DNA of 63,358 nt, counting the filler. It is 6 parts of 6 records of this genome, joined end to end, with 100 filler letters (N's around TTAATTAATTAA, not from the genome) between each part and the next. Parts side by side here need not be neighbours in the genome. Positions count along the whole stretch, not along the records: positions 16,532 to 31,699 come from SRR15195285_3014; 5 more parts are not named here. The stretch is one strand, 5' to 3'. This document shows positions 1 to 63,358 of the stretch, piece by piece (positions within the stretch are counted from its first letter, which is position 1; each line of letters starts with the position of its first letter). The position numbers and the translations under genes were made by a program. The notes beneath the pieces are model-generated. The model made no database searches and had not been told where the DNA came from. It was given only the letters and a program-made list of their open reading frames with translations.

Positions 1-3000
1 CGGAGCCGGAGCCGGAGCCGGACCCAGGAGTGCGCGATGGGGGAACTGCGTATCACACAGATGGGATTCGAGCAGGTGGCACGACTACGGTACTGTGGGA
101 GCGCTCGCTAGACGTAGTCGCGATGGGCGATGATCTGCCGTTGGAAGGTTTGACGGAGGAGGGCGTGGCTGACCTGAGCGTGGCCGAGACAAAGGCAGAG
201 CTGACAAAGCGTGGGGCAAACGCCCTGGGCCGGAAGGCTGTGTTGAAGGAGCGGCTGGTTCAGGTTATCGCCCGCGACCGCACAGCTGAAGCGGCGGGCC
301 ATCTGTGGGCGCTCTGCACGGAAAGCTATGTTGACGAAGACCATGCAGATGTCATCCGCAGCAAGCCTGGACTGGTTCGGCGGCTCGTCCAGCTGGTTTG
401 CCGTGGCGCTGAATCTACAAACCACATCATTACAGAGCCTGCATGTGCAGCTCTGCACACACTATGCACAGACCCCAAGACGCTTGCGGCGGTGCCCAGC
501 GCTGTGCCCGCGCTAGTAAAGCTGATCGCGGGCGGTAGCGTCGATTCAGACGTCGATGAGCCCACCAGCGAGCGGCTCACGGAGGATGCTGCTGGGCTTC
601 TCCACAAGCTCGCGCACAGCGAGCCCAGCGGGTTGTGCCGATCAGATATGCTCGATGCAGGTATCGTTCCAGTCATACTGCAGCTACTGGCACAGACGCC
701 TTCGTGGTTTCTGGATGGAGGTAAGCTAGGGCAGGAACTGTTCGCTGGTGAGGCCGGAGGGACCGCAAGTATAGCGACGGGAGCCGCGAACGAGCGTGTG
801 GTTGAAGAGTGTCTTGGCACTCTGCGAAATCTGGCTGAGGTCAAGGCGGGCCGCGTGGCGATCATGGCTGAGGCGGAAGATACGGTGGATATATTGCTGC
901 GTCTGATTGAGGATCGTGGCGAGTTCACGAAGCAAGTAGGCTTTGCCAGTCACTCACAGCGTCATGGCTTCAGTGGCTACACATTTGAGAGGGTTCAGCA
1001 AGGCTGCCTTGGGATTCTGCACAGCCTGCTTGCGGATCCGAAACACGAGGTGCCCATGCGGCAAGTTCTGAGAGACACGGATGTAGTGAGGGTACTTACC
1101 TCGCTTATGGAACACGGGAACAACTTGAAGGTTCATGAGACGTCGTTATGCGTGCTACAGTGCCTGGCTTACTCCAAGGCGTCTGTAGAACATCTTGTTG
1201 ATATGGGAGCCATCCTGCCTGTGGCGCAGCAACTTACAGCCGGTCAGGAAAGCTTGGTGCAAAACAATCGGCACCTGGGTGACAGAGTAGGTGGCACAGA
1301 CGGGGGGCTGCTGGATGTTGTCCGCATGGTCGAAGCTGCAGTGGGCATTCTAGCAAACGTGGCGTTCTACTCGCCACGCAAACCCCCTCCAGCAGTAGTA
1401 ATTTCGAAATCGACACTTGCCGTCAAGACGAGTCGAGGCAACGTCGCCTCTGTTCGCAACCCACACGCTGTGAAATCAAACGATGCAGTCGATGACGGGC
1501 CTGCTGGACCAAATGAGATTGTTGCCTCCGGAGCGGTCGCCGTTCTTGTGGCATTGATGACGTCCAAAGTTGTCGGCAAGAGGGGAAGCAAACGATATGC
1601 TCTGCTAGGTGGAATTGTCGAAGCTGCCGCAAGCGCACTGCGGAATCTTGCTTTTCATGAAGATTGTGTCTCCGCCGTCTATGTGGCGGGTGCTGTTGGT
1701 ATTATCACGCGTATGTTCCAAGCACATGGACATGTTGATGAGGAACTGCCAGGGCTCCGAGGCAACTCGCTGCCTCTGGTCGAAGCGACACTGGGGTGCA
1801 TTCACAACGTGATCTTTTTTCCGAAAGCCCGGATCGAGATGCTTAGCCATCGGTGGATGATTTCTGTGCTTGGTGAGCTAACAGTAGCTGGAGCAGACGG
1901 TCTATTAAATGATCCGTCTGGTGTGTCACGCAGCCTGCTACGTGAAGTCATCGGGTGCTTACGCCACTTATCTGTTGAATCGGACGTGACTGCTGAGATT
2001 GTCGATACTGGAGCAGTACCAGCTCTAGTGAGATTGATGAAAGCTAGTGAAGATCGAGACATCTATGAACTTTCTGCAGTGTGCTTGCGCAATCTTGTGG
2101 CCGGTGCCGGTAGAGATACAGAACAAGCCAGAGCTGTCGAGGTGCAGGCTGGCGCAATGCACTTCTTTATCGATGACGTTGTACTGCGGGCCTTGAAACA
2201 GTCTGAAGGTACGGAACGCAGCATCGATGAGGCCGGCGATGCGAGATTCATAGATATCAAGAAGGCGAGTACACTGCAGCGCCATGCTGTGGGTATGCTC
2301 GCGTACGTTGCCAGCAACCCTCAGTGTCAGCAGCGTATTGTTGATGTGCATGCGATCAAACCAATCTCAATGATGCTCCGCATCCAGTTTCAAAGCTTAG
2401 AACGAAGCGGAGTGTCTGCACCCGATCGTTCGAACACGGAAGACTTTCTACAGTCTACGATGATGCTTCTTTACAAGCTGTGTGACGATCCGGAGGGGAA
2501 AGCGCATATTGTGGAGCAAGCACTAGTGCCTGAGTTGGTTACGATCATGCAGCACAAGGCTCTGACCGACAAGTCGTGCAGCACTGCGAAGGAAATTCTC
2601 ACACAGCTCATCGGCGAACGGTTGGTCGAAAATGACAACTGGTTGCAAACTCAGACACCGCAACGTCAGATTGTTCCCGCGGGAGACGGCTCTCCTGGTT
2701 CCATCGACTCTCGTGATTCGCCGTTTGCACAGGCATATCAAGACATGCTGCCAAGTGACACACTGGATCAAGTTGACGATTTGCAGTATAAGATGCAATC
2801 ATCTACTCTTGCATTGGCAATGTCAAGGCGCAGCGTGCTCGGCGATATCATCACGCAAGAGCGAGTCATGGAGCTGTCAAATCGACCGCCGGCTGATACT
2901 ATTGTGACGTTCGCAGATGCAGTAGAAAAAGATGTGAGAAAGGTGAAGAGAGAGTCATTCATGGAACGTTTGCGGCGAATGCGAGAGGAACGCAGAGCAC

Positions 3001-4931
3001 CACCAGACCCGTACGAGATTGGAAAGCCGGTTACGATTCTGCATAAAGGCCAGAGCTACTTGGTATCCACCCATATCTTGCCTGAGCGAAAGTGGGATAT
3101 TGGATTCGCTGTGTGTTTCACCTTGACACTGGTTGCCACGGTAGCGGTGGCGTTCGTCTTACATCAGGAGTACACAATCAAGGAGTACGCTGGCACTCGA
3201 GACGACAAAGGTCAGGCCACTCAGAGCATAACAGAGTCAACAGCACATCTAGATACGATGACCACCGACGACAAGAGTGGCGCATGGATATGGACAACTG
3301 ATCCAGACGCGAGCAGTGGGGTGCCAGTTTTCGTGTGCATCCAAGCCTGTATTGTCGGAGGCCTCGCAGCGGTGGTCTGGAGCATGCTAATCTGCCGCAC
3401 GTTGGCACTACATGTGGTTGAGGTCGTACCAGTTGGGCTGACGTTTGCATGCTGGTACTGGAACACAAGGCTTTCTGACGCCACCTTCAGTACCGAGGTG
3501 GCCGTCGTGCGTCGCATGCAAGAGGCGCGCGGGTTGGCTGATACATCGTCTTCTGGAGATGGTGGTGACAGCAGCGATACAGCCGTCGAGGCTGCAGCAC
3601 AGTTAGCTTATGTGACCTGTGGCATCCGCACGTACATCTGGTGGTTTCTCATCATCATGCTCGGGCAATTTTTCCGATTCTGGTATCACGGCCGCCGCGG
3701 CCGGCAGCTCGCTATGGCGTTTTTTAACGTAGGCCGCCTCATTTTTTCAGAAGGAGATCCTTGGCTCTCTATTATCATGCTTCTCACAATCTGTGTTCAA
3801 GTTGCCTGGACGGCAGCGTGGATTATAGCACTAAGTGCTGTGCTCAGTCTCGATGGAGAGAAGCAGGCAAGCCTCCGCACGATGGGCAGCCTGCTGCTGG
3901 CAATCTCGTTCTACTGGAGTGCCCAAGTCTTCCAGTACATTACGCACGTTGTCGGTGCCGCATGTGCGGCAAGTTGGTACCGGACCACCCCATCCCCGGT
4001 TGGCACACCAACGACACTATGCCCGTGGACCGCAAGGCGCGTGGCATGGCGTAGCTTCCGTAAGGCCTGCACAGTCTCGTTGGGCTCGATCTGCGCGGCA
4101 TCAATCTTGGCGAGTTTCGTGCAGTTCTTACGAGTGGTGTTGCCACAACCACCACAGCTCAAGTACGAGGGGGCTCCATCAGCTATTACATCAATTCCTT
4201 TTGTTGGAAAGAAGATTTCCCCTGACATCGCGGCCAAGATGGACCGAGTCTGGGATGTTGTGACGGCAGCATACATCGCCTTCGTTCTGTTCTCTTGGCA
4301 TGTGTTGGACAGTCTGTCCCAAACCGCAAACATTGCCGTCTTCGTCCAGTTTCCAGCGGCCAATCTCTCGCCCATGGGTCCAAAAATGTCGGGCAAGTAT
4401 ACATCTCTAGCTGCTGACGCGTGGCGTACCACAAATAGAGCTGGCCTGCAACCATTGCGCCAGGAGCCGCTGTACTACTGTCTGGTGCTTTCGTGCTGCT
4501 TCTCCACAGGAGCGATCAGCGCTGGATGGGCGTGCACGCAGATTAAGGGCGACTACTCATGCGCAACAGCGCAACTTGCAATCTTTCTGGCGTTTGTTTG
4601 TGGGTTTGTTCCTGCTGCAACTTTGTTTGGAGCTGGCGAAGGCATGGTGAACGCGCTGCTCACACTGTTTGTGGAAGAACAGGCCACGTTGCTGCAAAAG
4701 GATTCCAGGTTTTACGCTGCGGTCCTGGTCGCGATGGAAGCAGCGCAAGCAGGCGGGCATCTCAACGCACCAGGCACAACCAAACCTCCGCCTGATGTTA
4801 TTGAAAAGAAGAAGCTCGAGAAGCAAGACAAGAAGGCCAAGACGAAAGGCAACAAGGTTGCTCCCGAGCCGCCAGAGGCGTCTCACGATCTTGTCGACGA
4901 CGTGGAGCCAAGCAACGATGAAGGTCCTTGA
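1..4931 (+). CDS. SAP domain + armadillo repeats + C-terminal choline transporter-like (CTL/SLC44/Pns1) membrane domain; 5'-partial
   Basis: The ORF is open back to the window edge (EPEPEPDPGV...). SAP-like motif VADLSVAETKAELTKRGANALGRKAVLKERL at about 165-269. Repeated ARM-type helices (AVPALVKLI, AAGLLHKLA, AASALRNLA, GAVPALVRLM). The multi-TM C-terminus has CTL-like motifs SFYWSAQVFQYITHVVGA..ASWY and SLGSICAAS. Stop at 4931. Confidence 0.8.
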   Translation, partial: EPEPEPDPGVRDGGTAYHTDGIRAGGTTTVLWERSLDVVAMGDDLPLEGLTEEGVADLSVAETKAELTKRGANALGRKAVLKERLVQVIARDRTAEAAGHLWALCTESYVDEDHADVIRSKPGLVRRLVQLVCRGAESTNHIITEPACAALHTLCTDPKTLAAVPSAVPALVKLIAGGSVDSDVDEPTSERLTEDAAGLLHKLAHSEPSGLCRSDMLDAGIVPVILQLLAQTPSWFLDGGKLGQELFAGEAGGTASIATGAANERVVEECLGTLRNLAEVKAGRVAIMAEAEDTVDILLRLIEDRGEFTKQVGFASHSQRHGFSGYTFERVQQGCLGILHSLLADPKHEVPMRQVLRDTDVVRVLTSLMEHGNNLKVHETSLCVLQCLAYSKASVEHLVDMGAILPVAQQLTAGQESLVQNNRHLGDRVGGTDGGLLDVVRMVEAAVGILANVAFYSPRKPPPAVVISKSTLAVKTSRGNVASVRNPHAVKSNDAVDDGPAGPNEIVASGAVAVLVALMTSKVVGKRGSKRYALLGGIVEAAASALRNLAFHEDCVSAVYVAGAVGIITRMFQAHGHVDEELPGLRGNSLPLVEATLGCIHNVIFFPKARIEMLSHRWMISVLGELTVAGADGLLNDPSGVSRSLLREVIGCLRHLSVESDVTAEIVDTGAVPALVRLMKASEDRDIYELSAVCLRNLVAGAGRDTEQARAVEVQAGAMHFFIDDVVLRALKQSEGTERSIDEAGDARFIDIKKASTLQRHAVGMLAYVASNPQCQQRIVDVHAIKPISMMLRIQFQSLERSGVSAPDRSNTEDFLQSTMMLLYKLCDDPEGKAHIVEQALVPELVTIMQHKALTDKSCSTAKEILTQLIGERLVENDNWLQTQTPQRQIVPAGDGSPGSIDSRDSPFAQAYQDMLPSDTLDQVDDLQYKMQSSTLALAMSRRSVLGDIITQERVMELSNRPPADTIVTFADAVEKDVRKVKRESFMERLRRMREERRAPPDPYEIGKPVTILHKGQSYLVSTHILPERKWDIGFAVCFTLTLVATVAVAFVLHQEYTIKEYAGTRDDKGQATQSITESTAHLDTMTTDDKSGAWIWTTDPDASSGVPVFVCIQACIVGGLAAVVWSMLICRTLALHVVEVVPVGLTFACWYWNTRLSDATFSTEVAVVRRMQEARGLADTSSSGDGGDSSDTAVEAAAQLAYVTCGIRTYIWWFLIIMLGQFFRFWYHGRRGRQLAMAFFNVGRLIFSEGDPWLSIIMLLTICVQVAWTAAWIIALSAVLSLDGEKQASLRTMGSLLLAISFYWSAQVFQYITHVVGAACAASWYRTTPSPVGTPTTLCPWTARRVAWRSFRKACTVSLGSICAASILASFVQFLRVVLPQPPQLKYEGAPSAITSIPFVGKKISPDIAAKMDRVWDVVTAAYIAFVLFSWHVLDSLSQTANIAVFVQFPAANLSPMGPKMSGKYTSLAADAWRTTNRAGLQPLRQEPLYYCLVLSCCFSTGAISAGWACTQIKGDYSCATAQLAIFLAFVCGFVPAATLFGAGEGMVNALLTLFVEEQATLLQKDSRFYAAVLVAMEAAQAGGHLNAPGTTKPPPDVIEKKKLEKQDKKAKTKGNKVAPEPPEASHDLVDDVEPSNDEGP

Positions 4932-5041
4932 CGATGGAGCCGTGGGCAGCATGGTAAGCCGGTAGTGGTGAACTACAAGACCTAGAGGGTACAAAGGCAC
5001 TTCCAATAGAGCCCACACATTTGGACGGCACAAAGTATCCG

Positions 5042-6004
5042 TCACTCCTCTGGCTCCCCAGTCTCTGATGTCTCTGCCCCCACAGCTACCTCATCTACGG
5101 CTTCCGGCGCACTAGGTAAAGATGCCGGCACCTTGACAGCCTCAGATGCGGATTTTGCCAGCCGCACAACATTTCGAAGGGTCATTGCTACCGTTAGAGC
5201 TGCAACACCGCCAGGCACAGGCGTTATCAGGCCCGCGACCTCCTTTACGGTGGCATCGCAGTCGCCGACCATTCTGTATCCCCCCGGAGCGTCCGCGTCC
5301 TCGATAGTCGTCAGTCCAATATCACATACTGCAGCGCCAGACTTGATCCAAGTGCTCTTGACGAAATCAGGCTTACCCACTGCAACGACCACGATGTCCG
5401 ATCCCAGAGTGGCGGCCTTTACGTCACAGATAGGCGTGTCGGAATGGCAAATCGTCACTGTGGCTCCGCGCTGCTGCAACATCAATGCGGTAGGCATGCC
5501 CACCAGGTTACTTCGACCAATCACGGTGGCGCGTTTTCCACGAAGCTCCACGTTGCTACGTTCGAGCAGTGCGAGGCATCCAGCAGCCACGGAGGGCCAC
5601 GCTGCAGGTTCGTAGCCCCGTAGCAATAGCTTTCCCATCGACAGTGGATGGACGCAATCTACGTCTTTCTCCGGCGCTATCAGCTGCGTCACGGCGCGCT
5701 CATCCATATGCTTGGGCAACGGGAGCTGCAACAGCACCCCATGCACAGTTGGATCCTGGTTCGTTTGCATTATCGCCGTCCGCAGCTCGTTCTCACTGCA
5801 GTTATCGTGAAGCTCGGTGCTGGCAGCCTCCACGCCAACCTGCCTGCATAGCTTCTTCAGTGGCTGCATGTACGCCTTCGCATCGCTCTTCGGGCCGACG
5901 AGGATGACGTGCAGCCCCGGCGGCACAGGGAGGCGCTGAACCTCCGCGCCCAGTTGCTCGCGCACTTCCGCTGCCAGCGCCTTGCCGTCCATCAACGCGG
6001 CCAT
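5042..6004 (-). CDS. folD: FolD-family methylenetetrahydrofolate dehydrogenase/cyclohydrolase, divergent active site
   Basis: Motifs MDGKALA, VHGVLLQLPLP, EKDVD, VIGRSNLVGMP, ATVTICHS, ITPVPGGV; 320 aa, typical FolD length. Confidence 0.9.
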   Translation of the reverse strand: MAALMDGKALAAEVREQLGAEVQRLPVPPGLHVILVGPKSDAKAYMQPLKKLCRQVGVEAASTELHDNCSENELRTAIMQTNQDPTVHGVLLQLPLPKHMDERAVTQLIAPEKDVDCVHPLSMGKLLLRGYEPAAWPSVAAGCLALLERSNVELRGKRATVIGRSNLVGMPTALMLQQRGATVTICHSDTPICDVKAATLGSDIVVVAVGKPDFVKSTWIKSGAAVCDIGLTTIEDADAPGGYRMVGDCDATVKEVAGLITPVPGGVAALTVAMTLRNVVRLAKSASEAVKVPASLPSAPEAVDEVAVGAETSETGEPEE

Positions 6005-7016
6005 CGGTCTGTCCCTAGAGCGCTACTAGTATGTGCGGCGTCTTGCGTGTACCGCGTGTATGCCAGGCTGGCGGGGATCGCCTTCCAGTCGCGCCAGCTG
6101 GTGGGTCTGGGTGCCGCTGCCGGGACCCGGGTGCCGGCAACGGTCGATGCTCGCCCCTCACGTGTCGTCGCTGTCGGTGTTCGTGTGTGTACACACACTA
6201 CTCAAGTATCCTGAGATACATTGTATTCGAATACATACCATTAATATAATAGATCTACCTCTAGCTAGGTACCGGAACTAGGAACCTACTACGGTATAGT
6301 ACTACATATGAGAATACTCCAGTGTTGCATCAGAACATGATTGTGTGGTTTGCAATGAGAACAACTGTACATGTACATGTTCTAATGAGTAATGTACCAG
6401 TACCTTTTTTTAAAAAAAAACGGTAAAAACCCTTTTAAAAAAAGGTAGCGTACTGTACTAGATCTAAAATAGCTAGATCTATTAACCCTGAGTCAATGGA
6501 GATGTGAATTTGGGATTTGGTGTTGCCCATGGAGTTCGTCTTGGCTCCGAGCACCGTGCATCGGCCGTGCCATCTCCTGCTCGACCACATCGCGCCACTG
6601 CACGCCGCGGCGGGCACTTGGTCGCGCTGGCCTGGGATGCCAACTGAATGAATGTGGTTTGTATTTTTCTACTCTAGCCTACTCTAGTGGCCTTGGTCGT
6701 GGGTCCGGATTGCCCGCTCAGTCGTGTCCGTACGGGTTGGTGGCAGAAACTTTTTGGCGCTCAGCACGAGGCACGTGATTGCCACTCGCGTTCGCCGCTC
6801 GCGCGGCTTCCATAGCAGGTCCTTGGGGTTGGCGGCGAGGAGGCAGCTGGAGCATGGGGCAAAACGGATTCCAAACTCTCTCTTTTTCTGGATGTGGGTT
6901 GGGTGGGAGGTCATGATCGTCCACCCACAATGCATTTCCACGTGGAGTTATGATGCCACACTGCGGAGGGTCGTGAGGGCATACCTACTGTCGATTAGCA
7001 AGCCTTTCAAGCTCAG

Positions 7017-8941
7017 TCACAGCCGCGTGCGTTCGGCCATCGCTCCGCGGATGGGACCATCAGTCCCGTTCTCACCTAATCCCATTCCGTGTGGCAGCCA
7101 CCGTGGATGATCGACACCCTTCCCATTCAGTGGGCCTGTAGTGAGCAGCCGTTCATTTGAGCCATCCACTTCCATCGCCCACAGCTCTGAGCAAGCACCG
7201 ACTGTAGGCACACGCGTGAATATGATGCAGCTTGCAGAAGGGGAAAATTGCGCAAAGGTGGGACGGAAATCCCATCGGCCTTCGACTGCCTCTGTCAGCT
7301 CGTGAACATCACCACTTTTTACGTCAATCAGACAGATCTGAGTCCCGCCACGCGCGAGTTCAGGGGCGAACACGTTCTCCTCATGGTTGGGTCGGCTTGC
7401 ATCGTAGTAGGCATCCGGATGAGCGCCTGGTGTGAGCCGAGTATAAGTCACGTACGCCCCATCGGGCGACCAGCTGCTTGTATTGCTGCCACCGCCACGC
7501 GCATCTGCAGGTCCAAAGCTGGTGCCGAACCAATGTCTCTGATCTGTGGTTAGCCAGCGCGGCTCACTCCAACTGCCATCGTCGCTCAAGGTGGCGACGA
7601 CAATATCTGCCCGAGTGTGGCTAGGATCCTCTGCCGGATGGCAGTCGAGATACACGAGTGAACGGCTGTCTGGCGACCAAGTGGGATCGAACAAGAGATG
7701 TCCTTCCTGCCCATGTACGAGCGTGCGCGAGGAAACGCTGCCAGCAGCTGCGTCACTCAGTTCGAAAGCGTTAATGGAGTAGAAACCAATCCGAAACGGG
7801 TTCGCATCGAGGTGCGCACTCTTGGCGCGTACTGCAGCGCTGACACCTCCTGTTACGTGACAAGAGAGACGCCAGCAGCCGCCAGGAGCAGGCCGGGAGC
7901 TGAGGTGGGTCCCATAGTGGTGCCCTTGTCCAGGTTGAGTAATCTCTGCCTGGTTGCCACCATCGAGATCCATGGTCAACAGCTGCCGCCCCATTGGCAG
8001 CTCGCTCACACCGACGACTAAGCGCTCGTCGCCGGGCAAGACAGCGTCAACGCTCAGTTCGCGATCGTCATGCGTGTCACGCGTCAAAAGCTGCCGAACC
8101 ATCTGCTGCCGCAGCGGGTCGAACAGCCATATCTCGCTGTTCTTTTTACCTGAGACAGCGGCGTCCATCGTGGTATCACGGTACCCAGTGGCGATAATCA
8201 AACCATTGGAGAACTGCGCGCCGGATAACTGCCAACTGGACAATCCTGTGCTTGCGCATGCACCGTCAAGATCTGGGTAGTACTCGCCTGTGCCGTCGGT
8301 GCAGATGAGCCCAGCGATTGACGCATTGTTCGAGCCGTCCGGCGCAGGTTCTCCCCTCGCAGAAAACACAAGCCACTCCTCCGGCCGTGTGAGAGCACTG
8401 GCGTAGCTCGGTGCGACTTCACCCGCCGGTCGTATTCTATCGGCTGAGATAGCAGAGAAGTCGGCACCCCCAGTGTGATCGTAAGTGCACTCGCCGGGCC
8501 CACCGTCCGGTTCGCCCGCCTCGGTCAAAGGTGTCCACTGGCCGTTGACGACCAACGATGGGATCCATAGCCGCAGCACACAGCCTGCCGCGGCTTGCGG
8601 TGCGCACCCGGCAAATTCTGCGCGGAGTACCACGTCGTCCACGACCGTCGCACTGCTGCTGTGCAATTCGAACAACTCCTTGCCCCCACCCTGCTCCGAC
8701 CAACAGGAACCTTCATGGCCAGCGGGCACGACAGTAGGTAGTGTGAGTGGTCAAATGGATAATTCGTCGGAGTAGGTACGTGCCCACCACCACACGCCTC
8801 ACCGACCGTCCACACCGCGTCCTCGGCAGGCTCACCCCCGCGTGTCGAGCAGCTCCGATCTGCGCGGGCGAAGAGGTATCGGCCAGCAGCAGTGCGCAAG
8901 AACACGCGGGCGCCCGGCGCTGGAGCCGTCTCGGTGGCCAT
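7017..8941 (-). CDS. TolB/PD40-type beta-propeller protein, possibly with an N-terminal fascin-like segment; probable exons 8941-8780 and 8690-7017
   Basis: PD40-like repeats FDPTWSPDSRSLVY, SSWSPDGAYVTYT, DFRPTF, ELWAMEVDGSNERLLT, DHPRW. The upstream ATG ORF (RVFLRTAAGRYL...VWTV) joins in frame through a GT-AG intron at 8691-8779. An alternative GTGAGG donor also exists, so exon 1 is tentative. Confidence 0.7.
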
Positions 8942-9071
8942 TTCGTCGACAGCGCTAGCGCGGCACTAGTCTGCTACGTACGTATGCGTGCGTGCCGCGC
9001 GCGATTGAGTGCATGCTACATGTACGCCTCAGCTGCATGTGAAAAGGCCCCAGATTGGCGATTTTCCGACA

Positions 9072-9171
9072 NNNNNNNNNNNNNNNNNNNNNNNNNNNNN
9101 NNNNNNNNNNNNNNNTTAATTAATTAANNNNNNNNNNNNNNNNNNNNNNNNNNNNNNNNNNNNNNNNNNNN
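9072..9171. other. Artificial contig-joining spacer
   Basis: N44-TTAATTAATTAA-N44, exactly 100 bp; the 12-mer gives stops in all six frames. Confidence 0.99.
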
Positions 9172-9308
9172 GTTTCTATGCTGCGCAGAGCGGCACGGGC
9201 TTGGAGATGGAGGTGCTGCTGCTCGGTAGATCGCATTGAGACGTGGTATCTATTGCAAGTGTCCGATGGCGACAGGAGCTAGGTAAAAGCCCGAGCAAGG
9301 TTCCAATT

Positions 9309-11110
9309 TCATGGATACTGCGCCCAGCCACAGCCCATCTCCCACGCGGAGCCACTCTCGACCGTCACACCACCTTTACCTGTCGTCGTAATCATGGCGC
9401 CGACTCGCTTCGGATCCTTGCCCGGAAACAGAACAGGGGTAGAAACCACACCGCGTCCGCCACCAATGAAGGCCTCGACCTGATAAGCGCGCGACGTCAA
9501 ACACGGCACGTCAGAGGCGAAGAAATTATGACACCGCCGCAAAAGAGAGCAGGTGTATTCGAATAGGTGGCAAGGGACGGTACTGTGGAGCTTACTATTG
9601 ACCGGTCCACAAGTACACGCAGCGCAAGGTTAGCCTCGGTAGACGGCAGGAGGAACGAGAGCGTTGTGTTGACATTCGCCTGCTTCGATGTTGCGCCTGG
9701 CACACCTACAGCAACGCTCACGTTGTGTGTTGCTGCCGCGATAGAAACTGCATTCGTATGATCTGGTGCGCTGATGTTCACTTGGATGAGCACCTCAGCA
9801 TCTGTCCCAGACGCTGCGAGCACCGCGAGTGTAAAAGAAACCTGTTTGCCCGCAGTTGGCAGCGATACCGTGCTCTCGAAGTCGAAGCTTGTGCCATGGG
9901 TGACCAGAGAATGAGAGCTGCCGGCTGGCACAGCCACTGGCGACGCGATGGACGCGAGAGAGGCTCCACGCAGCGTTGTAATCTCCCGGATCGGGAGCGC
10001 GAGTAACTTTTGCAGCTTTGGGTCGTAGCTGACTTCTCGTGGAACCGTCAGGCAGTTGGCATTCCCAGCACCGAAGTTGAACCATCCAAGATGCAAGGTG
10101 CGGCCGTCGTCGACATGCCCCACCGTTGACCATATCACAGTCTTGCCAGAGTCTAGCGGCTGTGCCTCAGTCGTGTTGGTAAAGTCGCCAGTAGCGTTGT
10201 CATAACGCCCGAGCACAAACCAAGGAGTGCCGACGAGGAATGGATCGGTGTGATCAGACCAGATGCCGCCGAGCATGTGGGTTGGCTGCGATGCTAAGGG
10301 CGCGCCCGACACCTCGGAGGAGGTCATGTTCGAAGCGGGAAGTGGAAAAAACATCATACCAGTCGTGCCGTGTCCGTTGTTTGCACCGTACGGCAAGAAC
10401 TTGGTGTCGGCGACGGTCCAGTTGTGCAGCCGTTCGTCGGTAGTCTCGAACCGTGCGACGCTGCGGCCGAGAGCCATGGCCATGTTGATTTCGCCGCCTG
10501 GCCCACGCCACAGATTACTTGGGCCAGCGAACCCGCCACGCATGCCCGGAAAAGCGATCGGGTTGTGCGCATCCTTAGCCCAGCTGGTGAGGTTGGGATC
10601 GGCGAGGTCCACAGGCCATGCAACGCCGACGTGTGGTGGATCACCCAGCCGCGGTGCGGAGACCTCGGGATGATAGCCGCTGGTTGGAGGAGTCTTGTTC
10701 AGTGGCAAGCAATCCGGAATGTTGTAACAGTCGTACATGATGACAGGCTTCCCATCCAGCAGCGTCAGCGAACCGTCCCAGTCTCCATTTGGCGACAGTG
10801 CAGATGGAATCCGCGTCCACTTGACCAGGTCCGAAGAGACCAGGTGAGCCCAATCGGTCCAGTTCGCCTGGTGCATCACGTGCCACTGGCCCTTGTACTG
10901 GAAGATTGCGTTGGCGTCGTGTGGCCCCGAGCCCATGTTGGAGATGTGAAACTGTGGCGCATCCGTGACACTGGCATTGCAGGGATTCGGAGGCGGGGGC
11001 GGCGGTGGTCTCCCCTTGTTCACAATCCTCATGGAGTCGTCATACTTCACAGGTACTTGAGCCGTCACGGCACCGAGACCCACCAGCACCGAGACTGCAA
11101 CCAGCGCCAT
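9309..11110 (-). CDS. Secreted glycoside hydrolase family 32-like protein (beta-fructosidase fold); exons 11110-9596 and 9479-9309
   Basis: Signal peptide MALVAVSVLVGLGAVTA; motifs PQFH..HDANA, WAHLVSSDLVKW, WDGS, LTVPRE. Removing the GTAAGC...TATCAG intron (9480-9595) restores the GH32 C-terminal motif LRVLVDRSIVEAF. Confidence 0.85.
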
Positions 11111-11870
11111 TGTGAGCGTTCCCTGGTGCGTCCGCCGCGCGCGCCGCTACGCTGCTAGCTGCGTATCGATGCCTCCGCCGGCGATCCGATCCCTGGCGGC
11201 GGCGCGGCGGCCGGCGGCCGGCGCGAGTGCATCGCGCGATATGCATGGCGTGCGTGCGCGCGCGCGCGCCGCCGCCGCCAACGCCGGCGTGGCAGCCGTG
11301 TCACCATGCACCGAGGATCACGCACATGGCGCGCGGTCTGCGGCGGCTAGCTAGCTACCTAGACGACGCTGCCCATATTTGCATTCATAGTTCCTAGCCG
11401 CGCTTGGTGACAACTTCAACAACGGTTGGAAGTTGTCACAAAGCGCTAGCTGAGCCAGCGGGCTGCCATCGAGGGGCTCTACCTAGGCGCGCGGAGCGAG
11501 GCATCGAGCGCATGCTTCTCGTATGTGGCAAAGGATTGTGGCGGCGGTGTCTCGACTGTTGGGCTGCTAGCGAGCTTGCCACAGGCGAGGCGAGAGACAA
11601 ATTGGAGATCGTTGCGTGCCGTAATTTTATCCACTGTTTGCCACCAGAACTTCGTGGCTTAGTACCAACAAGACGATCATCAGGTCGCCACCCATCGCGC
11701 GTCGAGTGCGCCCCGTCCTCATGCGACACCGCAGAATGAACGCAACCGTACTAATTACCCGCCCAGCCGAGACAACTGAAGCACACGCTTCGAGTCGCAT
11801 CTCTTGAGCAGTCAGTTCGTTCGTTTGCCTGCTCTTGGCGCCATTAGCCTCCGGGCAGCCATTGCACCGC

Positions 11871-14800
11871 TTAGGAGTGCGCGATGATGTGTGCGGTCCA
11901 ATTGATCTTCGTCATCAGCGTGCCAAGCGATTGCTTGATCAGCTTCTTGAACGTCTGCACGGTGCAACAGCAAAAGCAGGCAAGATCAGCCACTGGGATG
12001 TTGAGCCACCCGTCTGCAGCTGCGTCGTGCCACAAGCAGAAGCCAATCACTACGCGTAGCACAAGGGCGGGACAGAAGCATCTAAGCTGGGAGCAGGGAG
12101 CAATACCGCAGCTGCTTCTGCATCCGTCTGGTCGAGGACGAAGACACGCTCCATGTAGCCCAGATCAGCCTGGGTTTGCAGCTCTTCCAACTGCAGCGGG
12201 AACATCTGCGGAGAAGAGGCATCCACGCAATGTCATAAGAAAACAGGCTCCGCAAGAGTAGTCGGTCAGCGCTGGAGTGAGAATTTAAATCCTCCACTGC
12301 ACCACTGGCTAAGATATGCGTGGCTGAGGTACGCGAGTGGGAGCGGATCTCACAAGCGACATCATGTTGATGAAAAGGTTAGCGTTTTTGCGGATGACAT
12401 TGAAAAGGTCGCAGCAGAGTGATCTGAAGCGTTTGAAGTTCTGTGACTTGGAGCCCTCTTTTCCACCCATGATCACCAGGAAGTCATCGGTTAAGATAAA
12501 TGGCGACTTGTCCCTATTGAAGCCCATCGCCGTTTTCACATGCCCTAAAAAGTGACCGAAGTCGATGTGCACCAGAAGCCCTGACAATTCGGAACGACAT
12601 CACAATCGCAAAACCCACAGGATTTGACACAACACATGTTCAGCCTGATATAGCGACGAATAAGCGTGGACGCGTGCGCACCGGATTCCGCAAGCAAAAT
12701 GTTGTCATTGTGACGGTCCGCGATGCCCAGGACATAGGTCGCGACGCAGTAGCCGGCGCAAGAAAGCAGAAAGTTCTCGACACACTTTTCGTACGACTCT
12801 GGGGTGGTGTGATGTTGCTGCAACCACTCCGCTAAGATCCTGTTGTTCCAGACACCGCCAGCTCCAGCTTTGTCTTTCGTTATGTTGGAGAGTGTGTTCG
12901 TCTTGGCGACTACTTCCAGCATCCCCACCTCGTAGGCTAGCGTGACGCACCCGTAAGGCACCATGGGAATGACCATGTCCTGCTCCTCCCACTTCTCCAT
13001 CATAATCTTGAACATCTGGAGGCAGAGCTGGTCCTGTCTCACGTCGTCACCGTCCTTGAAAATTACCATCAACGGATCGCCTGAAGGGTCCGAGTTCTTG
13101 CAGGTGAGCCAGATTGGTTTCTTAGCGCTGTCCATATAGCGACATTTCTCAATCAGAATCCCATTCACTCGGAACGCAGAGTTGACTGGCAGCCGCACAC
13201 CACCTTTGGGGAAAATCATCTGCCGCAGGTCGTTGCGCAGCACTGACAAGCGCTCGGAGTCGACAGTGTCCTTCACGTGGCGACCGACCTTGCGCAGTTG
13301 CTGTACAAGATCCTCCTGCTTGATCAGATCGGCGCGGTGGCTGCCACAGCTGTCGACATAGCGTCGCAAGAACAGGCCGAACAGAGTGAAGTAGCGATTC
13401 ACTTCGTTGATGTCGATCTCAGTGTGCGTGTGCTGACCCGGCGGCGGACACGCGGCCATCTCAGCGCGCAAGCCCCAGTATAGCAGCTGGCCGATCTGGT
13501 ATGGGTTGCGGAGGGAGCGATACATCAAGTAGCGTGCAAGCGCAGAGTCCTGCAGCGTTTCGGTCTTCATGAGCTGCACGAGCTGCGGCATGTAGTCAAC
13601 AAGCATGGAGTCGGAGATCGGAACTAGACAGCGCACTGCATACTCGCGAAAGGGTCGAAAGGTCTTGATGGGGTTCTTGCACTTTTTTTCCTTTTTCGTG
13701 CCCTTCATGAGCACTGATTCCCAGAAGAGCGAGTCGAGCAGCTGAAGCGCCTCACCCGGGCCTAGCATGCACCAGCGCTCCGGATTGCGAGGGTCTATTA
13801 GTGAGTACGCCTGATCGACGACCTCGAGGTCGGTCCAGGACGGTACGGAGGAGATAACTTTCGCGAGCATGCGGGGCTTGTTTCGAAAGAAGATCTCGTC
13901 GCGATGCTGCCACAAAAGCTTTTTCTCCTCGGGGGTTAGGTTGGTCAGCGGATTACGGTCCAGCTCCTCCAGGTGCGCGGGGGTCGACCCCGCAGCCTCG
14001 AGATCGGCAGCCAACTGCTGCTCCTCATCTTCCTCGTCCTCATCCTCGTCGCGGTCTGCCTCCTCGATGTCGGCCACGTACTGTGGGCTGCACCACGCAA
14101 CCTCTCGCATCACTAGCTTTAGCTCCTGCGGAACAGGAGGCGGCGCCACCAACGCCACTTCGCGTGTCTCCTCAAATAGCTGCGAGAAGTCGAGAGTGAA
14201 CTTCACCACTTCTCGCGCCCGGATGGCGTGACGCACGAAGTTGTAGTCGGAAACCTTGTCATCATCGTACAGGTACTCCGCTAGCCCGAAGCGCTTCAAG
14301 ACCACACCGGCGCGCTTTCTCTCGTTCAACACCTTGCCCCATCGGCCGCCTTCGTAGTCCGAGATGAAGGTGTCGAGAACCTCGCGCACTGTCATGTCGA
14401 CGCCACAGACCATACTATGCGACTCAAACCGACTTGCACTGACAGGGTATACCAAAATATTGAACTCAGTGATATCGCCAATCTTGCACGGCATGTCGAT
14501 GCTCGCCAAAAGGGTGCGGCGCATCAGCATCGCGCGCTTGCTGCTGCTGCTATCCACTTCGACCAAGTGCCGCACTCCCGACATGACTTTCCGCAATCTC
14601 TTCAGCTGAGTCGAGTTACCCAGATGCGCGAATGCACCGTGCGCCCCACCTGCATCCCTCGCATCGGCCGCAATTTCATGTCCTGAAGTTACGATTGTCT
14701 CAAGCATGGCCTTTTTGTGGAAAGCGGTTTGAGTTTCCTGTAGCGCGAGACGCGGAGTCTTCTGATTCTGGAAGCAGTAGAAAATGAACGGCACTTCGCG

Positions 14801-16361
14801 CAACACAGACGACGACTCCAACGCAACCTCTTCGTCCCAGTGACCGAGCTGTGCCACCACCGTCAACTGGTGGGCTGCCGCCATGGCCTCCATCTCTTCC
14901 GCCTTCGGCAGCTTCGCTTTCGGGCCGTCCTTCTGCCTGACAGTGTCGACCAGCAGCTTTTTCTTGAGGTCTTGCACAGTCATATCCAGGGGAATGTCGT
15001 CCGAGACAACCAGTGGGGAGAACGGTAGGTAGAACTGGATTTGCATCACAGCAGAGGTGCCATCCGCAGCGATGGTCGGGTCCTTGTTCTTGTTGTTCAT
15101 GAAAGCAATCTCGCGCAGGATACGGTTGCGCGGGCCCACTGCCGTGATGCCCATATCTACCAGGTTCTTTTCCGTCAGGTGCGGTATGTCTTCCATCTCC
15201 ATCTCGTGCGTGACCTCCATCAGCTTACCGTACTCTTGACTCTTCGCGATCCCCAGCGAGCTGAGCCACTGGCCGATGGGGGAGAACTCGTCCTCGTATG
15301 CCGCTGTCATGTGGGCATCCCTCGCCGTGTTCTCCACGCGAAACGAGGCCTTCTCCGCCTCGTCCTCCTCGTCCTCACCCTCGCGCTGGAAGAACAGAAT
15401 GTAGTGGATATCCTCGTCTACTAGCGGCGCCTGTTCAAGGTGCGTCGAGAGCAGCTGGTGCACCATGGTTACTGCATCGTCCTTCGTCGCAGCGGCTGCG
15501 GCCACCTCCTGCTCCAGTATCTGCATCCACTTGAGCTGAACCTCGACGTCATCCACTCGGAAGCGGCTCGGCTTGCTGAAGAGCAGGAACTGAAACTCAA
15601 GCCTCGCGTCCACCGACAGGGCCGACGCGCCGTCGTCGAAGCCTTCCTGCAGCTCCGTGACGTGGGCCATCGGGTACTCCTTCGACTCCACGGCCGCGAT
15701 CTCTGCCTCTATGTCACCAGGCGCGCCCGTGCCGTCGCTCTGGCTCGCCTCCCCGGTAGTGAGCTCGCTCAGCTGGTCGAACTCGACCCACTTCTTCATG
15801 GTCGAGCCTTCCATCTGCACCTGGGCGCGTCCGTCCAGTACCTTCATCACGACGAAGGGCTTCGCCTTCCCGTCCATGCGTACCTTCATGCCAGGCTCGA
15901 TCGCGGACGCCTGCACCGTTGCTCGAGCCGCGCCGCCCCCACTGGGCGGGAAGTCGAACGCCGCGATCGCGAGCGGTGCCGGGCAGAGGACCAGCGCGCC
16001 ATCCCGGAGGTAGGCGAACGAGCGCGACTGCTCCCCCTCCTCGATGCACTGCACGACGCTGCCGTAGATGTACTGCGACTTGCCGACGTTCTTCACGAGC
16101 TTTGTCAGGTGTGCGAGCCAGATCTGGCGCAGCTCGGGCGTCTGCGCGCGCAGCCGGAACACGTGGTCGTGATGCTGGAACTGCAGCTCGCGCTTCGGGT
16201 CCTGCACGAGGGCCTGGTGGTCGATCTCGTCCGCCAGCCCGTTGATCCACGTGATGGGCACCCCCTCCTGCGGCGAGCCTGCGGTTGGCTCCTCGCGGTA
16301 GTACTTGAGCAGCCCCGCGGTGATCTTGAAGTAGCGCGGCTTGAAGCCATTCCCGCAGAAC
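11871..16361 (-). CDS. Class I-like phosphoinositide 3-kinase with PH, SAM, ABD-like, RBD-like, helical and kinase domains; 5'-partial; exons 16361-12682, 12580-12354, 12205-12107, 11954-11871
   Basis: Kinase motifs MDSAKKP, IFKDGDDVRQD, SCAGYCVATYVLGIADRHNDN. Three GT-AG introns (12581-12681, 12206-12353, 11955-12106) splice to give LVHIDFGHFLG...PFILT...NLFINMMSLM and the C-terminus TKINWTAHIIAHS*. A splice acceptor at 16362 implies missing upstream exons. Confidence 0.93.
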
Positions 16362-16405
16362 CTGCCCCCCACAGCCAACAAAACAGAGGTCTGCGCGTCA
16401 GCGAA

Positions 16406-16431
16406 CAGCAGCAGCAGCAGCAGCAGCAGCA
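16406..16431 (+). repeat. (CAG)n microsatellite at contig end, intronic to the PI3K gene
   Basis: About 8 CAG units running directly into the spacer. Confidence 0.9.
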
Positions 16432-16531
16432 NNNNNNNNNNNNNNNNNNNNNNNNNNNNNNNNNNNNNNNNNNNNTTAATTAATTAANNNNNNNNNNNNN
16501 NNNNNNNNNNNNNNNNNNNNNNNNNNNNNNN
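16432..16531. other. Artificial contig-joining spacer
   Basis: N44-TTAATTAATTAA-N44. Confidence 0.99.
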
Positions 16532-16652
16532 CCCCAGGACCGATCAAATCACATTGTACTTCCCCGCTACATGGGCGCCGCGCGGGACGACCCGGCGCGC
16601 GGTGGACTCTGAGATCGCGCGATCGATCGCCCCGCCGCGGACGACGTGCGGG

Positions 16653-19600
16653 ATGAGTCCGCGGCTGGCGTGCACTGCCGGGCTGCTGCTGGTGGTGGTC
16701 ACGACGGTGGGAGGCGTGTCGCCAGCGGCCTCCGGCGCCTCGCCGTCGCGCGCGCGACCACCCGCGACCCGCGACCAGCCGGTCGTTGCCGCCGGGTCGG
16801 CGCCACTCTACCTTGACGGCTCTGATTGGACACTCACCGGCGCTGGCAGGGCGTGGACGTCTGGCGAGTGCAACTTCGTCGAGCACCGCGACTTTAACCC
16901 GCAGGGTGCCTCGGCCCAAGTTGTGATCGCCTCGTCCCACTATTACATGGATCGAGCGGCATGCTGCCGGAGCTGCGGAGCGACCGATGGCTGTGCCGCT
17001 GCAGTTTTTCGCAACCCGACTCCGTGCAGCCCATATGCGAACTTGTGCCGAGGCCACTGCACGTTTCGCACTGCGGAGGATTTACTGAGCCCCACGAACA
17101 ACAGTACTGAGAACGTCACAGCATGCATCCCGATTGGCCTGCAACCCACGCCAACAATCACCATCAACGCCACAGTCCCAGGCGACCTAGTGACCGACCT
17201 GCAGCGCGCTGGTGTGATTGCGGATCCGCTGACAGATGCCAACTTCAAAAACACGACTTGGTGGAACGGGCGACGATGGAGCTACAGCAAGAGCTTCACT
17301 TGGCCGCCGGAGATTAGCGCGGACCACGGTGCTGGCGATGAAGGTGAGGTGCTGCTGGTCATGGAAGGCATCAAGATGGGCGCCAACGTGTCGCTCAATG
17401 GCCAGTACCTGGGAACAGTGACGGATCAGTTCGTGCGCCAGGTCTGGCCGGTTGGTAAAGTCCTCGCCCAGAGTGACCTCGGTGGTGATAACAACAGCAA
17501 TATCCAGCACACGATTGACGTCATGTTCGACCGTGAGATTGCGACAAACGCGCGGTTCATGGCCTGCTCAGGGGGATGGGACTGGGCCCCTTACTCTGAT
17601 CTGCGATCGGGTGAAGGACACCAGATGTTCTCACGCGGTGTTTGGAAGTCGGTCTATTTACTCAAGGTCCCTGTGGGCACGCCCGCCGTCCTCTATTCCA
17701 CGCCTACCACCACCTTTCATGGTGCTTGGCCAGTGAAACCACTCCCGGATCCGTTGCCAGACGGAGATGCGTACTTCACCGTTAACACGACGGCTCACTT
17801 TTGGTCGGCTGCGCCGATGCGTGGTACGTTGACGGTGATGGGGGAGTGGGGGGCAAGCGCAAAATCTCACTGCATACTTCCAGCTGGTACTGGGGTGTGC
17901 ATTGTACCAACACTGCAGGCAAAAGGGGTGGAGCTCTGGTGGCCAAACGGTCTCGGCAACCAGCGACTGTACAACGTCACCGCTACCTTTGTCCCGGATG
18001 CCACAGCAGTTGCACTAGGAGCCAGCACCACCAGGGCTGAGGCTATAGTCGTGCGTCGCATCGGCTTCAGGTTTGCTCCACTAGTGACCATAAACGACAC
18101 ATCAGCAGAAGCAGTCGCTGCTGCGGAGAACATGACTGGCACAGGCAACCATACTGTGATGCTGCGCGTGAATGGCGCCGCCGTTTTCGCCAAAGGTGCG
18201 AACATGGTACCAATGGAGGTTCTTGAAGGTCGCTACGTGCCTGGCCAGCACCGAAACCTCGTGGCGTCTGCTGCCGCTGCAGGTTTCAACACCCTGAGAG
18301 TCTGGGGTGGTGGCATCTGTAAGTTATTCAGGCACGTACACGTATTTATGGTGCAAAAGTGCCGACTCTGACAAACATTCGTCTGCTGTGTATCTGTCTA
18401 CGTGTACCTGTGCATTTGTGTAGACCCAGTCGACGAGTGGTTTGACGCGTGCGACGAGCTCGGCATTCTTGGTATAATTGATATGATGTATAGCACTGAC
18501 GGTATCTTTCCAGGTGCCGAGGATACGCCAACACAAGAGGCAGAAATACGCCACCAGATACGACGCATGGGTCATCATCCAGCGATCGTAGTGTGGTCCG
18601 GCTGCAACGAGTGTGCGGGCAACGGGGGAATTGGCCATTTGATCGACGTACTCGCTGAGGAGGATCAATCTAGAGCTGTGCGCGCTGCGTCACCTTCCAT
18701 TGGCTTCGGTGCTGGCGTGTCGACTCTGACAGATTTTCCCTCTGGAGGCGAGCTGATGAAGCGGCACAGCGGGCCACCGAACCCTGTCGGCGAACGCCAT
18801 GGCCCGTATAACAAAGGTGTCGATGGCTGGGCATCTGTTAATGGTGCTGGGCAGCCGCCGAAGCCACCAAATCCTAGCATAAACGCATCGGCGACGACTT
18901 TGGCGCAGATCGAGCCAGCATATGCAACTGGTGCGGTCGTGCCTGGATACTTTGTGTCTGAGACAGGCGCAACAACCATGAGCAGCTTCGAGTCGATGAG
19001 CGCGACTCTGAGTGAAGATAACTGGGGGCTGCATTCACCACCGATGTTCGAGCGCAATTATGCTTGTGACCGCTGGATCTACTCATTCTTCCGGCTGATT
19101 AATCTGAATGAAACTGGCGCCCCAGCAATGCAGCGCCAGATCTACTTCTGTCTCTTCGGCCAGGCACTGTATATGAAGCAGCAGATCGAAGGGTGGCGCT
19201 CTGGAAACATTTGGGGCTTATTGATTTGGCAATACAATGAAGTTTGGCCGACTGGTGGATGGGTAAGCTTAGTCTCAACCCCTGATCAGAGCACGAGGCA
19301 CACATTTGTCTGGATCTCGAGGGTCGAAATGACCTCAATCGTGTTTTCAGGGAACGATCGAGTACGGTACGCCTGTTGCGGGCCAAGTCAGTGGTGGGAG
19401 ATGGAAGCCCTTACAGCATTTCCTTGCGGACAGTGCGTTCGCAGACGTGGTTGCTTCCTGTGGGACATCACAGAGCTTCCACCAGCTCGGGCTCATTTGC
19501 TATGCTCGGTGCGGAAAATCAGTCCGTCTTCCTTGCATTTGATTTCTAATTTGACGGAGAGGTGCCGTTTGATACAGGAACGATCTGCCGACCAACCAGT

Positions 19601-20586
19601 CAGTGCATGTGATCGTGGAACTCCTACATTTTCAAACGGGGCACACGGACACAGTCTCAACGGTCGCTATTGACCTGCCTGCAGGCGGTGGCACTACTGT
19701 GTTCTTTTGCCCAGAAGGTCAGGCTATCTTACCAACAGCAGCATCACTGACAGGAACACCGATGCCTAAGGCCGTGTCTGTCGCTACGGCATGCAAACCC
19801 TTCAAAGAGATACTAAACGCCACCGGCTGCACCACACAGAGCTGCATCCTGAACGTAACTGTACAGGCCACACCATTCGTGCCACTTCCACCCCCCCCAT
19901 TCCCCCCCCCACCGCCCCCACCACCGCCACCTACCCCACCAGCTCCTCCTCACCCCCCACCACCTGCTCCGCCACCTTCGAGAGACTGCACGTTCACTGA
20001 AAACACCGACTTTCGGGACGGAGGGATTGGAGGCGGTGTTCAGTCTACTAGCCAAGCGGCCTGCTGTGCTCTCTGCAGAGCTCACCATAACTGTGGGGCT
20101 GGCGTCTGGCTGATGAACGGAAAAGAACCCCAGTGCTACCTGAAATCGGGCGCGTCACAGCCATATACTCGCCCTGGACGCTATGCGTGCGTGCCGAAGA
20201 AAGACGAGACGACACACCAGAACGAGGATCTTGCGATGGTGATGATGACCACTGGCGACGGGCATCTAGATCACACACACCAGCACCAGCAGCGCGTGTT
20301 CGCACGGAATCTACTGCCACTCGTAGCTCCCGGGCAGTTCGAGCTGCCCATAACAACGGTGACGGCGGATGTCAATGACGACGGGAGCATCACGCTGACT
20401 GCCTCGGCGACCGCGGTCTACGTGTGGCTCTCTACTCTCGCGCAGGGCAGGTTTGATGATAACGGACTGATACTATTGCCAGGGGAGAGGATAGTGCGCT
20501 TTGTGCCATTTGGCGAACTGGATGTGAAGCTACTCCGCTCGTCCTTGCGAGTGGAGCATTTGCAGCAGCACCTCTCGGCTGTGTAG
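16653..20586 (+). CDS. Secreted GH2 beta-mannosidase-like enzyme with two Apple/PAN domains; exons 16653-18318, 18424-19262, 19351-19508, 19578-20586
   Basis: Signal peptide; motifs TVPGDL.TDL, GWDWAP, LWWPNGLG, FAKGAN. The spliced product gives [28 protein letters not shown] (acid/base), FVSETG (nucleophile), WQYNEVWPTGGWGTIEYG and GGRWKPL. All three introns are GT-AG and frame-consistent. Confidence 0.9.
19888..19977 (+). repeat. Poly-proline linker-coding C-rich low-complexity tract
   Basis: Encodes PPPPFPPPPPPPPPPTPPAPPHPPPPAPPP just before the second Apple domain. Confidence 0.85.
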
Positions 20587-20966
20587 ATTTCGAGTCAGAA
20601 GAACGCCTTCGTTTGCTTTCCTTTTGTCACGAGACAGTCTTGGGCGCGTGCGTGTGCGCTAGGAACCTTGCACTGTACTCTTACGTGTTGTCACCTCATT
20701 GCAGCTTGCCAGTCGCGCTGGCTTTTCGTTAGCTACGCATAATTACGGTCGCCCTGGTTGGTCAATCGCGCGTGCTGTTCGTTTAGCCAGACACATGGAC
20801 CCATCGACCACCCCGTGCGGACGCCGTCTCTTTCGCCGATGCGTCACCGTTGCCTCCGCCACCGCCATCGACACCGTGGGTCGCTCCTTGGACTATCGGT
20901 GGAAGTATCCTCGCTGTATCTGCTCTTGTTAGAGCCGTGCGGGCAGCTTCCTGTACAGCGCCTCAG

Positions 20967-23436
20967 TCAGCACGCGCAAATGCCAAAGAGCGTGTGCAAA
21001 AACTCCGAGATGTAGTAACCGGCTGTCAACTCGTGAGCCCCATCCTCGGGTTCCCAATACACGCAATGCCGTATGTCAACATCAGTCACAGTCTGTGACT
21101 TTCGCAGTCGTTGTGCACAGTTCTGGATGTAGGTGACGTGCGGATCGAACTGTTCATCCACTGACGCACACAGCTTGTGGTACAGCTTTTTATCCCTGCG
21201 CGAGAAGTCGCCGTCGAGGATGGTGGCGAGCACAAAGACCTGTAAGCACTGACCTTGCTGCCTGGAAGTCAGCTCGCCCATATTTTCGAGGTAGTCGTGT
21301 TCCGAGTCGACGTAACCGATGGTGTTGTCGACCTCTGCTGACATGCGCAAGGTATGCACAGCGTGCTTCAATAGCACCTCCTGTGTGGGATACAGGCCGT
21401 TTCGCTTGACAATAACCACAGCGACAGAACGCAGTAGCTGCAGCTTGAATAACGCCGAGAGCTCTTCCGTTGGCGTTTCAACAGAACGACTTGCCGACTC
21501 GTTCAGGATGGAATCAAAGAGCTCCACAGCAGTTGCGATCCCGATTGACCGTAGCTCTGCTTGCTTCATCACGCCATGACTAATTAGGGCGTTCCATAGC
21601 ATCGTGGCTGGAACCGCCATGTAAGGAACCGCGTACTTGGCTGCGTCACGTGACACCAAGCGCTTGAGCGCAATCTTGAGCAAGAAGCTCGTCAATGCGA
21701 TTTTGGCTTTGTACAGCACAACGAAGAGGATAACCAGGCACTTGCCGTGCTGTCTACTGTCTTTGAGTGGATCAACCCCATGCACCACGTTGTTGTGGTG
21801 GGCCATCTCGAGCGCTGCCTGCACCAGGAACTGCGCAATATGTGTGCGGTCTCGATTGAGAGGCGTCAGCCGAAGGCCAGCTGCATGCGCAGTCTGCATC
21901 ACATGCCTGAGCGCGTAAAGATACAGCGTGGAGATTTCGATGACGCTGCATATCAGCAGTGTACAAAAAACTATGAGAGCGAAGCCCTTGATCTCCGTTG
22001 GCGATGACGGCTCTCCAGTGTCAGGGTTTTCTATACCATTCGTGTTCAAAAGGTATGTTGCCACGTTCTCTGATAGAGCTGTGCATAGACTAGAACAGAA
22101 CCCAAAAAGGCACCCGTAGGAGACCATATGCCGATGGTTCGTCCTCAACTCCCGCCGCTGATGATCGCTGAACAAGTGTACTTTGCCCTCTGTAAGTCGA
22201 GCATACAATGTTGCGCTGCTTGCAGTGATTGCAGCAGATTTACCGTCCGGTTGCTCGTGTTCCCTGCGGGCATTTTTCTCAGCTGCGCGCCGCTCTTTTC
22301 GCTTCAGGATGTTCACTCCGAACCGCTCGGCAGAGCTTAGTGATGCCATCATCATCTTTTCTTCCTTTCGATCCACTGGAACGTCCAACCTGTTGAGAGC
22401 ATGACACTACTCAGATGCGTACAACGCACAGTCCGATATCGCAACAGCACAGGCAGGTCGAGATAGGCAGGGGAAGGGGGAGGACAAAAACCGCTCACGA
22501 TACTGTCATCAGCTGGTTCGGGGTCAGGAATTCCAACTTGGCACCAAATACTGGATGGAGCCCAGCTCTTGCCATCCCGTTCAGGTAGTCAAGATACGTC
22601 AGGCCCGTTGCACCTTCAGCATGACTGAACAGGGCCCAGAACGCTGCGAATTCATCTGAGCTCATGTGGCCTAGCAAGGTGCTTGCAACGTCACGCATCT
22701 CTTGCATCGTCAGTTCGCCATCTCCATCGACATCGGCTGTGTTCCACACGTATTTGAGCAGTCGCAGTTTACGTACATGGTCCCTCCAGTCCTCGTAATC
22801 CTCTGGGACGAACGCCCCCGCTCTGCCACTCACGATTAGGTACACAAACATGTGGTAGTCAAGTTCATCTGCGGAATTGGATATGGTCACGTCTGCGGCC
22901 TTGCGAACTGAGTTTCTCGTCACGGCTTTCACTCCTTTCTTCAACGCGCCCACAGCCATCGCCCCAGCTGCCTTCCGCTTGACGGCGGCCTTGATCAGAC
23001 CATCGAGGTGCTTGTCGGCAGGGGAAGCGGAGGTTTCGCGGCGCTCGAGCTCTTCCCACTCCTTCGTGATGAGGGTCTCCATGTTCTCGAGGTCGAGTGT
23101 TTGAGCACATTTGGTGCCACCGAGCACACGGATCATTGCCAGAAGCTCCTCAGCATCCAGGAACCCGTTCCCGTCCACGTCGGCAGAATCGAACGCAAAC
23201 ATGAGTTCTTGCAGCATGCCGTCATTGAGCTGAAGATCCTTGTCAACCGTGTTGCTTCCGCCAATCTCGGTCTCAAAACTCGGAGCGTTGCCACCGTCGA
23301 CCTCGTTCTCAAAGGCCCCAGCAGCGGCAATCCTAGGGGAACCAGCACCATTCGCCACAGGATTCTTGAATTCGGCCTGTCCCAGTTCCAAGTCTTCGCT
23401 GGGTTGCCGGTCCGTATCCGCAAGCATGCTGGGCAT
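20967..23436 (-). CDS. EF-hand protein fused to a membrane domain resembling the bacterial LBF_2804 family; exons about 23436-22499 and 22389-20967
   Basis: Canonical EF loops DVDGNGFLDAEE and DVDGDGELTMQE. The intron GTGAGC...AACAG (22390-22498) joins the two ORFs in frame. The C-terminal half has QAALE...GVDP, LYKAKIALTSFLLK..LKRL, AVPATMLWNA, which I recall from LBF_2804-like proteins. Start codon uncertain. Confidence 0.7.
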
Positions 23437-24933
23437 CCGCGTGGGGCGTGCCCCGTATAGAGCACGCGTAGACTCTACGCTCACGTCAACGAGGCCGGCC
23501 GCTGCGCCTCGCGGACCGGAGTTTGATGCAGACGCCCCCGCAATCCTCACAGTACGTGGCCACCGACTCACAGCCCCGTCACGACGTGCGCTGACTTCTC
23601 CTGACCAGCGCTAGGCAGGAAGTGAGCGCATGCCATGGTGCAGCAGGACTGTACGTACAATATAATATACCACCTCGCGCTGCCTGCACTGCACGCGCCG
23701 GTGTACTAGTAGGAATTCCTACTACTAGGATCCTAGTAACAATCTATAGTATGCAACAACAAACTTCGACCGTGGATTCCACAGTGGATGGAACACCCGG
23801 GCCCGCATTTACTGTTCACTCGCGATCTACCGGATATTGAATACTGTAGTACTACAGTAGTCGAAAACTGCGTTGATGTGCTGTGGACGCGACAGAGCGT
23901 GACAGCCTGACACACGCCTGCACTCCTCGACGACCAACGAACGCATGCGAAATCCCCCGTTCACGTCTGGTCTTCGACTGGACGTACTAGTACTATTGAT
24001 AGTACTGGTACACGGATCATGCACATGAATTTAGGTACCATACTACTGTAGTACTATAAAGTATAATATACTAGACGTCATTTCTTTTGTTGACTGGAGA
24101 TCTACAGTACGGTACTCACTCTGTCGTACTTGTGAAGAATGCTCCTCGCCTCGGTCGCTGCGCTCCCTCGGCTCGGAGCGGTTAATCAATATTCGGGTAG
24201 GTAGCACTATTCTAGAATTCACTCTATCGTCAATATTCGGGTAGGAATTCCTGTAAGTAAAAGACAAATCGATAAGAGCAATAACAATACTCTACCGGCC
24301 CGCCACACTCTTACAATAACTCGAATCACAATTTTACCTTTTCTACTTGTGGTTGGCCCCAGATGCTGTAATATTATACAACCCCTGGTGCCAAAGTCGA
24401 GGAATCAGAACCAGAATCAAAATTACCAAGCCGTATTTTGTACTATAATCAAACAGGTCCAAACACCTGTACACGCAGTTCGTGAGTTCGACAAATATCG
24501 ACCGTGACAATATGATATATCGGTAAACGGACAAAATGTTCAGCAGACGTGAAGGAAATGCTCGGATTGATACTCAAAGAGGCGAGGTGGAAAGTCTCCA
24601 TTCTACGGTGACGGCGTCCCGCCCGCGGCGGGCCTACAGCTGTATAGCTGCACCTCCGGCGTGAGCGAGCGAGCACCCAGCGGCAGCGCAGCGCCCGTTG
24701 CGCGCGACGACGCACGCACGAGCACGCGCGCAGCTCGCAGGGCAGCGCGCAGCGAAGGCTCACCGCCTCGCTTGCAGACTCAGCGGAGGCGCGGGCTGAT
24801 TCGCTCAGCCCAAATGCTTGTCAGCAGCATACGCGAGGTCTGCAAGAGTGCTGCTGCTGACCCCCGCAGGCCAGCCGTCGCTCACAGGACGAGTCTGGTG
24901 CTGATCGCAGAGAGAGTGGCATAGGCCAGCACG

Positions 24934-26163
24934 ATGAAGACACCATTCAGCAAGCGTCAAAGGCGCAAAAAGCTGCACCCATCCAAAACGTTCGTCATCA
25001 GAACTCAGCACCCCTCGCTGGAGGCACGTAAAGAGAATGCTGCGGACGAGGCGCTACGAGATTGCGTGACGGCGCTCGAAACCCAAGGCGATTGGTGGCA
25101 CCCGACTGGAAGAAGTTGGCGGAGTCCTCTGAAGATTCTTCTCGGCGTGTGCCATCCTGCGTATCGGAACACGCACGCGTATCTGCAGCCGGAAAAGCAG
25201 GAACACATTGTAGACATGATTGAGAGCTACCTCTCGATGCTAGCCCTGTTCAATTCGCTGGTTGGCGTGGCAGCCATTGAGATGTCGATGCATCCCGTTG
25301 ATCTCTCTGTGAGAATGTCGCAGAATGGCACAGAAATGCTACTGCTGAGCATATCGCGCTGCGGCTGGTTTGCCTTGGGACCTATCTGCTTGACGTCTGT
25401 TGCCGCTGGGATACACGTGTTGTGGTCCATTCAGGCCGTCCCAGTATCTCAGCGACGGAAACATCTTTTGAATAATGAGCTCTACTACTCGATGCCGTAC
25501 TCGATCGCCCCTCTCACGTTTCTGCTCCTCCACGTTAGCATCTTTAGCGGTTGCTTGGCTTCTGTGTTGCGATCTCAGAGCAATTGGTTGAAAATCGCGG
25601 AGATATGCGGCATGGTTATTGGGTTCATCCCTGTGTTTCCGTTGGTGTATGCCAGTGGAGCAATGATACAAGACGCGTTTCGACCGTGGATGATAGGAGC
25701 TAAAAAGCAAGGGCACGATGGGACAAGGGAGGGCGGGGAACGACAATCATCACTGAGCGATCTCAGTCATGAAATGACCGACACCCGTAACAACAATTCG
25801 AAGGGAGGGCCTAGTGGGGAGCACAATGATGCGGCCCCTAGTTGCGAAGAGCTTCGCTCTAACCTGCAATGTCTAGGGCTAGAGTTTTGCCAGGACCTAA
25901 TCTTACTAGAAGGGTTGACTTGGGTCATGATGCGGGACATCATCAAGACGACTAGCTCGTATCTATTGGTGGATCGCATGCTAGAGAGTGCCGGAATTGC
26001 GAAGGCAGGGCACCGAGCAGCCATCATACTTATGCTGCACGAGGACATCCAGAAAACGAAAGATAAGGAAGACTTGGGCACCGACGACTTACGCGCCAGA
26101 TTGAATGGTGATGATTTAGATTTGGATGCTCTAGATGCTGAGCTAGCAATAAATGTCAGTTGA
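24934..26163 (+). CDS. Hypothetical multi-pass membrane protein with a C-terminal SAM-like domain
   Basis: 409-aa ATG-initiated ORF with about 4 hydrophobic segments; the C-terminus LQCLGL....LILLEGL...MLESAGIAKAGHRAAII matches the SAM pattern. Confidence 0.6.
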   Translation: MKTPFSKRQRRKKLHPSKTFVIRTQHPSLEARKENAADEALRDCVTALETQGDWWHPTGRSWRSPLKILLGVCHPAYRNTHAYLQPEKQEHIVDMIESYLSMLALFNSLVGVAAIEMSMHPVDLSVRMSQNGTEMLLLSISRCGWFALGPICLTSVAAGIHVLWSIQAVPVSQRRKHLLNNELYYSMPYSIAPLTFLLLHVSIFSGCLASVLRSQSNWLKIAEICGMVIGFIPVFPLVYASGAMIQDAFRPWMIGAKKQGHDGTREGGERQSSLSDLSHEMTDTRNNNSKGGPSGEHNDAAPSCEELRSNLQCLGLEFCQDLILLEGLTWVMMRDIIKTTSSYLLVDRMLESAGIAKAGHRAAIILMLHEDIQKTKDKEDLGTDDLRARLNGDDLDLDALDAELAINVS

Positions 26164-26295
26164 TAATTACTATATGCCACCATTGGTCGCGAATGCGCAA
26201 CATTTACGCAGATTGTGCAACCAATGCTATAGATCCATTTGGTTGTTAGGAGCATTGACGAACGTAGGAAGTTAAGGTTGCAGTTAATGATGAAA

Positions 26296-26547
26296 GTTGT
26301 AGGAGCTCCTACAACCCCTCATGAAGACATTCACGACAGCTGATATAGGGCATAAGGCCGCCTTATGCCCTACTAGTACATCAAGGTGCGTACCGAATAG
26401 CGACACTTGTGAGAGGATTGAATGGAAATGAATTTATATGGAAAGCACGATTGCTCTCGACCGAATTGCCGCACGATGACTCAATCAGGTGGTGGTGGTG
26501 GCGGTGGGGAGTCGAGAGTGGATCGAGCCACTCTCGACCCCCTTTTT
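26296..26547. repeat. Cluster of three palindromes/hairpins between convergent genes
   Basis: GTTGTAGGAGCTCCTACAAC (26296-26315, perfect 20 bp); TAGGGCATAAGGC-C-GCCTTATGCCCTA (26346-26372); GTCGAGAGTGG-ATCGAG-CCACTCTCGAC (26511-26538), followed shortly by TTTTT. Confidence 0.9.
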
Positions 26548-26717
26548 ACTCGCGACCCCCTTGGCTCTACACTTAAAACGGATGCAACGAATACTTAGGA
26601 TACGAAAGTGCTTTCATCAACACCACGGGTGCGTTTTCCAACGTATTCAAAACTAGTAACATGGGCGCTGCTCGACTTCTTGCTTCAGCGCGCCAAGATG
26701 GCGCAGCGGCTGAAGGT

Positions 26718-29700
26718 TTAACGATGAGAACGTCTGTAGGTGACCAGATACTCCGGATATGCACGCCCTGTTGGCAAGACAGAGCAATGGTTGCAGTACG
26801 GTCAACTATCCACTCGCAAACACGACATATCACCCGATGGATATGGCTCTAGATGTAGAAGCATCTCGTTGGCTGCAGTGTTCGCACAAGGCCTCTTGAC
26901 ACGTACCATTCTCGTAGACAACATACACTTTAGATCCATTCGTGGTGCCCGTGACCGTGTCGTACCTTCGTCCGTTTTCGCCAGCAACAGTTGGTGGGAA
27001 GCGCAGCTCACTGTCAGGCTTGAGCTCGACCGCATCACCAACCAGCAGCTTGGTAAGCATAAAACACTGCTCACCTGTTTGTTAAAAAACATTCGGTTCA
27101 GACTCAGGCCCAGAATGACGCAGATTCATTCCCGAAGTCATGGGAGCAAGTGAACAAGGACGACTGCTGCGCTGCAAATGGAATAATCTCTGTCTGGAAC
27201 GAAACAACTAGCACGTACCGTTGGAGCGTTTGTAACTGTAGTCATGGGAGTAGGAAGCGTTCTCTGCAAAGTAAAGTGCGACTCCCCACATACCTGACTT
27301 ACAATACTGCATCATGAAACCGTCTTGGACATCTTTGTATATCATCGCTGGGTCTGTGCCCCCGGAGCTTCTGTCACGTGGATTTCCAGTGCCATGCCAG
27401 ACAGAGGCCTCCAAAGGCATGCGCTTGTTGACCTTTGTCATTCGCTCTCTCCGCAGGCAGTAGTAGTCCCACAGGGCTAAATTCTGGATGCGCTGCAAAC
27501 GCACGACGTGCGTCACTTGCTTGGACTTCATCGTATCCAAAAAGCGGTCCGCGACCTGCTTGAACTCAACTGAAGCTCGATTCACAGAAACAAGCACGCA
27601 GTTGTTTGCCTGCGGCAATCCTGTCCAACTATCAGGAGGAGCAAACTCGGACACTCTGTGTTCGGTGCGCCGCATATTGCGTGTTATTTTAGTTGCTTTG
27701 TTGACCTGCTTCGGTGCAGACCGATCACGTAGGACAGCGATGTAGTCGTGGCCACGACTTTGGAAAGAGCAACCAGCAAATTTTGACTGATACGCCTGTT
27801 CAAGAACAGTAATTATCGAGTCATCGTCATACGCAATCCACTTGCCATCGACATCGCACTCCCATGTTACTACGCTACTGTGTGGACCACCTGAGTTTAC
27901 GGCTAGCTCGGACGGTCTGGTCTGCAACTTAAATAGCTTCTTAGAGACATCCATAGAAAGGTGCTTAAACACCATCACCTCGTCGTATGCCACTCTACCA
28001 TTGCAACGGGGGCAGAGGATCGACAGGCAGCCAAGCTGTAAGATCTCGTCATCTTGCAGAGTCTGTTCGACGTGTCGACTGAAGCACTCGTTGCAAAGAA
28101 AATGTGCCTCGCGTGGCAAGGCTCTCACCGACCTACATTCGATACCTTCTGCGAGACCAAATACGCCCGCGCAGTTCTCACAACGCCGCGTGAGAAAAGC
28201 ATCCAAGGGTCGTGGGAGAGCTGTGTCCATTGCTGTGCCAGACCATCTGAATCCTCGGACGCTATGAGTCCTAGCAGGCTGGATTCGGTTTAAATTCTCC
28301 GGCCCGAGCGCCACCTCTCCAGCAAACGCTTCGTTTATCCAGTATCGTTTATCCAGATGAACACGGATGCGTACGCTGCCGTCATCAGCGACAGACGATC
28401 CAACGACTATCCCAGTTGCGCCACGGTATACATGTCCTTGTTTTGTGTTCACCTTAACCTTATCCAGCAGCTGGAACAGGTCACTGCAACCTATCAAGCG
28501 CCTTGGACACTGCAAGAAAAAGCTCTTTTGTACGGACGAAAGGACGGGTGTGAAGGACTCAGTGCTGCCGTCGTCATCCCAGACAACTTCTAGTGGCTCG
28601 GCGCAATCTCCGATCGATGTGATCTCCAGTGCGTTGGTGGGCTCAGCTTGTTGTCCTGTTCTCAGGCCAGTTGCTCGTCCCCATCTACCGACCGGCACAT
28701 AATCATCTGGTCCAGGTATTGCCGAAACAAGCATGCCAGGTTGCGTCACCACGATGTGGCTGAATGTTGTCAAGTCAACCCAACCGTCTACTCGCACGAC
28801 TTTGGTGCCATGTCCATCCTCACCTTGCCCAATGCTTTCAGTCTTGCTCGAATCAGCCAGAAGAGTCCGCAGCTGCAAGGCCACGTACTGCTCGGACAGC
28901 GCACGCGAATCGTGCTCCGAATATTCTATCCACCCGTCTGATCCTCCTCGCTCCCACTTGAGCCTGTCCTGAGCGGCCGCTTCTAGGTGTTTCATCTTTG
29001 CGCGGCTCTCAGCTGCTGCTTGCGCAGCATTCCTAGCAATGCGACGCTCGCGTGCTTCGTTCTCTGCGTTTGTTTTGGTGGCGTTCTCCTCCTGCGCCAG
29101 TGCCAGAGCTGTTGCTTTGGCGGCATCTTGCTGATGTTGCGCTTCGCGTGCCTCGTTCTCTGCCTTTGCCAACTTGTGCTGAGCTGCAAGAGCCTTCTGA
29201 CGCGAAGCTTCTGCTGCCTCACTCTGCTGTGTGGCCAGAAGACGCAGCGTGGCTGCTTCGTCTGCTGCCACGGCAGCCTTTTGCATCGCAACTTGCTTGC
29301 GATCGTGTAAATTCATACGCAACTGCTCGAGATGCTCTTGTTCATGCAGCAGTCGTTGGCGCTCAGCCTGTGTTGCAGCTTTCGTATCTGCAAGCGCAGC
29401 TTGCGCCGCCTGCTCCGCCTGCAACTTGGCCTCCGCCTCTACACGTTCTTGTTCCGCAATCTCTTGCTCGTGCTGGGCGGCTTGTGCTCTCTGGAGTGCA
29501 GCTTCCATCTCAGCATGCTGGTGCTCTGCTGCAGCACGTTGTAGCTCTGCCTCTACTGTTGCAGCTTCAGCCGCCTGCCGCGCAACTTCTTGACGACGTG
29601 TGTTTGTGAGCGCCATTTGAGCCAAGTGCTTTCCCTCTGCTGATATCCTCAGTGCCGCCATCTGTCTGGCCTGTTCCTTTTCTTCAATCGCAGCCTTAGC

Positions 29701-31699
29701 ATCTCGCTCTATTTGCAGCCTTGCCTCTGCTTCTAACCGCTCCTGCTCTGCCTTGTCTCGCTCGTGTTGTGCAGCTTGAGCTTTATGGAACGCAGCTTCT
29801 CTCTTTGCACGTTGCTCCTGTGCCATCGCATGTTGAGCCTCGGCCGCAGCGGCTGCAATCTCAGCCTCCCGTTGCGCGTGCTTTGTTTGTTCATCGGCAG
29901 CAGCTGCTTTCAGCTCTGATAACTTGTGTTCATCAGCTAGATGTTGCAGCTTCATTGTGGCAAGCTGCTCTTGCAACGCATGCAACTCCAGCTTTTCATG
30001 CGCATCCTCCTGCTCTGCCTTGATCGATGCTTGCTCCTCTCGCAGACGCTTCTGCTCACGTCTCCTCTCCATCTCTCCTGGCGCGTGCCGGTAGCAACTG
30101 TCGCACACGCGTTTAGTGACTGGTGGTTCCTGCTCTCGGAGCTTATCCACAGGTGTCATCGGACCCCGGCCATGAACAGGCACCCAACGGTTGAGTTCCA
30201 TAGTCTTGCTTGAACAATTGTGACAGACAATCCACCCACAGTACCGACAAGTGTGTTGCCAGGTTCCGAAGATGAGCCCGAACTGGCGTTCGCATTGCAT
30301 GCAGGCCTCGACTTCTGCAGAGTTGATAAACCTGGGATGTTCGCGTGCGCGCAGACATTCCACCTCCTTCAAAGTTCCGAAGGTTTCTCGCAACTGTGAG
30401 TGCGTGTCACTAACGGTGCCAGCGGAGCTCGCTGTGTGTGGAGACTGCTCTGGTTCCTCTGGATCGATTCGTGCTGTAGCAGTTGAACGCTCATCCGCAC
30501 CATCGATGATGGGGCTTCTCGCACTGTACTTTTCCTGGATCCGTGAGAGAAGGTCTTCCTCGTTGCCGCGCCACTCCGTTAATAGCTGGTCAACATCACG
30601 GAGCTTCCGCGGACTGTGCAGCGCATATATGCGGGTGATTTCCTGGCGAATAGTGTCAAGTGGTGCCTCTCGGCCCCGAAGCTCGTGCAGCTCGTGACAT
30701 GCATGGAGCTCAGCGAATCGGTGGAAGTCGACCGTTCCTGATGCGGTACACTGCTCCAGTATACTGGCATCACCCGGCTGTTGCACGACGAGATCCAGCT
30801 CTAGCATCTTCAGTACAGCATCGAAGATACCCCTTTCCACTAAGCCCGATGACGGGTGTTCTTCATATTCCTGACAAGCTGCAACAACCATAGGCAGCAT
30901 TGTGATCATTTGTAGATTTGTCGATGCTGCTGATCGAAGACTAGGACGAGGACTGGCGAGGAAGTCAGATGCAACAGTGTTGCACAGCTCCGCCACCAGA
31001 TCCAATAGCACCTGCTGCTCCTCCGACTGGAACGCAATCAGATGAACCTCTCGCAGTCCCTCGAACGCACTATCGCGCACAACTTCCACGCCGATACGCA
31101 AGACATGTTCCAGCGTACGCATTCCACGGAAACTCCCAGCTGAAAGCAGGGAGAACCCCAGGTACTGTATACCAGCCCCGGCCGCCACAGACATCGCTGA
31201 GCGGTAGGCATCGCACAGCAGGCTGTCGCCATCCTCAGGCGTTTGGTCCGGCCGTAGGCGTCGGTAGTTTGGCCCAACAGTGTGGACGACGTTCCCCGCA
31301 TGTAGCCGTCCGAAGCGCCCGGGGCCGGTCAGCACAGAGCCCCCGGTCTGGATTCGCTCTGCACAACCACGCAAGCCACTGTGTGCGAGCACCGGCAGCG
31401 CAAGGCGAGCTGCGGCGAGCTCTGGGCCACCCGCCTGGGTGATCGCGCCATCCACGCCGCCACCACCTAATCCGCCGCAGTTCGCGGCATTGACGATGCC
31501 AATGCAATCGCGCGGCCAGTCGGTGCGGTCGCCAAAGTCGAGCACGCTCCCCGCGGAGACGACGAGCTCGCCTGCACCGTGCGCGAGCGCTGCCCGGCGC
31601 AATTCACGCACGCCAGCCGCCTCGGGAACCGCAGGTTGCACCGCGGGCTGCACCTCACGCCAGAGCAGTTCCGGCTCCGGCTCCAACTCCGGCTCCGGC
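26718..31699 (-). CDS. Macrodomain-FYVE-like-coiled coil-WWE-RING-WWE-PARP (mono-ADP-ribosyltransferase type) protein; 5'-partial; exons 31699-27219, 27074-26907, 26767-26718
   Basis: Macro: IVNAAN..GLGGGGVDGAI, VVHTVGPNY. FYVE-like CxxC...HTCRYCGWIVCHNCS. WWE-like KWERGGSDGWIEY and TWECDVDGKWIAYD. RING-like C..C...C...H..C..C...CP.C. PARP: VWHGT, MWGVALYFA. Two GTACGT...CAG introns restore YDTVTG...KVYVVYENGRAYPEYLVTY. Confidence 0.88.
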
Positions 31700-31799
31700 N
31701 NNNNNNNNNNNNNNNNNNNNNNNNNNNNNNNNNNNNNNNNNNNTTAATTAATTAANNNNNNNNNNNNNNNNNNNNNNNNNNNNNNNNNNNNNNNNNNNN
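31700..31799. other. Artificial contig-joining spacer
   Basis: N44-TTAATTAATTAA-N44. Confidence 0.99.
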
Positions 31800-32255
31800 A
31801 TACCCCTGTTTGTAAGTGTGCTTGAATACACGCGATGCATGCGCACGGCGCGCGGCGCGCGCCGGCGCGGCGGCGGCGTTGCGCGCGCGCGATCGCGCGC
31901 GATGCCGCGCTGTACGCTGCCAGCACTGCCGGGTGCCAGTCGCGTGACCTAGCGAAGCGCAGCGCGAGCGACGAGATCGAGCGTGGCGAGCATGATTTGA
32001 TGAGTCAATGATTCCAAGATGGTCCTCGATCCCGCTCCGCCCGCTGCCCCGCCGCCGCCCGGCCGGATACGGACGCGACACGATCAATGATGATATATGC
32101 ACGTGTCGAGGTCTCGAGCTGCAGCTGTTGGGTGAGGCCAAGTCTTCGGTTTGCAAGATCCCTTGTGCGATGTGAGTCACGTCTGGTACACTCACTATGA
32201 CGAAAGCTGCACCTGGGTGGGCACATCAGCAGTGCACAACTTGAGCTCGATAGAT

Positions 32256-34619
32256 ATGACGGAGCTGGGCGTCTCCGCCACCATCCGGCTGCCGAGTTTC
32301 GACTTCAACGAGGACGAGCGACCATCGCGGGGCGGGGCGGCGGCTGACTCGGCATGGGCGAGCAGCTGCAGTGCGGGCGCCGGCGTGGTCGTCGTCGCTG
32401 GTGCTGCCACGCAGCTCGGCTTGCATTTCATTCGGCTGCTCATTGAGAGCAGGGATTTTGGGAGCATCCTCGTGCGTGGCCTCGTGCCGTCAACCCCGAC
32501 CGCAGACAGTGCCATGCCCGATGAACAGCTGCGGAAGGCGCGACGCGCGCTGGATCGATTCTGCGGCGAGGACACCGCGCGACGGGTCGATCTCGTTTCT
32601 GTGCCGTATTTCTCACACGGGTATGCATCCGTGGCAGTAGATAGTACGGTCGGCTCGTCGCTGGATCCGCGGCTGGGAATTAGACCAGGGACGTTGCTGC
32701 AGTCGCAGTGCTTGCAGCGCGCAGCACTGCGGAAGGCAATGACAGGGTGTCTCTACGTAATCTCCTGCTGGGGCAGCGAGCTTCAGCCTGTGTTTCGCAG
32801 CAACGGTGGGGAGCTGGGCGACGGTGACGGTGCTCGAGGCGTCGCAGATGTCGTTGGGGCAGAGTACGGCAGCATCGCGAGCTTGCTCAGTGAGGCCGCA
32901 CGGCAGTCGGCGGTGCATTTCGTGCACGTCTCGGCGATCCTCGGACAGAGTTTCGATTCTGGAAGTGAGCAGCGGGGCGGGATTCGCCGCTGGTGGTCTT
33001 CCTGGTCCCTGTCTGCGCTGTTGTACCGATCGACCAATGAGCAGGCGCTGCTGTGGAAAGAGCGAGCGGAACACTTAGTGCGCCGTGCGGGAGCGCCCGA
33101 GAGCTGTGGGGGGTGTGGCTTGCCATACACAATCATTCGGCTGGCGCCACTGACCCCCAGGATGCGCACTAAGCGCATTGGTTCTGCACTTTTATACAGT
33201 GATGCAATCGCAGTCGGTTCGTCTGCTACGGCAGAGGTGACAATATCTCAGATTGCGGGAAGTACCGCTTGCCGTCGACGCACAGCGATCGGACGCTCTG
33301 CCGACCTAGAACAGCTGCACTGGGGTCCAATCTGGGAGCCACGCCGGCCGCGTCCTGTTTTCGCAGAAGGTGGTGAAGCTATGCTGACAGATCCTGGCTT
33401 GGAGACGAGCGCCAGTGCTGCACTCAAGCTCGACCCTGTTGACGCTGCGCGGGTAGTTCTCTTCTGCATGGGGAACTCGGCTACACTTGGCACGTCGTTT
33501 GAAGTATGTGGTCGTGAAATTGACAACGACGCAGGGTCCGGCAGTTCTATCGATGCAAGAAGTGAAAGCCGGTCGGCAGCTGTCGTGCTTCCCGACCTGC
33601 TTGCCCCGCTGCTGCCTGACGACGAACTGCAGCTGCCAAATAGTGACGACGAGGCGTTCCTTTTATCATCCTCATCCTCACAGCGCACACCGATGTCAAT
33701 GTGGGGGGACACATCTCAAACGTCAAACGATCAAGCAGTGAGCAGCTGCGCAGTGACCGTAGTGCGCGTGGCCCCATGGTCGCGTGTCATTGCCGCAGAG
33801 AAGATTGCACTGATCGACGACAGCAACAACGCGCGTATACCACACCCTTTGGCACGCGACAACGAATGGGAACCGTTTGTCTGCTACACTGTCATGATGC
33901 AACTGGTGTTACCGCTGGTGCAGGCTCAGACGGGTACATCGGCTGTAGATACCCGTGGCCATGTGCCACATTTTCCGGCGGTGACTGCTGATGCATCTGC
34001 CGGCGCTTCTACCAGTGTCGAATGCAAGCCAAGCGGAGAGCTACAGGACTGGTTGGTCTGCTTTCGGTTCACAGATTTTGTGCGGCTGCAAGAGGCACTC
34101 GAAAGGAATATATCGGACCGTCAGCAGCAGCAAGATGCGTGCACGCACCAGCTGCAGCAGGAGCAGCAGCATGTGACGCACTTTTTCATGGATGAGCAGC
34201 AAGAATGGGAGCACGGGACGGCAGCATCGATCAGGGGCTCACCTTTGCGCGGAGAGGCTGCAGCTGCAGCTTCATGTACTGAGTCTCACACTGCTGAGAT
34301 TTTGAAAGGTGATCGAAAGCTCGTGACGGGACTCCGCGCCCTACTTCCTCCATCAAGATGGTTTAAGACCGAGGATGCTGTAGTGCTCGAGCGGAGGGCA
34401 GCACTGCAAGCATATCTAGACTTGGCCCTGCAAGCTAAGGTCTCGGATAGAATCACGGAACCTGTCTGTTTTTCGACCAGCGTCGGTGCTGCTGTTTCTC
34501 ACGTCGCTGCTAGTCCTGGTGATGCTGATGTGCATTGCTCTGGAGACCTAGTTCAGAGATGGGTGAGTACTGCATTTGCTAGATGTGCAAGCGTGAGGGC
34601 AAGTTCAGCCGATACATAG
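32256..34619 (+). CDS. Atypical SDR/NAD(P)-binding Rossmann-like domain fused to a C-terminal PX domain; 3' exon structure uncertain
   Basis: Rossmann-like: VVVAGAATQLG, VRGLV, HFVHVSA, WKERAEHLVR...GLPYTIIR, DAARV, GTSFEV. PX-like: YTV...WLVCFRFTDFVRLQEAL...LPPSRWF...LERRAALQAYL. The first in-frame ATG is at 32256. Donor-like sites near 34440 and 34563 suggest further splicing. Confidence 0.65.
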   Translation: MTELGVSATIRLPSFDFNEDERPSRGGAAADSAWASSCSAGAGVVVVAGAATQLGLHFIRLLIESRDFGSILVRGLVPSTPTADSAMPDEQLRKARRALDRFCGEDTARRVDLVSVPYFSHGYASVAVDSTVGSSLDPRLGIRPGTLLQSQCLQRAALRKAMTGCLYVISCWGSELQPVFRSNGGELGDGDGARGVADVVGAEYGSIASLLSEAARQSAVHFVHVSAILGQSFDSGSEQRGGIRRWWSSWSLSALLYRSTNEQALLWKERAEHLVRRAGAPESCGGCGLPYTIIRLAPLTPRMRTKRIGSALLYSDAIAVGSSATAEVTISQIAGSTACRRRTAIGRSADLEQLHWGPIWEPRRPRPVFAEGGEAMLTDPGLETSASAALKLDPVDAARVVLFCMGNSATLGTSFEVCGREIDNDAGSGSSIDARSESRSAAVVLPDLLAPLLPDDELQLPNSDDEAFLLSSSSSQRTPMSMWGDTSQTSNDQAVSSCAVTVVRVAPWSRVIAAEKIALIDDSNNARIPHPLARDNEWEPFVCYTVMMQLVLPLVQAQTGTSAVDTRGHVPHFPAVTADASAGASTSVECKPSGELQDWLVCFRFTDFVRLQEALERNISDRQQQQDACTHQLQQEQQHVTHFFMDEQQEWEHGTAASIRGSPLRGEAAAAASCTESHTAEILKGDRKLVTGLRALLPPSRWFKTEDAVVLERRAALQAYLDLALQAKVSDRITEPVCFSTSVGAAVSHVAASPGDADVHCSGDLVQRWVSTAFARCASVRASSADT

Positions 34620-34735
34620 GGGGGCTCGCAGTACCAGCCGTGGTACTTGAAATGGGTCTGTAATTCTCACGCAGAGACTGCTCACTCGCCGCGTGTCGGT
34701 CCATTCCATGTACACGATCTAGAAGCTTGCTCGAC

Positions 34736-37700
34736 TCAGCACAAGCGTTCCCTTATCTCGACATGGTTTGCCGGGAAGTAACCTAGATGCTCTGCTTGGC
34801 TGTAATCCGTGCCGATATGTCCACGCAGCCACGGCTCGTCACCCTCCACGCCCTCGACCACCACCAGCTGCTGACCCAACCGGAACGAGAGCTGCGTCTC
34901 GCGATCTTCTGCTGCGAAGTCGCGCGTCGATGTCGCACACCAGAACTTGTGGCGTGGCGTCACCTCAGGAGAAAGGGTGTGATACATTCCCGGAGGTACG
35001 TCATAACCGCCGTCCGGGTAACCTGCACCGATGAAGGTTCCAATCGGTGCAGGTGCGGACCACAGTGCTCCGTCGTCGCCCTGTTTCCAGAAGCCCTTGT
35101 CTTGCCAGATCTGGCGCGCCTTTCGTAAACTGCGTGGCTGGAGCAGTGCCCGGTGGACGACGCGATAGTCAGGAAACTGCGGCGGCACAATCAATCCTGA
35201 GCCATCGACGGCTGGTTTTTCTGTCGTCACGACATGGCCAATGCACGCGTAGTCGTCCGAGGGCGGCACCGCCTCCCAGACGTAAATTCGAGTTTTGACC
35301 TTCTTCTTCTTCACCCAAACCAACTTCAGCTTCGCAGGGCGCGCCAACAATTCCGGGTGATCGGCGCTGCAGATCAGCAATTCGCTGCCAGCAACTGGTG
35401 GCTCGTGACCAGTCGTAGCCAAGTCACCAAAGAAGACTCCACCTTCTGGTAGCTGTGGGCGCCAAATTGAAGACTCGTCGTCAGCGCCTGACTTGGTGGA
35501 GTCCCAGACTTTTGAGAACTCGTTGGAAAAACCAAAGCCTGGATCTACTATCGCCATCGAGTCAAACTTGGCCTTCGACGCTCGCTCGATGTCAGCTGCG
35601 GACTGGTCATCGAGCGGATTGATGAAAAATTCGTCAGACTTAAGAGTGTAGAAGGTTTCGTGTGGTGGGGTGTGCCGCTGTGCTGCAGCCATCATGCCCT
35701 CGGCGTTTGTCCTCCAGATCGCACCAGCGCGCCCGCCGCTGCCGGCATCGTTCCAGATCTGCGTGACCTCTTCCGTCACCGGCTTGACCCATGCCCTGGG
35801 TATGCAGCGGATGGACTCAACCGGCGGGTCCTCCGGAGTCGTCGTGCATACAACTCCAAGACTGACAAACCGTTTGGACGGAGGGACTGGTTTCCAGCAA
35901 TACAACTCCTCCTTGCCGGTCTGTTTGTTCCATTGTTGGTGGAATCGTTTCGGGTGAGGCATATAGCGCGCCAGCACGTCCTTGATGTGCTCCGAGGTGC
36001 GACCGATCCCAGTGGCCTTGGTATCGCGAATTCGTAGCACAGCACATCCAGACTCCTTCAGCGGCGCCCTGTCGCCCCCAGTGGCGTAGTAACCGACGCA
36101 GGCGGTCTGCGCATGAGAATGATCTCCCGACGACTCTGCTCCACCCTCAGAAGGGCGCCAGATACTTACGAGCGTCCGAGCGCCAGTGCCCTCGCTCGTC
36201 CAAACTCGCTTGAAGTCGCCGCTCGAGTCGATGGACTTGACCTTGACCTTGAAACCGCGCACGGCTTCTTCCGCAATCTCAACAGTCACCTCTTCGGACG
36301 CAAGGGCCGCGTTAAGCTCAGGGATCTGGTCCTGAGGAACATCCACCTCCGACGACATTGTTGAAGCGGCGTCGGGTGCTGCGTCGAAGAGTGCTAGGAT
36401 GTCGTCTTCGTCACCATTTTCGTAGAAACCGCTTTTAAAGTCGTAAAAGCTGAGGAACCCATCGCTGTCACTATCGATGGAGCGAACCACGGCGTGAACC
36501 TGTTCGACAGAAAGCTCGAGCCCTAGCCATTTCGAGGCGGAGTAGAGCTCTGAGCATGTCATTGCTCCATCTCCAAGCTTGTTGAATATCTGATAAGCCT
36601 CCTTGATGAACAGGCCTTTGGCCTTAATCAATTGCCGCAGCCGGTACCGCAGGGCCTTCAGCTCCAAGAATTCGTAGATGTCAGATGTATTTATGATCTG
36701 TGCCACCGGGCTGCTCTGCCACTTGCTCTGGGCTCGCCGCCTGCCTTGCAAGACCAGCTGAAACCAGTCGGCGCGTTCTCCACATGGTGTACCTTGCAGC
36801 GATCGGATGACATAGTTACGTTCCTGCTCGGTGAAGCCTGTCTGGGAATCGATGAAACGGAAGCAATTGTGGACGATCTCTGTCTGATACTTCGATTTCG
36901 CGACCGTAAATCCGGAAGACTTCTCGATGATGCCACCGCGACCAGTTGGTGAGACCGTATGCAGCGCAATCGCGGCAGATGAATCGGGAAGCAACGGTCT
37001 TTTTTGTCGCAAATGCATGACACCCCTCAGCGTTTCCGCTTCAGCGAGGCTCAGAGCCACGAAATGTCTTCCATCCTCAATCCTTAAGAATGATTGCTGC
37101 TCCATCATCAGCTTGATCAACTCGAACCCCATTTCCTTGCCAGCTTCCAGGTTCACAAGGACCTGTCTTGCCGCCTTTTTCCATGCCCGCTCGCGCTCGG
37201 CACGCTGAGGATTCGCATCATTCAGAACATCTGCTAGCACGTCAGGGACCCCACCAATGCTGGCGCCACTGCTGCGCTGCTGTTCCTTGTCCTGCTTTTG
37301 CCGCATCAGCATCGCCATAGGGCTGTTCCCTCCCATTTCAATTTCGACTGCCTTCTTGACCCGAGCAGGCTCTGCAAGGCCGTCAGAAGCGCTTGGGATG
37401 CCGGCCATGATCTCACGAACCAAACTATCGCGTGTACCCGCAACATCAACACCATTTGCACGCAACAGCTCGACCAGCTCACTGGAACTCAACGCGCCAG
37501 AATTGTTGGTGTCGAATAGGTCAAAAACACGCTTTAGCTGCGCAGTCTGCGACTCGCTCAGGGCCACATTCTCACTTCCAGAGCTTGCAGACAACAAGGT
37601 TGGGTCCGGCACGTATTCAAGCAGCATAATCACGTTCTTCAAACGTCGTTTGGCTCCACTCAGTGACCAGTGCGCTTTAAAGTAGTTCTGTGACATGTAC

Positions 37701-40700
37701 ATGTAGTTGGGGAATTTCAGTGTCTTGGCTGTATGGCCAGTCACTGTGCCCAGACCCTTGACAGCGACTTCAAACTCTGAGCTCGGATAGAAGTTCTGAG
37801 GTCCTGCTTTTAATGCCCCACCCTGCTCCATGATAATTGGTGGTTGCCGCAAACCATCCAATTTCCAACTCTGCACGTGCTCGTCATCACGAACATACTT
37901 GGCCTTCATTGGTTCTTCAACCTCGGCCTCCACCTCCAGCTCTTGCTCTTGCTCCTGCTCTTGCTCTTGCTCTTGCTCCTGCTCCTGCTCTTGCTCCTGC
38001 TCCTGCTCTTGCTCGCCACCGAAGGCCTTCTCCTTCGCCACACCGTCTGGCCCTGTACCATCAGCATCGCTACCAGCAGTCTGCTTCTCCGCAGTACTGA
38101 CGAGGCGTTTTATTTCTGATGCAATTGCATCCTCATCTGGATGTTGGACGAACCCTTCTGCTTTTTTTTCGGCAACCATGTTCCCAATCTTCTCAGCGAA
38201 GCCCTCGGCACTTGGGATTGAGTTTTCTACAGCAAAGTCCACCGGTTCACGGAAGACGTTGATGCAGCTGTATGTGAAGTCGTCGCATTGCGCTGTGCCA
38301 ACCGTCTCGCGATGCTCCATTAAGTGGCGGTAGGCTGCCTTGCGCCAGACATTCTTGACACTCTGTTCGCACAGCAAGTTGAATTGCACTTTCTCTGAAC
38401 GCATTCCATTGACTACGAGCCAAGCACACACATCAGTTATCACGCGTTTATGCTGTTGATGAGGCGACAGCGCGTTAAACAGCCTCTGGAGCGTCTCTGG
38501 AGTCTTTCCTTCACCCCGTGCAACTTGAGTCTTGATTAGCTTATTCACCTCAGGGGTGATGTACAAGTGGATCGTCTGCCCCTGCCCAATGCCCCGCATT
38601 CTATAGGTCCCTTGTGCGTAATCTCGAAATGTCATATCTTTTCCGAGTGTGCACACTGCTTTTGCGTTCAGAACCTGTTTGATGTCCATACCCGTCGTGT
38701 GACACTGGTCGTAGAAAGTAAAACGCTTGCCCCACGGCACTCCACACTGCTCGAGTTTCATCACTTTCATGCCGTCGCGCAGCAGGATCATCTTGCGATC
38801 CAGCTCGTCCAGATACACAGCCCCGTCCATCATGGGCAGGCCGTGGTCGAGCAAATACTTCGCCACTTGGAAGTTTGTCAACCCAGTAATTAACGCGCCT
38901 GTGTCAATCAATGCATGATAGCTGCCAGCGGCAATCTTGTCTAGCATTCTCAGAGGAGTCCAGTCGCTACTCAACACTTCGTATGTCATAAAGTCTGGGT
39001 GAGAGAGGACATGCATGACTTTAGCATCATCGCCTTCTGCATAGTTGCAAGGCTTCAGCTCAACTGGCAAGAGATCACTTGGAGTTCCTGAGAAGCCGTA
39101 CCGGGCACCAAACACTAGGTCACCACCGATCTCCTGGCCGTTGGCAGTCAGGCGGGTCTCCTGAAACTCCATGGTCTCCGGGAAGATTAGCTCGTACAAA
39201 TACTCCTGGATCAAGTGTGGCTGCATTTTGAAGAGTGCATACAAAGGCTCACGATGCTGAGGATCTGCTAGGTCGATTAGCTGCAGCGGTAGCACGTTGT
39301 TCCGATCCTTTTCTTCCTGCGTCATATTACGTTCGTCCAACAAAACGACTGCATCTTTGTTGTGATTATCAAGGTACTCGGACTGCTGGCGTGCTGCCAC
39401 ACCTCGAACCCGTCCACCCGCAAGAGCAACCCAGCGCGCGAACTTGTGCCACGATTCTCGCTTGTTGTACGGTCCGGTCTCAGACTGCAGGTCTTCTTGT
39501 AGCTTCCGCATCAAGGCAACGAAGTCGTCAACCCGCATGCCTTCGAATCGATATGACAGAATTGAAAGTCCAATAATGATGTCGGGGTGAGAAAATTCAC
39601 TTGCTTCACTAGGCACATCCTTTCCAATAAATGGCACAGCAAGAACAGTGCGCGAGCGTGGCATCCTCGGATGTGTCCTTTGCGACCTGACAATATCTTC
39701 AGCGCTAAGTAAGCCATAGCTTACGCGATTGATTTTGCTGATGATGAACGGTAGAAGTGCAGTGAGCCAGTCACGACTGATGTTCAGCATTTTGAAGTCC
39801 TCATCAGAGCAGCGCTCATGAACAATCTCCGTGACTTTTGAACTTCGGCCTTGCATCAAGTATTCATATAGTATATCCTCCGTGAGGCCCGGATCTTTGC
39901 AGCGCTTTTGCATCAACCAGATCAGGATCCATTTGGTCAGCAACGGACGCAACTCAGCATCATAGAATTCACGGCTTAGAATGTGAATGTGCGGTGTCAG
40001 CTGCATGTTTTTCTCTTGGCAACCTTTCGCTATGGTTTCGCTGAGGGTGTTGAGCACAGCCACAGCTTTGCGCTCGCCAAGGTCCACAGTCATACGTTTT
40101 TCTGTATAATAGAGCATTGCATCAAAAAGTACAAACGGTACTTGCCAGCGGAGGCCCAATGCCGAGCGGTTGGTGGTCAAGTCCAGAGGTTTCTTGTCAC
40201 CGAGTGGCCAGTTCAGCTCACTCCGAAGTGGGTGTAGGATCATGTCAACTTCATCCAAAAGCAACACGCCCGTCTGAAACACGTCCAAAATTTTGGTTGC
40301 AAACTCACACTGAGTCCTCATATCTTTCAAGTCTGCCTGGTCATATTCCCTTGCTGTCCTCGCGTCTGCCAGACCAAGCTTTTTTGTGAAGCCACCAAAC
40401 AGACTGGTGGACTGGGCTCCATCTTCCTTGTCTGCGATCGACTCATAGTCCAAGATGCTCAACATTTCGATAATTTTGATGACAAATGATTTAACTGCTG
40501 TTGGAGTTGAACAAACTACCGCGCGCTTGTCGCGAGCTCTGATGAGCTTGTTGTACAGCTCTGGCGTTGTTCTTGTGCGGCGTTCAAATGTGAACGTGTA
40601 CACTGACTTGATGGTTATAGCCGCAAAGGCCGCCCGCATTACTCCACGAGACATATCAAGGAGTGCTCCTGGTACTACCTGTGTCACCAGGCGATCGCCA

Positions 40701-43700
40701 TCTGCAAATGCAAGAGCTAAAAGCGGCGCGACAACGGTAGTCTTGCCTGCGCCCATAATCATCTGATGGCACAAGGACTTGCCGTTCTCAGCTGCTGACA
40801 TAAATTTTCGAACGAGCTCGTACTGTTGCTTGCGCAAAATGAAGCCGATCATAAATTCAAAAATTATGAACTTGGGGTCGTAGTGCAGTCTGCCGCTCGT
40901 GTCAGTGTGCACGCAGTGCCTCTGAGTCGTCAAAAATGTGGCCAGTGTTCCAGCAGTGAGTAAAATGTCTTGGAAGAGTATTTCTGGGTCCTCCCCACCG
41001 CTCAGTGGCAAGTTCTGGATGGACTTGATAATCTTTTTCGTCATCCCTTGGCAACGCAAGGCATGCCCAAGCCTGCACACTGCCAACAATACGCCCACGA
41101 CAAGATCCTGAATAGTCTGAATGGAATTGGGCGTCAAAGATGGGTTCATGTCTTCCAAATCTTGGTCGCCGGAAGAGCTCAACAGCAGGCCAATCAACAG
41201 CTCAAAGTCGATAGTGGGCTCGTCGCCACTCTCCTCGCCCAGCAAAAATGCCTGTTGCTGCCGCAAGATGATTTCGGCCGAGCCACCCAGTGCTATAGTG
41301 CTATTGGCTAAAGCTGTGCAATGGTCAAGAGCTGCTGCGATATACTCGCGATCGTGCGCAACCAGTTCGTCAAGGCCTTGCTCCAACTTTTGTAGACTAG
41401 AAACGGCCACATCAACATGCGGCCCTGGCTCGGCCACGATGCGCCGGATATCAGCATCGAGCATATACTTCATTTTGGGAGTCCGACTCGCGTTTTCTTT
41501 TTCAGCGAAAAACTTAGTGTCATTAGTCAGACGATCATTCATCTGTTTCGCGACGTGTGATTGAGCTGATTGGTGCTTTGTGACATTGAACGGAAGCTTG
41601 GCATCAATGGGTTTCAGTCCTCGGTCTACTTGGGTGAGAGTTACACAGTATCGGTCAAGACCAATTGGAGCTAGCACATCCGAAGCGTGGGCATCAACCT
41701 CCCTTTTGGTCAACCCAGCAGCAGGGCCTGCCTGACTCGCGCATCGAAAGTTGCGCAAGAAGTGGTGGGTCCTCGCAAAATCAGGCACACGCGGACAAAC
41801 AGCTGACCTATCGACCTTCTTGAGTGTGTTGGCGCCCGGCATGATAAAAATCGGCGGCGAGAACCTGTGACTTGCGTGGTCCTTGTCATCGCTGAACAAA
41901 TGCCAATCGGTCTTCGGCCCCGCGTACGCCTCAAGGTCATTAATGTCACCGGCACGCTCCTGTATACATGTCACAACGCTGTCCAGAAACTGACCTCTAG
42001 CTTTCTTCGATCCCATGAGCGCCCCAAGTCCACCGCCCGATTCCTCGACATATGGTGGCGCAGAAGCAGTTAGACCAGGGCTGCTATCCATTGCACGTAA
42101 AATTGCAATCAGCAATCCAGACTGTGTGTCGCCCTCTGGTAGAAGCCGGAGCAAAACAGACCCCAAGCGCGCTGGTGCTTCTTGCACAGACAGCTGGCAG
42201 GGCAAACACCCAGTCAGCAGCTCGTAGAAGAACAGGAAGCCAAGCCCATCAACTGTGCTTGTCAAAGTCAACCCTCCGTCGATCCACTTGTGCAGCAGAG
42301 TTGCAACGTGTCCCGATGTCCACGTCTCCGGGTCCTTCAACGGCCGGCGGTATGCCTGGAGTTTCGCCTTGTCAGTTACACCTGCTGTGGATGTCAAAAG
42401 ACTCGACCTGGCGGACTCGTCCAAAATTGCACTGTCAAAATGCAAACCCTGAGTACCACAGTGTTTCGGGGGGGCGGGGTACTGGACTGGCGCAAAAGTC
42501 TGGGTGTCAGTCTGAGCCAAAGACTTGGCAAAAGCCTCAAGGTACGCCTGCCGGTTGACAAGATGGAGTGGTTTCCTTTCATCAGGAACCTGGTAGATCA
42601 GATCGAACTCCTCCCTGTGCGTCAGTCGACATGCCGCACGAACGTGCTGACGAACAGCCACGTACATGCGAAGCTCAGTTTCCACATTCCAAACACAGGG
42701 CATTGCATCTTCACATCCCATAGTCACCAAGGACATTTTTAGCCTGCACGCGCAGGCGTCCGGGTGCGCGTCGTATTCAACCTGGGCAATCTGCTTCCAA
42801 ATTTGGCTTTCCTCGCCAGAAAGTTTAGTATCGCTCAGGCACGAATCGGCCAACTTAAATGCTGAGCCATACGATCCGGTAAACAGCCGCCAAACCATGA
42901 GATACATTGCTGATGCCAGCGTGGATGCAATCAAGTAAGTACCGGATAAATGAATCGGATACAGGTAATGGCGGACGTCACCGAGATTACTCAGCCAGTC
43001 CTGATCAGCTCTCTCCGTCAACACTGCGCCTTCAAATCGAACGGGCTTCGTCCCAGCAGGGACAAGAATGCTAAACTCATTCGCGGAGTTTTCGAGGAGT
43101 AAACTTGTTGGCAAACCATCCAATAAGTGTATCAGCAGAGGCGAACGGACGTCAGAAACGAACATACCGTTGTGGTCATTAGAATACAACCGAACTTCGC
43201 CGTTCTGTTCCTGGACAGAAAATGACAGCTGAAGGCGGGGCAGCTCAATCAAATCAACAGAGACGGCTGCTGCCCCCGGCTGTGAAGTACTCCACACCAG
43301 AATATGCGAAAAGTCTTCCAGTCGGAGCAGCAGCTTGCGCAACTGACTGCTGACCAGCCCGGAGTCTGGGCCCGACGATAACAGGTTTAGCAGTGTCAGA
43401 TTTCGTGTGCTGCTATCAATCTGGAAATCGTAAGCATCTTCCATGGTGACAGCAACTCGTGTAATCCTACTGGACGCCTGCGAGTTGCACATGCCAGACA
43501 TGTCAGGCTCGCTAGCACTCAGCAATTCCACCGTGATGATGGTCGTATTCACTGCGCCTTTACGCTTGTGTGGCAACGGATATCCAATCATGTCGTCAGC
43601 GTCATCCTGCCAGAACTCATAGTCACTCAGCAAAGCATCGGGCAAAATGCCGCGAAGAAAACGACGAGGTATGTACGTCTGAATGCCGAATGCAGACGTT

Positions 43701-46700
43701 ACATTCCTAGTCAGCGTAAGGGTGTGTTCGCGTTGCCAGGTCAACGCTGGATTGCTTATGACGTTGCCATCCACGTCTTTCACAACTTCCATCATACTAC
43801 CGGAATAGCTTCCAACCTGGTTGCCCAGTACAAATGGGTTCGGGGGCATATCATGCAAGCAGTTGACCGTACTAGAAGAAAATATTAGCTGCCTTTGCCA
43901 GCGCCGACCATACTCCACAATGTTGTACACGTGTACTGCTGGTGGGTCACGAATGACAACCAGTTCATGTAGTGGTTCATCCTGGTTCATCGGCGTGCCG
44001 TCGTTCGGGTCCTTCTCGAGCAAGAAAAATCCAGCAAGTCGCACAACATTGGCAGCCGAACCATCCTGAGGCTGAATGCCCAGGCGCATGCTATGTTGAT
44101 ACGGCTCAAGCCATGAGCTGAGCTGATCTGCCACCCATCTTTCACCGGACTTCAGGCCGCTTGGAAACGGCCTTGTGCAGTCGCTCAGCGGTCTTCCAAT
44201 AGCCATACCTGACTCTGACTTCGCAGGGCACCACGGTTCCCACCAGTGCACATCGTGACGTCGCCCGACCAGTCGCAGCCAAGTTCGGTTTTCTGTCTTT
44301 CGGACCGCAGCACATTGAATGGCAAACGATCCGGACTTTCCAAAGATCTCCTCAAAATCTTGGTGCTGAGATATCTGTGTAGGAAGCACCTGCATCGATT
44401 GCTTTCTCAGTGTAAACGTGCCGAGCTGCACATTGATCTCAGTCTCAACTTCTTGCGTCGTCATGAACACCAGCCAATCCTCATAACTTTCAAACTCCGG
44501 AGTCGGCTTTTTCTGTCGCGCCTCAATCTCCGTGTCCGGCTGAAAGCGGCCCGCGTAGCCTGGCTCTGGCGAACTTTGCCAGTGGCGCGGCGCCAAGTGT
44601 GCTGTGCTCAGCCCGGTGCCCTCATCTTTTTCGGCCTCTTGAATGTCAGTCATGGTCAGGGCGCGTTCGATTGCCTCCATCACGGCGTCACACTCTGATG
44701 GGTGCAATGTTAGCCATGCTAAGCATTTATTCTTGTGCCTCTGAAATAGATCGAACACTTCAGTCTGGTCTATTCCGAGGCCAGTCCCCAGCCCTTCGTC
44801 AGCGTGATCGGTACGTGATCCTGTGCCGTCGACAGCATCCATATCGAACTTGTAATTGTTGTGAAGGAACATCTGAGCTGTTAGAAGCGTCTGCACCGCT
44901 GTCTGGTCCAGGGTCAATTCTGTTACATTCTTCATCATAAACGCCAAATGCGTGTGAAGAATTGCTGTTTCCCTGACTAACTTGTCTTTGGTACAGCGTC
45001 TGCACCATCCAGAGACGAGGGGGAAGAAGTCAGACATAAGCCGTGTGCGAATCGTGGATTGGATGTTGCCGATTGACTTCAGGCCATGTGGCTCACACTC
45101 CAGGCCGCGCACAAAAGACCTTGCCGAGCAACCACTGTAATCATCTTGTACCCGCCATGCAGCATGTTCTAGCTGGCACATACAGAAGCCTTCGATGCGC
45201 ACCAGCAGTCGCAAAATGTACAATATATGTGGAGAAGAGTTCCATGAAAACTTTCCCTCGTCCATTTCAACCACGAAAGCAACCATCGCTTCAACAGCCT
45301 CGAGCAAAAGATCCGGGGCATATCTGAGCTCGTTGAACAGTAGCCCACAAGGAGTCGCTAGATGGTCGCGTGTCGACGACGGCACTGTCTGTGGTAGTGG
45401 CTTGTCTGGGTCGCGCTGCCACTCGCCCGGTTCGAAGAGACATGCATCCAATACAACCTGCAATTCATCCGAGGCAAGTGCAGTAATTCTCATCTGATCG
45501 CTGAAGAATTGCATCGCCAACGGGATTCGAAGATATGGTGCTGTTAGGTATTGCAGCAGCAGTTCGCTGTTTCGCCCTTGTAATCTGCCGTCGAAGGTCG
45601 GAAGGTGTCGCACGTGTAAGATGTCCTCCTCTGTGCGAACATCTTCGTCGACAAGATTACTTGGGTCTCCACCGCTCAGCGGTTTGCGAGGCTTCTTCCT
45701 CAGCCGCGCCATCAAACTACCCTTCTGTTTAGATTCCTCATCTTCTGATACAAATGCTGCACATTTGAGAGGCTGACCAAAACCGTTGACACTGAATTCT
45801 CCGTTACCCCTGTGAGCTTTGCCATTGTGCTGCCACCGCAAGGCAGCATCCCTGGGGCGCCATTTCTTCAACGGTGGCAACGCATCAGATGTTGGCACCA
45901 TGAACGCTTTGCAGAAGTACACGATGTCTCGGAAAAAAGCTAGCTCAGGAAAGCTATCTATCAGGTCGCGCTCCTCGTAGCAAAGATACTTTGCCAGGGT
46001 ATGGTCAATCTCAGCTTCACTCAACCGTCGGGCGAAGCCTGAGGCCAAGCATACTTGATCGAGCAAGCCAACCTCTCCATCACCCATCGTCATTGATTGT
46101 TCAAACCGAAAAATCGTGTGTGCTTCGTCTACAACACTACGCTGCTGGTGGAAGTAATCCAAGATTTGAGTCCGAGCAGTGTTGAGTTCCGGGTTACTGA
46201 AAACGGCTGTCTCCGTTTCCTTTTCGAAATGCCCCATTTGAAAGCCGTAAGGTTGCACTGGGCCATCAGCCTCACCAGAATAGTGCAAGCTTAGCACAGA
46301 CGGGTCGTCACATGCTGCGATGCGCATAATTGCGTCTGACACACAAGCCATGCAGCCCATGACTAGCATCCTTACGGCATCAAACGAGCGTGTCGCGTTC
46401 AGAGAAAGTGATGCTGACGAGTAGTGCCGACATAGCATGTCCAAAGACCGAAGCATGTCGGCTTGATCAACGTACAACAACGGCTGAGCACTCCAGAAGC
46501 ATCGTCTTTCTCGCTCTGGGTGATTATGCGGCAGCGGTAATGGTATCACACGTGTGAACAGGTGCTGAATGAGCGCCACACGTTGCAGATACGAGTTCTG
46601 CACGATGTTTCGTTGGTTGTCCAACCGAGTGCACAACTTAACGCATGTTCTTAAGGCAGCACCCGCTTCGCGATTGTTCGTGACTTTGTCCAGCATGCTG

Positions 46701-48980
46701 GTCAGTTCAACTGGTAGCTCGACCTGAGGTTTCGCACCACCGCCCTCTAGGGCATCAGCGGAGACATCTCTGCGTAACCGTCCAAAGAGCGGAAACTGTG
46801 ACGTTTCTGACGGAAGATTGCCGAGAAGTGAGACGTCTAGCATCGGTGGTTCGTGCGCGTGCACTAGTGAGTCCACTTTGTTTTCGATGCCTTGTGTCGA
46901 CTCATGTATCTTGGACAGTTGCTCGCTGTTGACTTCAGAAAATTCTTCACGGCCTGCTTCTTGCGCATATTTTGCCATCTGGTGACATGCAGTTTCAATC
47001 AACATGGCATCTGATTCTTGAATAGGTGATATATTCAAGTCCTGCTCAGTCCACCTGATCAAAGTCACACGAAGAAACACGGTGACGCATTGAGCCTGTG
47101 ACGGCAGCAGCCCTGACCATATTAGTGTGTGCCGGACACCTTCGAGGACAGCCTGAAAGTGAGATACGTCGCCAGAGCTTGGTGGTGCCGGCCAGTTCCC
47201 AGAAAACACCTTGTGCATCCCTTCATATCCAAACTTGTTCGCCAGCAAGGGTTTTCGGTTCAACATTGGCAAAATCTTTTCGTAAAAGTGCGCTGGCCCA
47301 TTGTTTTTCGATGGGAAGACCAACATGCGGAACGCAACAAACCAGAAAGAGATGCTTGTGACGAGTTCAGAACAGAGATCATATAAGGCCACGGACTGTG
47401 CCTGCAATAGATCTCCAGTGGTGGTGTCCGGGGCCATCGGTAGGTATCCGTGACTTCCCGAGCCCGTGTGGCACGCTGCCAGCGCAAACTTTCCGTCGGG
47501 ACGACGATGTAGCACCAAAGGGAGTGCAACTCCCTTCTGTCCCCCCCTACCACCTGTAGCCCACCCACCGGGTAGGAAGACAGAATCACCCGTGCTCATT
47601 TGCGAGATATGCTGAACCACCGTCTCTAAGTACACACAGAAGCGAGTGCCATCACGACTGTAGGCCGGCAGCCCACTGATAAGACTCATTGAACCCGTCA
47701 GAGCGGATGCAGCCTGCTGCAACGCCGTGCACGCCACGCATGAACCCGCCAGGTGCATCATTGCTTTGCCTACCAGATCCATCGATGCATACAGGTTCGA
47801 TACTCCAGGAGGGAACTTTTCGTGTCGTGCAGCTGTGGTCTCTGTTGAATCGGCCAGAGCATCCAGAAATGCAGGGTGTCGCCAAACTGGTGCAGTAACA
47901 GCTGCAACGCTCGCGCGGACGCCACTTTCCTCATCTATACCGCTATCTTGAGCGGATGGAGGCAGGCCTGCACTTGCACGCACAGCATCGTTGCTGGCCG
48001 CGGCGTTGGCCATTGCTCTGGAGTCTTCATTCGACGCAAGCAAGAAAACGTCTTTCGGGTCAGGTTGCTTTCCACTTGCCTTGGCTGATGCTACCCGCAT
48101 ACTTGCGTCTCGAATGTCCTTGTTGCCCATAGCCTTGGCCGCAGTATCGCGAACAGCCTTATCGCCCAACAACGCGCCTCCGGGCATAGCTGCTACTTGC
48201 CCACTTGCAGACGTATCTACGGCCTTACCAATAAACGTCAGCATTTCTAAGGCGGGTGTTGGGCCGGTGGGTGTGGTGACCACTGCATCGAGGTTCAAAC
48301 AGTCAACTGCTGTTGCTACGAACGCCGGACGAATGAAATGAAAATCTGCCTCATCCCCGTCAAGTTGCCCCAAAGCAGCAACCACATCTGCCATGCAGTG
48401 CACTTCGGTGCTGTTCACCCCTATTAGCATGTGTCCGCGCTTGACTCCCGCTGCAACAGCAGGTGGTGCACCTTTTTCTGCCAAATCAATGAAATGGGCC
48501 ACCACAGGGTACTCCAGGTGCTCCTTGAGGCCGAGGCAAAACCCCAGTCCGGGAACCTTTTTCAACCGAGTCGACAGAGCCTCGCTTCCTTGGAGAGAGC
48601 CGGCCCATGGGTCAGGTGGAGCCGTGGTGCTGGGCTCTCCAAAATAGTTGGACTCATCATCAATCTGCACACCTTCCACTTGTGCGACGCCTGCTGTAAA
48701 GCTGCGACCTCGAACCAAGATGCTCCCAGCACTGATCTCCACGGCATCGTCTTCCGCGTCGGCTGCTGCGAACCATTTCTTGATGCTCATACGCGCCTCT
48801 TTGCTAAGAACGGACTTGTCAACCGGCCGATCGGGTCGCCGCACCACTGGCGGAGGAGGTGGAGCTGGAGCTTGAGCTGGAGCGGAAGCAGCCCTAGTAG
48901 CCAGCTGCTCTGGCTCCGGCCCTGGCTCTGGGCCTGATCTTGGGCTCGGCTGCGGCTCCGGCTCCGGCTCGGGCTCCGGC
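34736..48980 (-). CDS. Giant (>4700 aa) DUF3638/DUF3645 P-loop protein with PDZ, EF-hands, Vps62-like repeats and a C-terminal SH3; 5'-partial
   Basis: Uninterrupted ORF, open to the contig edge (PEPEPE...). HQMIMGAGKTTVVAPLL (Walker A, DUF3638), LLLDEVD, LAVPFIGKDVPSEASEFSHPD (DUF3645), GFSGT, QGTYRMR. EF loops DTNNSGALSSSE and DSDSDGFLSFYD. SIWRP/WKPVPP/IWND repeats. SH3 motifs QLSF..G, WLRG, GYFPANHVE. PDZ-like PGLGFCL...AAGVKRG. Confidence 0.88.
37939..38014 (-). repeat. (Glu-Gln)n coding hexanucleotide repeat
   Basis: (GAGCAR)n encoding about 12 EQ units within the giant ORF. Confidence 0.9.
48930..48980 (-). repeat. Degenerate (GAGCCG)n Glu-Pro coding repeat at contig end; similar tracts at 1-21 and 31670-31699
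   Basis: Repeated GGCTCC/GGCTCG units abutting the spacer, in frame with the giant ORF. Confidence 0.85.
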
Positions 48981-49080
48981 NNNNNNNNNNNNNNNNNNNN
49001 NNNNNNNNNNNNNNNNNNNNNNNNTTAATTAATTAANNNNNNNNNNNNNNNNNNNNNNNNNNNNNNNNNNNNNNNNNNNN
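48981..49080. other. Artificial contig-joining spacer
   Basis: N44-TTAATTAATTAA-N44. Confidence 0.99.
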
Positions 49081-49110
49081 TGGCTGTTTGGCTGTTTGGC
49101 TGTTTGGCTG
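49081..49110 (+). repeat. (TGGCTGTT)n 8-bp tandem repeat at contig start
   Basis: TGGCTGTT x3 plus a partial copy. Confidence 0.85.
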
Positions 49111-49264
49111 CCCTGCTAGGGTTGGCTGGTGAGTGCTCCCTCCGGCGGCTGGTCGGGGCGGCTCGGGAGGCGGACAGTTAGTACAGGAGCGACAGGAGCG
49201 CTCAGGGGGGTGATCCAGCTGTGCGAGCGTGGGCGGGAGGAGCGGCTCTCGTGGCGGCGATACG

Positions 49265-52005
49265 ATGTTGGCCGCGATGGGAGCTGCGATCGGGCTGGGC
49301 GGGGCGGACTTGCCAGCGGGTTTCGAAGCGGATCTCGCGGCGCTCTCGACGATGCTCACCAACTTGCGCTCGACCATGGATGCGGAGTCCGAGTTCGGAG
49401 GCACAGTCCAGATGATCCCGCCTCCCGAGTCCACCATCGCAGCGCTTCGGCGCTTGGCCGCGATCGTATACGCGGCGAAGGACGACCCGCGTGCCCCGAC
49501 TGTGGCGGCCCTTGCCGCTGGCCTGGCCAAAATCGGACAGCACAAGACGGAGGCGGGCTCGCGTGGGGCCGACCACTTGCTGCTCGTGCTGCTACAGCAG
49601 CCCCTGATCGCCGGGCACCCGACAGCATCGGCCGACATTTACGTGCTGATCAGTGCTATGGTGTACCAACCACCGGGCAAAGGTGGGCTAACCCTCTCCT
49701 CTGATCTAAGCTGCGATGAACTGTGCGCCGCGGTGGACGCGTCGATGCAATGCGAGACCGATGACACGGTGCAGGCAGCATCTGGCCTTCTCGTGGCGGT
49801 AGCGCGGCAGCCGCAGCTGCACCCCGTACTACATGACGACCGGAGCCTGGGATGCATGTTTTCACTACATGACCGCTCGGACGATGCCGACGATCGCCGT
49901 GCTGTGGTGCAGACAGACGTGTGCCTCGCGCTGGCGCTGCTGCTCAGGCCCCCTACGATTGCAGCTCATGAGCGACTCCTACAGGAAGGAGTGCCGCAGC
50001 TAATTGACAAGTTCACTCGTGAGCACTCTGCAACCACCCACGCTGAAGGCGGCTCAGAGCTCAAAGCTGCCGAGGTAGCGGCACTCTGTCGGTCTGCGGT
50101 GCCAGAGGTGGCTACCTTTGGGCACTGGTGCTTGGCACGGCTAGCTTTCAATTACCCGCCCGATTTCGTCTCGTCTGGATGCTGGGAGACGCTCTATACC
50201 GTCGCACAGGAACGCGCGGGAGAGCAGCGACAATCTGGCCTGCTCGCACCACCGTCTGAGCTCGTTGCCCCAGAAGTACAGACGGCAGCCACCGGGTTCA
50301 CGGTGCCAGAGGCTGGCCCGTTGGCAATGCAGAGTTTGGCTGCTGTCGGGCGGGACTCTACAGTGACCGCTGAGTCAGCTCTAGAAGCTGATGGAGAGGA
50401 CCACCCACTGGTGATGGCTGCAGCGCACATCAAGGCCCTTGAGGGAGATGTGGACCCCTCTCCACCTGTCGCGCGGCTCACGTACACGAAAAAGGGTAAG
50501 ATTGGGTGGTCGACTGGCTTCGGGATTCTTGACAGAAATCTTACACTCAGGATTCACAAAGCGGATGTAGCTGGACGTCCCGCCGGGGTGATGCAAGTGT
50601 TGATGCTTGCCGGCAATCAGGCGCGCGTTGGTATCCATCCGAGCAGAAAGCGATCGAACGGTGACGACTGCATGCTGCTGGTTGGACGCAATGAGAAAGG
50701 ATCTAGCGAGGAGCTGATTGCGCATGCAGACAACGATACTGAGATGTACCAGTGGCTTGCAGGCGTGCGCCGGACAATGGACTCATATGCGGAGCATGGC
50801 GCGTTCATGCCAGCTGGTGGTGCTGCCGATCCCGCCATGGCAGCCATGGACTCGCAGTATGACGCGGCCCTTGCGGCTGCGATCGCGGCGTCAATGGCCG
50901 AGACCGACTCGGCTGGTGCTGGTGTCGGTGCACCAGCCGTGAGCATGGGCATGGGTGGGCCGAGTGCCGAAGATGAGATGGCCATTGCGTTGGCGATGTC
51001 AATGGAAGACCAAGGTGGCGCTGGAGCAGCTGCACTCGTGTCGTCTGCGCCACCACCTGCAGTTCGTGTAGCACAGGTAAGATGCAACGAGGTCGCTGAA
51101 CATTCAGTTTCAGTTGATGCAGACGGCAGTGACATTGTACGCTCTGCTCCACTTCTCATGGCCCCATCGCTTGCGTAGGTGGCGGCGGTGGATCCTGGAG
51201 TCGTGGCGGATGAAGGTATAGTTTTGGGTCTGGAGTCGATGGGTTTCAGCCGAGAGCATGCTACAGCGGCAGCCAGGGCCACTTTCAACGTCTCGACTGA
51301 AGAAGCAATGGAGTGGTAAGTGCTAGAAACGCGTCTCCGTGCAAAACGTAGCCCTGGAGCTGAGTTGGCGCCTCTTGTGGATGCTAAAGGTGCTTAAGCA
51401 ACCCCTGCCCGACTGAAGAGGAGCAGACAGCCCCTGCACCAGCTGTCTCGATGCCGCCTGGAGCAACGCCTTTCGTGGACGACCTTGTACCGGCAGTGAC
51501 TACACCGGCACCGGCACCCGCTCCAGCTGTCGACGACGGCTGGGCATCACTAGGATTTAGCGCAGCTGTACCTGCTCCAACTCCTGCTCCCGCACCCGCA
51601 CCGGCTGAACCGACGGCACAAGACTATCTTTCACAGTTGAAGCAGCAGCAAGATGCTGCACTACTCATGCAAAGCGACCCACGGGACCAGGCGTACTATG
51701 AGGCTCAGGTTGCGCAGGCAGGAACCACTGTGGCAGCTCCTCCACCTGTGGTACGTACTCTGGCCATTCATCGGTCATTTCTCCACATCTGCTTGTTGCA
51801 CACGAGACGCGCATGCCACGCTCACAGCCTCCTCGTTTGCGCACAGGCTGCTACAGTGCCAGCGCCAGTGGCGGCCACTGTGGATCCAGCCAAGGTCGAG
51901 ATGCTTACGGGGCTTGGCTTCAGTGCCGAGCAAGCGAGGCTGGCGTTGGAATCAAGCGGCGGAGATGCAGATCAGGCAGCCAATATGCTGTTTAGCGCAG
52001 CTTGA
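49265..52005 (+). CDS. Ubiquitin-binding adaptor: helical N-terminus, PH-like domain, two UIMs, two UBA domains; exons 49265-51076, 51179-51315, 51390-51750, 51847-52005
   Basis: PH-like YTKKGKIGW...ADNDTEMYQWLAGVR. UIMs DAALAAAIAASM and EDEMAIALAMSM. The spliced UBA1 is LESMGFSREHATAAARAT...EEAMEWCL; UBA2 is LTGLGFSAEQARLALESSGGDADQAANML. GT-AG introns at 51077-51178, 51316-51389 and 51751-51846. Confidence 0.8.
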
Positions 52006-52106
52006 GAGGGATCAATTTGCCATTACAGCCTACCTCGGTATAGATCAATGATGGAATTCATGATGACTAGCACACAAACGTCATTCAACCCATACACTGC
52101 GTCACA

Positions 52107-55100
52107 TTAGTAGGGCTGTAGTGATGCGAGCAGTTCGTCCTTCCCCTGAGTAAACTCCGCCTCCGTAATGAGATCTTCATCGGCGAGTTCAGCAAGCTCT
52201 CTTATTTTTTGAGCCAAGATTCCTCGAGGCGAAGCATTCCCACGGCCACTGTTTGGAGGTACTGCCTCATCTACGTCAACTTCGTCGTCTACCACAGAAA
52301 GATTTGTGGAGACATGACTACGCAGTCCAGTGGTGCCAGTGGACAGCATTTGGATCTCTCTGCGCGCCAGCGACAGTTGATCTTCGGCATCCCTGTGCTT
52401 TTGGGTATTTCTGGATAGCTCCCACTCAAGAAGAGCCAATGCCTCTTCTGTCTTGGCTGCCACAGCCCGTGCCTCGTCTGCACGCCTGTCAGCCGTTCGG
52501 GTGTCAGCTTGCGCACGAGAAAGCTCAGCTTGGCATAAGGCGAGTTCTTGTTGCAGCGTCACCAGTCCGGCTTCATTTTCGGCCGCGCGCTGGCGCGAAG
52601 CTTTCAATGCTGCGTCCCGCTCCAGCTCTGCAACACGCTTGGCCTCTTCGACATCTGCCATCTGCGTACGGAGAACCATTGCGTCGGATGTTGCTGCTGA
52701 CTTCGCTGCCGCAAGGCTGTCAAGTCGCCCTTCGGCAGCTGCGCAGCGCCGAGTCGCAGCCTGTGTTTGCGCTGAGATCTCTGCTTCAGCTGCTGCGATT
52801 TCTGCCTCCGCTTCATGCTTTCGCCACTCTCGCTCCCATTCGAAAAGCTGCTTCTCTGCCTCTATCTCTGCCATAAGCATATCATTTTCTTGCCTGGCAG
52901 ACTCAGTAACTGCCCGACTTTTCTCTAGTTCCTTAGCGAGGGTTCGTTCATGGGCTTCTGTGCGTTCGCGTGCCACAGCTGCTTTACGCTCAAGCTCTGC
53001 AACACGATCACTCAGGTCTTTCCTTTGATCTACCACGGACTTGAGACGCGTTGCCGAATCAGCCGCCTCACGCTCCAAGCGAGTCTTATCCGCCTCCACC
53101 TCTGACAGCATTTCCTCTGCACGGCCTGCCCTATCCTGAGTGGTCGTCAGCTGTGCTCGTAATTGGCGATGCTCTTCAGCCGCAAGGTCAGCGGCTTCGG
53201 CCGCTTTGTGCTGTGTGCTGACAGCGTCGGATGTCAACGTGCGCAGCTGTTCTTCGAGCTTTCGGCGAACATCTTGATCATGCCGCCGCAACGAAAGTGC
53301 CTGCGCTTGTTGTTGTGCCAACTCAGCTGCGTGTGCTGCCTGCAATTCATCAACCTCCTCGTCTTTGATCACAAGCATTTGCTCAACTCCGCTTAGTGTC
53401 GTTGCTAGCTGTGCTTCACGATTGCCACTCTGTTCGAGTGCCTTCGTAGCTTCTGCTGCCTCCTGCTCTGCAACTTTGAGCCTCTCAACAAATGCAGACT
53501 CCGCTTCGGCTGCTTCGGTTCGGCAGTTCGCCAACTGAACTAATGCTTTCTCGAGTTCAGGGTCGGTACTTTGATCCTCGATGATGCCTGCATATGCCTG
53601 TGTAGCGGCAAGTTGCTCTAATTCGTCCTCGCGCCTCAAGAGCTCGCGGCGCACGCCATCTGCCTCCTGCTCAGCCTGCAGTTTTGCATTGGCATCGTGA
53701 CGAGCTACACGTGTCAGCTCTGCTATTCGCATTTGCAGCTGGCTTTGCTCTTCCTCATGTGCTATTGCTTGTGTAGCCGCTGCGGTCCGAGCCTCGGCCA
53801 ATTCTTTTCTCACGGATTGCAATGCGTCCATGGGCAGAGAGTCCTGTGGTGCGACTATGTCTCTATGCAGACCCATTGCCATGACAAGCTGTTGGCCGAT
53901 AGCATCAGCTTGCTGTTCTGGAGTTGCATCGACTACCTGCCGCAACGCTGCTTCGGCTTGTGCGAGTTTTTGTCGCAAACTCACCAGCTCTGCTTGTGTA
54001 GCATGGTCTTGTGATGGGCTGCTGACTGCAGCGCCTGCCTGTCGCATTCGCCAGACTTCATCTTCCAGCTCCTGCAGTTTCGACTGTGCCAAGGTCGCAG
54101 CCCGTGCCGCTGAACGTTCAGACTCAATAGTGGCAGCTGCCGACTCATCGGCGCGCTGGTTAGCTAGCTCAAGAAGTTGCGACTGATCGTCAGAGCTTTG
54201 CCTGAGGGCCGTCAGTTGCTCATCTCGTACCTTCAGCTCAGCTTCGAATGAATCACGCATTCTCTGTTTTGCAGCATCCTGAGCAGCTTCGCTGCGTGCC
54301 AGCTGGTCCTCAAACTTGGATTGTATCTCAGCAATCCGGCTGCTCCACTCAGCATCTGTACTCTGCCTGTCTGCCTCAAATCTTGACCGGGCCTGTGCCA
54401 TCTTATCTTCGAGCGCTGCTCGGGAAGTTTCTTCGGCCTTCAATCGCTGCTTCAGTTTGCTGATGCTGGCTGAATGCTTGTCTACCTGCGCATCGCATCT
54501 TTGCTGCAACCTTTGTATTTTGGCAGAAGCAACAGCTTCCGACTCAGCGCTGGCAGCACGCAGTCGATCAACCTCGACTTGCAGTGCACGCATTGCTGAT
54601 TGATCTCCGTCTCTTCGGGTGGATTCAGCTGCAGCAGTCGCAACGACTGCCTCTTCCGCCTGCTGCAAAGCACCAGCCATACGTTGTTTCTCAACATCGA
54701 GTAGTTCCGCGGACTGGACTGCCTTGTCAGTAGCAACCGCCAGATCTTCGGTCAGCTGTCTGACTGTAGCCTGTGCAGCATTGAACTTTGTAGTCCAGTC
54801 TGCAATTTCCTGTCCGGCCGAAGTTGCTTCCTCCTCCATGCGAAGAAGCTGGGCCTGTAGCCCTGCGATGCGAGAGCGGGCATCTGCCAGCTCACCCTCA
54901 ATTATCGAACCCGTGTTTTGCTGTTGATCAATCCGTGCGGAACGAGCAGTCTCTTCAGTTTCCAATGCTTCCTGCGTCCGTCGCAGAGCAGCTTGAGAGC
55001 TTTCAAGGTCCACAGTGGCTTGTGTTTGGTACGCAGCAAACTCATCTACTTTGGATGCGAGCTCGCCGCGCGTTTCCTCATGCACAGTCTGTTCGGCTGC

Positions 55101-55836
55101 GAGATTTGCTCGACAGGCTGCATGCGCGTCAGTTTCACGTGCGAGCTGGGCGCGACATTGAGCGTGTGAGGCCTGCTCAGCTGCAAGGTCTGCCTTGAAC
55201 ACCGCACATGCACTCCGTTCAGCATCGAGGTCGGATTGCAGGCGATGAACCTGCATTTCGAAGTCCTTGGCACCGTCAGCGGACTGCACTTGCTCTTGTA
55301 GTGCCGCTACCTCATCTTCTAGATCGTGCACACGAGATTCACGACCTGCATACTGTTGCAGCTGTGCCTGCAGCGCGTTGATTTCCTTCGCATATTCTGT
55401 CTTGGCGGTTGCCATATTCTCATCTGCAACTTTTTGAAGCGTGGCCAACTGCTTCGTGACCAACTCAAGCTTCGCATATAACTCTGAATCAGTTTTCGGA
55501 TCTGGAAAGCTCGGCGGACGTTTTGACTGCAACGCCACTTGCTTCGAAACTGATAAAGCTGGCTCAGGGGCAGGACTGTCCTGCACAGCTGATTCTGGTG
55601 ACGATCGATCACGATGCAAAGTGCCACGTTCAGCTTGGTTAGGTGCCGCATCAGTGACTGGACTGATCGCGCCTGTCGTACTCGGAGAGGAAACTTGAAC
55701 GCCAAGGCTTTCCGTCGGCACCAAGGCAGCCAGCCTTGTTTCGACCTTTACCCTCTTCTCTTCCATTCTGCTCTGAGTCTTTGCATCTTTCTGCTGCATC
55801 CAAGAACTTGCCAAGATCTGTTTTATGATCACAAGG
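52107..55836 (-). CDS. Long coiled-coil protein with a C-terminal SHOCT-like motif; 5'-partial
   Basis: More than 1000 aa of E/A/Q/R/L-rich heptads; ends with KIRELAELADEDLITEAEFTQGKDELL. Confidence 0.75.
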
Positions 55837-55936
55837 NNNNNNNNNNNNNNNNNNNNNNNNNNNNNNNNNNNNNNNNNNNNTTAATTAATTAANNNNNNNN
55901 NNNNNNNNNNNNNNNNNNNNNNNNNNNNNNNNNNNN
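55837..55936. other. Artificial contig-joining spacer
   Basis: N44-TTAATTAATTAA-N44. Confidence 0.99.
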
Positions 55937-55991
55937 CCCTCCTCCGGGCAAAGCCCATCAACAGAAAACTATGACCTGAAAAAAAAACACA

Positions 55992-56687
55992 TTGACATCC
56001 AGAGAGTTCTCTGACGCCAGCAAGCGGCAGAATCGCGCCGGATTCCATTGCTACCCCGAATTGCGCGAATGGTGCCTCGAGCTGGCCGAACAACACAGCG
56101 CTAGCCTACGGCGAGACCATAAACACGATCACGACTCGCCGGCAGTCATCGATTGGCCCATCGGTCCGATGTATCGAGCTCCTCTGCCTCCAATGACGCT
56201 CAACCAGTTTTGGGAGAGTCGGAAGTGGGAGGAGCCGGAGCGGAGAGCCATCACGAAATTGCTACGCCGTTTCGCCAACATTGCGTCGGCGCGGCGTGAA
56301 GCTATCGAGTATGCCGATGAGATCGGCGTGTGCGAACAATGCATCCGCGATCATGATGCTCCGCGCAAACGATCAACCACGTTACATAAACACAAACCTC
56401 CTGCCACAGCAGAGGCTTCAATTGGGGGTGGAAAACCTGAGAAAGGCGAAAGTGACGTGAAAATAAATGAAAAAAGTGTGACAATCAACCAAGTGGCACA
56501 AGTGCACAGCACTGACCCTTTGCCACACCGCTTCGTGGACATTCCAGCATCCCAACTACCTAAAAGTATGCACGGACGGCAACCACGCTACAATGCACAC
56601 GATTGGGCCCGGCCCGATCGATGCCCCGAATCATACCGCCAGCCCGGCAACCTCAAATGTCGGCTAGGCGGTCGGCCGATGCGCTGA
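55992..56687 (+). CDS. Possible terminal exon of an unknown gene
   Basis: 231-codon ORF with no ATG start, near the contig edge. It converges on the TIR gene and is not antisense to a long ORF. No recognisable motif. Confidence 0.4.
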   Translation: MTSREFSDASKRQNRAGFHCYPELREWCLELAEQHSASLRRDHKHDHDSPAVIDWPIGPMYRAPLPPMTLNQFWESRKWEEPERRAITKLLRRFANIASARREAIEYADEIGVCEQCIRDHDAPRKRSTTLHKHKPPATAEASIGGGKPEKGESDVKINEKSVTINQVAQVHSTDPLPHRFVDIPASQLPKSMHGRQPRYNAHDWARPDRCPESYRQPGNLKCRLGGRPMR

Positions 56688-56752
56688 TCCATGAACATAC
56701 CCACAATCAATCTTCCATTCTTTCACAAATTCATTGACCGGCCATTGGGGTG

Positions 56753-59700
56753 CTACGGCTCGGGCGGGACACTTTCGGACGGAGGCTTAGTTTGTCGTGG
56801 TGGTGTTCTGGCACGCGCCACAACGCGAGCAACTGTGCGCGGCTTCTTGGTGCCATGTGACTGATTCTTCGTGATCGCTGTGTCCAGCGTGGTGCGTTTG
56901 ATCGTCTTGCCAACAGTCGCCATCTCGCGGCGCAACGTGAGCTCTATGTCGCACATCTGGGCCTCGAACTCTGTGTCCGTGCCACCAACTGACAATGGCT
57001 TAGAGATAACGTTCGGAATGGTCTGCAAGAGCTCACTACCCACTGCGGCAGTAGCAACACCTGTGGCCTGCTCGAGCGATGCAATCGACGGCGAGCTGAG
57101 ATGAGCGCCAAGCTCCGAGAACGTCGACTTGGCCTGCTCGAAGTTCCATTGGTCAAATTTACGTTGATCAACTGAGCCGTCGGCCGTGTCGCCAGCCGTA
57201 CCCGTCAACAGAACCGGAACTATTGGCACCCGGTTGGTAGATGCACTGTACAAGCGAGCCAAGCAGCGTGGTTCTGCCAGGACCTGTGCTGACTGCAGCA
57301 GCAAAACGGTATCGGTTTGCGTCGCGACCACGTCACAGTCCGCTGACGTGGCTTCGTTGATGTCTCGGCTATCCTGGTCGGTACAGAGAACAACGTGATC
57401 AGGCTCTAGGTCACAGCGCCGCTGTAGCCATGCCTTGACGTCCTCTGCTAGCTGACGGATGGGAGACTCAGATCCGGATCCAAGCTGCTCGCTGAACACT
57501 ACATAAATTGCTATCTGCCTGCAGACAGTCCACGGCTCCGGCTGCTTCGGCAGCAAATCTGGCAGCAGCACGGAGTTCTCAGGGCAGGCCCGTTCTACCA
57601 TCGCCTGAGCCAGGGCACTGATCTGAGACTGCAGGACAACGGAGCTCTGGTTTGGGTCGAAGGTCAAGGCACGGCTAGACGAGGCTGACAAGCCGTCAGA
57701 AAGTGCAGCCGCAATCAGTGGTCCAATATTGGCCGCATCGAGGTTGATTGTCTTCAGGTCTTCTATCGCCGAAGGGTTCGTCTGCCGCAGGTATGCCGGG
57801 AGGTCCTTGAGGATTTCCAAAGCCTTCTGCGCGCCATCAGCCATTTTGAAAGCATTGTTGATGTTGAGTACTGTGATCGGCACGTTAGCGGATGCAGCAG
57901 TGCTGAGCTCAGCCAGACACCACGGACGAGACAATACACCATTGGTGAGCATCAAGATGAGCACATCGGTTTCGGCGACACAAGCCTGCAGCTCTCGCAG
58001 GTCCGACAGAGAGTCTGCGTCCAAAAATATCTTTTCGTCGGGTGTGCGCAGGGCCTTCAGCAGCTCCAACTTAAGTATGCGAGCCTCGGCAGCAGCTTCG
58101 GCCTTGAAATGGCTCAAAAATGTGGCATAGCGCTTCTTGATTGACCAACCCTCGATGAACCTGCGCAAGATTTGCTTTTCCTTATCACTGGCCAACCCCA
58201 ACACATGAAGCTCAAAAGCCCTGCGCCGTACTTCTGTAGGTGCAATCTCGTCGGTTTTCAGCGCATCCTCAACCACTTGTGACATGTAGCGAACCTTGGC
58301 GATGACCGTTGCCACAAATGCGACCGGTATTAGCAAGATGAAGGATGCGAACAACACCGCATCGTAGGCTTCTGCCGTCACGCTTTCTATCGATAGGTCT
58401 GTCTTATATACAAGCGCGACAGAAATGGCAATGAAAACGTGCAGCTCTGTAGCTGCCCGGAAGGCATTATCAGCCATGACCTTGTACGGCAGCATCAGAA
58501 CATGAAGGGCCAAAAACGATAGAGACATCACGAGAGCAACCGAGAGCTGAAACGTGCTCCCACGTCCAGCCATGAGGACAAGTCCGACCAACGTGAGTTT
58601 TCGAAGCATGTCGATAGCTTCCCACCACAGATAGAGAGGCTTGTATGCATCCATTACGAAGGACAGGTCTCGACCAAGCACAATATCGCGGACAGCGTAC
58701 GCTGCCGTCGTCACGTCAGCGCCCAGGTCTACAGCCAGCCGCTTTGCCACCGGTGTGTACGATTCCTGAGATTCCCGACCGTAGTTTTGTGCCTTCTTGA
58801 TCAAGACTACCAGTAAAAGGATTGGCAGGCTGATGGACACAAGCACAATCACAATCACTGATGCAATCTGTATCGCGACGTGCGATGCGTCTTCGCACAT
58901 AACAGAGTCATCAAGCTCGAGAAAGCTTGACGAGGCGGTCAAGGGTCGGCACATGAATGATGCAAAGGCTACGATGCATATTGTCGGATAGCAAAAAAAT
59001 ACCTGCAGAAGACAATGCCAGCATTCTCGTTAAGTTAAGGTGAACCAAATGGCAGCAATTTCACGCAAACATTGAACCGGTGTTTAATCTGATATTGTAC
59101 GGAGTAGGTACAACAAATGCCAGGTTGCTCCTGGCGGCGGAAATGGCCTCTGTGCGGTCGCGAATCCGCATATGCACACAGCAAATTATGAACACGACGA
59201 GCGACATGATGCCTGGTAAGCCCAACACGCGCAGAAACCACCTAGAGTTGAAACCGCCCAGACCAAAACACTCGCTGGGACCGAGAGCACGGAACAGCAA
59301 TCCCCACAAGTCGATCAGAGGCCGCAAAATTTCAATCACATCGCCGAAAAGTCCAGGAAACTGAAAATCGAGGATATCGCCTAGTTGTGATGTGACCTGC
59401 GAATAGGTGATGAGAATACGCAGTGGCTGTGCAGCGCATCGGATGACGTGCTTAAGAGGAAAGTTCTTCCATTTTTTCCCAGCTAGAAAGAGCAAGAGCA
59501 GGATGCCTACAAGTGTCGCGATGAGAGCTGCAAGCCCCCCCCAGGTGTATCCAGTATCCTCGCACGGGACGCACTCACTGTTGCTCATCCCGTAGCCGTC
59601 ACTGCACTCACCGCAGATGATGCCCGTATATCCGGTGTTGCACTGCGGACCCTCTTGCAGTCGCCGTGCAGTTCCAGTCGATGAACCAGGACACCTCTTG

Positions 59701-62700
59701 ATTCCGGTCGACATATCATTGTGACAGCGGAATATGGACAAGGTCATTGAGTCTTGATCTAGCGGTAGCGGCGAAATAAAGCCTGGGCGCACAGTGCTCA
59801 GTCCATCTTCACACAGCAAGCATGGTTCGCCAGTCTGGTCGGTGGGGCAGGAGTCACAGTCAATGCCGGTCGGTGTGCTCTCGTCACGAACAAACGAATC
59901 CTGTAGCTGCGTAGCATCAAATCCACGGCTGTAACAGATTTGAACACTCGCAGTGGCGTTGTAAGAACCTGTACTACAGAGACACTGAGTGCTGTCCGCA
60001 TTTGGTGCTGTTTGCAGTGGACAGGCATCACACAGCACTTGTCCTGATCCGGGTGCCACTGTGCCTGCCCCGCAATCATCGCAAAATCCCAGTTCGCTGT
60101 ATTTGCCGGGGCTGCACGCGTCGCAGCCATCTTTCAGGCTGTTCGGCTCTGTTCCTGATAAACAACGGTAGCACGTCTTCCCGTCGCCGTATTCATTCAC
60201 ACTGCAAGGGTCGCAGAAGAGGGACAGCTGAGAAATTCTGCATCGTTCTCCCACGCTGCATGGAAAGCTAGAGCAGTCGTAAGCAGGTGTGCCCTCTGCT
60301 AAGACGGTGTTGGACGTAGGGGCTGCAAAATCAGAATGAGACACCTTAAAAGACTCAAATGAGGCTACAGAGATCGCACTTGCTGATCCAGCCGAGTTGT
60401 CAGAGAACGTCGCCCCTATGATCTCAAGGGTACTGCCGTCGGTCGCGGTAATAGCACCACCAACGCCCTGCGGGACAACAAAGTCCGTTTTGCTCCAGAC
60501 CTTGTGTCCGTTGGGACAAGGAACCACGCCCTCAGGGAGGGATGATGTGTCCAGCTGGGTGTAGCAGCCTGGAGTCCTGACCTGGTCTGACCACGGGTCT
60601 GAGCACTGCAACATTCGACTATCGCACACAGTCGGGGTCATCTTCGAGAGTATACCCATGATGTCTATCCAGCCTCCACCTTCCCAGTCACGCGCCTGTG
60701 CGCCTGCGTCTATGTGCAGCCCGTGCCAGAGAGTGTGTGGACCAGTCGATGTAGACACTACATGGGCATAGGTGCTCTGCACATCATACTCATTTAATCC
60801 GTGAATTGTGTCGTTGCCGCAGGATCCGTCTATCTGATCTGGCTGTACTCCATCGAGTTTCCATATAGGGGTAAAATATCCGGTACGCCCCAGTGACCCA
60901 GTGTACACGTGCACAACGATATCTCGAAGCACCTGTACCTCACGCCTGGCTTGATTTGCGTTGAAAATGGAGTCCAGGATGATTAACGATCCACTGCCGA
61001 ATTTTCTTATGGCTCCTCCACTATCCCAAGCAATGTTGCCTTGGAATAGACAGCCTATGATCTCGAAGTCAGCTGGGCCCTGAAGGACGGCCCCTCCGCC
61101 CAGTGCCGCCGAGCTGTCTACGACGCTAAGATTCACGAGCTTCGCCGAGACGTATACAACAAGTCCCAAGGAGCCACCCTCAGCTATAGCTACCTCTCCG
61201 CTACTACGAATACGATTGCGAGCAAACCTGCTTCCCCTAACCTCAACAATATCGACCGTTGTCATTAAAGCCGCAGTCATCTTCATAGTCTGTGCGACAG
61301 CCTCGTGATCGTTCAACTCAGAGTTGGTTACTGTTAAGGCATAACACGCTCCAGCGCACGGCGACTTGCCTTCTGCAATAAAGCCAGGGTATATCGTCCC
61401 GATATTGTCGTGGCTGTATAGCTGATCGACATTGATGTACGTCCACACGTCTGGTCTTTCAGTGCCAGGACCGACCGGTCTGTGTCCTGGAAGGGCGATA
61501 GGAAATGCGAGAGGACACAAATCAAAGCGTCCATCCTCACCATACCATCTAAACTGATCGACACCTGCAAGCTCGACTCGGGAAAGCGAAATGTGAGTCG
61601 TCCCATCTATCCCGGTGCCTTCGTCGAACACGCTACCGTACAACGTCCAAGCTATCTGACCGATGTACGCCCAACACTCTATCAGCTGGGAATCCGTAAT
61701 AGTCAGGTTCATGGGATAAATATCGATTAGACGCATGATACCCCCAGCCCACATGCCTTGCAGCTCCCAAAACAAACAGTCGTGAACGATAATTGTGGTG
61801 GTGAGGGCTTGCGGATCTCGCCGCAGTGTCTCATTGCGTGACCACATGGCCGTCTCCCCATGAATGTACGCGGCGGCTCCAGATGTCGCAAAGATGTGGT
61901 CAAATACGCAGTGCTCGAAGATTAGTGAAGCGCCCCACCCTCCTATGTACTCTAGCACCCCGCCTAATCTGGAACCAGACGCCACTTCCGAATGAGACCT
62001 ATGGCCCGCATCTTTGTCCAACGTCGCTTGCTGATTCGAGAAGCGGACGTGCCGTAGGACGAGGCTAGCCGTTGAGAGAACCCACTCCCACCCATTTTCT
62101 GTTTCTACCCCATAGCCACTCTTGAACCGCGCATCTAACTTGACTGGTAGGTCGTCGACGAGGCCGCCGTGCACTATCCACTGCTCGTCGAGTGGAATGA
62201 CTATCGTCTTGTCGGGAACGAAGCTCACGACCTCAATGGATCCATGCCATTCGTCGCCACTTTGCCTAGTTAGGGTGTAGTTGCTATCAGACATGCAAGC
62301 AACGTGCTCGTATACTCCAGGACCAGCTGGTGTGGAGAAGTCCCATGGACCACCGCTCGTGGACACGTCACTGCTCGCACTTGTCAATGTCCATTCAGCC
62401 GCAGGATCAATCTCGCTCATGCTCATCCGTATGATTGTATCAGTGCACGTGTCAGTGTCGCCACTTCCAACACCAAAGCTAAGTGTCGCACCCACCGGGT
62501 GCGTTCGTGGGAGGAATGTGGTCCAATCGAGACGGTCTTGTCGCATGCTCATCAACTCACTGGGCCAACTTGCAGTTATTCTGTCGTACATGAAGCAACG
62601 AGAGGGGCGATCCGGGAAGTAGTATTGTTGCAGTGTAGCACAATCGTAGTCGCATGGTCCGGTCGCGCCGTTGTTGCTCGACAGCGGGTCATCGCAGAGC

Positions 62701-63098
62701 GTTTGTCGAGAAGATGGTTGTAAGTCATCGGCCTGTTCTATCTGGTCCCACTCAACAGCAGGTGCGGTGGAGTTCGTCAGAAGAGTCGAGCTGTCGTAGG
62801 TCCACATGTCTACCCATTCGCTGCCGGGCCCATTCTGAGTGCGGCGGCGCAAGCGTTTCAGGTTTGCAGCAGATTGCCGCCCCGCACGCAGCTCGGTGTC
62901 CCAATTGCCAGGCTGGGAAGTCGCAGATCGTTGCTCCCAGCCCTTCAAAGCTGCTGCCACGTCTGCGGACGATGGCGCCGACGAGGAGAGGCCCATGGCG
63001 TCGAGCTCTGGCACAGTTGTGAGAACACCGCCATCCTGCTGAGCTGTCACAGCGCAGACGACGGCACCAAGGCAGACAATCCCCGCTTGCGAGAACAT
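56753..63098 (-). CDS. Cell-surface receptor-like protein: signal peptide, parallel beta-helix (Pmp-like) repeats, Cys-rich repeats, multi-pass TM module, tandem TIR domains; exons 63098-59112 and 59002-56753
   Basis: Signal-like MFSQAGIVCLGAVVCAVTA. FQGNIAWDSGGAI and GGAIT..FSDNSA repeats. CDACSPGKYS and CNTGYTGIICGECSDGYG. TM module LRILITYSQV, YPT, YKPLYLWWEAIDMLRK. TIR: YATFLSHFKAEA, IFLDAD, VLSRPWCLAEL. The intron at 59003-59111 joins the two ORFs in frame (LAFV|VFFCYPT). Confidence 0.87.
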
Positions 63099-63358
63099 GA
63101 TCACGAACGGGAGTATGCCGGTCAGGCGGTACAAGCTACAAGTACGCGGCGGAGTGGTCCAGCGCGCCGTAATGCTGTCGTTGCACCGCCGGCGTCAGTA
63201 ACGGCTTTGGGCGTGCCTGGAGGGGAGCCAATGTATGGGAGGGTGGCAGTGATTTGTATCCCGCGGGAGGTGGCAGTGACGCAGTGACGCCCTGCAGGGG
63301 ACCGCTCGCCGCCGCCGGTTTACTTTCAGCTTTGTCGTGGGACGGGAATTCAGACGTG

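Follow-up and report, generated by a model that had tools for sequence, protein, structure and literature searches.

A picozoan gene encoding a MacroD-type macrodomain, a FYVE-fold finger, a RING-like finger, and WWE and PARP domains in one polypeptide

A single gene of a marine picozoan protist, a relative of Picomonas, encodes, from the N to the C terminus, a MacroD-type macrodomain, a FYVE-fold finger, a helical rod some 360 residues long, a RING-like finger, and then WWE and PARP domains. The gene is real, expressed, and nuclear, and it lies on the minus strand (31699..26718) of the window, the whole stretch of 63,358 nucleotides that was analysed. We somewhat favor a reading in which a PARP12/14-like mono-ADP-ribosyltransferase core with an H-Y-V triad is coupled with the RING-fold finger, WWE, MacroD-type domain, FYVE-fold finger, and rod in the way proposed below; what the protein does enzymatically, how it is linked to ubiquitin, and what it does in the cell are inferred.

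The gene consists of three exons, which after splicing give 1565 codons without an internal stop and a single terminal TAA at 26720-26718. The limits of 26718 and 31699 set by the initial annotation correspond to this stop codon and to the contig end, respectively. On the minus strand, an open frame of 1496 codons runs from 31698 to 27211. Exon A (27219..31699, minus strand, in frame from 31698) encodes the first 1493 residues of the partial protein; a GTACGT donor follows it in phase 1. Exon B (26907..27074, minus strand) carries the second half of the PARP domain, including KVYVVY, the Val of which occupies the third triad position, and exon C (26718..26767, minus strand) carries the conserved PARP C-terminus AYPEYLVTY and the stop. 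Both introns read GTACGT..ACAG. Intron 1 (27075..27218, minus strand, 144 nt, GT..AG) is supported by RNA, as a 254-nt metatranscriptome contig (run X19) joins 27074 to 27219 with 0 mismatch; two contigs from RNA libraries, which may represent DNA or pre-mRNA, enter or cross this intron unspliced. Intron 2 (26768..26906, minus strand, 139 nt, GT..AG) is predicted from splice signals. No RNA contig joining across intron 2 was found, and the spliced C-terminus aligns collinearly with P0006, P0007, P0009, and avian PARP14. The 5′ end of the gene is truncated by the assembly join at 31700..31799 (no strand), a linker of 44 N, TTAATTAATTAA, and 44 N. The N-terminus is therefore missing and the encoded protein has at least 1565 residues; homologues P0003 and P0004 have extra N-terminal residues and a start Met ahead of a Pro-Glu repeat.

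A gene of this length might be an artefact: the contig could be chimeric, or the gene a pseudogene whose frame is open by chance. It could be pointed out that the window joins metagenome contigs end to end, that the 5′ end is missing, and that other runs have contig breaks near 28314-28374 and 30603-30760. However, chance does not keep a frame of 1496 codons open, RNA contigs match the gene at 99-100% (one of them spliced), and three or more further assemblies made independently, single-cell genomes among them, show the collinear architecture. The homologues with the same domain order show 53-80% identity and were recovered from assemblies independent of this one, some of them single-cell genomes of Picomonas judraskeda. 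The order is the same in P0003, in P0005, and in the P0004 cluster, the six members of which come from ENA, Logan, and EukProt; the EukProt member belongs to a P. judraskeda single-cell genome, and one member lies on a 29.6-kb contig. Because the same domain order recurs in independent assemblies, the gene is not a chimera, and the misassembly that the initial annotation had named as fatal to its reading is not borne out; that the long gene is an artefact of either kind is extremely improbable. The proposal that a macrodomain, a WWE domain, a RING-shaped finger, and a non-Glu PARP domain share a single polypeptide is borne out by the spliced frame and by the architecture kept in relatives.

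In the partial protein, four Pfam families score above their gathering cut-offs (Macro, 22 bits; FYVE, 27.8; WWE, 21.1; PARP, 26.7), WWE with one match, and six families in total were found at E<=1. The macrodomain (31129..31494, minus strand) covers residues 69-190 with 60.1 bits and E 2.5e-16, and retains the expected motifs NAAN (70), GGGV (79), and HTVGP (139). Its best solved relatives are Oceanobacillus iheyensis MacroD (5fud/5l9k, E 5.4e-12) and Escherichia coli YmdB (E 3.7e-11), while the PARP9 macrodomain reaches E 8e-3 only. Judged by sequence, the macrodomain is MacroD-like, of the hydrolase type, rather than PARP9/14-like. MacroD proteins are defined by N-x6-GG[VLI]D, the His of DGAIH, and G[VIA][YF]G. 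The first of these motifs is present (NAAN...GGGGVD) and aligns identically to the MacroD chains; in the same alignment, the His of DGAIH is replaced by Thr (DGAIT), and the third motif, the second of the glycine-rich ones, is not kept: this protein has GSFR, and P0003 and P0004 have GIFR. Since viral macrodomains devoid of the DGAIH His are active, this one may be a hydrolase too.

The FYVE-fold zinc finger (30085..30324, minus strand; residues 459-538) was also anticipated and scores 47.6 bits against the cut-off of 27.8, with Cys ligands that align with those of the FYVE domains of RUFY1, EEA1, Vps27, and Hrs. The signature of phosphatidylinositol 3-phosphate (PI3P) binding comprises WxxD, R(R/K)HHCR, and RVC. 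This signature is mostly lost, with FINS in place of WxxD and TWQHTCR in place of the RRKHHCR of RUFY1, and RVC alone is retained, which makes classical PI3P binding by the finger doubtful. The helical stretch that follows (28984..30075, minus strand; residues ~542-905) is rich in Ala, Glu, Gln, and Arg (27% Ala, 16% Glu, 12% Gln) and is kept in P0003, P0004, and P0005. It agrees with the long coiled coil proposed earlier, a reading taken from composition.

Of the two WWE-like domains claimed to flank the finger, the second is well founded and the first is weak. The WWE domain directly before the PARP domain (27667..27867, minus strand; residues 1278-1344) scores 37.9 bits, and its best solved relative is the WWE domain of DTX1 (E 2.6e-4), with aromatic, Gln, and Arg columns retained. 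In the first WWE-like region (28669..28965, minus strand; residues ~912-1010), it is the N-terminal beta-beta-alpha part alone that resembles WWE; the Pfam score of 16.2 bits lies below the cut-off of 21.1 and covers only profile positions 5-29, the N-terminal half. A local WWE profile gave 1.8 bits and hhalign a probability of 43% (P 2.5e-4), and the AlphaFold model of this region, with a pLDDT of 42.9, is too low in confidence to be used. The WWE-like part is separated from the finger by an SH3-like small beta-barrel absent from the initial annotation (28267..28473, minus strand; residues ~1076-1144). Its Pfam SH3_12 match (E 0.003) is below the cut-off, and residues 172-240 of a low-confidence model match KOW, PsaE, Tudor, and SH3 barrels with Z 6-7.9.

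The catalytic domain begins in exon A (27219..27573, minus strand), where residues 1376-1493 (1376-1492 in Pfam) contain the His of WHGT and the Tyr of LYFAE. This part alone gives 29.0 bits for Pfam PARP (PF00644) against the cut-off of 26.7, and the spliced domain is collinear with PARP14, in accord with the PARP assignment made at the outset. The closest solved relatives are PARP10/14/15/12 chains (E 6e-7 to 4e-5). As had been claimed, the triad after splicing reads H (WHGT, 1433), Y (LYFAE, 1474), and V (KVYVVY, exon B); His and Tyr are present, and the third position is assigned by alignments. In these, homologue P0007 links the Val to the PARP12 Ile, and the H-Y-E relative P0039 has its Glu in the same place. 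By these comparisons, the triad is of the mono-transferase type, and the domain is closest to PARP12/14/15/10. A third triad residue other than Glu, an Ala where a Gly would stand two positions ahead of the catalytic Tyr (GVALYFAE against G.G.YFA in P0006 and P0007), and an 8-residue insert after the catalytic His might indicate that the domain has no catalytic activity, as in PARP13 or PARP9, and that the protein is only a scaffold reading or erasing ADP-ribose added by other enzymes. We consider this quite unlikely, as the NAD+ site retains its His and Tyr, the domain is highly conserved among homologues, and a hydrophobic third residue is found in the active mono-transferases PARP10/12/14.

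The finger, together with two helices, occupies 27919..28182 (minus strand) and is RING-like by its conserved ligand columns, its AlphaFold model, and fold matches. It has all eight ligand positions of a cross-brace, C1173-x2-C1176-x11-C1188-x10-H1199-x2-C1202-x2-C1205-x23-C1229-x2-C1232. In alignment A2, C1173, C1188, H1199, C1202, C1229, C1232, and also H1246 are invariant in seven out of seven sequences, and C1176 and C1205 are each absent from one divergent relative. The AlphaFold model (pLDDT 69.4) was compared with known structures by two independent methods. The best 19 Foldseek matches listed are all RBR ligases, with a best E of 0.046 and none at E <= 0.001. In VIA-align, which covered 48,161 chains, all ten chains with Z>=5 are RBR RING1 domains; the best match has Z 6.5 and rmsd 4.4 over 90 residues, a Z below 8 being one that can reflect a common arrangement. 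No Pfam RING model scores above its cut-off on the finger (zf-RING_14, E 0.23; zf-RING_5, E 1.7), and the finger profile found no RING by sequence in the PDB, its sole match being KCMF1 (E 0.0086). The RING-like finger reported earlier fails against the Pfam RING models; its ligand pattern and its RBR RING1 fold matches, on which the two structure searches agree but at scores too modest to rule out a chance arrangement, suggest a RING nature that is only partly confirmed. The same finger, followed by a sub-threshold IBR, was found in the standalone picozoan relatives P0019 and P0040, the latter with a sub-threshold zf-C3HC4_2 on the finger, and the same Cys-rich motif was recognized by eye in P0042. 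The finger-profile search recovered nine proteins, five of which have a PARP domain.

It is quite possible, if less than probable, that this finger, left over from an RBR RING1, is a zinc module that serves only structure or protein binding, and that the chain has no ubiquitin ligase activity. The canonical RING spacing is C-x2-C-x(9-39)-C-x(1-3)-H-x(2-3)-C-x2-C-x(4-48)-C-x2-C, and in many active RINGs the last Cys is followed by a basic "linchpin" residue. Here, 10 residues separate C3 from H4, where 1-3 are usual, an inserted domain is tolerated at that position in relatives (~90 residues in P0004 and P0005), and the residue after the last Cys varies among N, I, S, D, R, H, and K. These features, the failure of the Pfam RING models, and the modest fold scores speak for a zinc module, as does the lack of partner domains: neither IBR nor RING2 was found after the finger by Pfam and direct reading, WWE following after ~45 residues, and DTC (Deltex) was not found in the protein by Pfam. 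However, the ligand positions and nearby Phe, Gly, and Pro are kept down to 27-36% identity, all high-ranking structural matches are E2-binding RINGs, and the finger adjoins WWE, as the RING does in RNF146.

In the reading that we favor, with a RING-fold finger that is functional, the helical rod would form dimers or oligomers, and the FYVE-fold finger would bring the protein to a membrane or to a partner. Using NAD+, the PARP domain would attach single ADP-ribose units to the protein itself and to nearby targets, and the adjoining WWE would retain the ADP-ribosylated products. The RING-fold finger might then dock an E2 charged with ubiquitin, leading to ubiquitylation of ADP-ribosylated targets or of the enzyme itself, after the example of RNF146, in which a RING adjoins WWE. 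Finally, the MacroD-type domain would strip mono-ADP-ribose and reset the system. A bolder proposal, which we regard as rather improbable, is that ubiquitylation dependent on ADP-ribosylation is self-contained: on a membrane-bound oligomeric scaffold, the mono-transferase would mark a target or itself, WWE would sense the mark and switch on the RING1-derived finger as a direct E2 activator without IBR or RING2, and MacroD would erase the mark, the whole being used by picozoans against viruses or nucleic acids of ingested prey. If true, the protein would have evolved independently to do in a single chain what the tankyrase/RNF146 and PARP9-14/DTX3L axes do.

Among known systems, the best structural matches of the finger are the RBR ligases (ARIH1/HHARI, ARIH2, parkin, HOIP, HOIL-1L, and RNF144A), in alignments of ~90 residues that extend into the helices following the last Cys pair. 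In these ligases, RING1 works with IBR and with RING2, which bears the catalytic Cys; neither is in the picozoan protein, and the RBR thioester mechanism is therefore unavailable within its chain. RNF146 (Iduna), a poly(ADP-ribose)-activated E3, has a RING directly beside WWE, as the RING-like finger is here; in RNF146, this placement ties the reading of ADP-ribose to activation of the E2. It is among the VIA-align fold matches, with a Z of 3.6 for its RING-WWE, much weaker than the RBR RING1 domains, and in contrast to the picozoan protein it has no PARP or macrodomain and depends on tankyrase. Human PARP12, PARP11, and PARP14 resemble the picozoan protein in the WWE-PARP tandem and the H-Y-hydrophobic triad, and PARP14 also in having macrodomains; they lack the RING-type finger, FYVE, and long coiled coil, and the macrodomains of PARP14 and PARP9 are more distant from the picozoan one than are the MacroD/YmdB hydrolases.

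The analogy to PARP9 and DTX3L drawn in the initial annotation is partly retained. PARP9-DTX3L is one functional unit that brings macrodomains and a PARP fold together with a RING ligase and links ADP-ribose to ubiquitin, a link that the picozoan protein would also make; PARP9-DTX3L consists of two separate proteins, the picozoan protein of one chain. The analogy is weakened by the finger, which resembles RBR RING1 and not the Deltex RING, by the missing DTC, which accompanies the RING in DTX3L, and by the MacroD-type macrodomain and the PARP12/15/14/10-like catalytic domain; PARP9 has a Q-Y-T triad, compared with H-Y-V here.

The closest precedent comes from slime moulds. Dictyostelium discoideum pARTg (DDB0232928) was described as a clade 3 PARP that has at its N-terminus a U-box, which is a modified RING, along with a macrodomain and a PARP domain (Citarelli 2010, PMC2964712), and a Dictyostelium protein with U-box, macrodomain, and PARP was described again later (Perina 2014, PMC4245714; Gunn 2016, PMC5087659). 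The novelty implied by the initial annotation is lowered by this fusion, published in 2010. By its published description, pARTg has in common with the picozoan protein that one chain joins a macrodomain and a clade-3-like PARP domain to an E2-binding module of the RING type, which in the picozoan protein is putative. As so described, it differs in having an N-terminal U-box without zinc ligands, whereas the picozoan zinc finger is internal, RBR RING1-like, and placed directly before WWE-PARP; FYVE, the coiled coil, and the SH3-like barrel are likewise picozoan features beyond those described for pARTg. Set against these published descriptions, the picozoan fusion is an unusual variant of slime-mould fusions already known.

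The gene that combines ADP-ribosylation domains with a RING-like zinc finger is a single gene on the minus strand, running from position 31699 to 26718. Its open frame (minus strand, 31698 down to 27211, 1496 codons) holds exon A, which ends at 27219 and is followed by a GTACGT donor. Intron 1 (27218-27075, 144 nt) starts with this donor and closes with an acceptor ..ACAG ending at 27075, exon B (27074-26907) has 168 nt, intron 2 (26906-26768) shows the same GTACGT..ACAG signals, and exon C (26767-26718) finishes with the stop TAA at 26720-26718, all on the minus strand. Joined computationally, the three exons give 4698 nt and 1565 codons with a single, terminal stop; residues are numbered on this partial product. 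Part of the stretch is contained in 19 public runs from 15 studies, all of them marine or seawater metagenomes; seven contain at least half of the sampled words, and three are RNA libraries. Read contigs from three RNA runs and one DNA run were compared with the window. An RNA contig of 254 nt from the run X19 joins 27074 directly to 27219 with zero mismatches; the skipped 144 nt, bounded by GT..AG on the strand of the gene, coincide exactly with intron 1 as predicted. Two further RNA-library contigs are unspliced through or into intron 1 and may represent pre-mRNA or library DNA. For intron 2, no bridging RNA contig was found among the four runs compared; its assignment comes from the splice signals and from the restored C-terminus (..AYPEYLVTY..), which is collinear with three homologous proteins (P0006, P0007, and P0009) and with avian PARP14. 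In X1, a run presumed to be DNA, a contig with a depth of 17.8 links 26768 to 27306, skipping 537 nt; the shorter side of this joint has only 28 letters, the letters between the two sides are not known, and the contig probably derives from a diverged relative. A tblastn search of the window for further copies of the protein matched only the gene itself.

The 5' end of the gene lies outside the window, as the gene runs off the contig 16532-31699, and the homologues P0003 and P0004, both starting with Met, reach further N-terminally than the window product. The 5' boundary is set by the linker at 31700-31799 (44 N, TTAATTAATTAA, 44 N), one of five identical joins (9072-9171, 16432-16531, 31700-31799, 48981-49080, and 55837-55936); the window is thus a chain of six contigs, and genes flanking a join need not be genomic neighbours. 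At the contig end, a Pro-Glu repeat of GAGCCG type (31533-31699) shows word depths between 59 and 42,637 across the four compared runs, against about 1-11 elsewhere. This low-complexity repeat, common to many unrelated molecules, probably broke the assembly there.

A homologue search with residues 960-1496 returned 14 proteins at E <= 0.001. Three of them share the whole C-terminal half: P0003 (1634 aa, 80% identity), P0004 (1700 aa, 79%), and P0005 (a fragment of 1190 aa, 53%). By Pfam, P0003 and P0004 contain Macro, FYVE, WWE, and PARP, and P0005 contains FYVE, WWE, and, below threshold, an N-terminal part of PARP; the domain order is in each case that of the window gene. At 90%, P0004 belongs to a cluster of six sequences drawn from ENA, Logan, and EukProt; one of them lies on a 29.6-kb contig, and the EukProt member is labelled Picomonas judraskeda (single-cell genome). 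Picozoa sp. COSAG06 is represented in the cluster of P0005, and Picozoa sp. COSAG02 is the source of P0006. According to these source labels, the gene belongs to a picozoan related to, and distinct from, Picomonas judraskeda. The possibility that the open frame is a chimeric misassembly, raised in the initial annotation, is excluded because the same domain order has been assembled independently several times. The gene is real, and its initial description, which saw a macrodomain, a FYVE-like finger, a coiled coil, two WWE-like domains around a RING-like finger, and a PARP domain in one chain, is largely correct.

Among solved structures, the macrodomain (residues 69-190, Pfam 60.1 bits) is closest to the MacroD-type hydrolases of Oceanobacillus (MacroD) and E. 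coli (YmdB), with E 5e-12 to 4e-11, and it matches the PARP9 macrodomain at E 8e-3 only. NAAN...GGGGVD is identical in the alignment, Thr stands in place of the 'DGAIH' His, and GSFR is found at the second glycine motif. By family, the domain is a putative eraser. Between it and the FYVE domain lies a helical motif (..IYALHSPRKL.DVDQLL.EW.G.EE.LL.RIQEKY, 30540-30651, residues ~350-386), which is kept in P0003, P0004, and P0005 and has no Pfam match. Residues 459-538 (Pfam FYVE, 47.6 bits) are predicted to have a FYVE fold. When compared with RUFY1, TWQHTCR replaces the basic RRKHHCR, WxxD is missing, and of the signature motifs only RVC is kept, and classical PI3P binding is doubtful. The following stretch (residues ~542-905), conserved in the homologues, is rich in Ala (27%), Glu (16%), and Gln (12%), and from this composition it is read as a coiled coil.

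Two WWE domains had been proposed, one on each side of the finger. The second (residues 1278-1344, 37.9 bits; best solved relative the DTX1 WWE, E 2.6e-4) stands, whereas the first, from residue 912, stays below significance: it scores 16.2 bits against a Pfam cut-off of 21.1, over the first 25 profile positions only, and 1.8 bits against a WWE profile built from 24 domains, while hhalign of the two family alignments gives a probability of 43% (P 2.5e-4, 57 columns). Only four proteins matched residues 905-1275 at E <= 0.001 (phmmer, 1.84 billion representatives), so no deep alignment could be built. In the AlphaFold model of residues 905-1150 (pLDDT 42.9), the SH3-like part alone is usable for comparison; this barrel (residues ~1076-1144) matches KOW, PsaE, Tudor, and SH3 folds at Z 6-7.9 in what is a low-confidence model, and a sub-threshold SH3_12 Pfam match agrees with it. 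Inside the barrel, ~115 additional residues with PDZ matches below threshold are present in P0003 and P0004; the window and P0005 lack this insert at the corresponding site (28330-28350, residues 1117-1123, KRYWINE). The segment 28314-28374 is spanned by none of the listed contigs of the runs X1 and X9, though the depth table shows some cover, and one X1 contig diverges at 28389. Presence or absence of the PDZ-like insert may vary among strains or paralogues.

The PARP domain starts at residue 1376, and its exon A part alone reaches 29.0 bits (cut-off 26.7) and matches the structures of PARP10, 14, 15, and 12. Exon B alone gave no PARP match in PDB, being too short a query, and the triad was therefore mapped through homologues. 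P0007 aligns over the full domain to PARP12 (E 6e-21) and places the Val of KVYVVY at the third triad position, which is Ile in PARP12; in a local alignment, the same Val corresponds to the Glu of P0039, an H-Y-E relative. Both alignments confirm the H-Y-V triad that had been read from the spliced product.

The critical issue is whether the finger is a RING. Its eight ligands follow the pattern C1173-x2-C1176-x11-C1188-x10-H1199-x2-C1202-x2-C1205-x23-C1229-x2-C1232; six of the eight positions, together with the adjoining Phe, Gly, and Pro, do not vary even among relatives of only 27-36% identity, and C1176 and C1205 are each absent from one divergent relative. No Pfam RING model reached its cut-off, the finger alone giving only sub-threshold zinc-ribbon and RING matches. 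A finger-only profile found no RING in PDB (KCMF1 at E 0.0086), and matches of a profile of seven full-length sequences were dominated by PARP. The AlphaFold model of residues 1150-1275 (pLDDT 69.4; core 75-88) shows a beta-hairpin and then, straight after H1199-C1202, a helix, as in a RING. In a Foldseek search with this model, the first 19 matches listed were all RBR ligases (HHARI, ARIH2, parkin, HOIP, RNF216, and HOIL-1L), with nothing at E <= 0.001 (best E 0.046, probability 0.99). VIA-align against all 48,161 representative chains, run without Foldseek, gave ten chains at Z >= 5, all ten containing an RBR RING1; values below Z 8 are not proof, but the list is uniform nonetheless, led by ARIH2 (Z 6.5, 90 residues) and including the isolated 94-residue RING of UbcM4-interacting protein 4 (Z 6.4, 90 residues), with mostly other RINGs below, among them the RING-WWE of RNF146 at Z 3.6. 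ESM Atlas matches of the finger scored 0.80-0.87, all below 0.9 and thus leads only; the named clusters among them contain zf-C3HC4, IBR, or UBA_ARI1. Five lines (ligands, AlphaFold, Foldseek, VIA-align, and relatives) point to a RING fold, and the finger is most likely a divergent RING derived from RBR RING1. For the RING proposed initially, eight ligand positions are present and the predicted fold resembles a RING with modest scores.

Ligase activity of the finger is uncertain. C3 and H4 are 10 residues apart, P0004 and P0005 have a domain of ~90 residues inserted at this place, the residue that follows the last Cys varies, and a polar residue lies between Cys one and two; the latter two positions are judged via RING-E2 contacts. 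The window protein contains no IBR, RING2, or Deltex DTC. The ~90-residue insert, located between the third Cys and the His (28117-28140, C1188 to H1199), also occurs in the homologue P0041 and is conserved between P0004 and P0005, compared with 10 residues in the window and 7 in P0003; a domain inserted within a RING loop is unusual. A finger kept as a structural relic, beside retained writer, reader, and eraser parts, is the main alternative reading, which we consider the less probable one. The finger profile finds nine proteins, five of which carry a PARP domain. In P0039 (915 aa, Picozoa sp. COSAG02) and P0017 (899 aa), the same cassette of coiled coil, WWE-like region, and finger is fused to another PARP domain, and both WWE and macro are missing; the P0039 triad is H-Y-E (NEFIVF), of the poly-transferase type, and P0017 has Gln at the third position. 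Placement of the finger directly before WWE-PARP, and its recurrence in the lineage with other PARP domains, one of them H-Y-E, suggest that finger and ADP-ribosylation are functionally linked in Picozoa. P0042 (1031 aa), P0019 (298 aa), and P0040 (333 aa) have the finger without PARP, followed by a helical linker and a conserved Cys-rich LNLKCPRC... motif. In P0042, a protein kinase, this motif was recognized by eye and lies with the finger behind the kinase domain; P0019 and P0040 show a sub-threshold IBR ~60 residues after the finger, and P0040 a sub-threshold zf-C3HC4_2 on it. These three may represent a small family of Picozoa that descends from RBR ligases.

From this anatomy, we infer every activity in the following scheme. 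The protein would be an oligomeric, possibly membrane-tethered mono-ADP-ribosyltransferase, and the WWE domain of the same chain would read its product; the RING-fold finger in front of WWE would couple it to ubiquitin, and the MacroD-type domain would reset the system. The E3 part of the initial interpretation is, judged from sequence and predicted fold, plausible but unproven.

The cross-talk of ADP-ribosylation and ubiquitin is an active field, including RNF146-tankyrase, DTX3L-PARP9/14, and the ubiquitylation of ADP-ribose itself. In animals, writer, reader-eraser, and E3 are mostly located on separate proteins. A natural fusion reveals which parts cooperate and would offer a compact single-chain biochemical model, here from an uncultured, little-known phylum. 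Its value is limited, as PARPs fused to ubiquitin-system domains have been published since 2010 and the activities here are those we infer. The novelty implied by the initial annotation was overstated: a one-chain ADP-ribose/ubiquitin fusion was already published in 2010, and the module as an idea is not new. For the fusion itself, the nearest precedent in print is the Dictyostelium clade-3 PARP DDB0232928 (pARTg), which combines a U-box at the N-terminus with a macro domain (Citarelli 2010, PMC2964712; Perina 2014, PMC4245714; Gunn 2016, PMC5087659). Links to ubiquitination domains are also stated for members of each of the six PARP clades (Perina 2014, PMC4245714). Besides the Dictyostelium U-box protein, the open-access literature searched yielded no account of RING-WWE-PARP or macro-RING-PARP fusions, and on ADP-ribosylation genes of Picozoa it yielded passing mentions only; a preprint on DTX3L-PARP9 co-evolution makes no mention of a single-polypeptide fusion, protists, or invertebrates. 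New relative to the open-access literature searched are this particular architecture, the family of RBR-RING1-like fingers that accompanies picozoan PARP domains, and the lineage. When compared with known systems, the window protein shares the WWE-PARP tandem and the triad type with PARP11/12/14, and it combines macro and PARP as PARP9/14/15 do, although its macrodomain is of another class. Its finger adjoins the WWE domain as the RING does in RNF146.

Follow-up and report, generated by a model that had tools for sequence, protein, structure and literature searches.

A giant gene of a eukaryotic protist lies on the minus strand between positions 34736 and 48980 of the window, the 63,358-nt stretch of DNA that was analysed, and its product almost certainly belongs to the giant DUF3638/DUF3645 family. 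For the whole of our best explanation, in which a genuine gene of this family would encode a remodelling motor-scaffold, we estimate a probability of about 0.5. Since the family is large and widespread, the protein is no one-off oddity, but an ordinary member of an uncharacterised protist family.

Reading frame and contig edge

The window is composed of six contigs joined by linkers of the form N44-TTAATTAATTAA-N44, and position 48980 is the end of a contig, not the start of a gene. The minus-strand frame is uninterrupted from 34736 to 48980. The gene caller placed its ORF at 34736–48847 (minus strand, GTG start, 4703 aa), and the same frame continues without a stop as far as 48979/48980, where the end of the contig interrupts a GGCTCC tandem array (48907–48980). 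Chance would appear to be excluded as the source of approximately 4,700 stop-free codons in 55% GC DNA. Two homologs, P0002 and P0123, retain the N-terminal region of the query; 510 and 242 of their residues, respectively, precede the start of the alignment, and the starts lie at or upstream of the query Met. Because the frame is open at the contig edge and these homologs carry extra N-terminal residues, the assembly break has probably removed the 5ʹ end of the gene, and the true N-terminus is missing. The preliminary description had presented 34736–48980 as a single intronless giant gene. The uninterrupted frame and the lack of introns stand, as homolog alignments are collinear with single HSPs of more than 3,500 residues, but 48980 is a contig edge. 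The features are listed in Table 1, with residues counted from the Met at 48790.

Table 1. Positions in the window of the predicted features of the giant gene and its surroundings
Feature	Position	Strand	Residues and remarks
Linker N44-TTAATTAATTAA-N44	48981..49080	.	artificial, 100 nt, between two contigs
Frame still open to contig edge	48791..48980	-	PE/PA-rich low-complexity stretch over GGCTCC tandem array
ORF from first ATG	34736..48790	-	4684 aa; stop 34738-34736; collinear with homologs
PDZ-like domain, GLGF loop	48296..48583	-	about 70-165; sub-threshold matches only
Family-conserved N-terminal body	41111..47893	-	about 300-2560; homolog coverage map
N-domain, motif PGGW...N.G.G..YHP	47231..47593	-	conserved His is Leu450 here
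Helical (solenoid-like) region	44651..45673	-	about 1040-1380; model and conservation
Beta-rich region	42941..44593	-	about 1400-1950; model
SF2-type ATPase core	38501..40882	-	about 2637-3430; Pfam, AlphaFold model, Foldseek
DUF3638 Pfam match	40457..40879	-	2638-2778; includes Walker A
Walker A, GAGKT	40739-40753	-	2680
Walker B / motif II, DEVD	40244..40255	-	2846; family-invariant columns
DUF3645 motif (Pfam)	39566..39661	-	3044-3075; within helical insertion
Motif III, FSGT	39083..39094	-	3233
Motif VI, QGTYRMR (arginine fingers)	38594..38614	-	3393
EQ repeat, hexanucleotide array	37939..38014	-	starts at 3593; 12.7 copies of 6 nt
EF-hand 1, canonical loop DTNNSGALSSSE	37451..37540	-	Pfam and sequence
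EF-hand pair	36425..36607	-	second loop DSDSDGFLSFYD canonical; first NKLGDGAMTCSE looks degenerate
Vps62-like / beta-tripod unit 1	35702..36223	-	about 4190-4363; Pfam
Vps62-like / beta-tripod unit 2	34991..35527	-	about 4422-4600; GNIP1Aa match
C-terminal SH3	34748..34921	-	about 4624-4681; PDB matches, ortholog conservation

Family membership and the ATPase core

Among 1,492 scored candidates, 145 homologs were found at E ≤ 1e-3, and all 120 listed homologs, read by eye, carried both PF12340 and PF12359. Counted in representative clusters, the family comprises 7,748 at E ≤ 1e-3, 4,631 at E ≤ 1e-10 and 1,040 at E ≤ 1e-30, and many members are 3,000–7,000 aa long. The alignment with distant homologs was collinear over residues 279–4376, and single HSPs covered residues 279–3805 (P0004), 284–3817 (P0031) and 2–3143 (P0002). 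Of the 120 listed homologs, 26–120 covered each 100-aa bin of residues 301–3700 and 72–75 covered residues 3901–4100; the termini were rarely covered (residues 1–300 by 0–2, residues 4401–4684 by 0–3). These alignments show that roughly 3,700 aa form a body conserved in the family and that the terminal adaptor domains vary. Protist and fungal giants of the DUF3638/DUF3645 type likewise have both Pfam signatures and this collinear body, examples being the 4,555–4,617-aa marine cluster of P0031 and P0308 and the 4,495-aa protein P0323. In P0308, DUF3638, DUF3645, the EF-hand, the EF-hand pair and Vps62 are found at residues 2627, 3045, 3760, 3994 and 4289, compared with 2638, 3044, 3751, 4062 and 4182 in the query, and the layout of adaptor, body, ATPase, EF-hand, EF-hand pair and Vps62 is repeated at near-equal positions in a cluster of 208 members. 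For P0308's cluster, at least one member, too, has been entered as one ORF, of 13,668 nt.

The family had been called functionally uncharacterised, which agrees with the literature, where DUF3638 is described as functionally undefined in the excerpts available and no tested function was found for any DUF3638/DUF3645 member. Its occurrence in intracellular bacteria, also claimed, was not confirmed: scanning GTDB genomes with two exact peptide patterns, a search of low sensitivity, detected no relative.

In the core, DUF3638 (PF12340) matched with 77.9 bits (cut-off 31, E = 9.3e-22) and, C-terminal to it, DUF3645 (PF12359) with 50.4 bits (cut-off 25), which bears out the DUF3645 motif noticed earlier. 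Walker A, DExD, SGT and Q..R.R follow one another in SF2 order, their residues occupy alignment columns with at least 90% conservation across 45 sequences, and GAGKT, DEVD, SGT and QGTYRMR are where the preliminary description had placed them. All catalytic motifs are intact. Walker A is preceded by an LR..Q motif, a motif Ia-like 'VVP..L' was read from the sequence, and ResIII gave a sub-threshold Pfam match (E = 0.006). Segment-wise AlphaFold modelling and Foldseek, which had been proposed as a check, returned a tandem RecA fold. In the AF2 model of residues 2560–3560 (pLDDT 74.7, pTM 0.67), two alpha/beta domains bear the motifs: RecA1, with a helical insertion of about 330 aa between motifs II and III, and, following it, RecA2. 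The DUF3645 motif combines strong conservation with low model confidence. All 47 Foldseek PDB matches listed (ranks 1–50 with gaps) were SF2-type motors or SecA by description, including RIG-I-like, SNF2-like, SecA, DinG, Dicer and XPB-type motors; eight had E ≤ 1e-3, and the TM-scores were 0.16–0.29. The core is thus modelled as two RecA-like domains of SF2-like type, as had been claimed.

The motif order I, II (DEVD), III and VI is that of SF2 ATPases and helicases (RIG-I-like, SNF2-like, DinG/XPD, ResIII), and the modelled two-RecA fold is common to SF2 ATPases, SecA and the query. A large insertion in the first motor domain is a further likeness to the SecA DEAD motor and XPD, where the PPXD of SecA and the Arch domain of XPD are such insertions. 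In contrast, no significant sequence match links the query to SF2 proteins or SecA (residues 1–3700 gave no match in a sequence search against the PDB), and its motor sits within a scaffold exceeding 4,600 aa. Nor was there profile similarity to SecA: when compared by hhalign with the E. coli protein, profile A3 gave a probability of 0.1 and E = 0.45; the sensitivity of this comparison was limited because the template was a single sequence.

Domains flanking the core

At the N-terminal side, the PDZ-like domain has GLGF at residue 81, a PDZ_6 match of 16.6 bits (cut-off 27, E = 0.0067), and PDB matches of which ten of ten were PDZ-bearing proteases (E = 0.04–1.3); its counterpart in P0123 matched PDZ_6 with E = 2.7e-4. 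The PDZ-like domain described before is a candidate, with Pfam and PDB scores that are sub-threshold. In the body, the His of the N-domain motif, the only strongly conserved His of that domain, was found in 39 of 41 occupied rows and in 11 of 14 in another alignment; the query and P0122, the relative nearest to it, have Leu at this position, and P0123 has Tyr. No invariant Cys was seen near the motif in the family alignment. The block at residues 1050–1200 is the most conserved part of the N-terminal body, and the beta-rich region gave Foldseek matches to generic scaffolds only.

Behind the ATPase, the EQ repeat is present as described, encoded by the hexanucleotide array, and an acidic E-x-E-x stretch occupies the same position family-wide. 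The EF-hands were likewise borne out, with EF-hand_7 at 53.3 bits (cut-off 30), EF-hand_6 at 41.1 bits (cut-off 25), two canonical loops, and calmodulin matches to the region at E = 1.7e-9.

The repeated Vps62-like units proved to be two stretches matching Pfam Vps62 with 47.5–55.7 bits (cut-off 22.1), whose mutual alignment shows 28% identity (E = 8e-10). Unit 2 also matched residues 328–493, the beta-tripod, of GNIP1Aa (PDB 6fbm, chain A; E = 2.2e-7), an insecticidal protein whose beta-tripod domain is described as serving target or protein recognition. The Vps62 label has been attributed to a spurious alignment (Levine), and the plant proteins VPS13M1/M2 have a tandem pair of 'Vps62 domains', as does the query. 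The hosts differ: elsewhere the beta-tripods are part of a toxin that forms pores or of a bridge that transfers lipids, whereas the query would be a cytoplasmic motor scaffold. Lipid-binding modules had been proposed; the units instead match a target-recognition domain, and no lipid-binding domain was found in the protein. The terminal SH3 was upheld by a phmmer search of the last 114 aa against the PDB, in which Src SH3 was the best match (E = 7.9e-5) and nearly all of the 60 matches listed were SH3 by name, although Pfam SH3_2, SH3_1 and SH3_9 remained below their cut-offs (E = 0.0019–0.054). The SH3 is kept in the orthologs P0342 and P0343, the latter with PF07653. Ortholog fragments of 67–77% identity span the whole C-terminal module of two beta-tripods and SH3, and one fragment at 100% identity covers the first unit onward. 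The second Vps62-like unit and the SH3 are lineage-specific, and orthologs keep them.

Compared with the other giants, which have PH, three WW or SH3 domains at the N-terminal side, the query has the PDZ-like domain there, adds the second beta-tripod and the C-terminal SH3, and has Leu in place of the N-domain His. By hand count, EF-hand Pfams occurred in 40, Vps62 in 7 and SH3 in 5 of the 120 listed homologs, and Vps62 together with SH3 in none of them, many of these being truncated. The accessory set had been called unusual, which is only partly right: the combination of body, EF-hands and Vps62-like domain recurs in the family.

Proposed function and competing explanations

As a mechanism, we tentatively propose a calcium-modulated, ATP-driven motor that would remodel or translocate proteins, a possibility we rate at somewhat below even. 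The motor would be built into a large scaffold whose body runs from the N-domain through the helical solenoid, the beta-rich region and the two-RecA ATPase to the acidic E-x repeat and the EF-hand region. Exchangeable adaptors flank this body, PDZ-like at the N-terminal side and two beta-tripods with SH3 at the C-terminal side, and may recruit the motor to its partners through recognition. The built-in EF-hands could make activity or conformation responsive to calcium. Both Ca2+ regulation and membrane targeting, as put forward in the preliminary description, are inferred properties. The substrate may be protein rather than nucleic acid, possibly in ubiquitin-linked quality control. Among the accessory domains of other family members are UBA, ubiquitin, WWE, MIB_HERC2, zf-RanBP, SPRY, thioredoxin, PH and WW; because such domains interact with protein or ubiquitin and never with nucleic acid, a protein substrate appears likelier. 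The query itself has no ubiquitin-related domain by Pfam, nor does its fold point to protein as the substrate, since the fold matches are mostly nucleic-acid motors with TM-scores of 0.16–0.29.

The query shares with UBR4–KCMF1–calmodulin (SIFI) a very large solenoid-plus-beta scaffold and a calcium sensor, and UBR4 (9d9z_A) was the best Foldseek match of residues 1001–2200 (E = 2.8e-4); the resemblance is generic, as the probability was 0.69 and the TM-score 0.10. The UBR box and E3 module of UBR4 were not seen in the query, the sensor is a separate calmodulin in SIFI and built-in EF-hands in the query, and UBR4 has, to our knowledge, no SF2 motor. As a long shot, the family might consist of unrecognised calcium-gated SF2 motor-scaffolds of protist protein or ubiquitin quality control. 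If so, the DUF3638/DUF3645 giants would be functional analogs of SIFI that contain both an ATP motor and a calcium sensor of their own, and the machine would have been re-aimed in this lineage by the PDZ-like domain, two beta-tripods and SH3, with loss of the conserved His from an ancestral, catalytic-like N-terminal domain.

The motor may instead act on nucleic acid. The giant protein would then translocate on RNA or DNA, or sense it, in the way of RIG-I/MDA5, SNF2 or ZNFX1, with antiviral surveillance and RNA–protein remodelling as examples of its role, and adaptors and EF-hands would set only location and activation. The Foldseek matches to MDA5, LGP2, RIG-I, Dicer-2, DNMT5, SWR1/INO80/SRCAP and DinG (probabilities 0.66–1.0) speak for this, as do LR..Q, the ResIII match and the motif Ia-like stretch. 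We nevertheless consider it rather unlikely: Pfam detected no nucleic-acid-binding domain in the query or in the lists of the 120 listed homologs, the low TM-scores are highest for SecA, a polypeptide motor (0.29/0.37), and fold similarity among SF2 motors is uninformative on substrate. Improbable, too, is a deubiquitinase, in which a cryptic cysteine-protease-like domain of the N-terminal body (candidate PGGW...YHP) would be fed or regulated by the ATPase. In UniRef, those homologs that have a name are automatically called 'ubiquitinyl hydrolase 1', and the family's ubiquitin-related domains would fit. An Atlas feature search with residues 380–620 placed two unnamed bacterial clusters on top (0.94 and 0.93) and gave YopJ-like (0.76) and ShET2-like (0.75) clusters, presumably cysteine-protease-type folds, which at scores below 0.9 are leads only. 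However, the name is machine-assigned and no experiment behind it was found. No peptidase Pfam was detected in the whole protein at E ≤ 0.1, no Pfam family at all in residues 301–2500 at E ≤ 10, and the profile of the N-terminal body (32 sequences) had no sequence match in the PDB at E ≤ 10; since no peptidase domain was found, the name has no visible basis in the query. The motif also lacks an invariant Cys nearby, and the lineage of the query would be inactive if the conserved His were catalytic.

We regard it as extremely improbable that the gene is dead or that it results from an assembly artefact or a contig chimera. The window is artificially concatenated, the contig terminates within a tandem repeat, and the second beta-tripod with SH3 has no counterpart in the 120 listed giant homologs. 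Against this, more than 4,700 codons are uninterrupted, distant homologs are collinear, the independent ortholog fragments cover the C-terminal module including SH3, and the catalytic motifs are all intact.

Extent and domain content of the giant frame

The giant gene is placed in the contig at 31800-48980, and its minus-strand frame was listed as an ORF of 4,703 aa from a GTG start; the first ATG, from which residues are numbered here, gives 4,684 aa. In-frame translation from 34736 met no stop as far as 48979, at the contig edge, in line with the uninterrupted gene of >14 kb reported in the preliminary description. Position 48980 is an assembly break and not the start of the gene; the contig breaks there inside a GGCTCC tandem array, which the open frame translates as a PE-rich stretch. 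In the BLAST alignment with P0002, a homolog retaining the N-terminal region, query residue 2 was paired at the start with P0002 residue 578, and the position of the query Met is Lys in P0002. When the upstream open frame was added, the alignment started at P0002 residue 511 and was weak through the query Met. The N-terminus of P0002 carries an SH3 domain (residues 10-76), and in P0123, which also retains the region, 242 residues precede an alignment start that falls at the query Met. For P0122, the relative nearest to the giant protein (75% identity over residues 300-1250), the gene model is without the query's N-terminal region. P0002 residues 1-600, compared with the window by tblastn to locate the absent N-terminal portion, matched only the giant gene itself. 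The giant gene probably lacks its 5ʹ end, and its length of >14 kb is therefore a lower bound.

The motifs GAGKT, DEVD, FSGT and QGTYRMR were found where they had been reported, as were the EQ run and GLGF upon a motif search of the translation. Pfam matches above threshold comprised DUF3638, DUF3645, EF-hands (a single one and a pair) and two stretches of Vps62, which bears out the EF-hands and the repeated Vps62-like units. The EF-hands have two canonical loops, and Vps62-like units 1 and 2 share 28% identity (E=8e-10). The terminal SH3 fell under the Pfam cut-offs (E=0.002-0.05); its presence is upheld by the PDB comparison, in which the last 114 residues matched Src SH3 domains at E=7.9e-5 and SH3 domains predominated among the matches listed. 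For the PDZ-like domain GLGF is in place, but the support is weak, with PDZ_6 at E=0.0067 and ten PDB matches at E=0.04-1.3, every one a PDZ-bearing protease; the P0123 counterpart of this stretch was matched at E=2.7e-4. The EQ run is encoded by a 12.7-copy hexanucleotide array, and as distant homologs have an alternating acidic E-x-E-x stretch at the same place, it is a family feature rather than a private microsatellite.

Unit 2 matched residues 328-493 of GNIP1Aa (6fbm_A) at E=2.2e-7, indicating that it resembles the beta-tripod of that protein. According to the available text of Levine (PMC7613979), the plant VPS13M1/2 'Vps62 domains' are predicted to be beta-tripods, a fold first known from a bacterial lysin and with a possible protein-binding role, and the Vps62 label on beta-tripods is the product of a spurious alignment. 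The beta-tripod of GNIP1Aa is described as an additional target-recognition domain in the text available of PMC8624791, and both papers cite Zaitseva et al. 2019. Evidence for the lipid-binding modules proposed earlier was not found.

Positions of the features in and around the giant gene
Feature	Position	Strand	Basis or remark
Giant ORF from GTG	34736-48847	-	ORF listing
First ATG of giant ORF	48790	-
GGCTCC tandem array	48907-48980
GLGF of PDZ-like domain	48550	-	motif search of translation
N-domain, motif PGGW...N.G.G..YHP (residues ~400-520)	47231-47593	-	family alignments
Walker A, GAGKT	40753-40739	-
DEVD	40255-40244	-
DUF3645 motif	39566-39661	-
FSGT	39094	-
QGTYRMR	38614	-
EQ run	38014	-	motif search of translation
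Armadillo repeats + choline-transporter-like membrane domain ORF, 1,642 aa	3-4931	+	Pfam; open at window start
PH + SAM + Ras-binding + PIK + PI3/PI4-kinase ORF, 1,278 aa	12545-16381	-	Pfam
Glycosyl-hydrolase-2/mannosidase-like gene	16554-20586	+	Pfam; three ORFs, 16554-18371, 18402-19673, 19603-20586
Macro + FYVE + WWE + PARP catalytic ORF, 1,492 aa	27208-31686	-	Pfam
ORF with weak TIR_2 match (E=2e-4)	56753-58954	-	Pfam
1,357-aa ORF with weak TNFR/ELAPOR-like match	59061-63134	-	Pfam
Linkers	9072-9171, 16432-16531, 31700-31799, 48981-49080, 55837-55936

Motor core and N-terminal body

Residues 2560-3560 were modelled with AlphaFold2 from a 24-row alignment (mean pLDDT 74.7, pTM 0.67). In the model, the first alpha/beta domain has Walker A after strand one and DEVD ending a later strand, and is followed by a helical insertion of ~330 residues that carries the DUF3645 motif; after the insertion a strand ends in FSGT, the second alpha/beta domain bears motifs V and VI and is succeeded by a helix of 50 residues. 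When the core model was compared with PDB structures by Foldseek, 8 matches reached E<=1e-3, and the 47 matches listed within ranks 1-50 were all SF2-type motors or SecA, judged by their descriptions. They included MDA5, LGP2, RIG-I, DRH-1 and Dicer-2, DNMT5, SWR1, SRCAP, INO80 and TIP60, DinG and a Pol II PIC helicase chain, with TM-scores of only 0.16-0.29, SecA being the highest. Given the model and the Foldseek result, the core does model as a tandem RecA fold, so the refuting outcome named in the preliminary description did not arise. A PDB sequence search with residues 1-3700 returned no match, and ResIII was matched by Pfam below threshold (E=0.006). A specific kinship with SecA, hinted at by DEVD, GxSGT and the top TM-scores, was rejected, as a profile comparison with the single E. 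coli SecA sequence found nothing. With ResIII below threshold and the SecA and PDB sequence comparisons null, the motor is not assigned to a named subfamily. The catalytic residues are all in columns at least 90% conserved across 45 aligned sequences, which argues that the motor is probably active.

The DUF3645 motif, AVPF.GKD.PS..SEF.HPD, is the best-conserved stretch of the helical insertion. Both this stretch and HPL.SELNWP, located after DEVD, are near-invariant, yet have pLDDT <50; as loops, they may bind a ligand or a partner.

Even with the cut-off set at E<=10, Pfam matched nothing in residues 301-2500, and a 32-sequence profile of the N-terminal body had no match among PDB sequences. 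The model of residues 1001-2200 (26 rows, pLDDT 76.9) was helical at ~1040-1380, beta-rich at ~1400-1950 and helical again at ~1958-2092. Its single Foldseek match at E<=1e-3 was human UBR4 from the UBR4-KCMF1-calmodulin complex, a generic likeness (probability 0.69, TM 0.10), and behind it stood IFT-A, Raptor, DDB1 and like solenoid or propeller scaffolds at TM ~0.1. We read this part of the model as a generic solenoid-plus-beta scaffold. In the N-domain, the His of the YHP motif is kept in 39 of the 41 rows occupied at that position in one alignment and in 11 of 14 in another, and is replaced by Leu in the giant protein and P0122 and by Tyr in P0123.

Family architecture and proposed role

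A word-indexed search with residues 2450-3450 yielded 145 proteins at E<=1e-3 out of 1,492 candidates scored (2,576-8,197 aa). An exhaustive phmmer search of 1.84 billion representatives of 50% identity clusters, queried with the ATPase core, found 7,748 at E<=1e-3, 4,631 at <=1e-10 and 1,040 at <=1e-30. Named members come from haptophytes, ochrophyte algae, oomycetes, alveolates and a euglenid (Prymnesium, Chrysophaeum, Chromera, Cryptosporidium, many oomycetes, Chrysoparadoxa, Ectocarpus and Entosiphon), and many members of the family rank among the longest proteins in their genomes. GTDB genomes of bacteria and archaea, scanned at low sensitivity with two exact peptide patterns, gave 11 pattern matches, none of which was confirmed. 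In the text available, PMC12615304 reports DUF3638 genes from Tetrahymena thermophila, a tractable free-living protist, and says of the domain there that 'precise molecular mechanisms remain undefined'. DUF3638 labels an expanded microsporidian gene family in a figure legend of PMC5423893, and in Plasmodiophora it is a predicted effector described as polymorphic (bioRxiv 10.64898/2026.10.14.759018). No functional study of DUF3638 or DUF3645 was found in the literature outside subscription journals, which agrees with the family having been called functionally uncharacterised. For giant EF-hand helicase-like protist proteins, the literature available offered only unrelated contractile and cytoskeletal giants.

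By BLAST coverage, the conserved body extends from residue ~300 to ~4100. Coverage by the best 120 of the 145 homologs was 26-120 per 100-aa bin over residues 301-3700 and 72-75 at 3901-4100, compared to 0-2 at residues 1-300 and 0-3 at 4401-4684. PF12340 and PF12359 were both present in all of these 120 by table reading. Counted by hand in the same set, EF-hands occurred in 40, Vps62 in 7 and SH3 in 5, Vps62 and SH3 never together, and PDZ in none; PH, WW, zf-RanBP, thioredoxin-like, UBA, ubiquitin, WWE, MIB_HERC2, SPRY and ankyrin domains were also seen. That the accessory set is unusual, as the preliminary description held, is only partly borne out: its EF/Vps62 layout recurs in a marine cluster of 208 members (4,555-4,617 aa; P0031 and P0308 among them) with the order PH-body-ATPase-EF-EF pair-Vps62, at residue numbers nearly equal to those of the giant protein. 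One cluster member is recorded as a 13,668-nt ORF, and in the homolog P0323 this order comes after three WW domains. Relatives have their SH3 domains N-terminal. The C-terminal module of the giant protein, two Vps62-like units and SH3, is present in ortholog fragments P0342 (77% identity) and P0343 (67%, with a Pfam SH3_2 match); P0341 is a 517-aa fragment recorded at 100% identity with two mismatches in the alignment. As these three orthologs keep the C-terminal module, the exact terminal adaptor set is lineage-specific yet conserved. Its architecture varies a common theme and is no oddity; the giant protein is a new DUF3638/DUF3645 member with its own terminal adaptors, and the family it joins is known and very large but functionally uncharacterised.

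Sequence and model together show that the SF2-type motor is intact and lies within a giant, conserved scaffold with terminal peptide- and target-recognition modules. The observation first made is confirmed, and its interpretation is partly supported. The giant protein would act as an ATP-driven remodeller, its recruitment set by the adaptors and its activity responding to calcium. A protein substrate is favoured, because the accessory domains of the family, among the best 120 of 145 homologs, are protein- or ubiquitin-interaction modules and never nucleic-acid binders. That same count speaks against nucleic acid as the substrate, which is nevertheless a serious rival, since the fold matches are mostly nucleic-acid motors.

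That the protein is instead a deubiquitinase derives from an automatic name, 'ubiquitinyl hydrolase 1', carried by its homologs in UniRef, and no peptidase domain was detected in the giant protein. The single further hint came from an ESM Atlas feature search with residues 380-620, a weak lead in which YopJ-like and ShET2-like clusters scored 0.75-0.76, behind two unnamed bacterial clusters (0.94 and 0.93), with a low recognition value for the search; residues 300-1250 retrieved unnamed clusters only (<=0.85), and all of these are leads at most. That such giants might contain a viral-tegument-like (VTD) deubiquitinase was also considered. This was dropped, as the available text of the VTD paper (PMC9741609), which reports VTD domains from Helitrons, insects, bacteria, fungi and protists, draws no link to the DUF3638/DUF3645 ATPase.

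The giant gene is a clean, uninterrupted example of the family in which the motor motifs are intact and the modules clearly mapped; the map helps in choosing constructs (ATPase core, EF region, beta-tripods and SH3). The locus alone opens no new question, because its architecture varies a theme common in marine protist data; the family as a whole merits study.

Other genes in the window

The window of 63,358 nt is no single stretch of genome: its six contigs are separated by five identical linkers of 100 nt, each composed of 44 N, TTAATTAATTAA and 44 N, and genes on opposite sides of a linker are not genomic neighbours. Several long ORFs extend into the linkers. Outside the giant gene, the Pfam matches of long ORFs are eukaryotic, with armadillo repeats, a PX domain, a PI3-kinase and a macro-FYVE-WWE-PARP protein among them, and a convergent gene stops at 34619, 116 nt downstream of the giant gene; the sequence is therefore compact protist genomic DNA.

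The Macro-FYVE-WWE-PARP ORF ends 13 nt short of the contig edge, so its 5ʹ end may also be cut. The apparent split of the glycosyl-hydrolase-2/mannosidase-like gene into three ORFs suggests short introns or frameshifts, unlike the 14-kb giant gene, which is uninterrupted. The joining of a SAM domain to a PI3-kinase is seemingly unusual. Near its C-terminus, the ORF with the TNFR/ELAPOR-like match showed a faint similarity to the P0002 SH3 domain (E=0.7, tblastn of the window).

Follow-up and report, generated by a model that had tools for sequence, protein, structure and literature searches.

A predicted nine-helix surface protein carrying a Glu-bearing TIR domain and its Glu-less duplicate

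On the minus strand of the 63,358-nucleotide window (i.e., the whole stretch of DNA that was analysed), a spliced gene of a marine protist encodes a 2078-aa protein that combines a variable ectodomain, a Pkd2-like nine-helix membrane core, a TIR domain with the conserved glutamate (TIR1), and a Glu-less TIR duplicate (unit 2). In marine eukaryotes, thousands of sequence clusters show this architecture, with ectodomains exchanged among them. TIR domains connect immunity in bacteria, plants, and animals, and very little has been described of their wiring to the cell surface in free-living protists. We favour, at a probability of roughly one half, the interpretation that the protein is a plasma-membrane sensor composed of a beta-helix/Cys-rich ectodomain, the nine-helix core, an enzymatic TIR1, and a non-catalytic unit 2.

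The 2078-aa protein is obtained by joining positions 63098–59112 to 59002–56756 across a 109-nt intron (59003–59111) with GT at 59111–59110 and AG at 59004–59003; all features given below likewise lie on the minus strand. The intron accounts for a frame shift of one, and splicing brings the two long open reading frames of this strand (59061–63134 and 56753–58954) into frame. Exon 1 (59112–63098), delineated from its open frame, its translation, and the alignment to full-length relatives, codes for 1329 amino acids from an ATG at 63098 and comprises the putative signal peptide, the ectodomain, helices 1–3, and the beginning of helix 4. Exon 2 (56753–59002; 749 amino acids upon translation, stop codon at 56753–56755) contributes helices 4–9, a linker, TIR1, unit 2, and a basic and Pro-rich C-terminal tail, which corresponds to the last 50 amino acids (56756–56905) and was excluded from the structure model of the TIR units.

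A single spliced gene for a protein of about 2080 amino acids had been proposed in the first-pass annotation, and this is confirmed at the sequence level, since full-length relatives are continuous over the junction and the GT..AG intron restores the frame. The junction falls inside membrane helix 4, which is uninterrupted in the relatives P0003 (73% identical), P0004, P0005, P0007, P0008, and P0009; on these grounds, two separate genes were rejected. More generally, one might suspect an annotation artefact, with separate genes, or with exon 2 as the remnant of a pseudogene, and no 2078-aa protein at all. Such a suspicion could draw on the stop at 59061, at which an unspliced read-through transcript would terminate, on the 89%-identical gene model of a relative (P0019), an orthologue split by the gene caller that begins exactly where exon 2 begins, and on the intron, which is bridged by no RNA contig. 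However, the conserved helix runs through the junction in at least six full-length relatives, the reading frame is restored exactly, the exons form open frames of 1329 and 749 codons, and both exons are contained in RNA libraries at ≥99% identity, so that we regard an artefact as extremely improbable.

Small shares were present in seven marine RNA runs, and the RNA evidence derives from four of these. It amounts to 15 short contigs (11 in exon 2, four in exon 1; 14 of the 15 matching at ≥99% identity), and the source libraries for both exons are marine and poly-A-selected. None of these 15 contigs from four runs bridges 59003–59111, and no joints were reported; the lack of a bridging contig says nothing against splicing. 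A second gene copy was not detected in the window by tblastn with both exons.

The N-terminus (residues ~1–20; 63039–63098) is signal-peptide-like, with a hydropathy of 1.91 over residues 1–20, and a hydrophobic leader is likewise present at the start of the relative P0005. It is followed by an ectodomain of ~1160 amino acids, which had been described as a GGAI/FxxN beta-helix with Cys-rich repeats. PMP-like candidate beta-helix repeats (GGxI … FxxN) were assigned to residues ~625–901 (60396–61226) from motif counts and from profile matches of the relatives; GG[AGS][IVLAM] and FxxN occur four times each in the ectodomain, with a spacing of exactly 18 residues in three pairs, and this enrichment is modest (the observed counts are reached in 5/500 and 14/500 shuffles). 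Chlam_PMP (PF02415) is matched by four of 28 relatives and Beta_helix by two of 28, but neither Pfam family by the 2078-aa protein at E ≤ 1. The Cys-rich repeats, located at residues ~942–1179 (59562–60275) by the positions of their cysteines, form CxxC pairs, and this region yields weak Pfam matches under the curated cut-offs, namely to TNFR_ELAPOR1_6th (E 2.2e-4), DUF7630 (E 3.6e-3), and Ephrin_rec_like (E 0.013). A sequence search of the PDB with the exon 1 protein returned no match, and in Pfam no LRR or Ig domain is matched by exon 1 at E ≤ 1.

Residues 1186–1564 (58298–59543, the intron lying inside) constitute the nine-helix module. The homologous part of P0003 was modelled (pLDDT 83.9) and shows nine long helices, which were mapped onto the 2078-aa protein; the earlier estimate of eight to nine membrane helices is in line with this number and, together with the outcome of the LRR/Ig search, the notion of a non-Toll multi-pass surface protein holds. 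The Y-x5-WWE-x4-RK signature, which had likewise been pointed out, was located at 58598–58645, where helix 6 enters the membrane from the cytosolic side according to the model, and is conserved in the family consensus. Because of the nine helices, an N-out/C-in orientation—the signal peptide being assumed—and 19 K+R residues in cytosolic loops versus four in outer loops, both TIR units are predicted to be cytosolic. The EF-hands that come after the TIR units in some relatives agree with this placement.

On sequence grounds, close homologues link the membrane part to the putative channel module with nine helices of the Pkd2/PF06011 kind; it is more than a simple anchor. With the TRP profile (PF06011; cut-off 28.5 bits), P0032 (51% identity across the module) reaches 35.4 bits and P0028 25.4 bits, and a match at E ≤ 0.01 is seen for eight of 28 relatives. 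These homologue matches speak for a stretch- or ligand-gated, Ca2+-permeable Pkd2-like channel as the primary function, with the TIR units tuning or reporting its gating via Ca2+ or NAD-derived nucleotides. The layout, too, is that of Schizosaccharomyces pombe Pkd2, for which an outer N-terminal domain, nine helices, and a cytosolic C-terminus are described (bioRxiv 10.1101/2022.08.11.503631) and which is reported to be Ca2+-permeable under stretch (PMC9727806). In addition, EF-hands follow the TIR units in some relatives (5/24 and, in a second set, 7/33), and in some members the nine-helix module is joined to other cytosolic outputs, i.e., a kinase (P0062) or different tails.

In contrast, the 2078-aa protein itself attains only 8.8 bits with PF06011 (E 0.83), and the channel status of Pkd2 is called putative in both of these sources. 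No solved membrane fold is matched by the module in Foldseek at E ≤ 0.001, the rows for membrane proteins (KefC, Slo1, GPCRs) having TM-scores of ~0.1, and in a wide VIA search all 50 matches listed fall on TIR1 and none on the membrane module. Compared with the Pkd2/Trp663/Trp1322 type of fission yeast, a region of 1160 amino acids with putative beta-helix and Cys-rich repeats replaces the small Ig-like lipid-binding domain, and two TIR units take the place of a disordered coiled coil tail. The swapped ectodomains of the family, furthermore, resemble a receptor repertoire. A protein that is a channel in the first place appears rather improbable to us.

A helical insert separates strands D and E of TIR1 (exon-2 residues 289–477; 57572–58138), which was delimited by VIA and Pfam. 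In the model of TIR1 and unit 2 (pLDDT 91.3), residues 30–208 have the SARM1 TIR as their best VIA match (9mw2_A; Z 15.4, rmsd 1.9 Å, 128 aligned residues); plant RUN1 is matched with Z 14.3, and the RPS4 TIR with a Foldseek probability of 1.0. The TIR_2 profile (PF13676; cut-off 28 bits) gives 22.2–23.5 bits for the 2078-aa protein (E 2e-4 to 9e-5), while P0006 (35.5 bits), P0138 (40.4 bits), and P0149 (42 bits) pass the cut-off; at E ≤ 0.01, the profile is matched by 22 of 24 relatives. The profile searches suggested at first pass for TIR_2 and TRP, accordingly, stay below the cut-offs for the protein itself and exceed them for some relatives.

The glutamate highlighted by the first-pass annotation, Glu 1694 (57908–57910) in WCLAEL (57905–57922), is the candidate catalytic residue and lies in helix 99–110 of the model. 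As in SARM1/TIR-1 and in the TIRs of plant TNLs (RUN1, RPS4, RPP1), it is found at the start of helix C in a W-C-x-x-E-type turn; this position is catalytic in SARM1 and plant TIRs, as is also said in general terms in the published work cited here. A conserved Glu in helix C is shared by the NAD+-cleaving TIRs, among which are those of bacterial Thoeris/SPARTA. In 162 non-redundant proteins, it is kept in 77/77 ungapped unit-1-type domains. All of the sequence features of NAD+-cleaving TIRs that were checked are present in TIR1, which is apparently enzyme-competent. Unlike these counterparts, to which its sequence identity is 10–20%, it is devoid of an ARM/SAM or NB-ARC/LRR context, contains an insert of ~50 residues between strands D and E, and is attached to a membrane protein with nine helices, with a Glu-less duplicate following.

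Unit 2 (exon-2 residues 493–699; 56906–57526) was defined by hhalign and VIA. Its alignment to TIR1 has an hhalign probability of 99.2% (P 7.9e-20, 145 columns; six controls with P ≥ 0.023), which identifies unit 2 as a duplicate of TIR1 within the same protein. In VIA, model residues 232–436 match 4c6t_D with Z 13.8 and an rmsd of 3.3 Å over 154 aligned residues; the unit 2 profile gave no relevant match to the PDB by sequence. The fold comparison recovered TIR folds for both units by VIA, for TIR1 also by Foldseek, and no solved fold for the membrane part. The second TIR-like unit with an Arg in place of the Glu, as had been claimed, was verified with its motifs DTVLLLQS (57290–57313), VLAEPRCLARL (57251–57283), and VPIVPV (57212–57229); in the profile alignment, Arg 1912 (57254–57256; within CLARL) is aligned to the Glu of TIR1.

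Loss of the glutamate is the general rule for unit 2, with 39 of 42 ungapped unit-2-type domains lacking it (R 18, Q 5, L 4, E 3, other 12), while Arg in this column (18/42) is typical of the closest subfamily only. Two Glu-bearing TIRs are present in 11 more distant relatives. The FLSH-K motif is also lost from unit 2, and mean identity to the 2078-aa protein over 17 proteins is 41% for unit 2 versus 53% for unit 1. As judged from this conservation, unit 2 is under constraint despite the loss of both Glu and FLSH-K.

The distribution of the glutamate also bears on the question of whether any NAD+ chemistry is involved. For TLRs and IL-1R, the classical view is that TIRs act as adaptors, and both units could, in the same manner, be protein–protein adaptors that recruit cytosolic TIR proteins or other partners after ligand binding. 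Consistent with this are the fold matches to the TIRs of MyD88, MAL, and the IL-1R family (Z 11–12.5), as well as the sequence-level matches to the PDB, which are limited to TIRAP for the TIR1 profile (E ~0.2) and to TIRAP and IL1RAPL for P0138 (E ~0.1); the exon 2 protein gave only a chance thioredoxin-reductase row (E 1.2). Moreover, the Glu has clearly been lost from one of the two TIRs, and some Glu-bearing TIRs are reported to be inactive in vitro (bioRxiv 10.64898/2026.04.20.719644). Yet, the invariance of the glutamate in unit-1-type domains next to its free loss in the paralogous unit 2 suggests that the Glu itself is under selection, and the top structural matches of TIR1 are catalytic TIRs (SARM1, at 1.9 Å, RUN1, and TIR-1). 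A pure scaffold is, in our view, unlikely.

In the favoured sensor model, a ligand on the ectodomain, or membrane stress felt by the nine-helix core, would alter the packing of the receptors. Self-association of TIR1 could then lead to NAD+ cleavage and, in turn, to an ADPR-type signal or to NAD+ depletion; Glu-bearing protist TIRs are reported to produce cADPR (bioRxiv 10.64898/2026.04.20.719644). Unit 2 would serve as a non-catalytic partner in cis, which either restrains TIR1 or contributes the other face of an asymmetric pair of TIRs. Provided that TIR1 is active, the family would represent a surface-receptor route to NAD-derived signalling that is independent of TLRs and plant NLRs, and also a natural pair of an active and a pseudo-TIR within one chain. 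Concrete test constructs follow from this, in which TIR1 carries or lacks Glu 1694 and is accompanied by unit 2 or stands alone.

A bolder variant, which we consider a long shot, is that of a "chanzyme", in which the NAD+-cleaving TIR is fused to a nine-helix channel of the Pkd2 type that is permeable to Ca2+ and gated by ligand or stretch. At the mouth of this channel, the TIR would release nucleotides of the ADPR or cADPR type; unit 2, which lacks the Glu and has a conserved Arg in its place, might be a nucleotide sensor that feeds back on gating, and EF-hand paralogues would complete a Ca2+ loop. If true, this would be an immune switch that by itself leads from the cell surface to a second messenger, with no counterpart among the TIR and TRP systems described.

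Among known systems, the RPS4/RRS1 pair, in which the RRS1 TIR restrains RPS4, offers a likeness for the two units, as a catalytic TIR is paired there with a non-catalytic one and an intact TIR stands here beside a Glu-less partner of TIR fold; the best structural match of unit 2, 4c6t_D, comes from the entry of the RPS4/RRS1 TIR heterodimer. Here, however, both TIRs reside in one chain and stem from internal duplication. With Toll-like and IL-1 receptors, the protein has in common the surface location, a putatively ligand-binding ectodomain, and cytosolic TIR(s), and tandem C-terminal TIRs are present in mollusc Tolls (PMC4929906). It differs from these receptors in having nine membrane helices instead of one and, in this member, no LRR/Ig ectodomain, and TIR1 is closer to catalytic TIRs than to those of TLRs.

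In 2025, TIR proteins of a haptophyte were reported that keep the conserved Glu, have an extracellular region or more than one membrane helix, and are induced early in virus infection (PMC12489294). These algal proteins of Gephyrocapsa huxleyi, proposed to be receptor-like, share with the present one the extracellular region or several membrane helices, the intracellular TIR, and the glutamate; the example given crosses the membrane once and contains one TIR, and the section on these proteins mentions no tandem TIR, pseudo-TIR, or PF06011 module, overlap of the families being possible. Catalytic protist TIRs followed in 2026 (bioRxiv 10.64898/2026.04.20.719644). The idea of an undescribed system, therefore, stands for this particular fusion, of which no published account was found—the TIR literature on Picozoa, PF06011, and multi-pass or protist proteins gave nothing relevant—and not for membrane-bound or catalytic TIRs of protists as such.

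The family comprises 4110 cluster representatives at E ≤ 1e-3 and 124 at E ≤ 1e-30; a second homologue search with the tandem-TIR profile added two weak new proteins only. In the sources, no functional name is given to any relative beyond "hypothetical protein" or an EF-hand label. The same core occurs in relatives with alternative ectodomains (lectin, LRR/CUB, ANF-receptor, beta-helix), from which we infer a large, modular receptor repertoire whose pattern fits pattern recognition or environmental sensing. By analogy, and given this modularity, an immune role of the family is suggested, and it may serve as a marker family for protist–virus and protist–bacteria interactions in ocean metatranscriptomes. 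The closest named relatives bear Picozoa single-cell-genome labels, and haptophyte members exist in Prymnesium (P0015, P0016, and P0018).

The TIR gene, located on the minus strand of the last part of the window, is laid out in two long open reading frames (59061-63134 and 56753-58954), whose frames join exactly once a 109-nt intron (GT at 59111-59110, AG at 59004-59003) is removed. Exon 1, starting from the ATG at 63098, translates into 1329 amino acids (aa) and exon 2 (59002-56756) into 749 aa, resulting in a predicted product of 2078 aa. The exon junction falls within a hydrophobic helix, and it is read through uninterrupted in the full-length relatives P0003, P0004, P0005, P0007, P0008 and P0009 (P numbers denote stored homologous proteins). 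The gene model of P0019, a relative with 89% identity, begins right at the exon 2 start, as expected if the gene caller had missed the same intron. An annotation artefact is an unlikely rival explanation, to be weighed against these homologues. At the RNA level, words of the TIR gene are present as small shares in seven marine runs. Fifteen short contigs from four marine runs map to the TIR gene, with 11 falling on exon 2 and 4 on exon 1 (14 at ≥99% identity, one at 95-99%); one of them extends 49 nt beyond the stop codon. The RNA check proposed in the first-pass annotation thus yielded contigs on both exons, but none of the 15 bridges the intron, nor did a joint come out of the mapping, and splicing of the TIR gene therefore rests on homology. 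On that footing, the single spliced gene of about 2080 aa claimed there is confirmed, and all of its coordinates proved exact.

The C-terminal part of the protein was folded as exon-2 residues 262-700 from an alignment of 38 rows (pLDDT 91.3, pTM 0.72), and the Foldseek top 998 chains were re-aligned with VIA-align. Unit 1 (TIR1; model residues 28-216) matches the SARM1 TIR with Z 15.4 (rmsd 1.9 Å, 128 aligned residues, 19% identity), followed by RUN1 and Caenorhabditis elegans TIR-1 (Z 14.3 each). Unit 2, the second TIR-like domain (232-438), matches 4c6t_D, an RPS4/RRS1 TIR entry (Z 13.8, rmsd 3.3 Å, 154 aligned), and the TIRs of RPP1 (Z 13.5) and RPS4 (Z 13.4). Foldseek alone returned six matches at E≤0.001, with RPP1 first and the RPS4 TIR at probability 1.0. 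Both units carry a helical insert of about 50 residues between strands D and E. When profiles for unit 1 and unit 2, both taken from one 24-row alignment, were compared with each other, they matched over 145 columns with a probability of 99.2% (P 7.9e-20), while all six controls were weaker (reversed, P 0.14; five column shuffles, P 0.023-0.33); hence, judged from the profiles, unit 2 together with its insert is a duplicate of TIR1 within the protein. The same profile alignment places Arg 1912 of unit 2 opposite Glu 1694 of TIR1, so that the intact TIR and the second unit with Arg at the Glu position, as originally read, both hold up in fold and alignment. Pfam TIR_2 is matched at E≤0.01 by 22 of 24 relatives (best E 2.4e-10), whereas the window itself stays under the Pfam cut-off (22.2 bits).

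To survey the key residue across relatives, HMMs of both units were run against the 162 non-redundant proteins stored (P0003-P0164). At least one unit was found in 81 proteins, many of them fragments: 43 have both units in the order 1-2, 23 have unit 1 alone, 11 have two unit-1-type domains and 4 have unit 2 alone. In the unit-1-type domains, the Glu column holds Glu in 77 of 88 cases and gaps in the other 11, with no alternative residue. The 47 unit-2-type domains show R (18), Q (5), L (4), E (3), A, C, S, K and V (2 each), G and H (1 each) and gaps (5). Both TIRs bear the Glu in all 11 double unit-1-type proteins, e.g., P0016 of Prymnesium parvum, and a Glu is also kept in three unit-2-type domains, one of them in Prymnesium P0015. 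A likely history is an ancestral tandem of two Glu-bearing TIRs with subsequent loss of the Glu from the second copy; fixation of Arg is probably confined to the near relatives of the window protein. Unit 2 lacks the strand A FLSH-K motif and has diverged somewhat faster than unit 1 (mean identity to the window 41% vs. 53% in 17 proteins); it still has strongly conserved motifs.

Because the intron splits the window's own membrane module, a 674-residue segment of P0003 (73% identical), spanning the last Cys repeat, the entire membrane region and TIR1, was folded instead (28 rows; pLDDT 83.9, pTM 0.72). The model contains nine long helices (34-57, 63-90, 131-160, 163-191, 216-~245, 304-321, 327-346, 353-377 and 387-~412), in line with the 8-9 membrane helices counted earlier, and the Y-x5-WWE-x4-RK signature sits where helix 6 enters the membrane from the cytosolic side. 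Helices 2 and 3 are connected by a helical outer loop, and a small β-hairpin separates helices 4 and 5. Mapped on this model, the window sequence has 19 Lys and Arg in the loops assigned as cytosolic versus 4 in the outer ones, which have an excess of Asp and Glu and one Cys apiece in loops 2-3 and 4-5. With the ectodomain outside, nine helices lead to the prediction that both TIRs reside in the cytosol.

Structure searches with the P0003 model returned no convincing solved membrane structure, the result lists being filled by TIR. By sequence, the relevant family is Pfam TRP (PF06011), of which we take Pkd2, Trp663 and Trp1322 to be the founders. The profile check suggested by the first-pass annotation gave higher scores for close relatives (P0032, 35.4 bits; P0028, 25.4 bits; cut-off 28.5; E≤0.01 in 8 of 28) than for the window itself, whose score was negligible (8.8 bits). 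According to the accessible text of one preprint, in fission-yeast Pkd2, as in Trp663 and Trp1322, an N-terminal domain outside the cell is followed by nine membrane helices and a tail in the cytosol (bioRxiv 10.1101/2022.08.11.503631); the window module is likewise predicted to have nine helices between an outer N-terminal and a cytosolic C-terminal part. A rival view, in which the protein would function as a channel first, draws on this likeness and on the EF-hands found C-terminal to the tandem TIRs in 5 of 24 relatives in one set and 7 of 33 in another.

The N-terminus of exon 1 is hydrophobic, and the remainder up to residue 1185 contains most of 51 Cys and seven N-x-S/T sites. Four GG[AGS][IVLAM] and four FxxN motifs occur in the ectodomain, with three pairs spaced exactly 18 residues apart (667/685, 694/712 and 880/898); 5 and 14 of 500 shuffles, respectively, reached these motif counts. 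Nine CxxC pairs are spread over residues 942-1179, where Pfam matches (TNFR_ELAPOR1_6th, DUF7630, Ephrin_rec_like) are all sub-threshold. Chlam_PMP is matched by 4 and Beta_helix by 2 of 28 relatives, and exon 1 gave no match to the PDB by sequence. The GGAI/FxxN-type motifs and Cys-rich stretch noted at first reading are thus present, while the label "PMP-like β-helix plus Cys-rich repeats" is reasonable but unproven.

With exon 2 as the query, HMMER retrieved 4110 cluster representatives in a full scan at E≤1e-3, of which 966 reach E≤1e-10 and 124 reach E≤1e-30; these totals take in matches to either the membrane module or the TIRs. The same core stands behind C-type lectin and ephrin-receptor-like repeats (P0008), CUB and LRR (P0010), an ANF-receptor ectodomain (Prymnesium P0015, P0016 and P0018) and, in further long relatives, Beta-helix or PMP repeats. 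In P0062, the nine-helix module precedes a protein kinase tail (Pkinase E 4.5e-11); given such varied cytosolic tails, it looks like a general receptor chassis. This is a large, uncharacterised, modular protist family, with no functional name for any relative in the sources searched. P0053 and P0017 combine the module with a common unnamed cytosolic region, and P0088 has it on another tail. TIR1-like domains accompany NB-ARC (PF00931) in 2 of 33 relatives, both marine proteins; alongside this pair, in the P0231-P0233 set, an Emiliania huxleyi protein pairs such a domain with a response-regulator receiver domain. Among relatives that carry a name, the nearest are listed in EukProt as Picozoa sp. 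COSAG01 and COSAG06. Since single-cell assemblies may contain foreign DNA, the source is only tentatively assigned to a picozoan or a relative thereof. The paralogue count covered the 63-kb window, in which no second copy was found.

TIR-bearing surface receptors as a kind are known. As far as the accessible texts go, Gephyrocapsa huxleyi has TIR proteins that are membrane-bound or bear an extracellular region and that share a conserved Glu, as in the window TIR1; they are proposed to be receptor-like, and their induction sets in no later than 0.5 h after virus is added (PMC12489294). Tandem TIRs, as in the window protein, occur in mollusc Tolls (PMC4929906) and Dictyostelium TirE (bioRxiv 10.64898/2026.04.30.722052). 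In the literature searched, we found no report of a TIR joined to a PF06011-type nine-helix module or of such a core carrying an active TIR in tandem with a pseudo-TIR, and no mention of TIRs in Picozoa. The suggestion of an undescribed system thus stands, within the literature searched, for the fusion; membrane and tandem TIR proteins had already been reported.

Mechanistically, a ligand on the ectodomain, or a signal through the nine-helix core, may reorganise receptor molecules, whereupon TIR1 domains would self-associate and cleave NAD+; unit 2 could work in cis, either braking TIR1 or providing the partner without catalysis in an asymmetric TIR pair. TIR1 is regarded as a putative NAD+-cleaving TIR on indirect grounds, namely because the Glu is invariant in TIR1 and freely lost in its paralogue, because its best structural matches are catalytic TIRs, and because choanoflagellate, amoebozoan, cryptophyte and oomycete TIRs make cADPR in a Glu-dependent manner, as far as the accessible part of a preprint reports (bioRxiv 10.64898/2026.04.20.719644). 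The same text lists some Glu-bearing TIRs as inactive in vitro, and TIR signalling purely as a scaffold is a rival here. For a membrane-tethered amoeba TIR NADase, the tether is described, in the accessible text, as restraining toxicity (bioRxiv 10.64898/2026.04.30.722052). The initial proposal of a non-Toll receptor with an enzymatic TIR and a pseudo-TIR partner is thus partly supported: the analyses establish the architecture, two TIR folds that arose by duplication, with Glu in one and not in the other, and a family built from modules; clustering, enzyme activity and the role of unit 2 we infer, and a function in immunity is putative.

Elsewhere in the window, a SAM-domain PI3/PI4-kinase (12545-16381, minus) and a protein in which armadillo repeats are joined to a choline-transporter-like region (3-4931, plus) are ordinary eukaryotic genes, whose few or no introns fit a compact protist nuclear genome. 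The filler joins (9072-9171, 16432-16531, 31700-31799, 48981-49080 and 55837-55936) each consist of two 44-N runs with 12 bases between; the last separates the TIR gene side from an Ala/Glu/Gln-rich frame (52107-55832, minus, 1241 aa), which has no Pfam match at E≤1e-4 and looks like a long coiled coil. A single frame of 4703 aa (34736-48847, minus) contains DUF3638, DUF3645 and a Vps62 region along with several EF-hands. An ADP-ribose writer/reader with Macro, FYVE, WWE and PARP catalytic domains is encoded by a 1492-aa frame (27208-31686, minus) that lies about 25 kb from the TIR gene along the joined stretch, on a different record.
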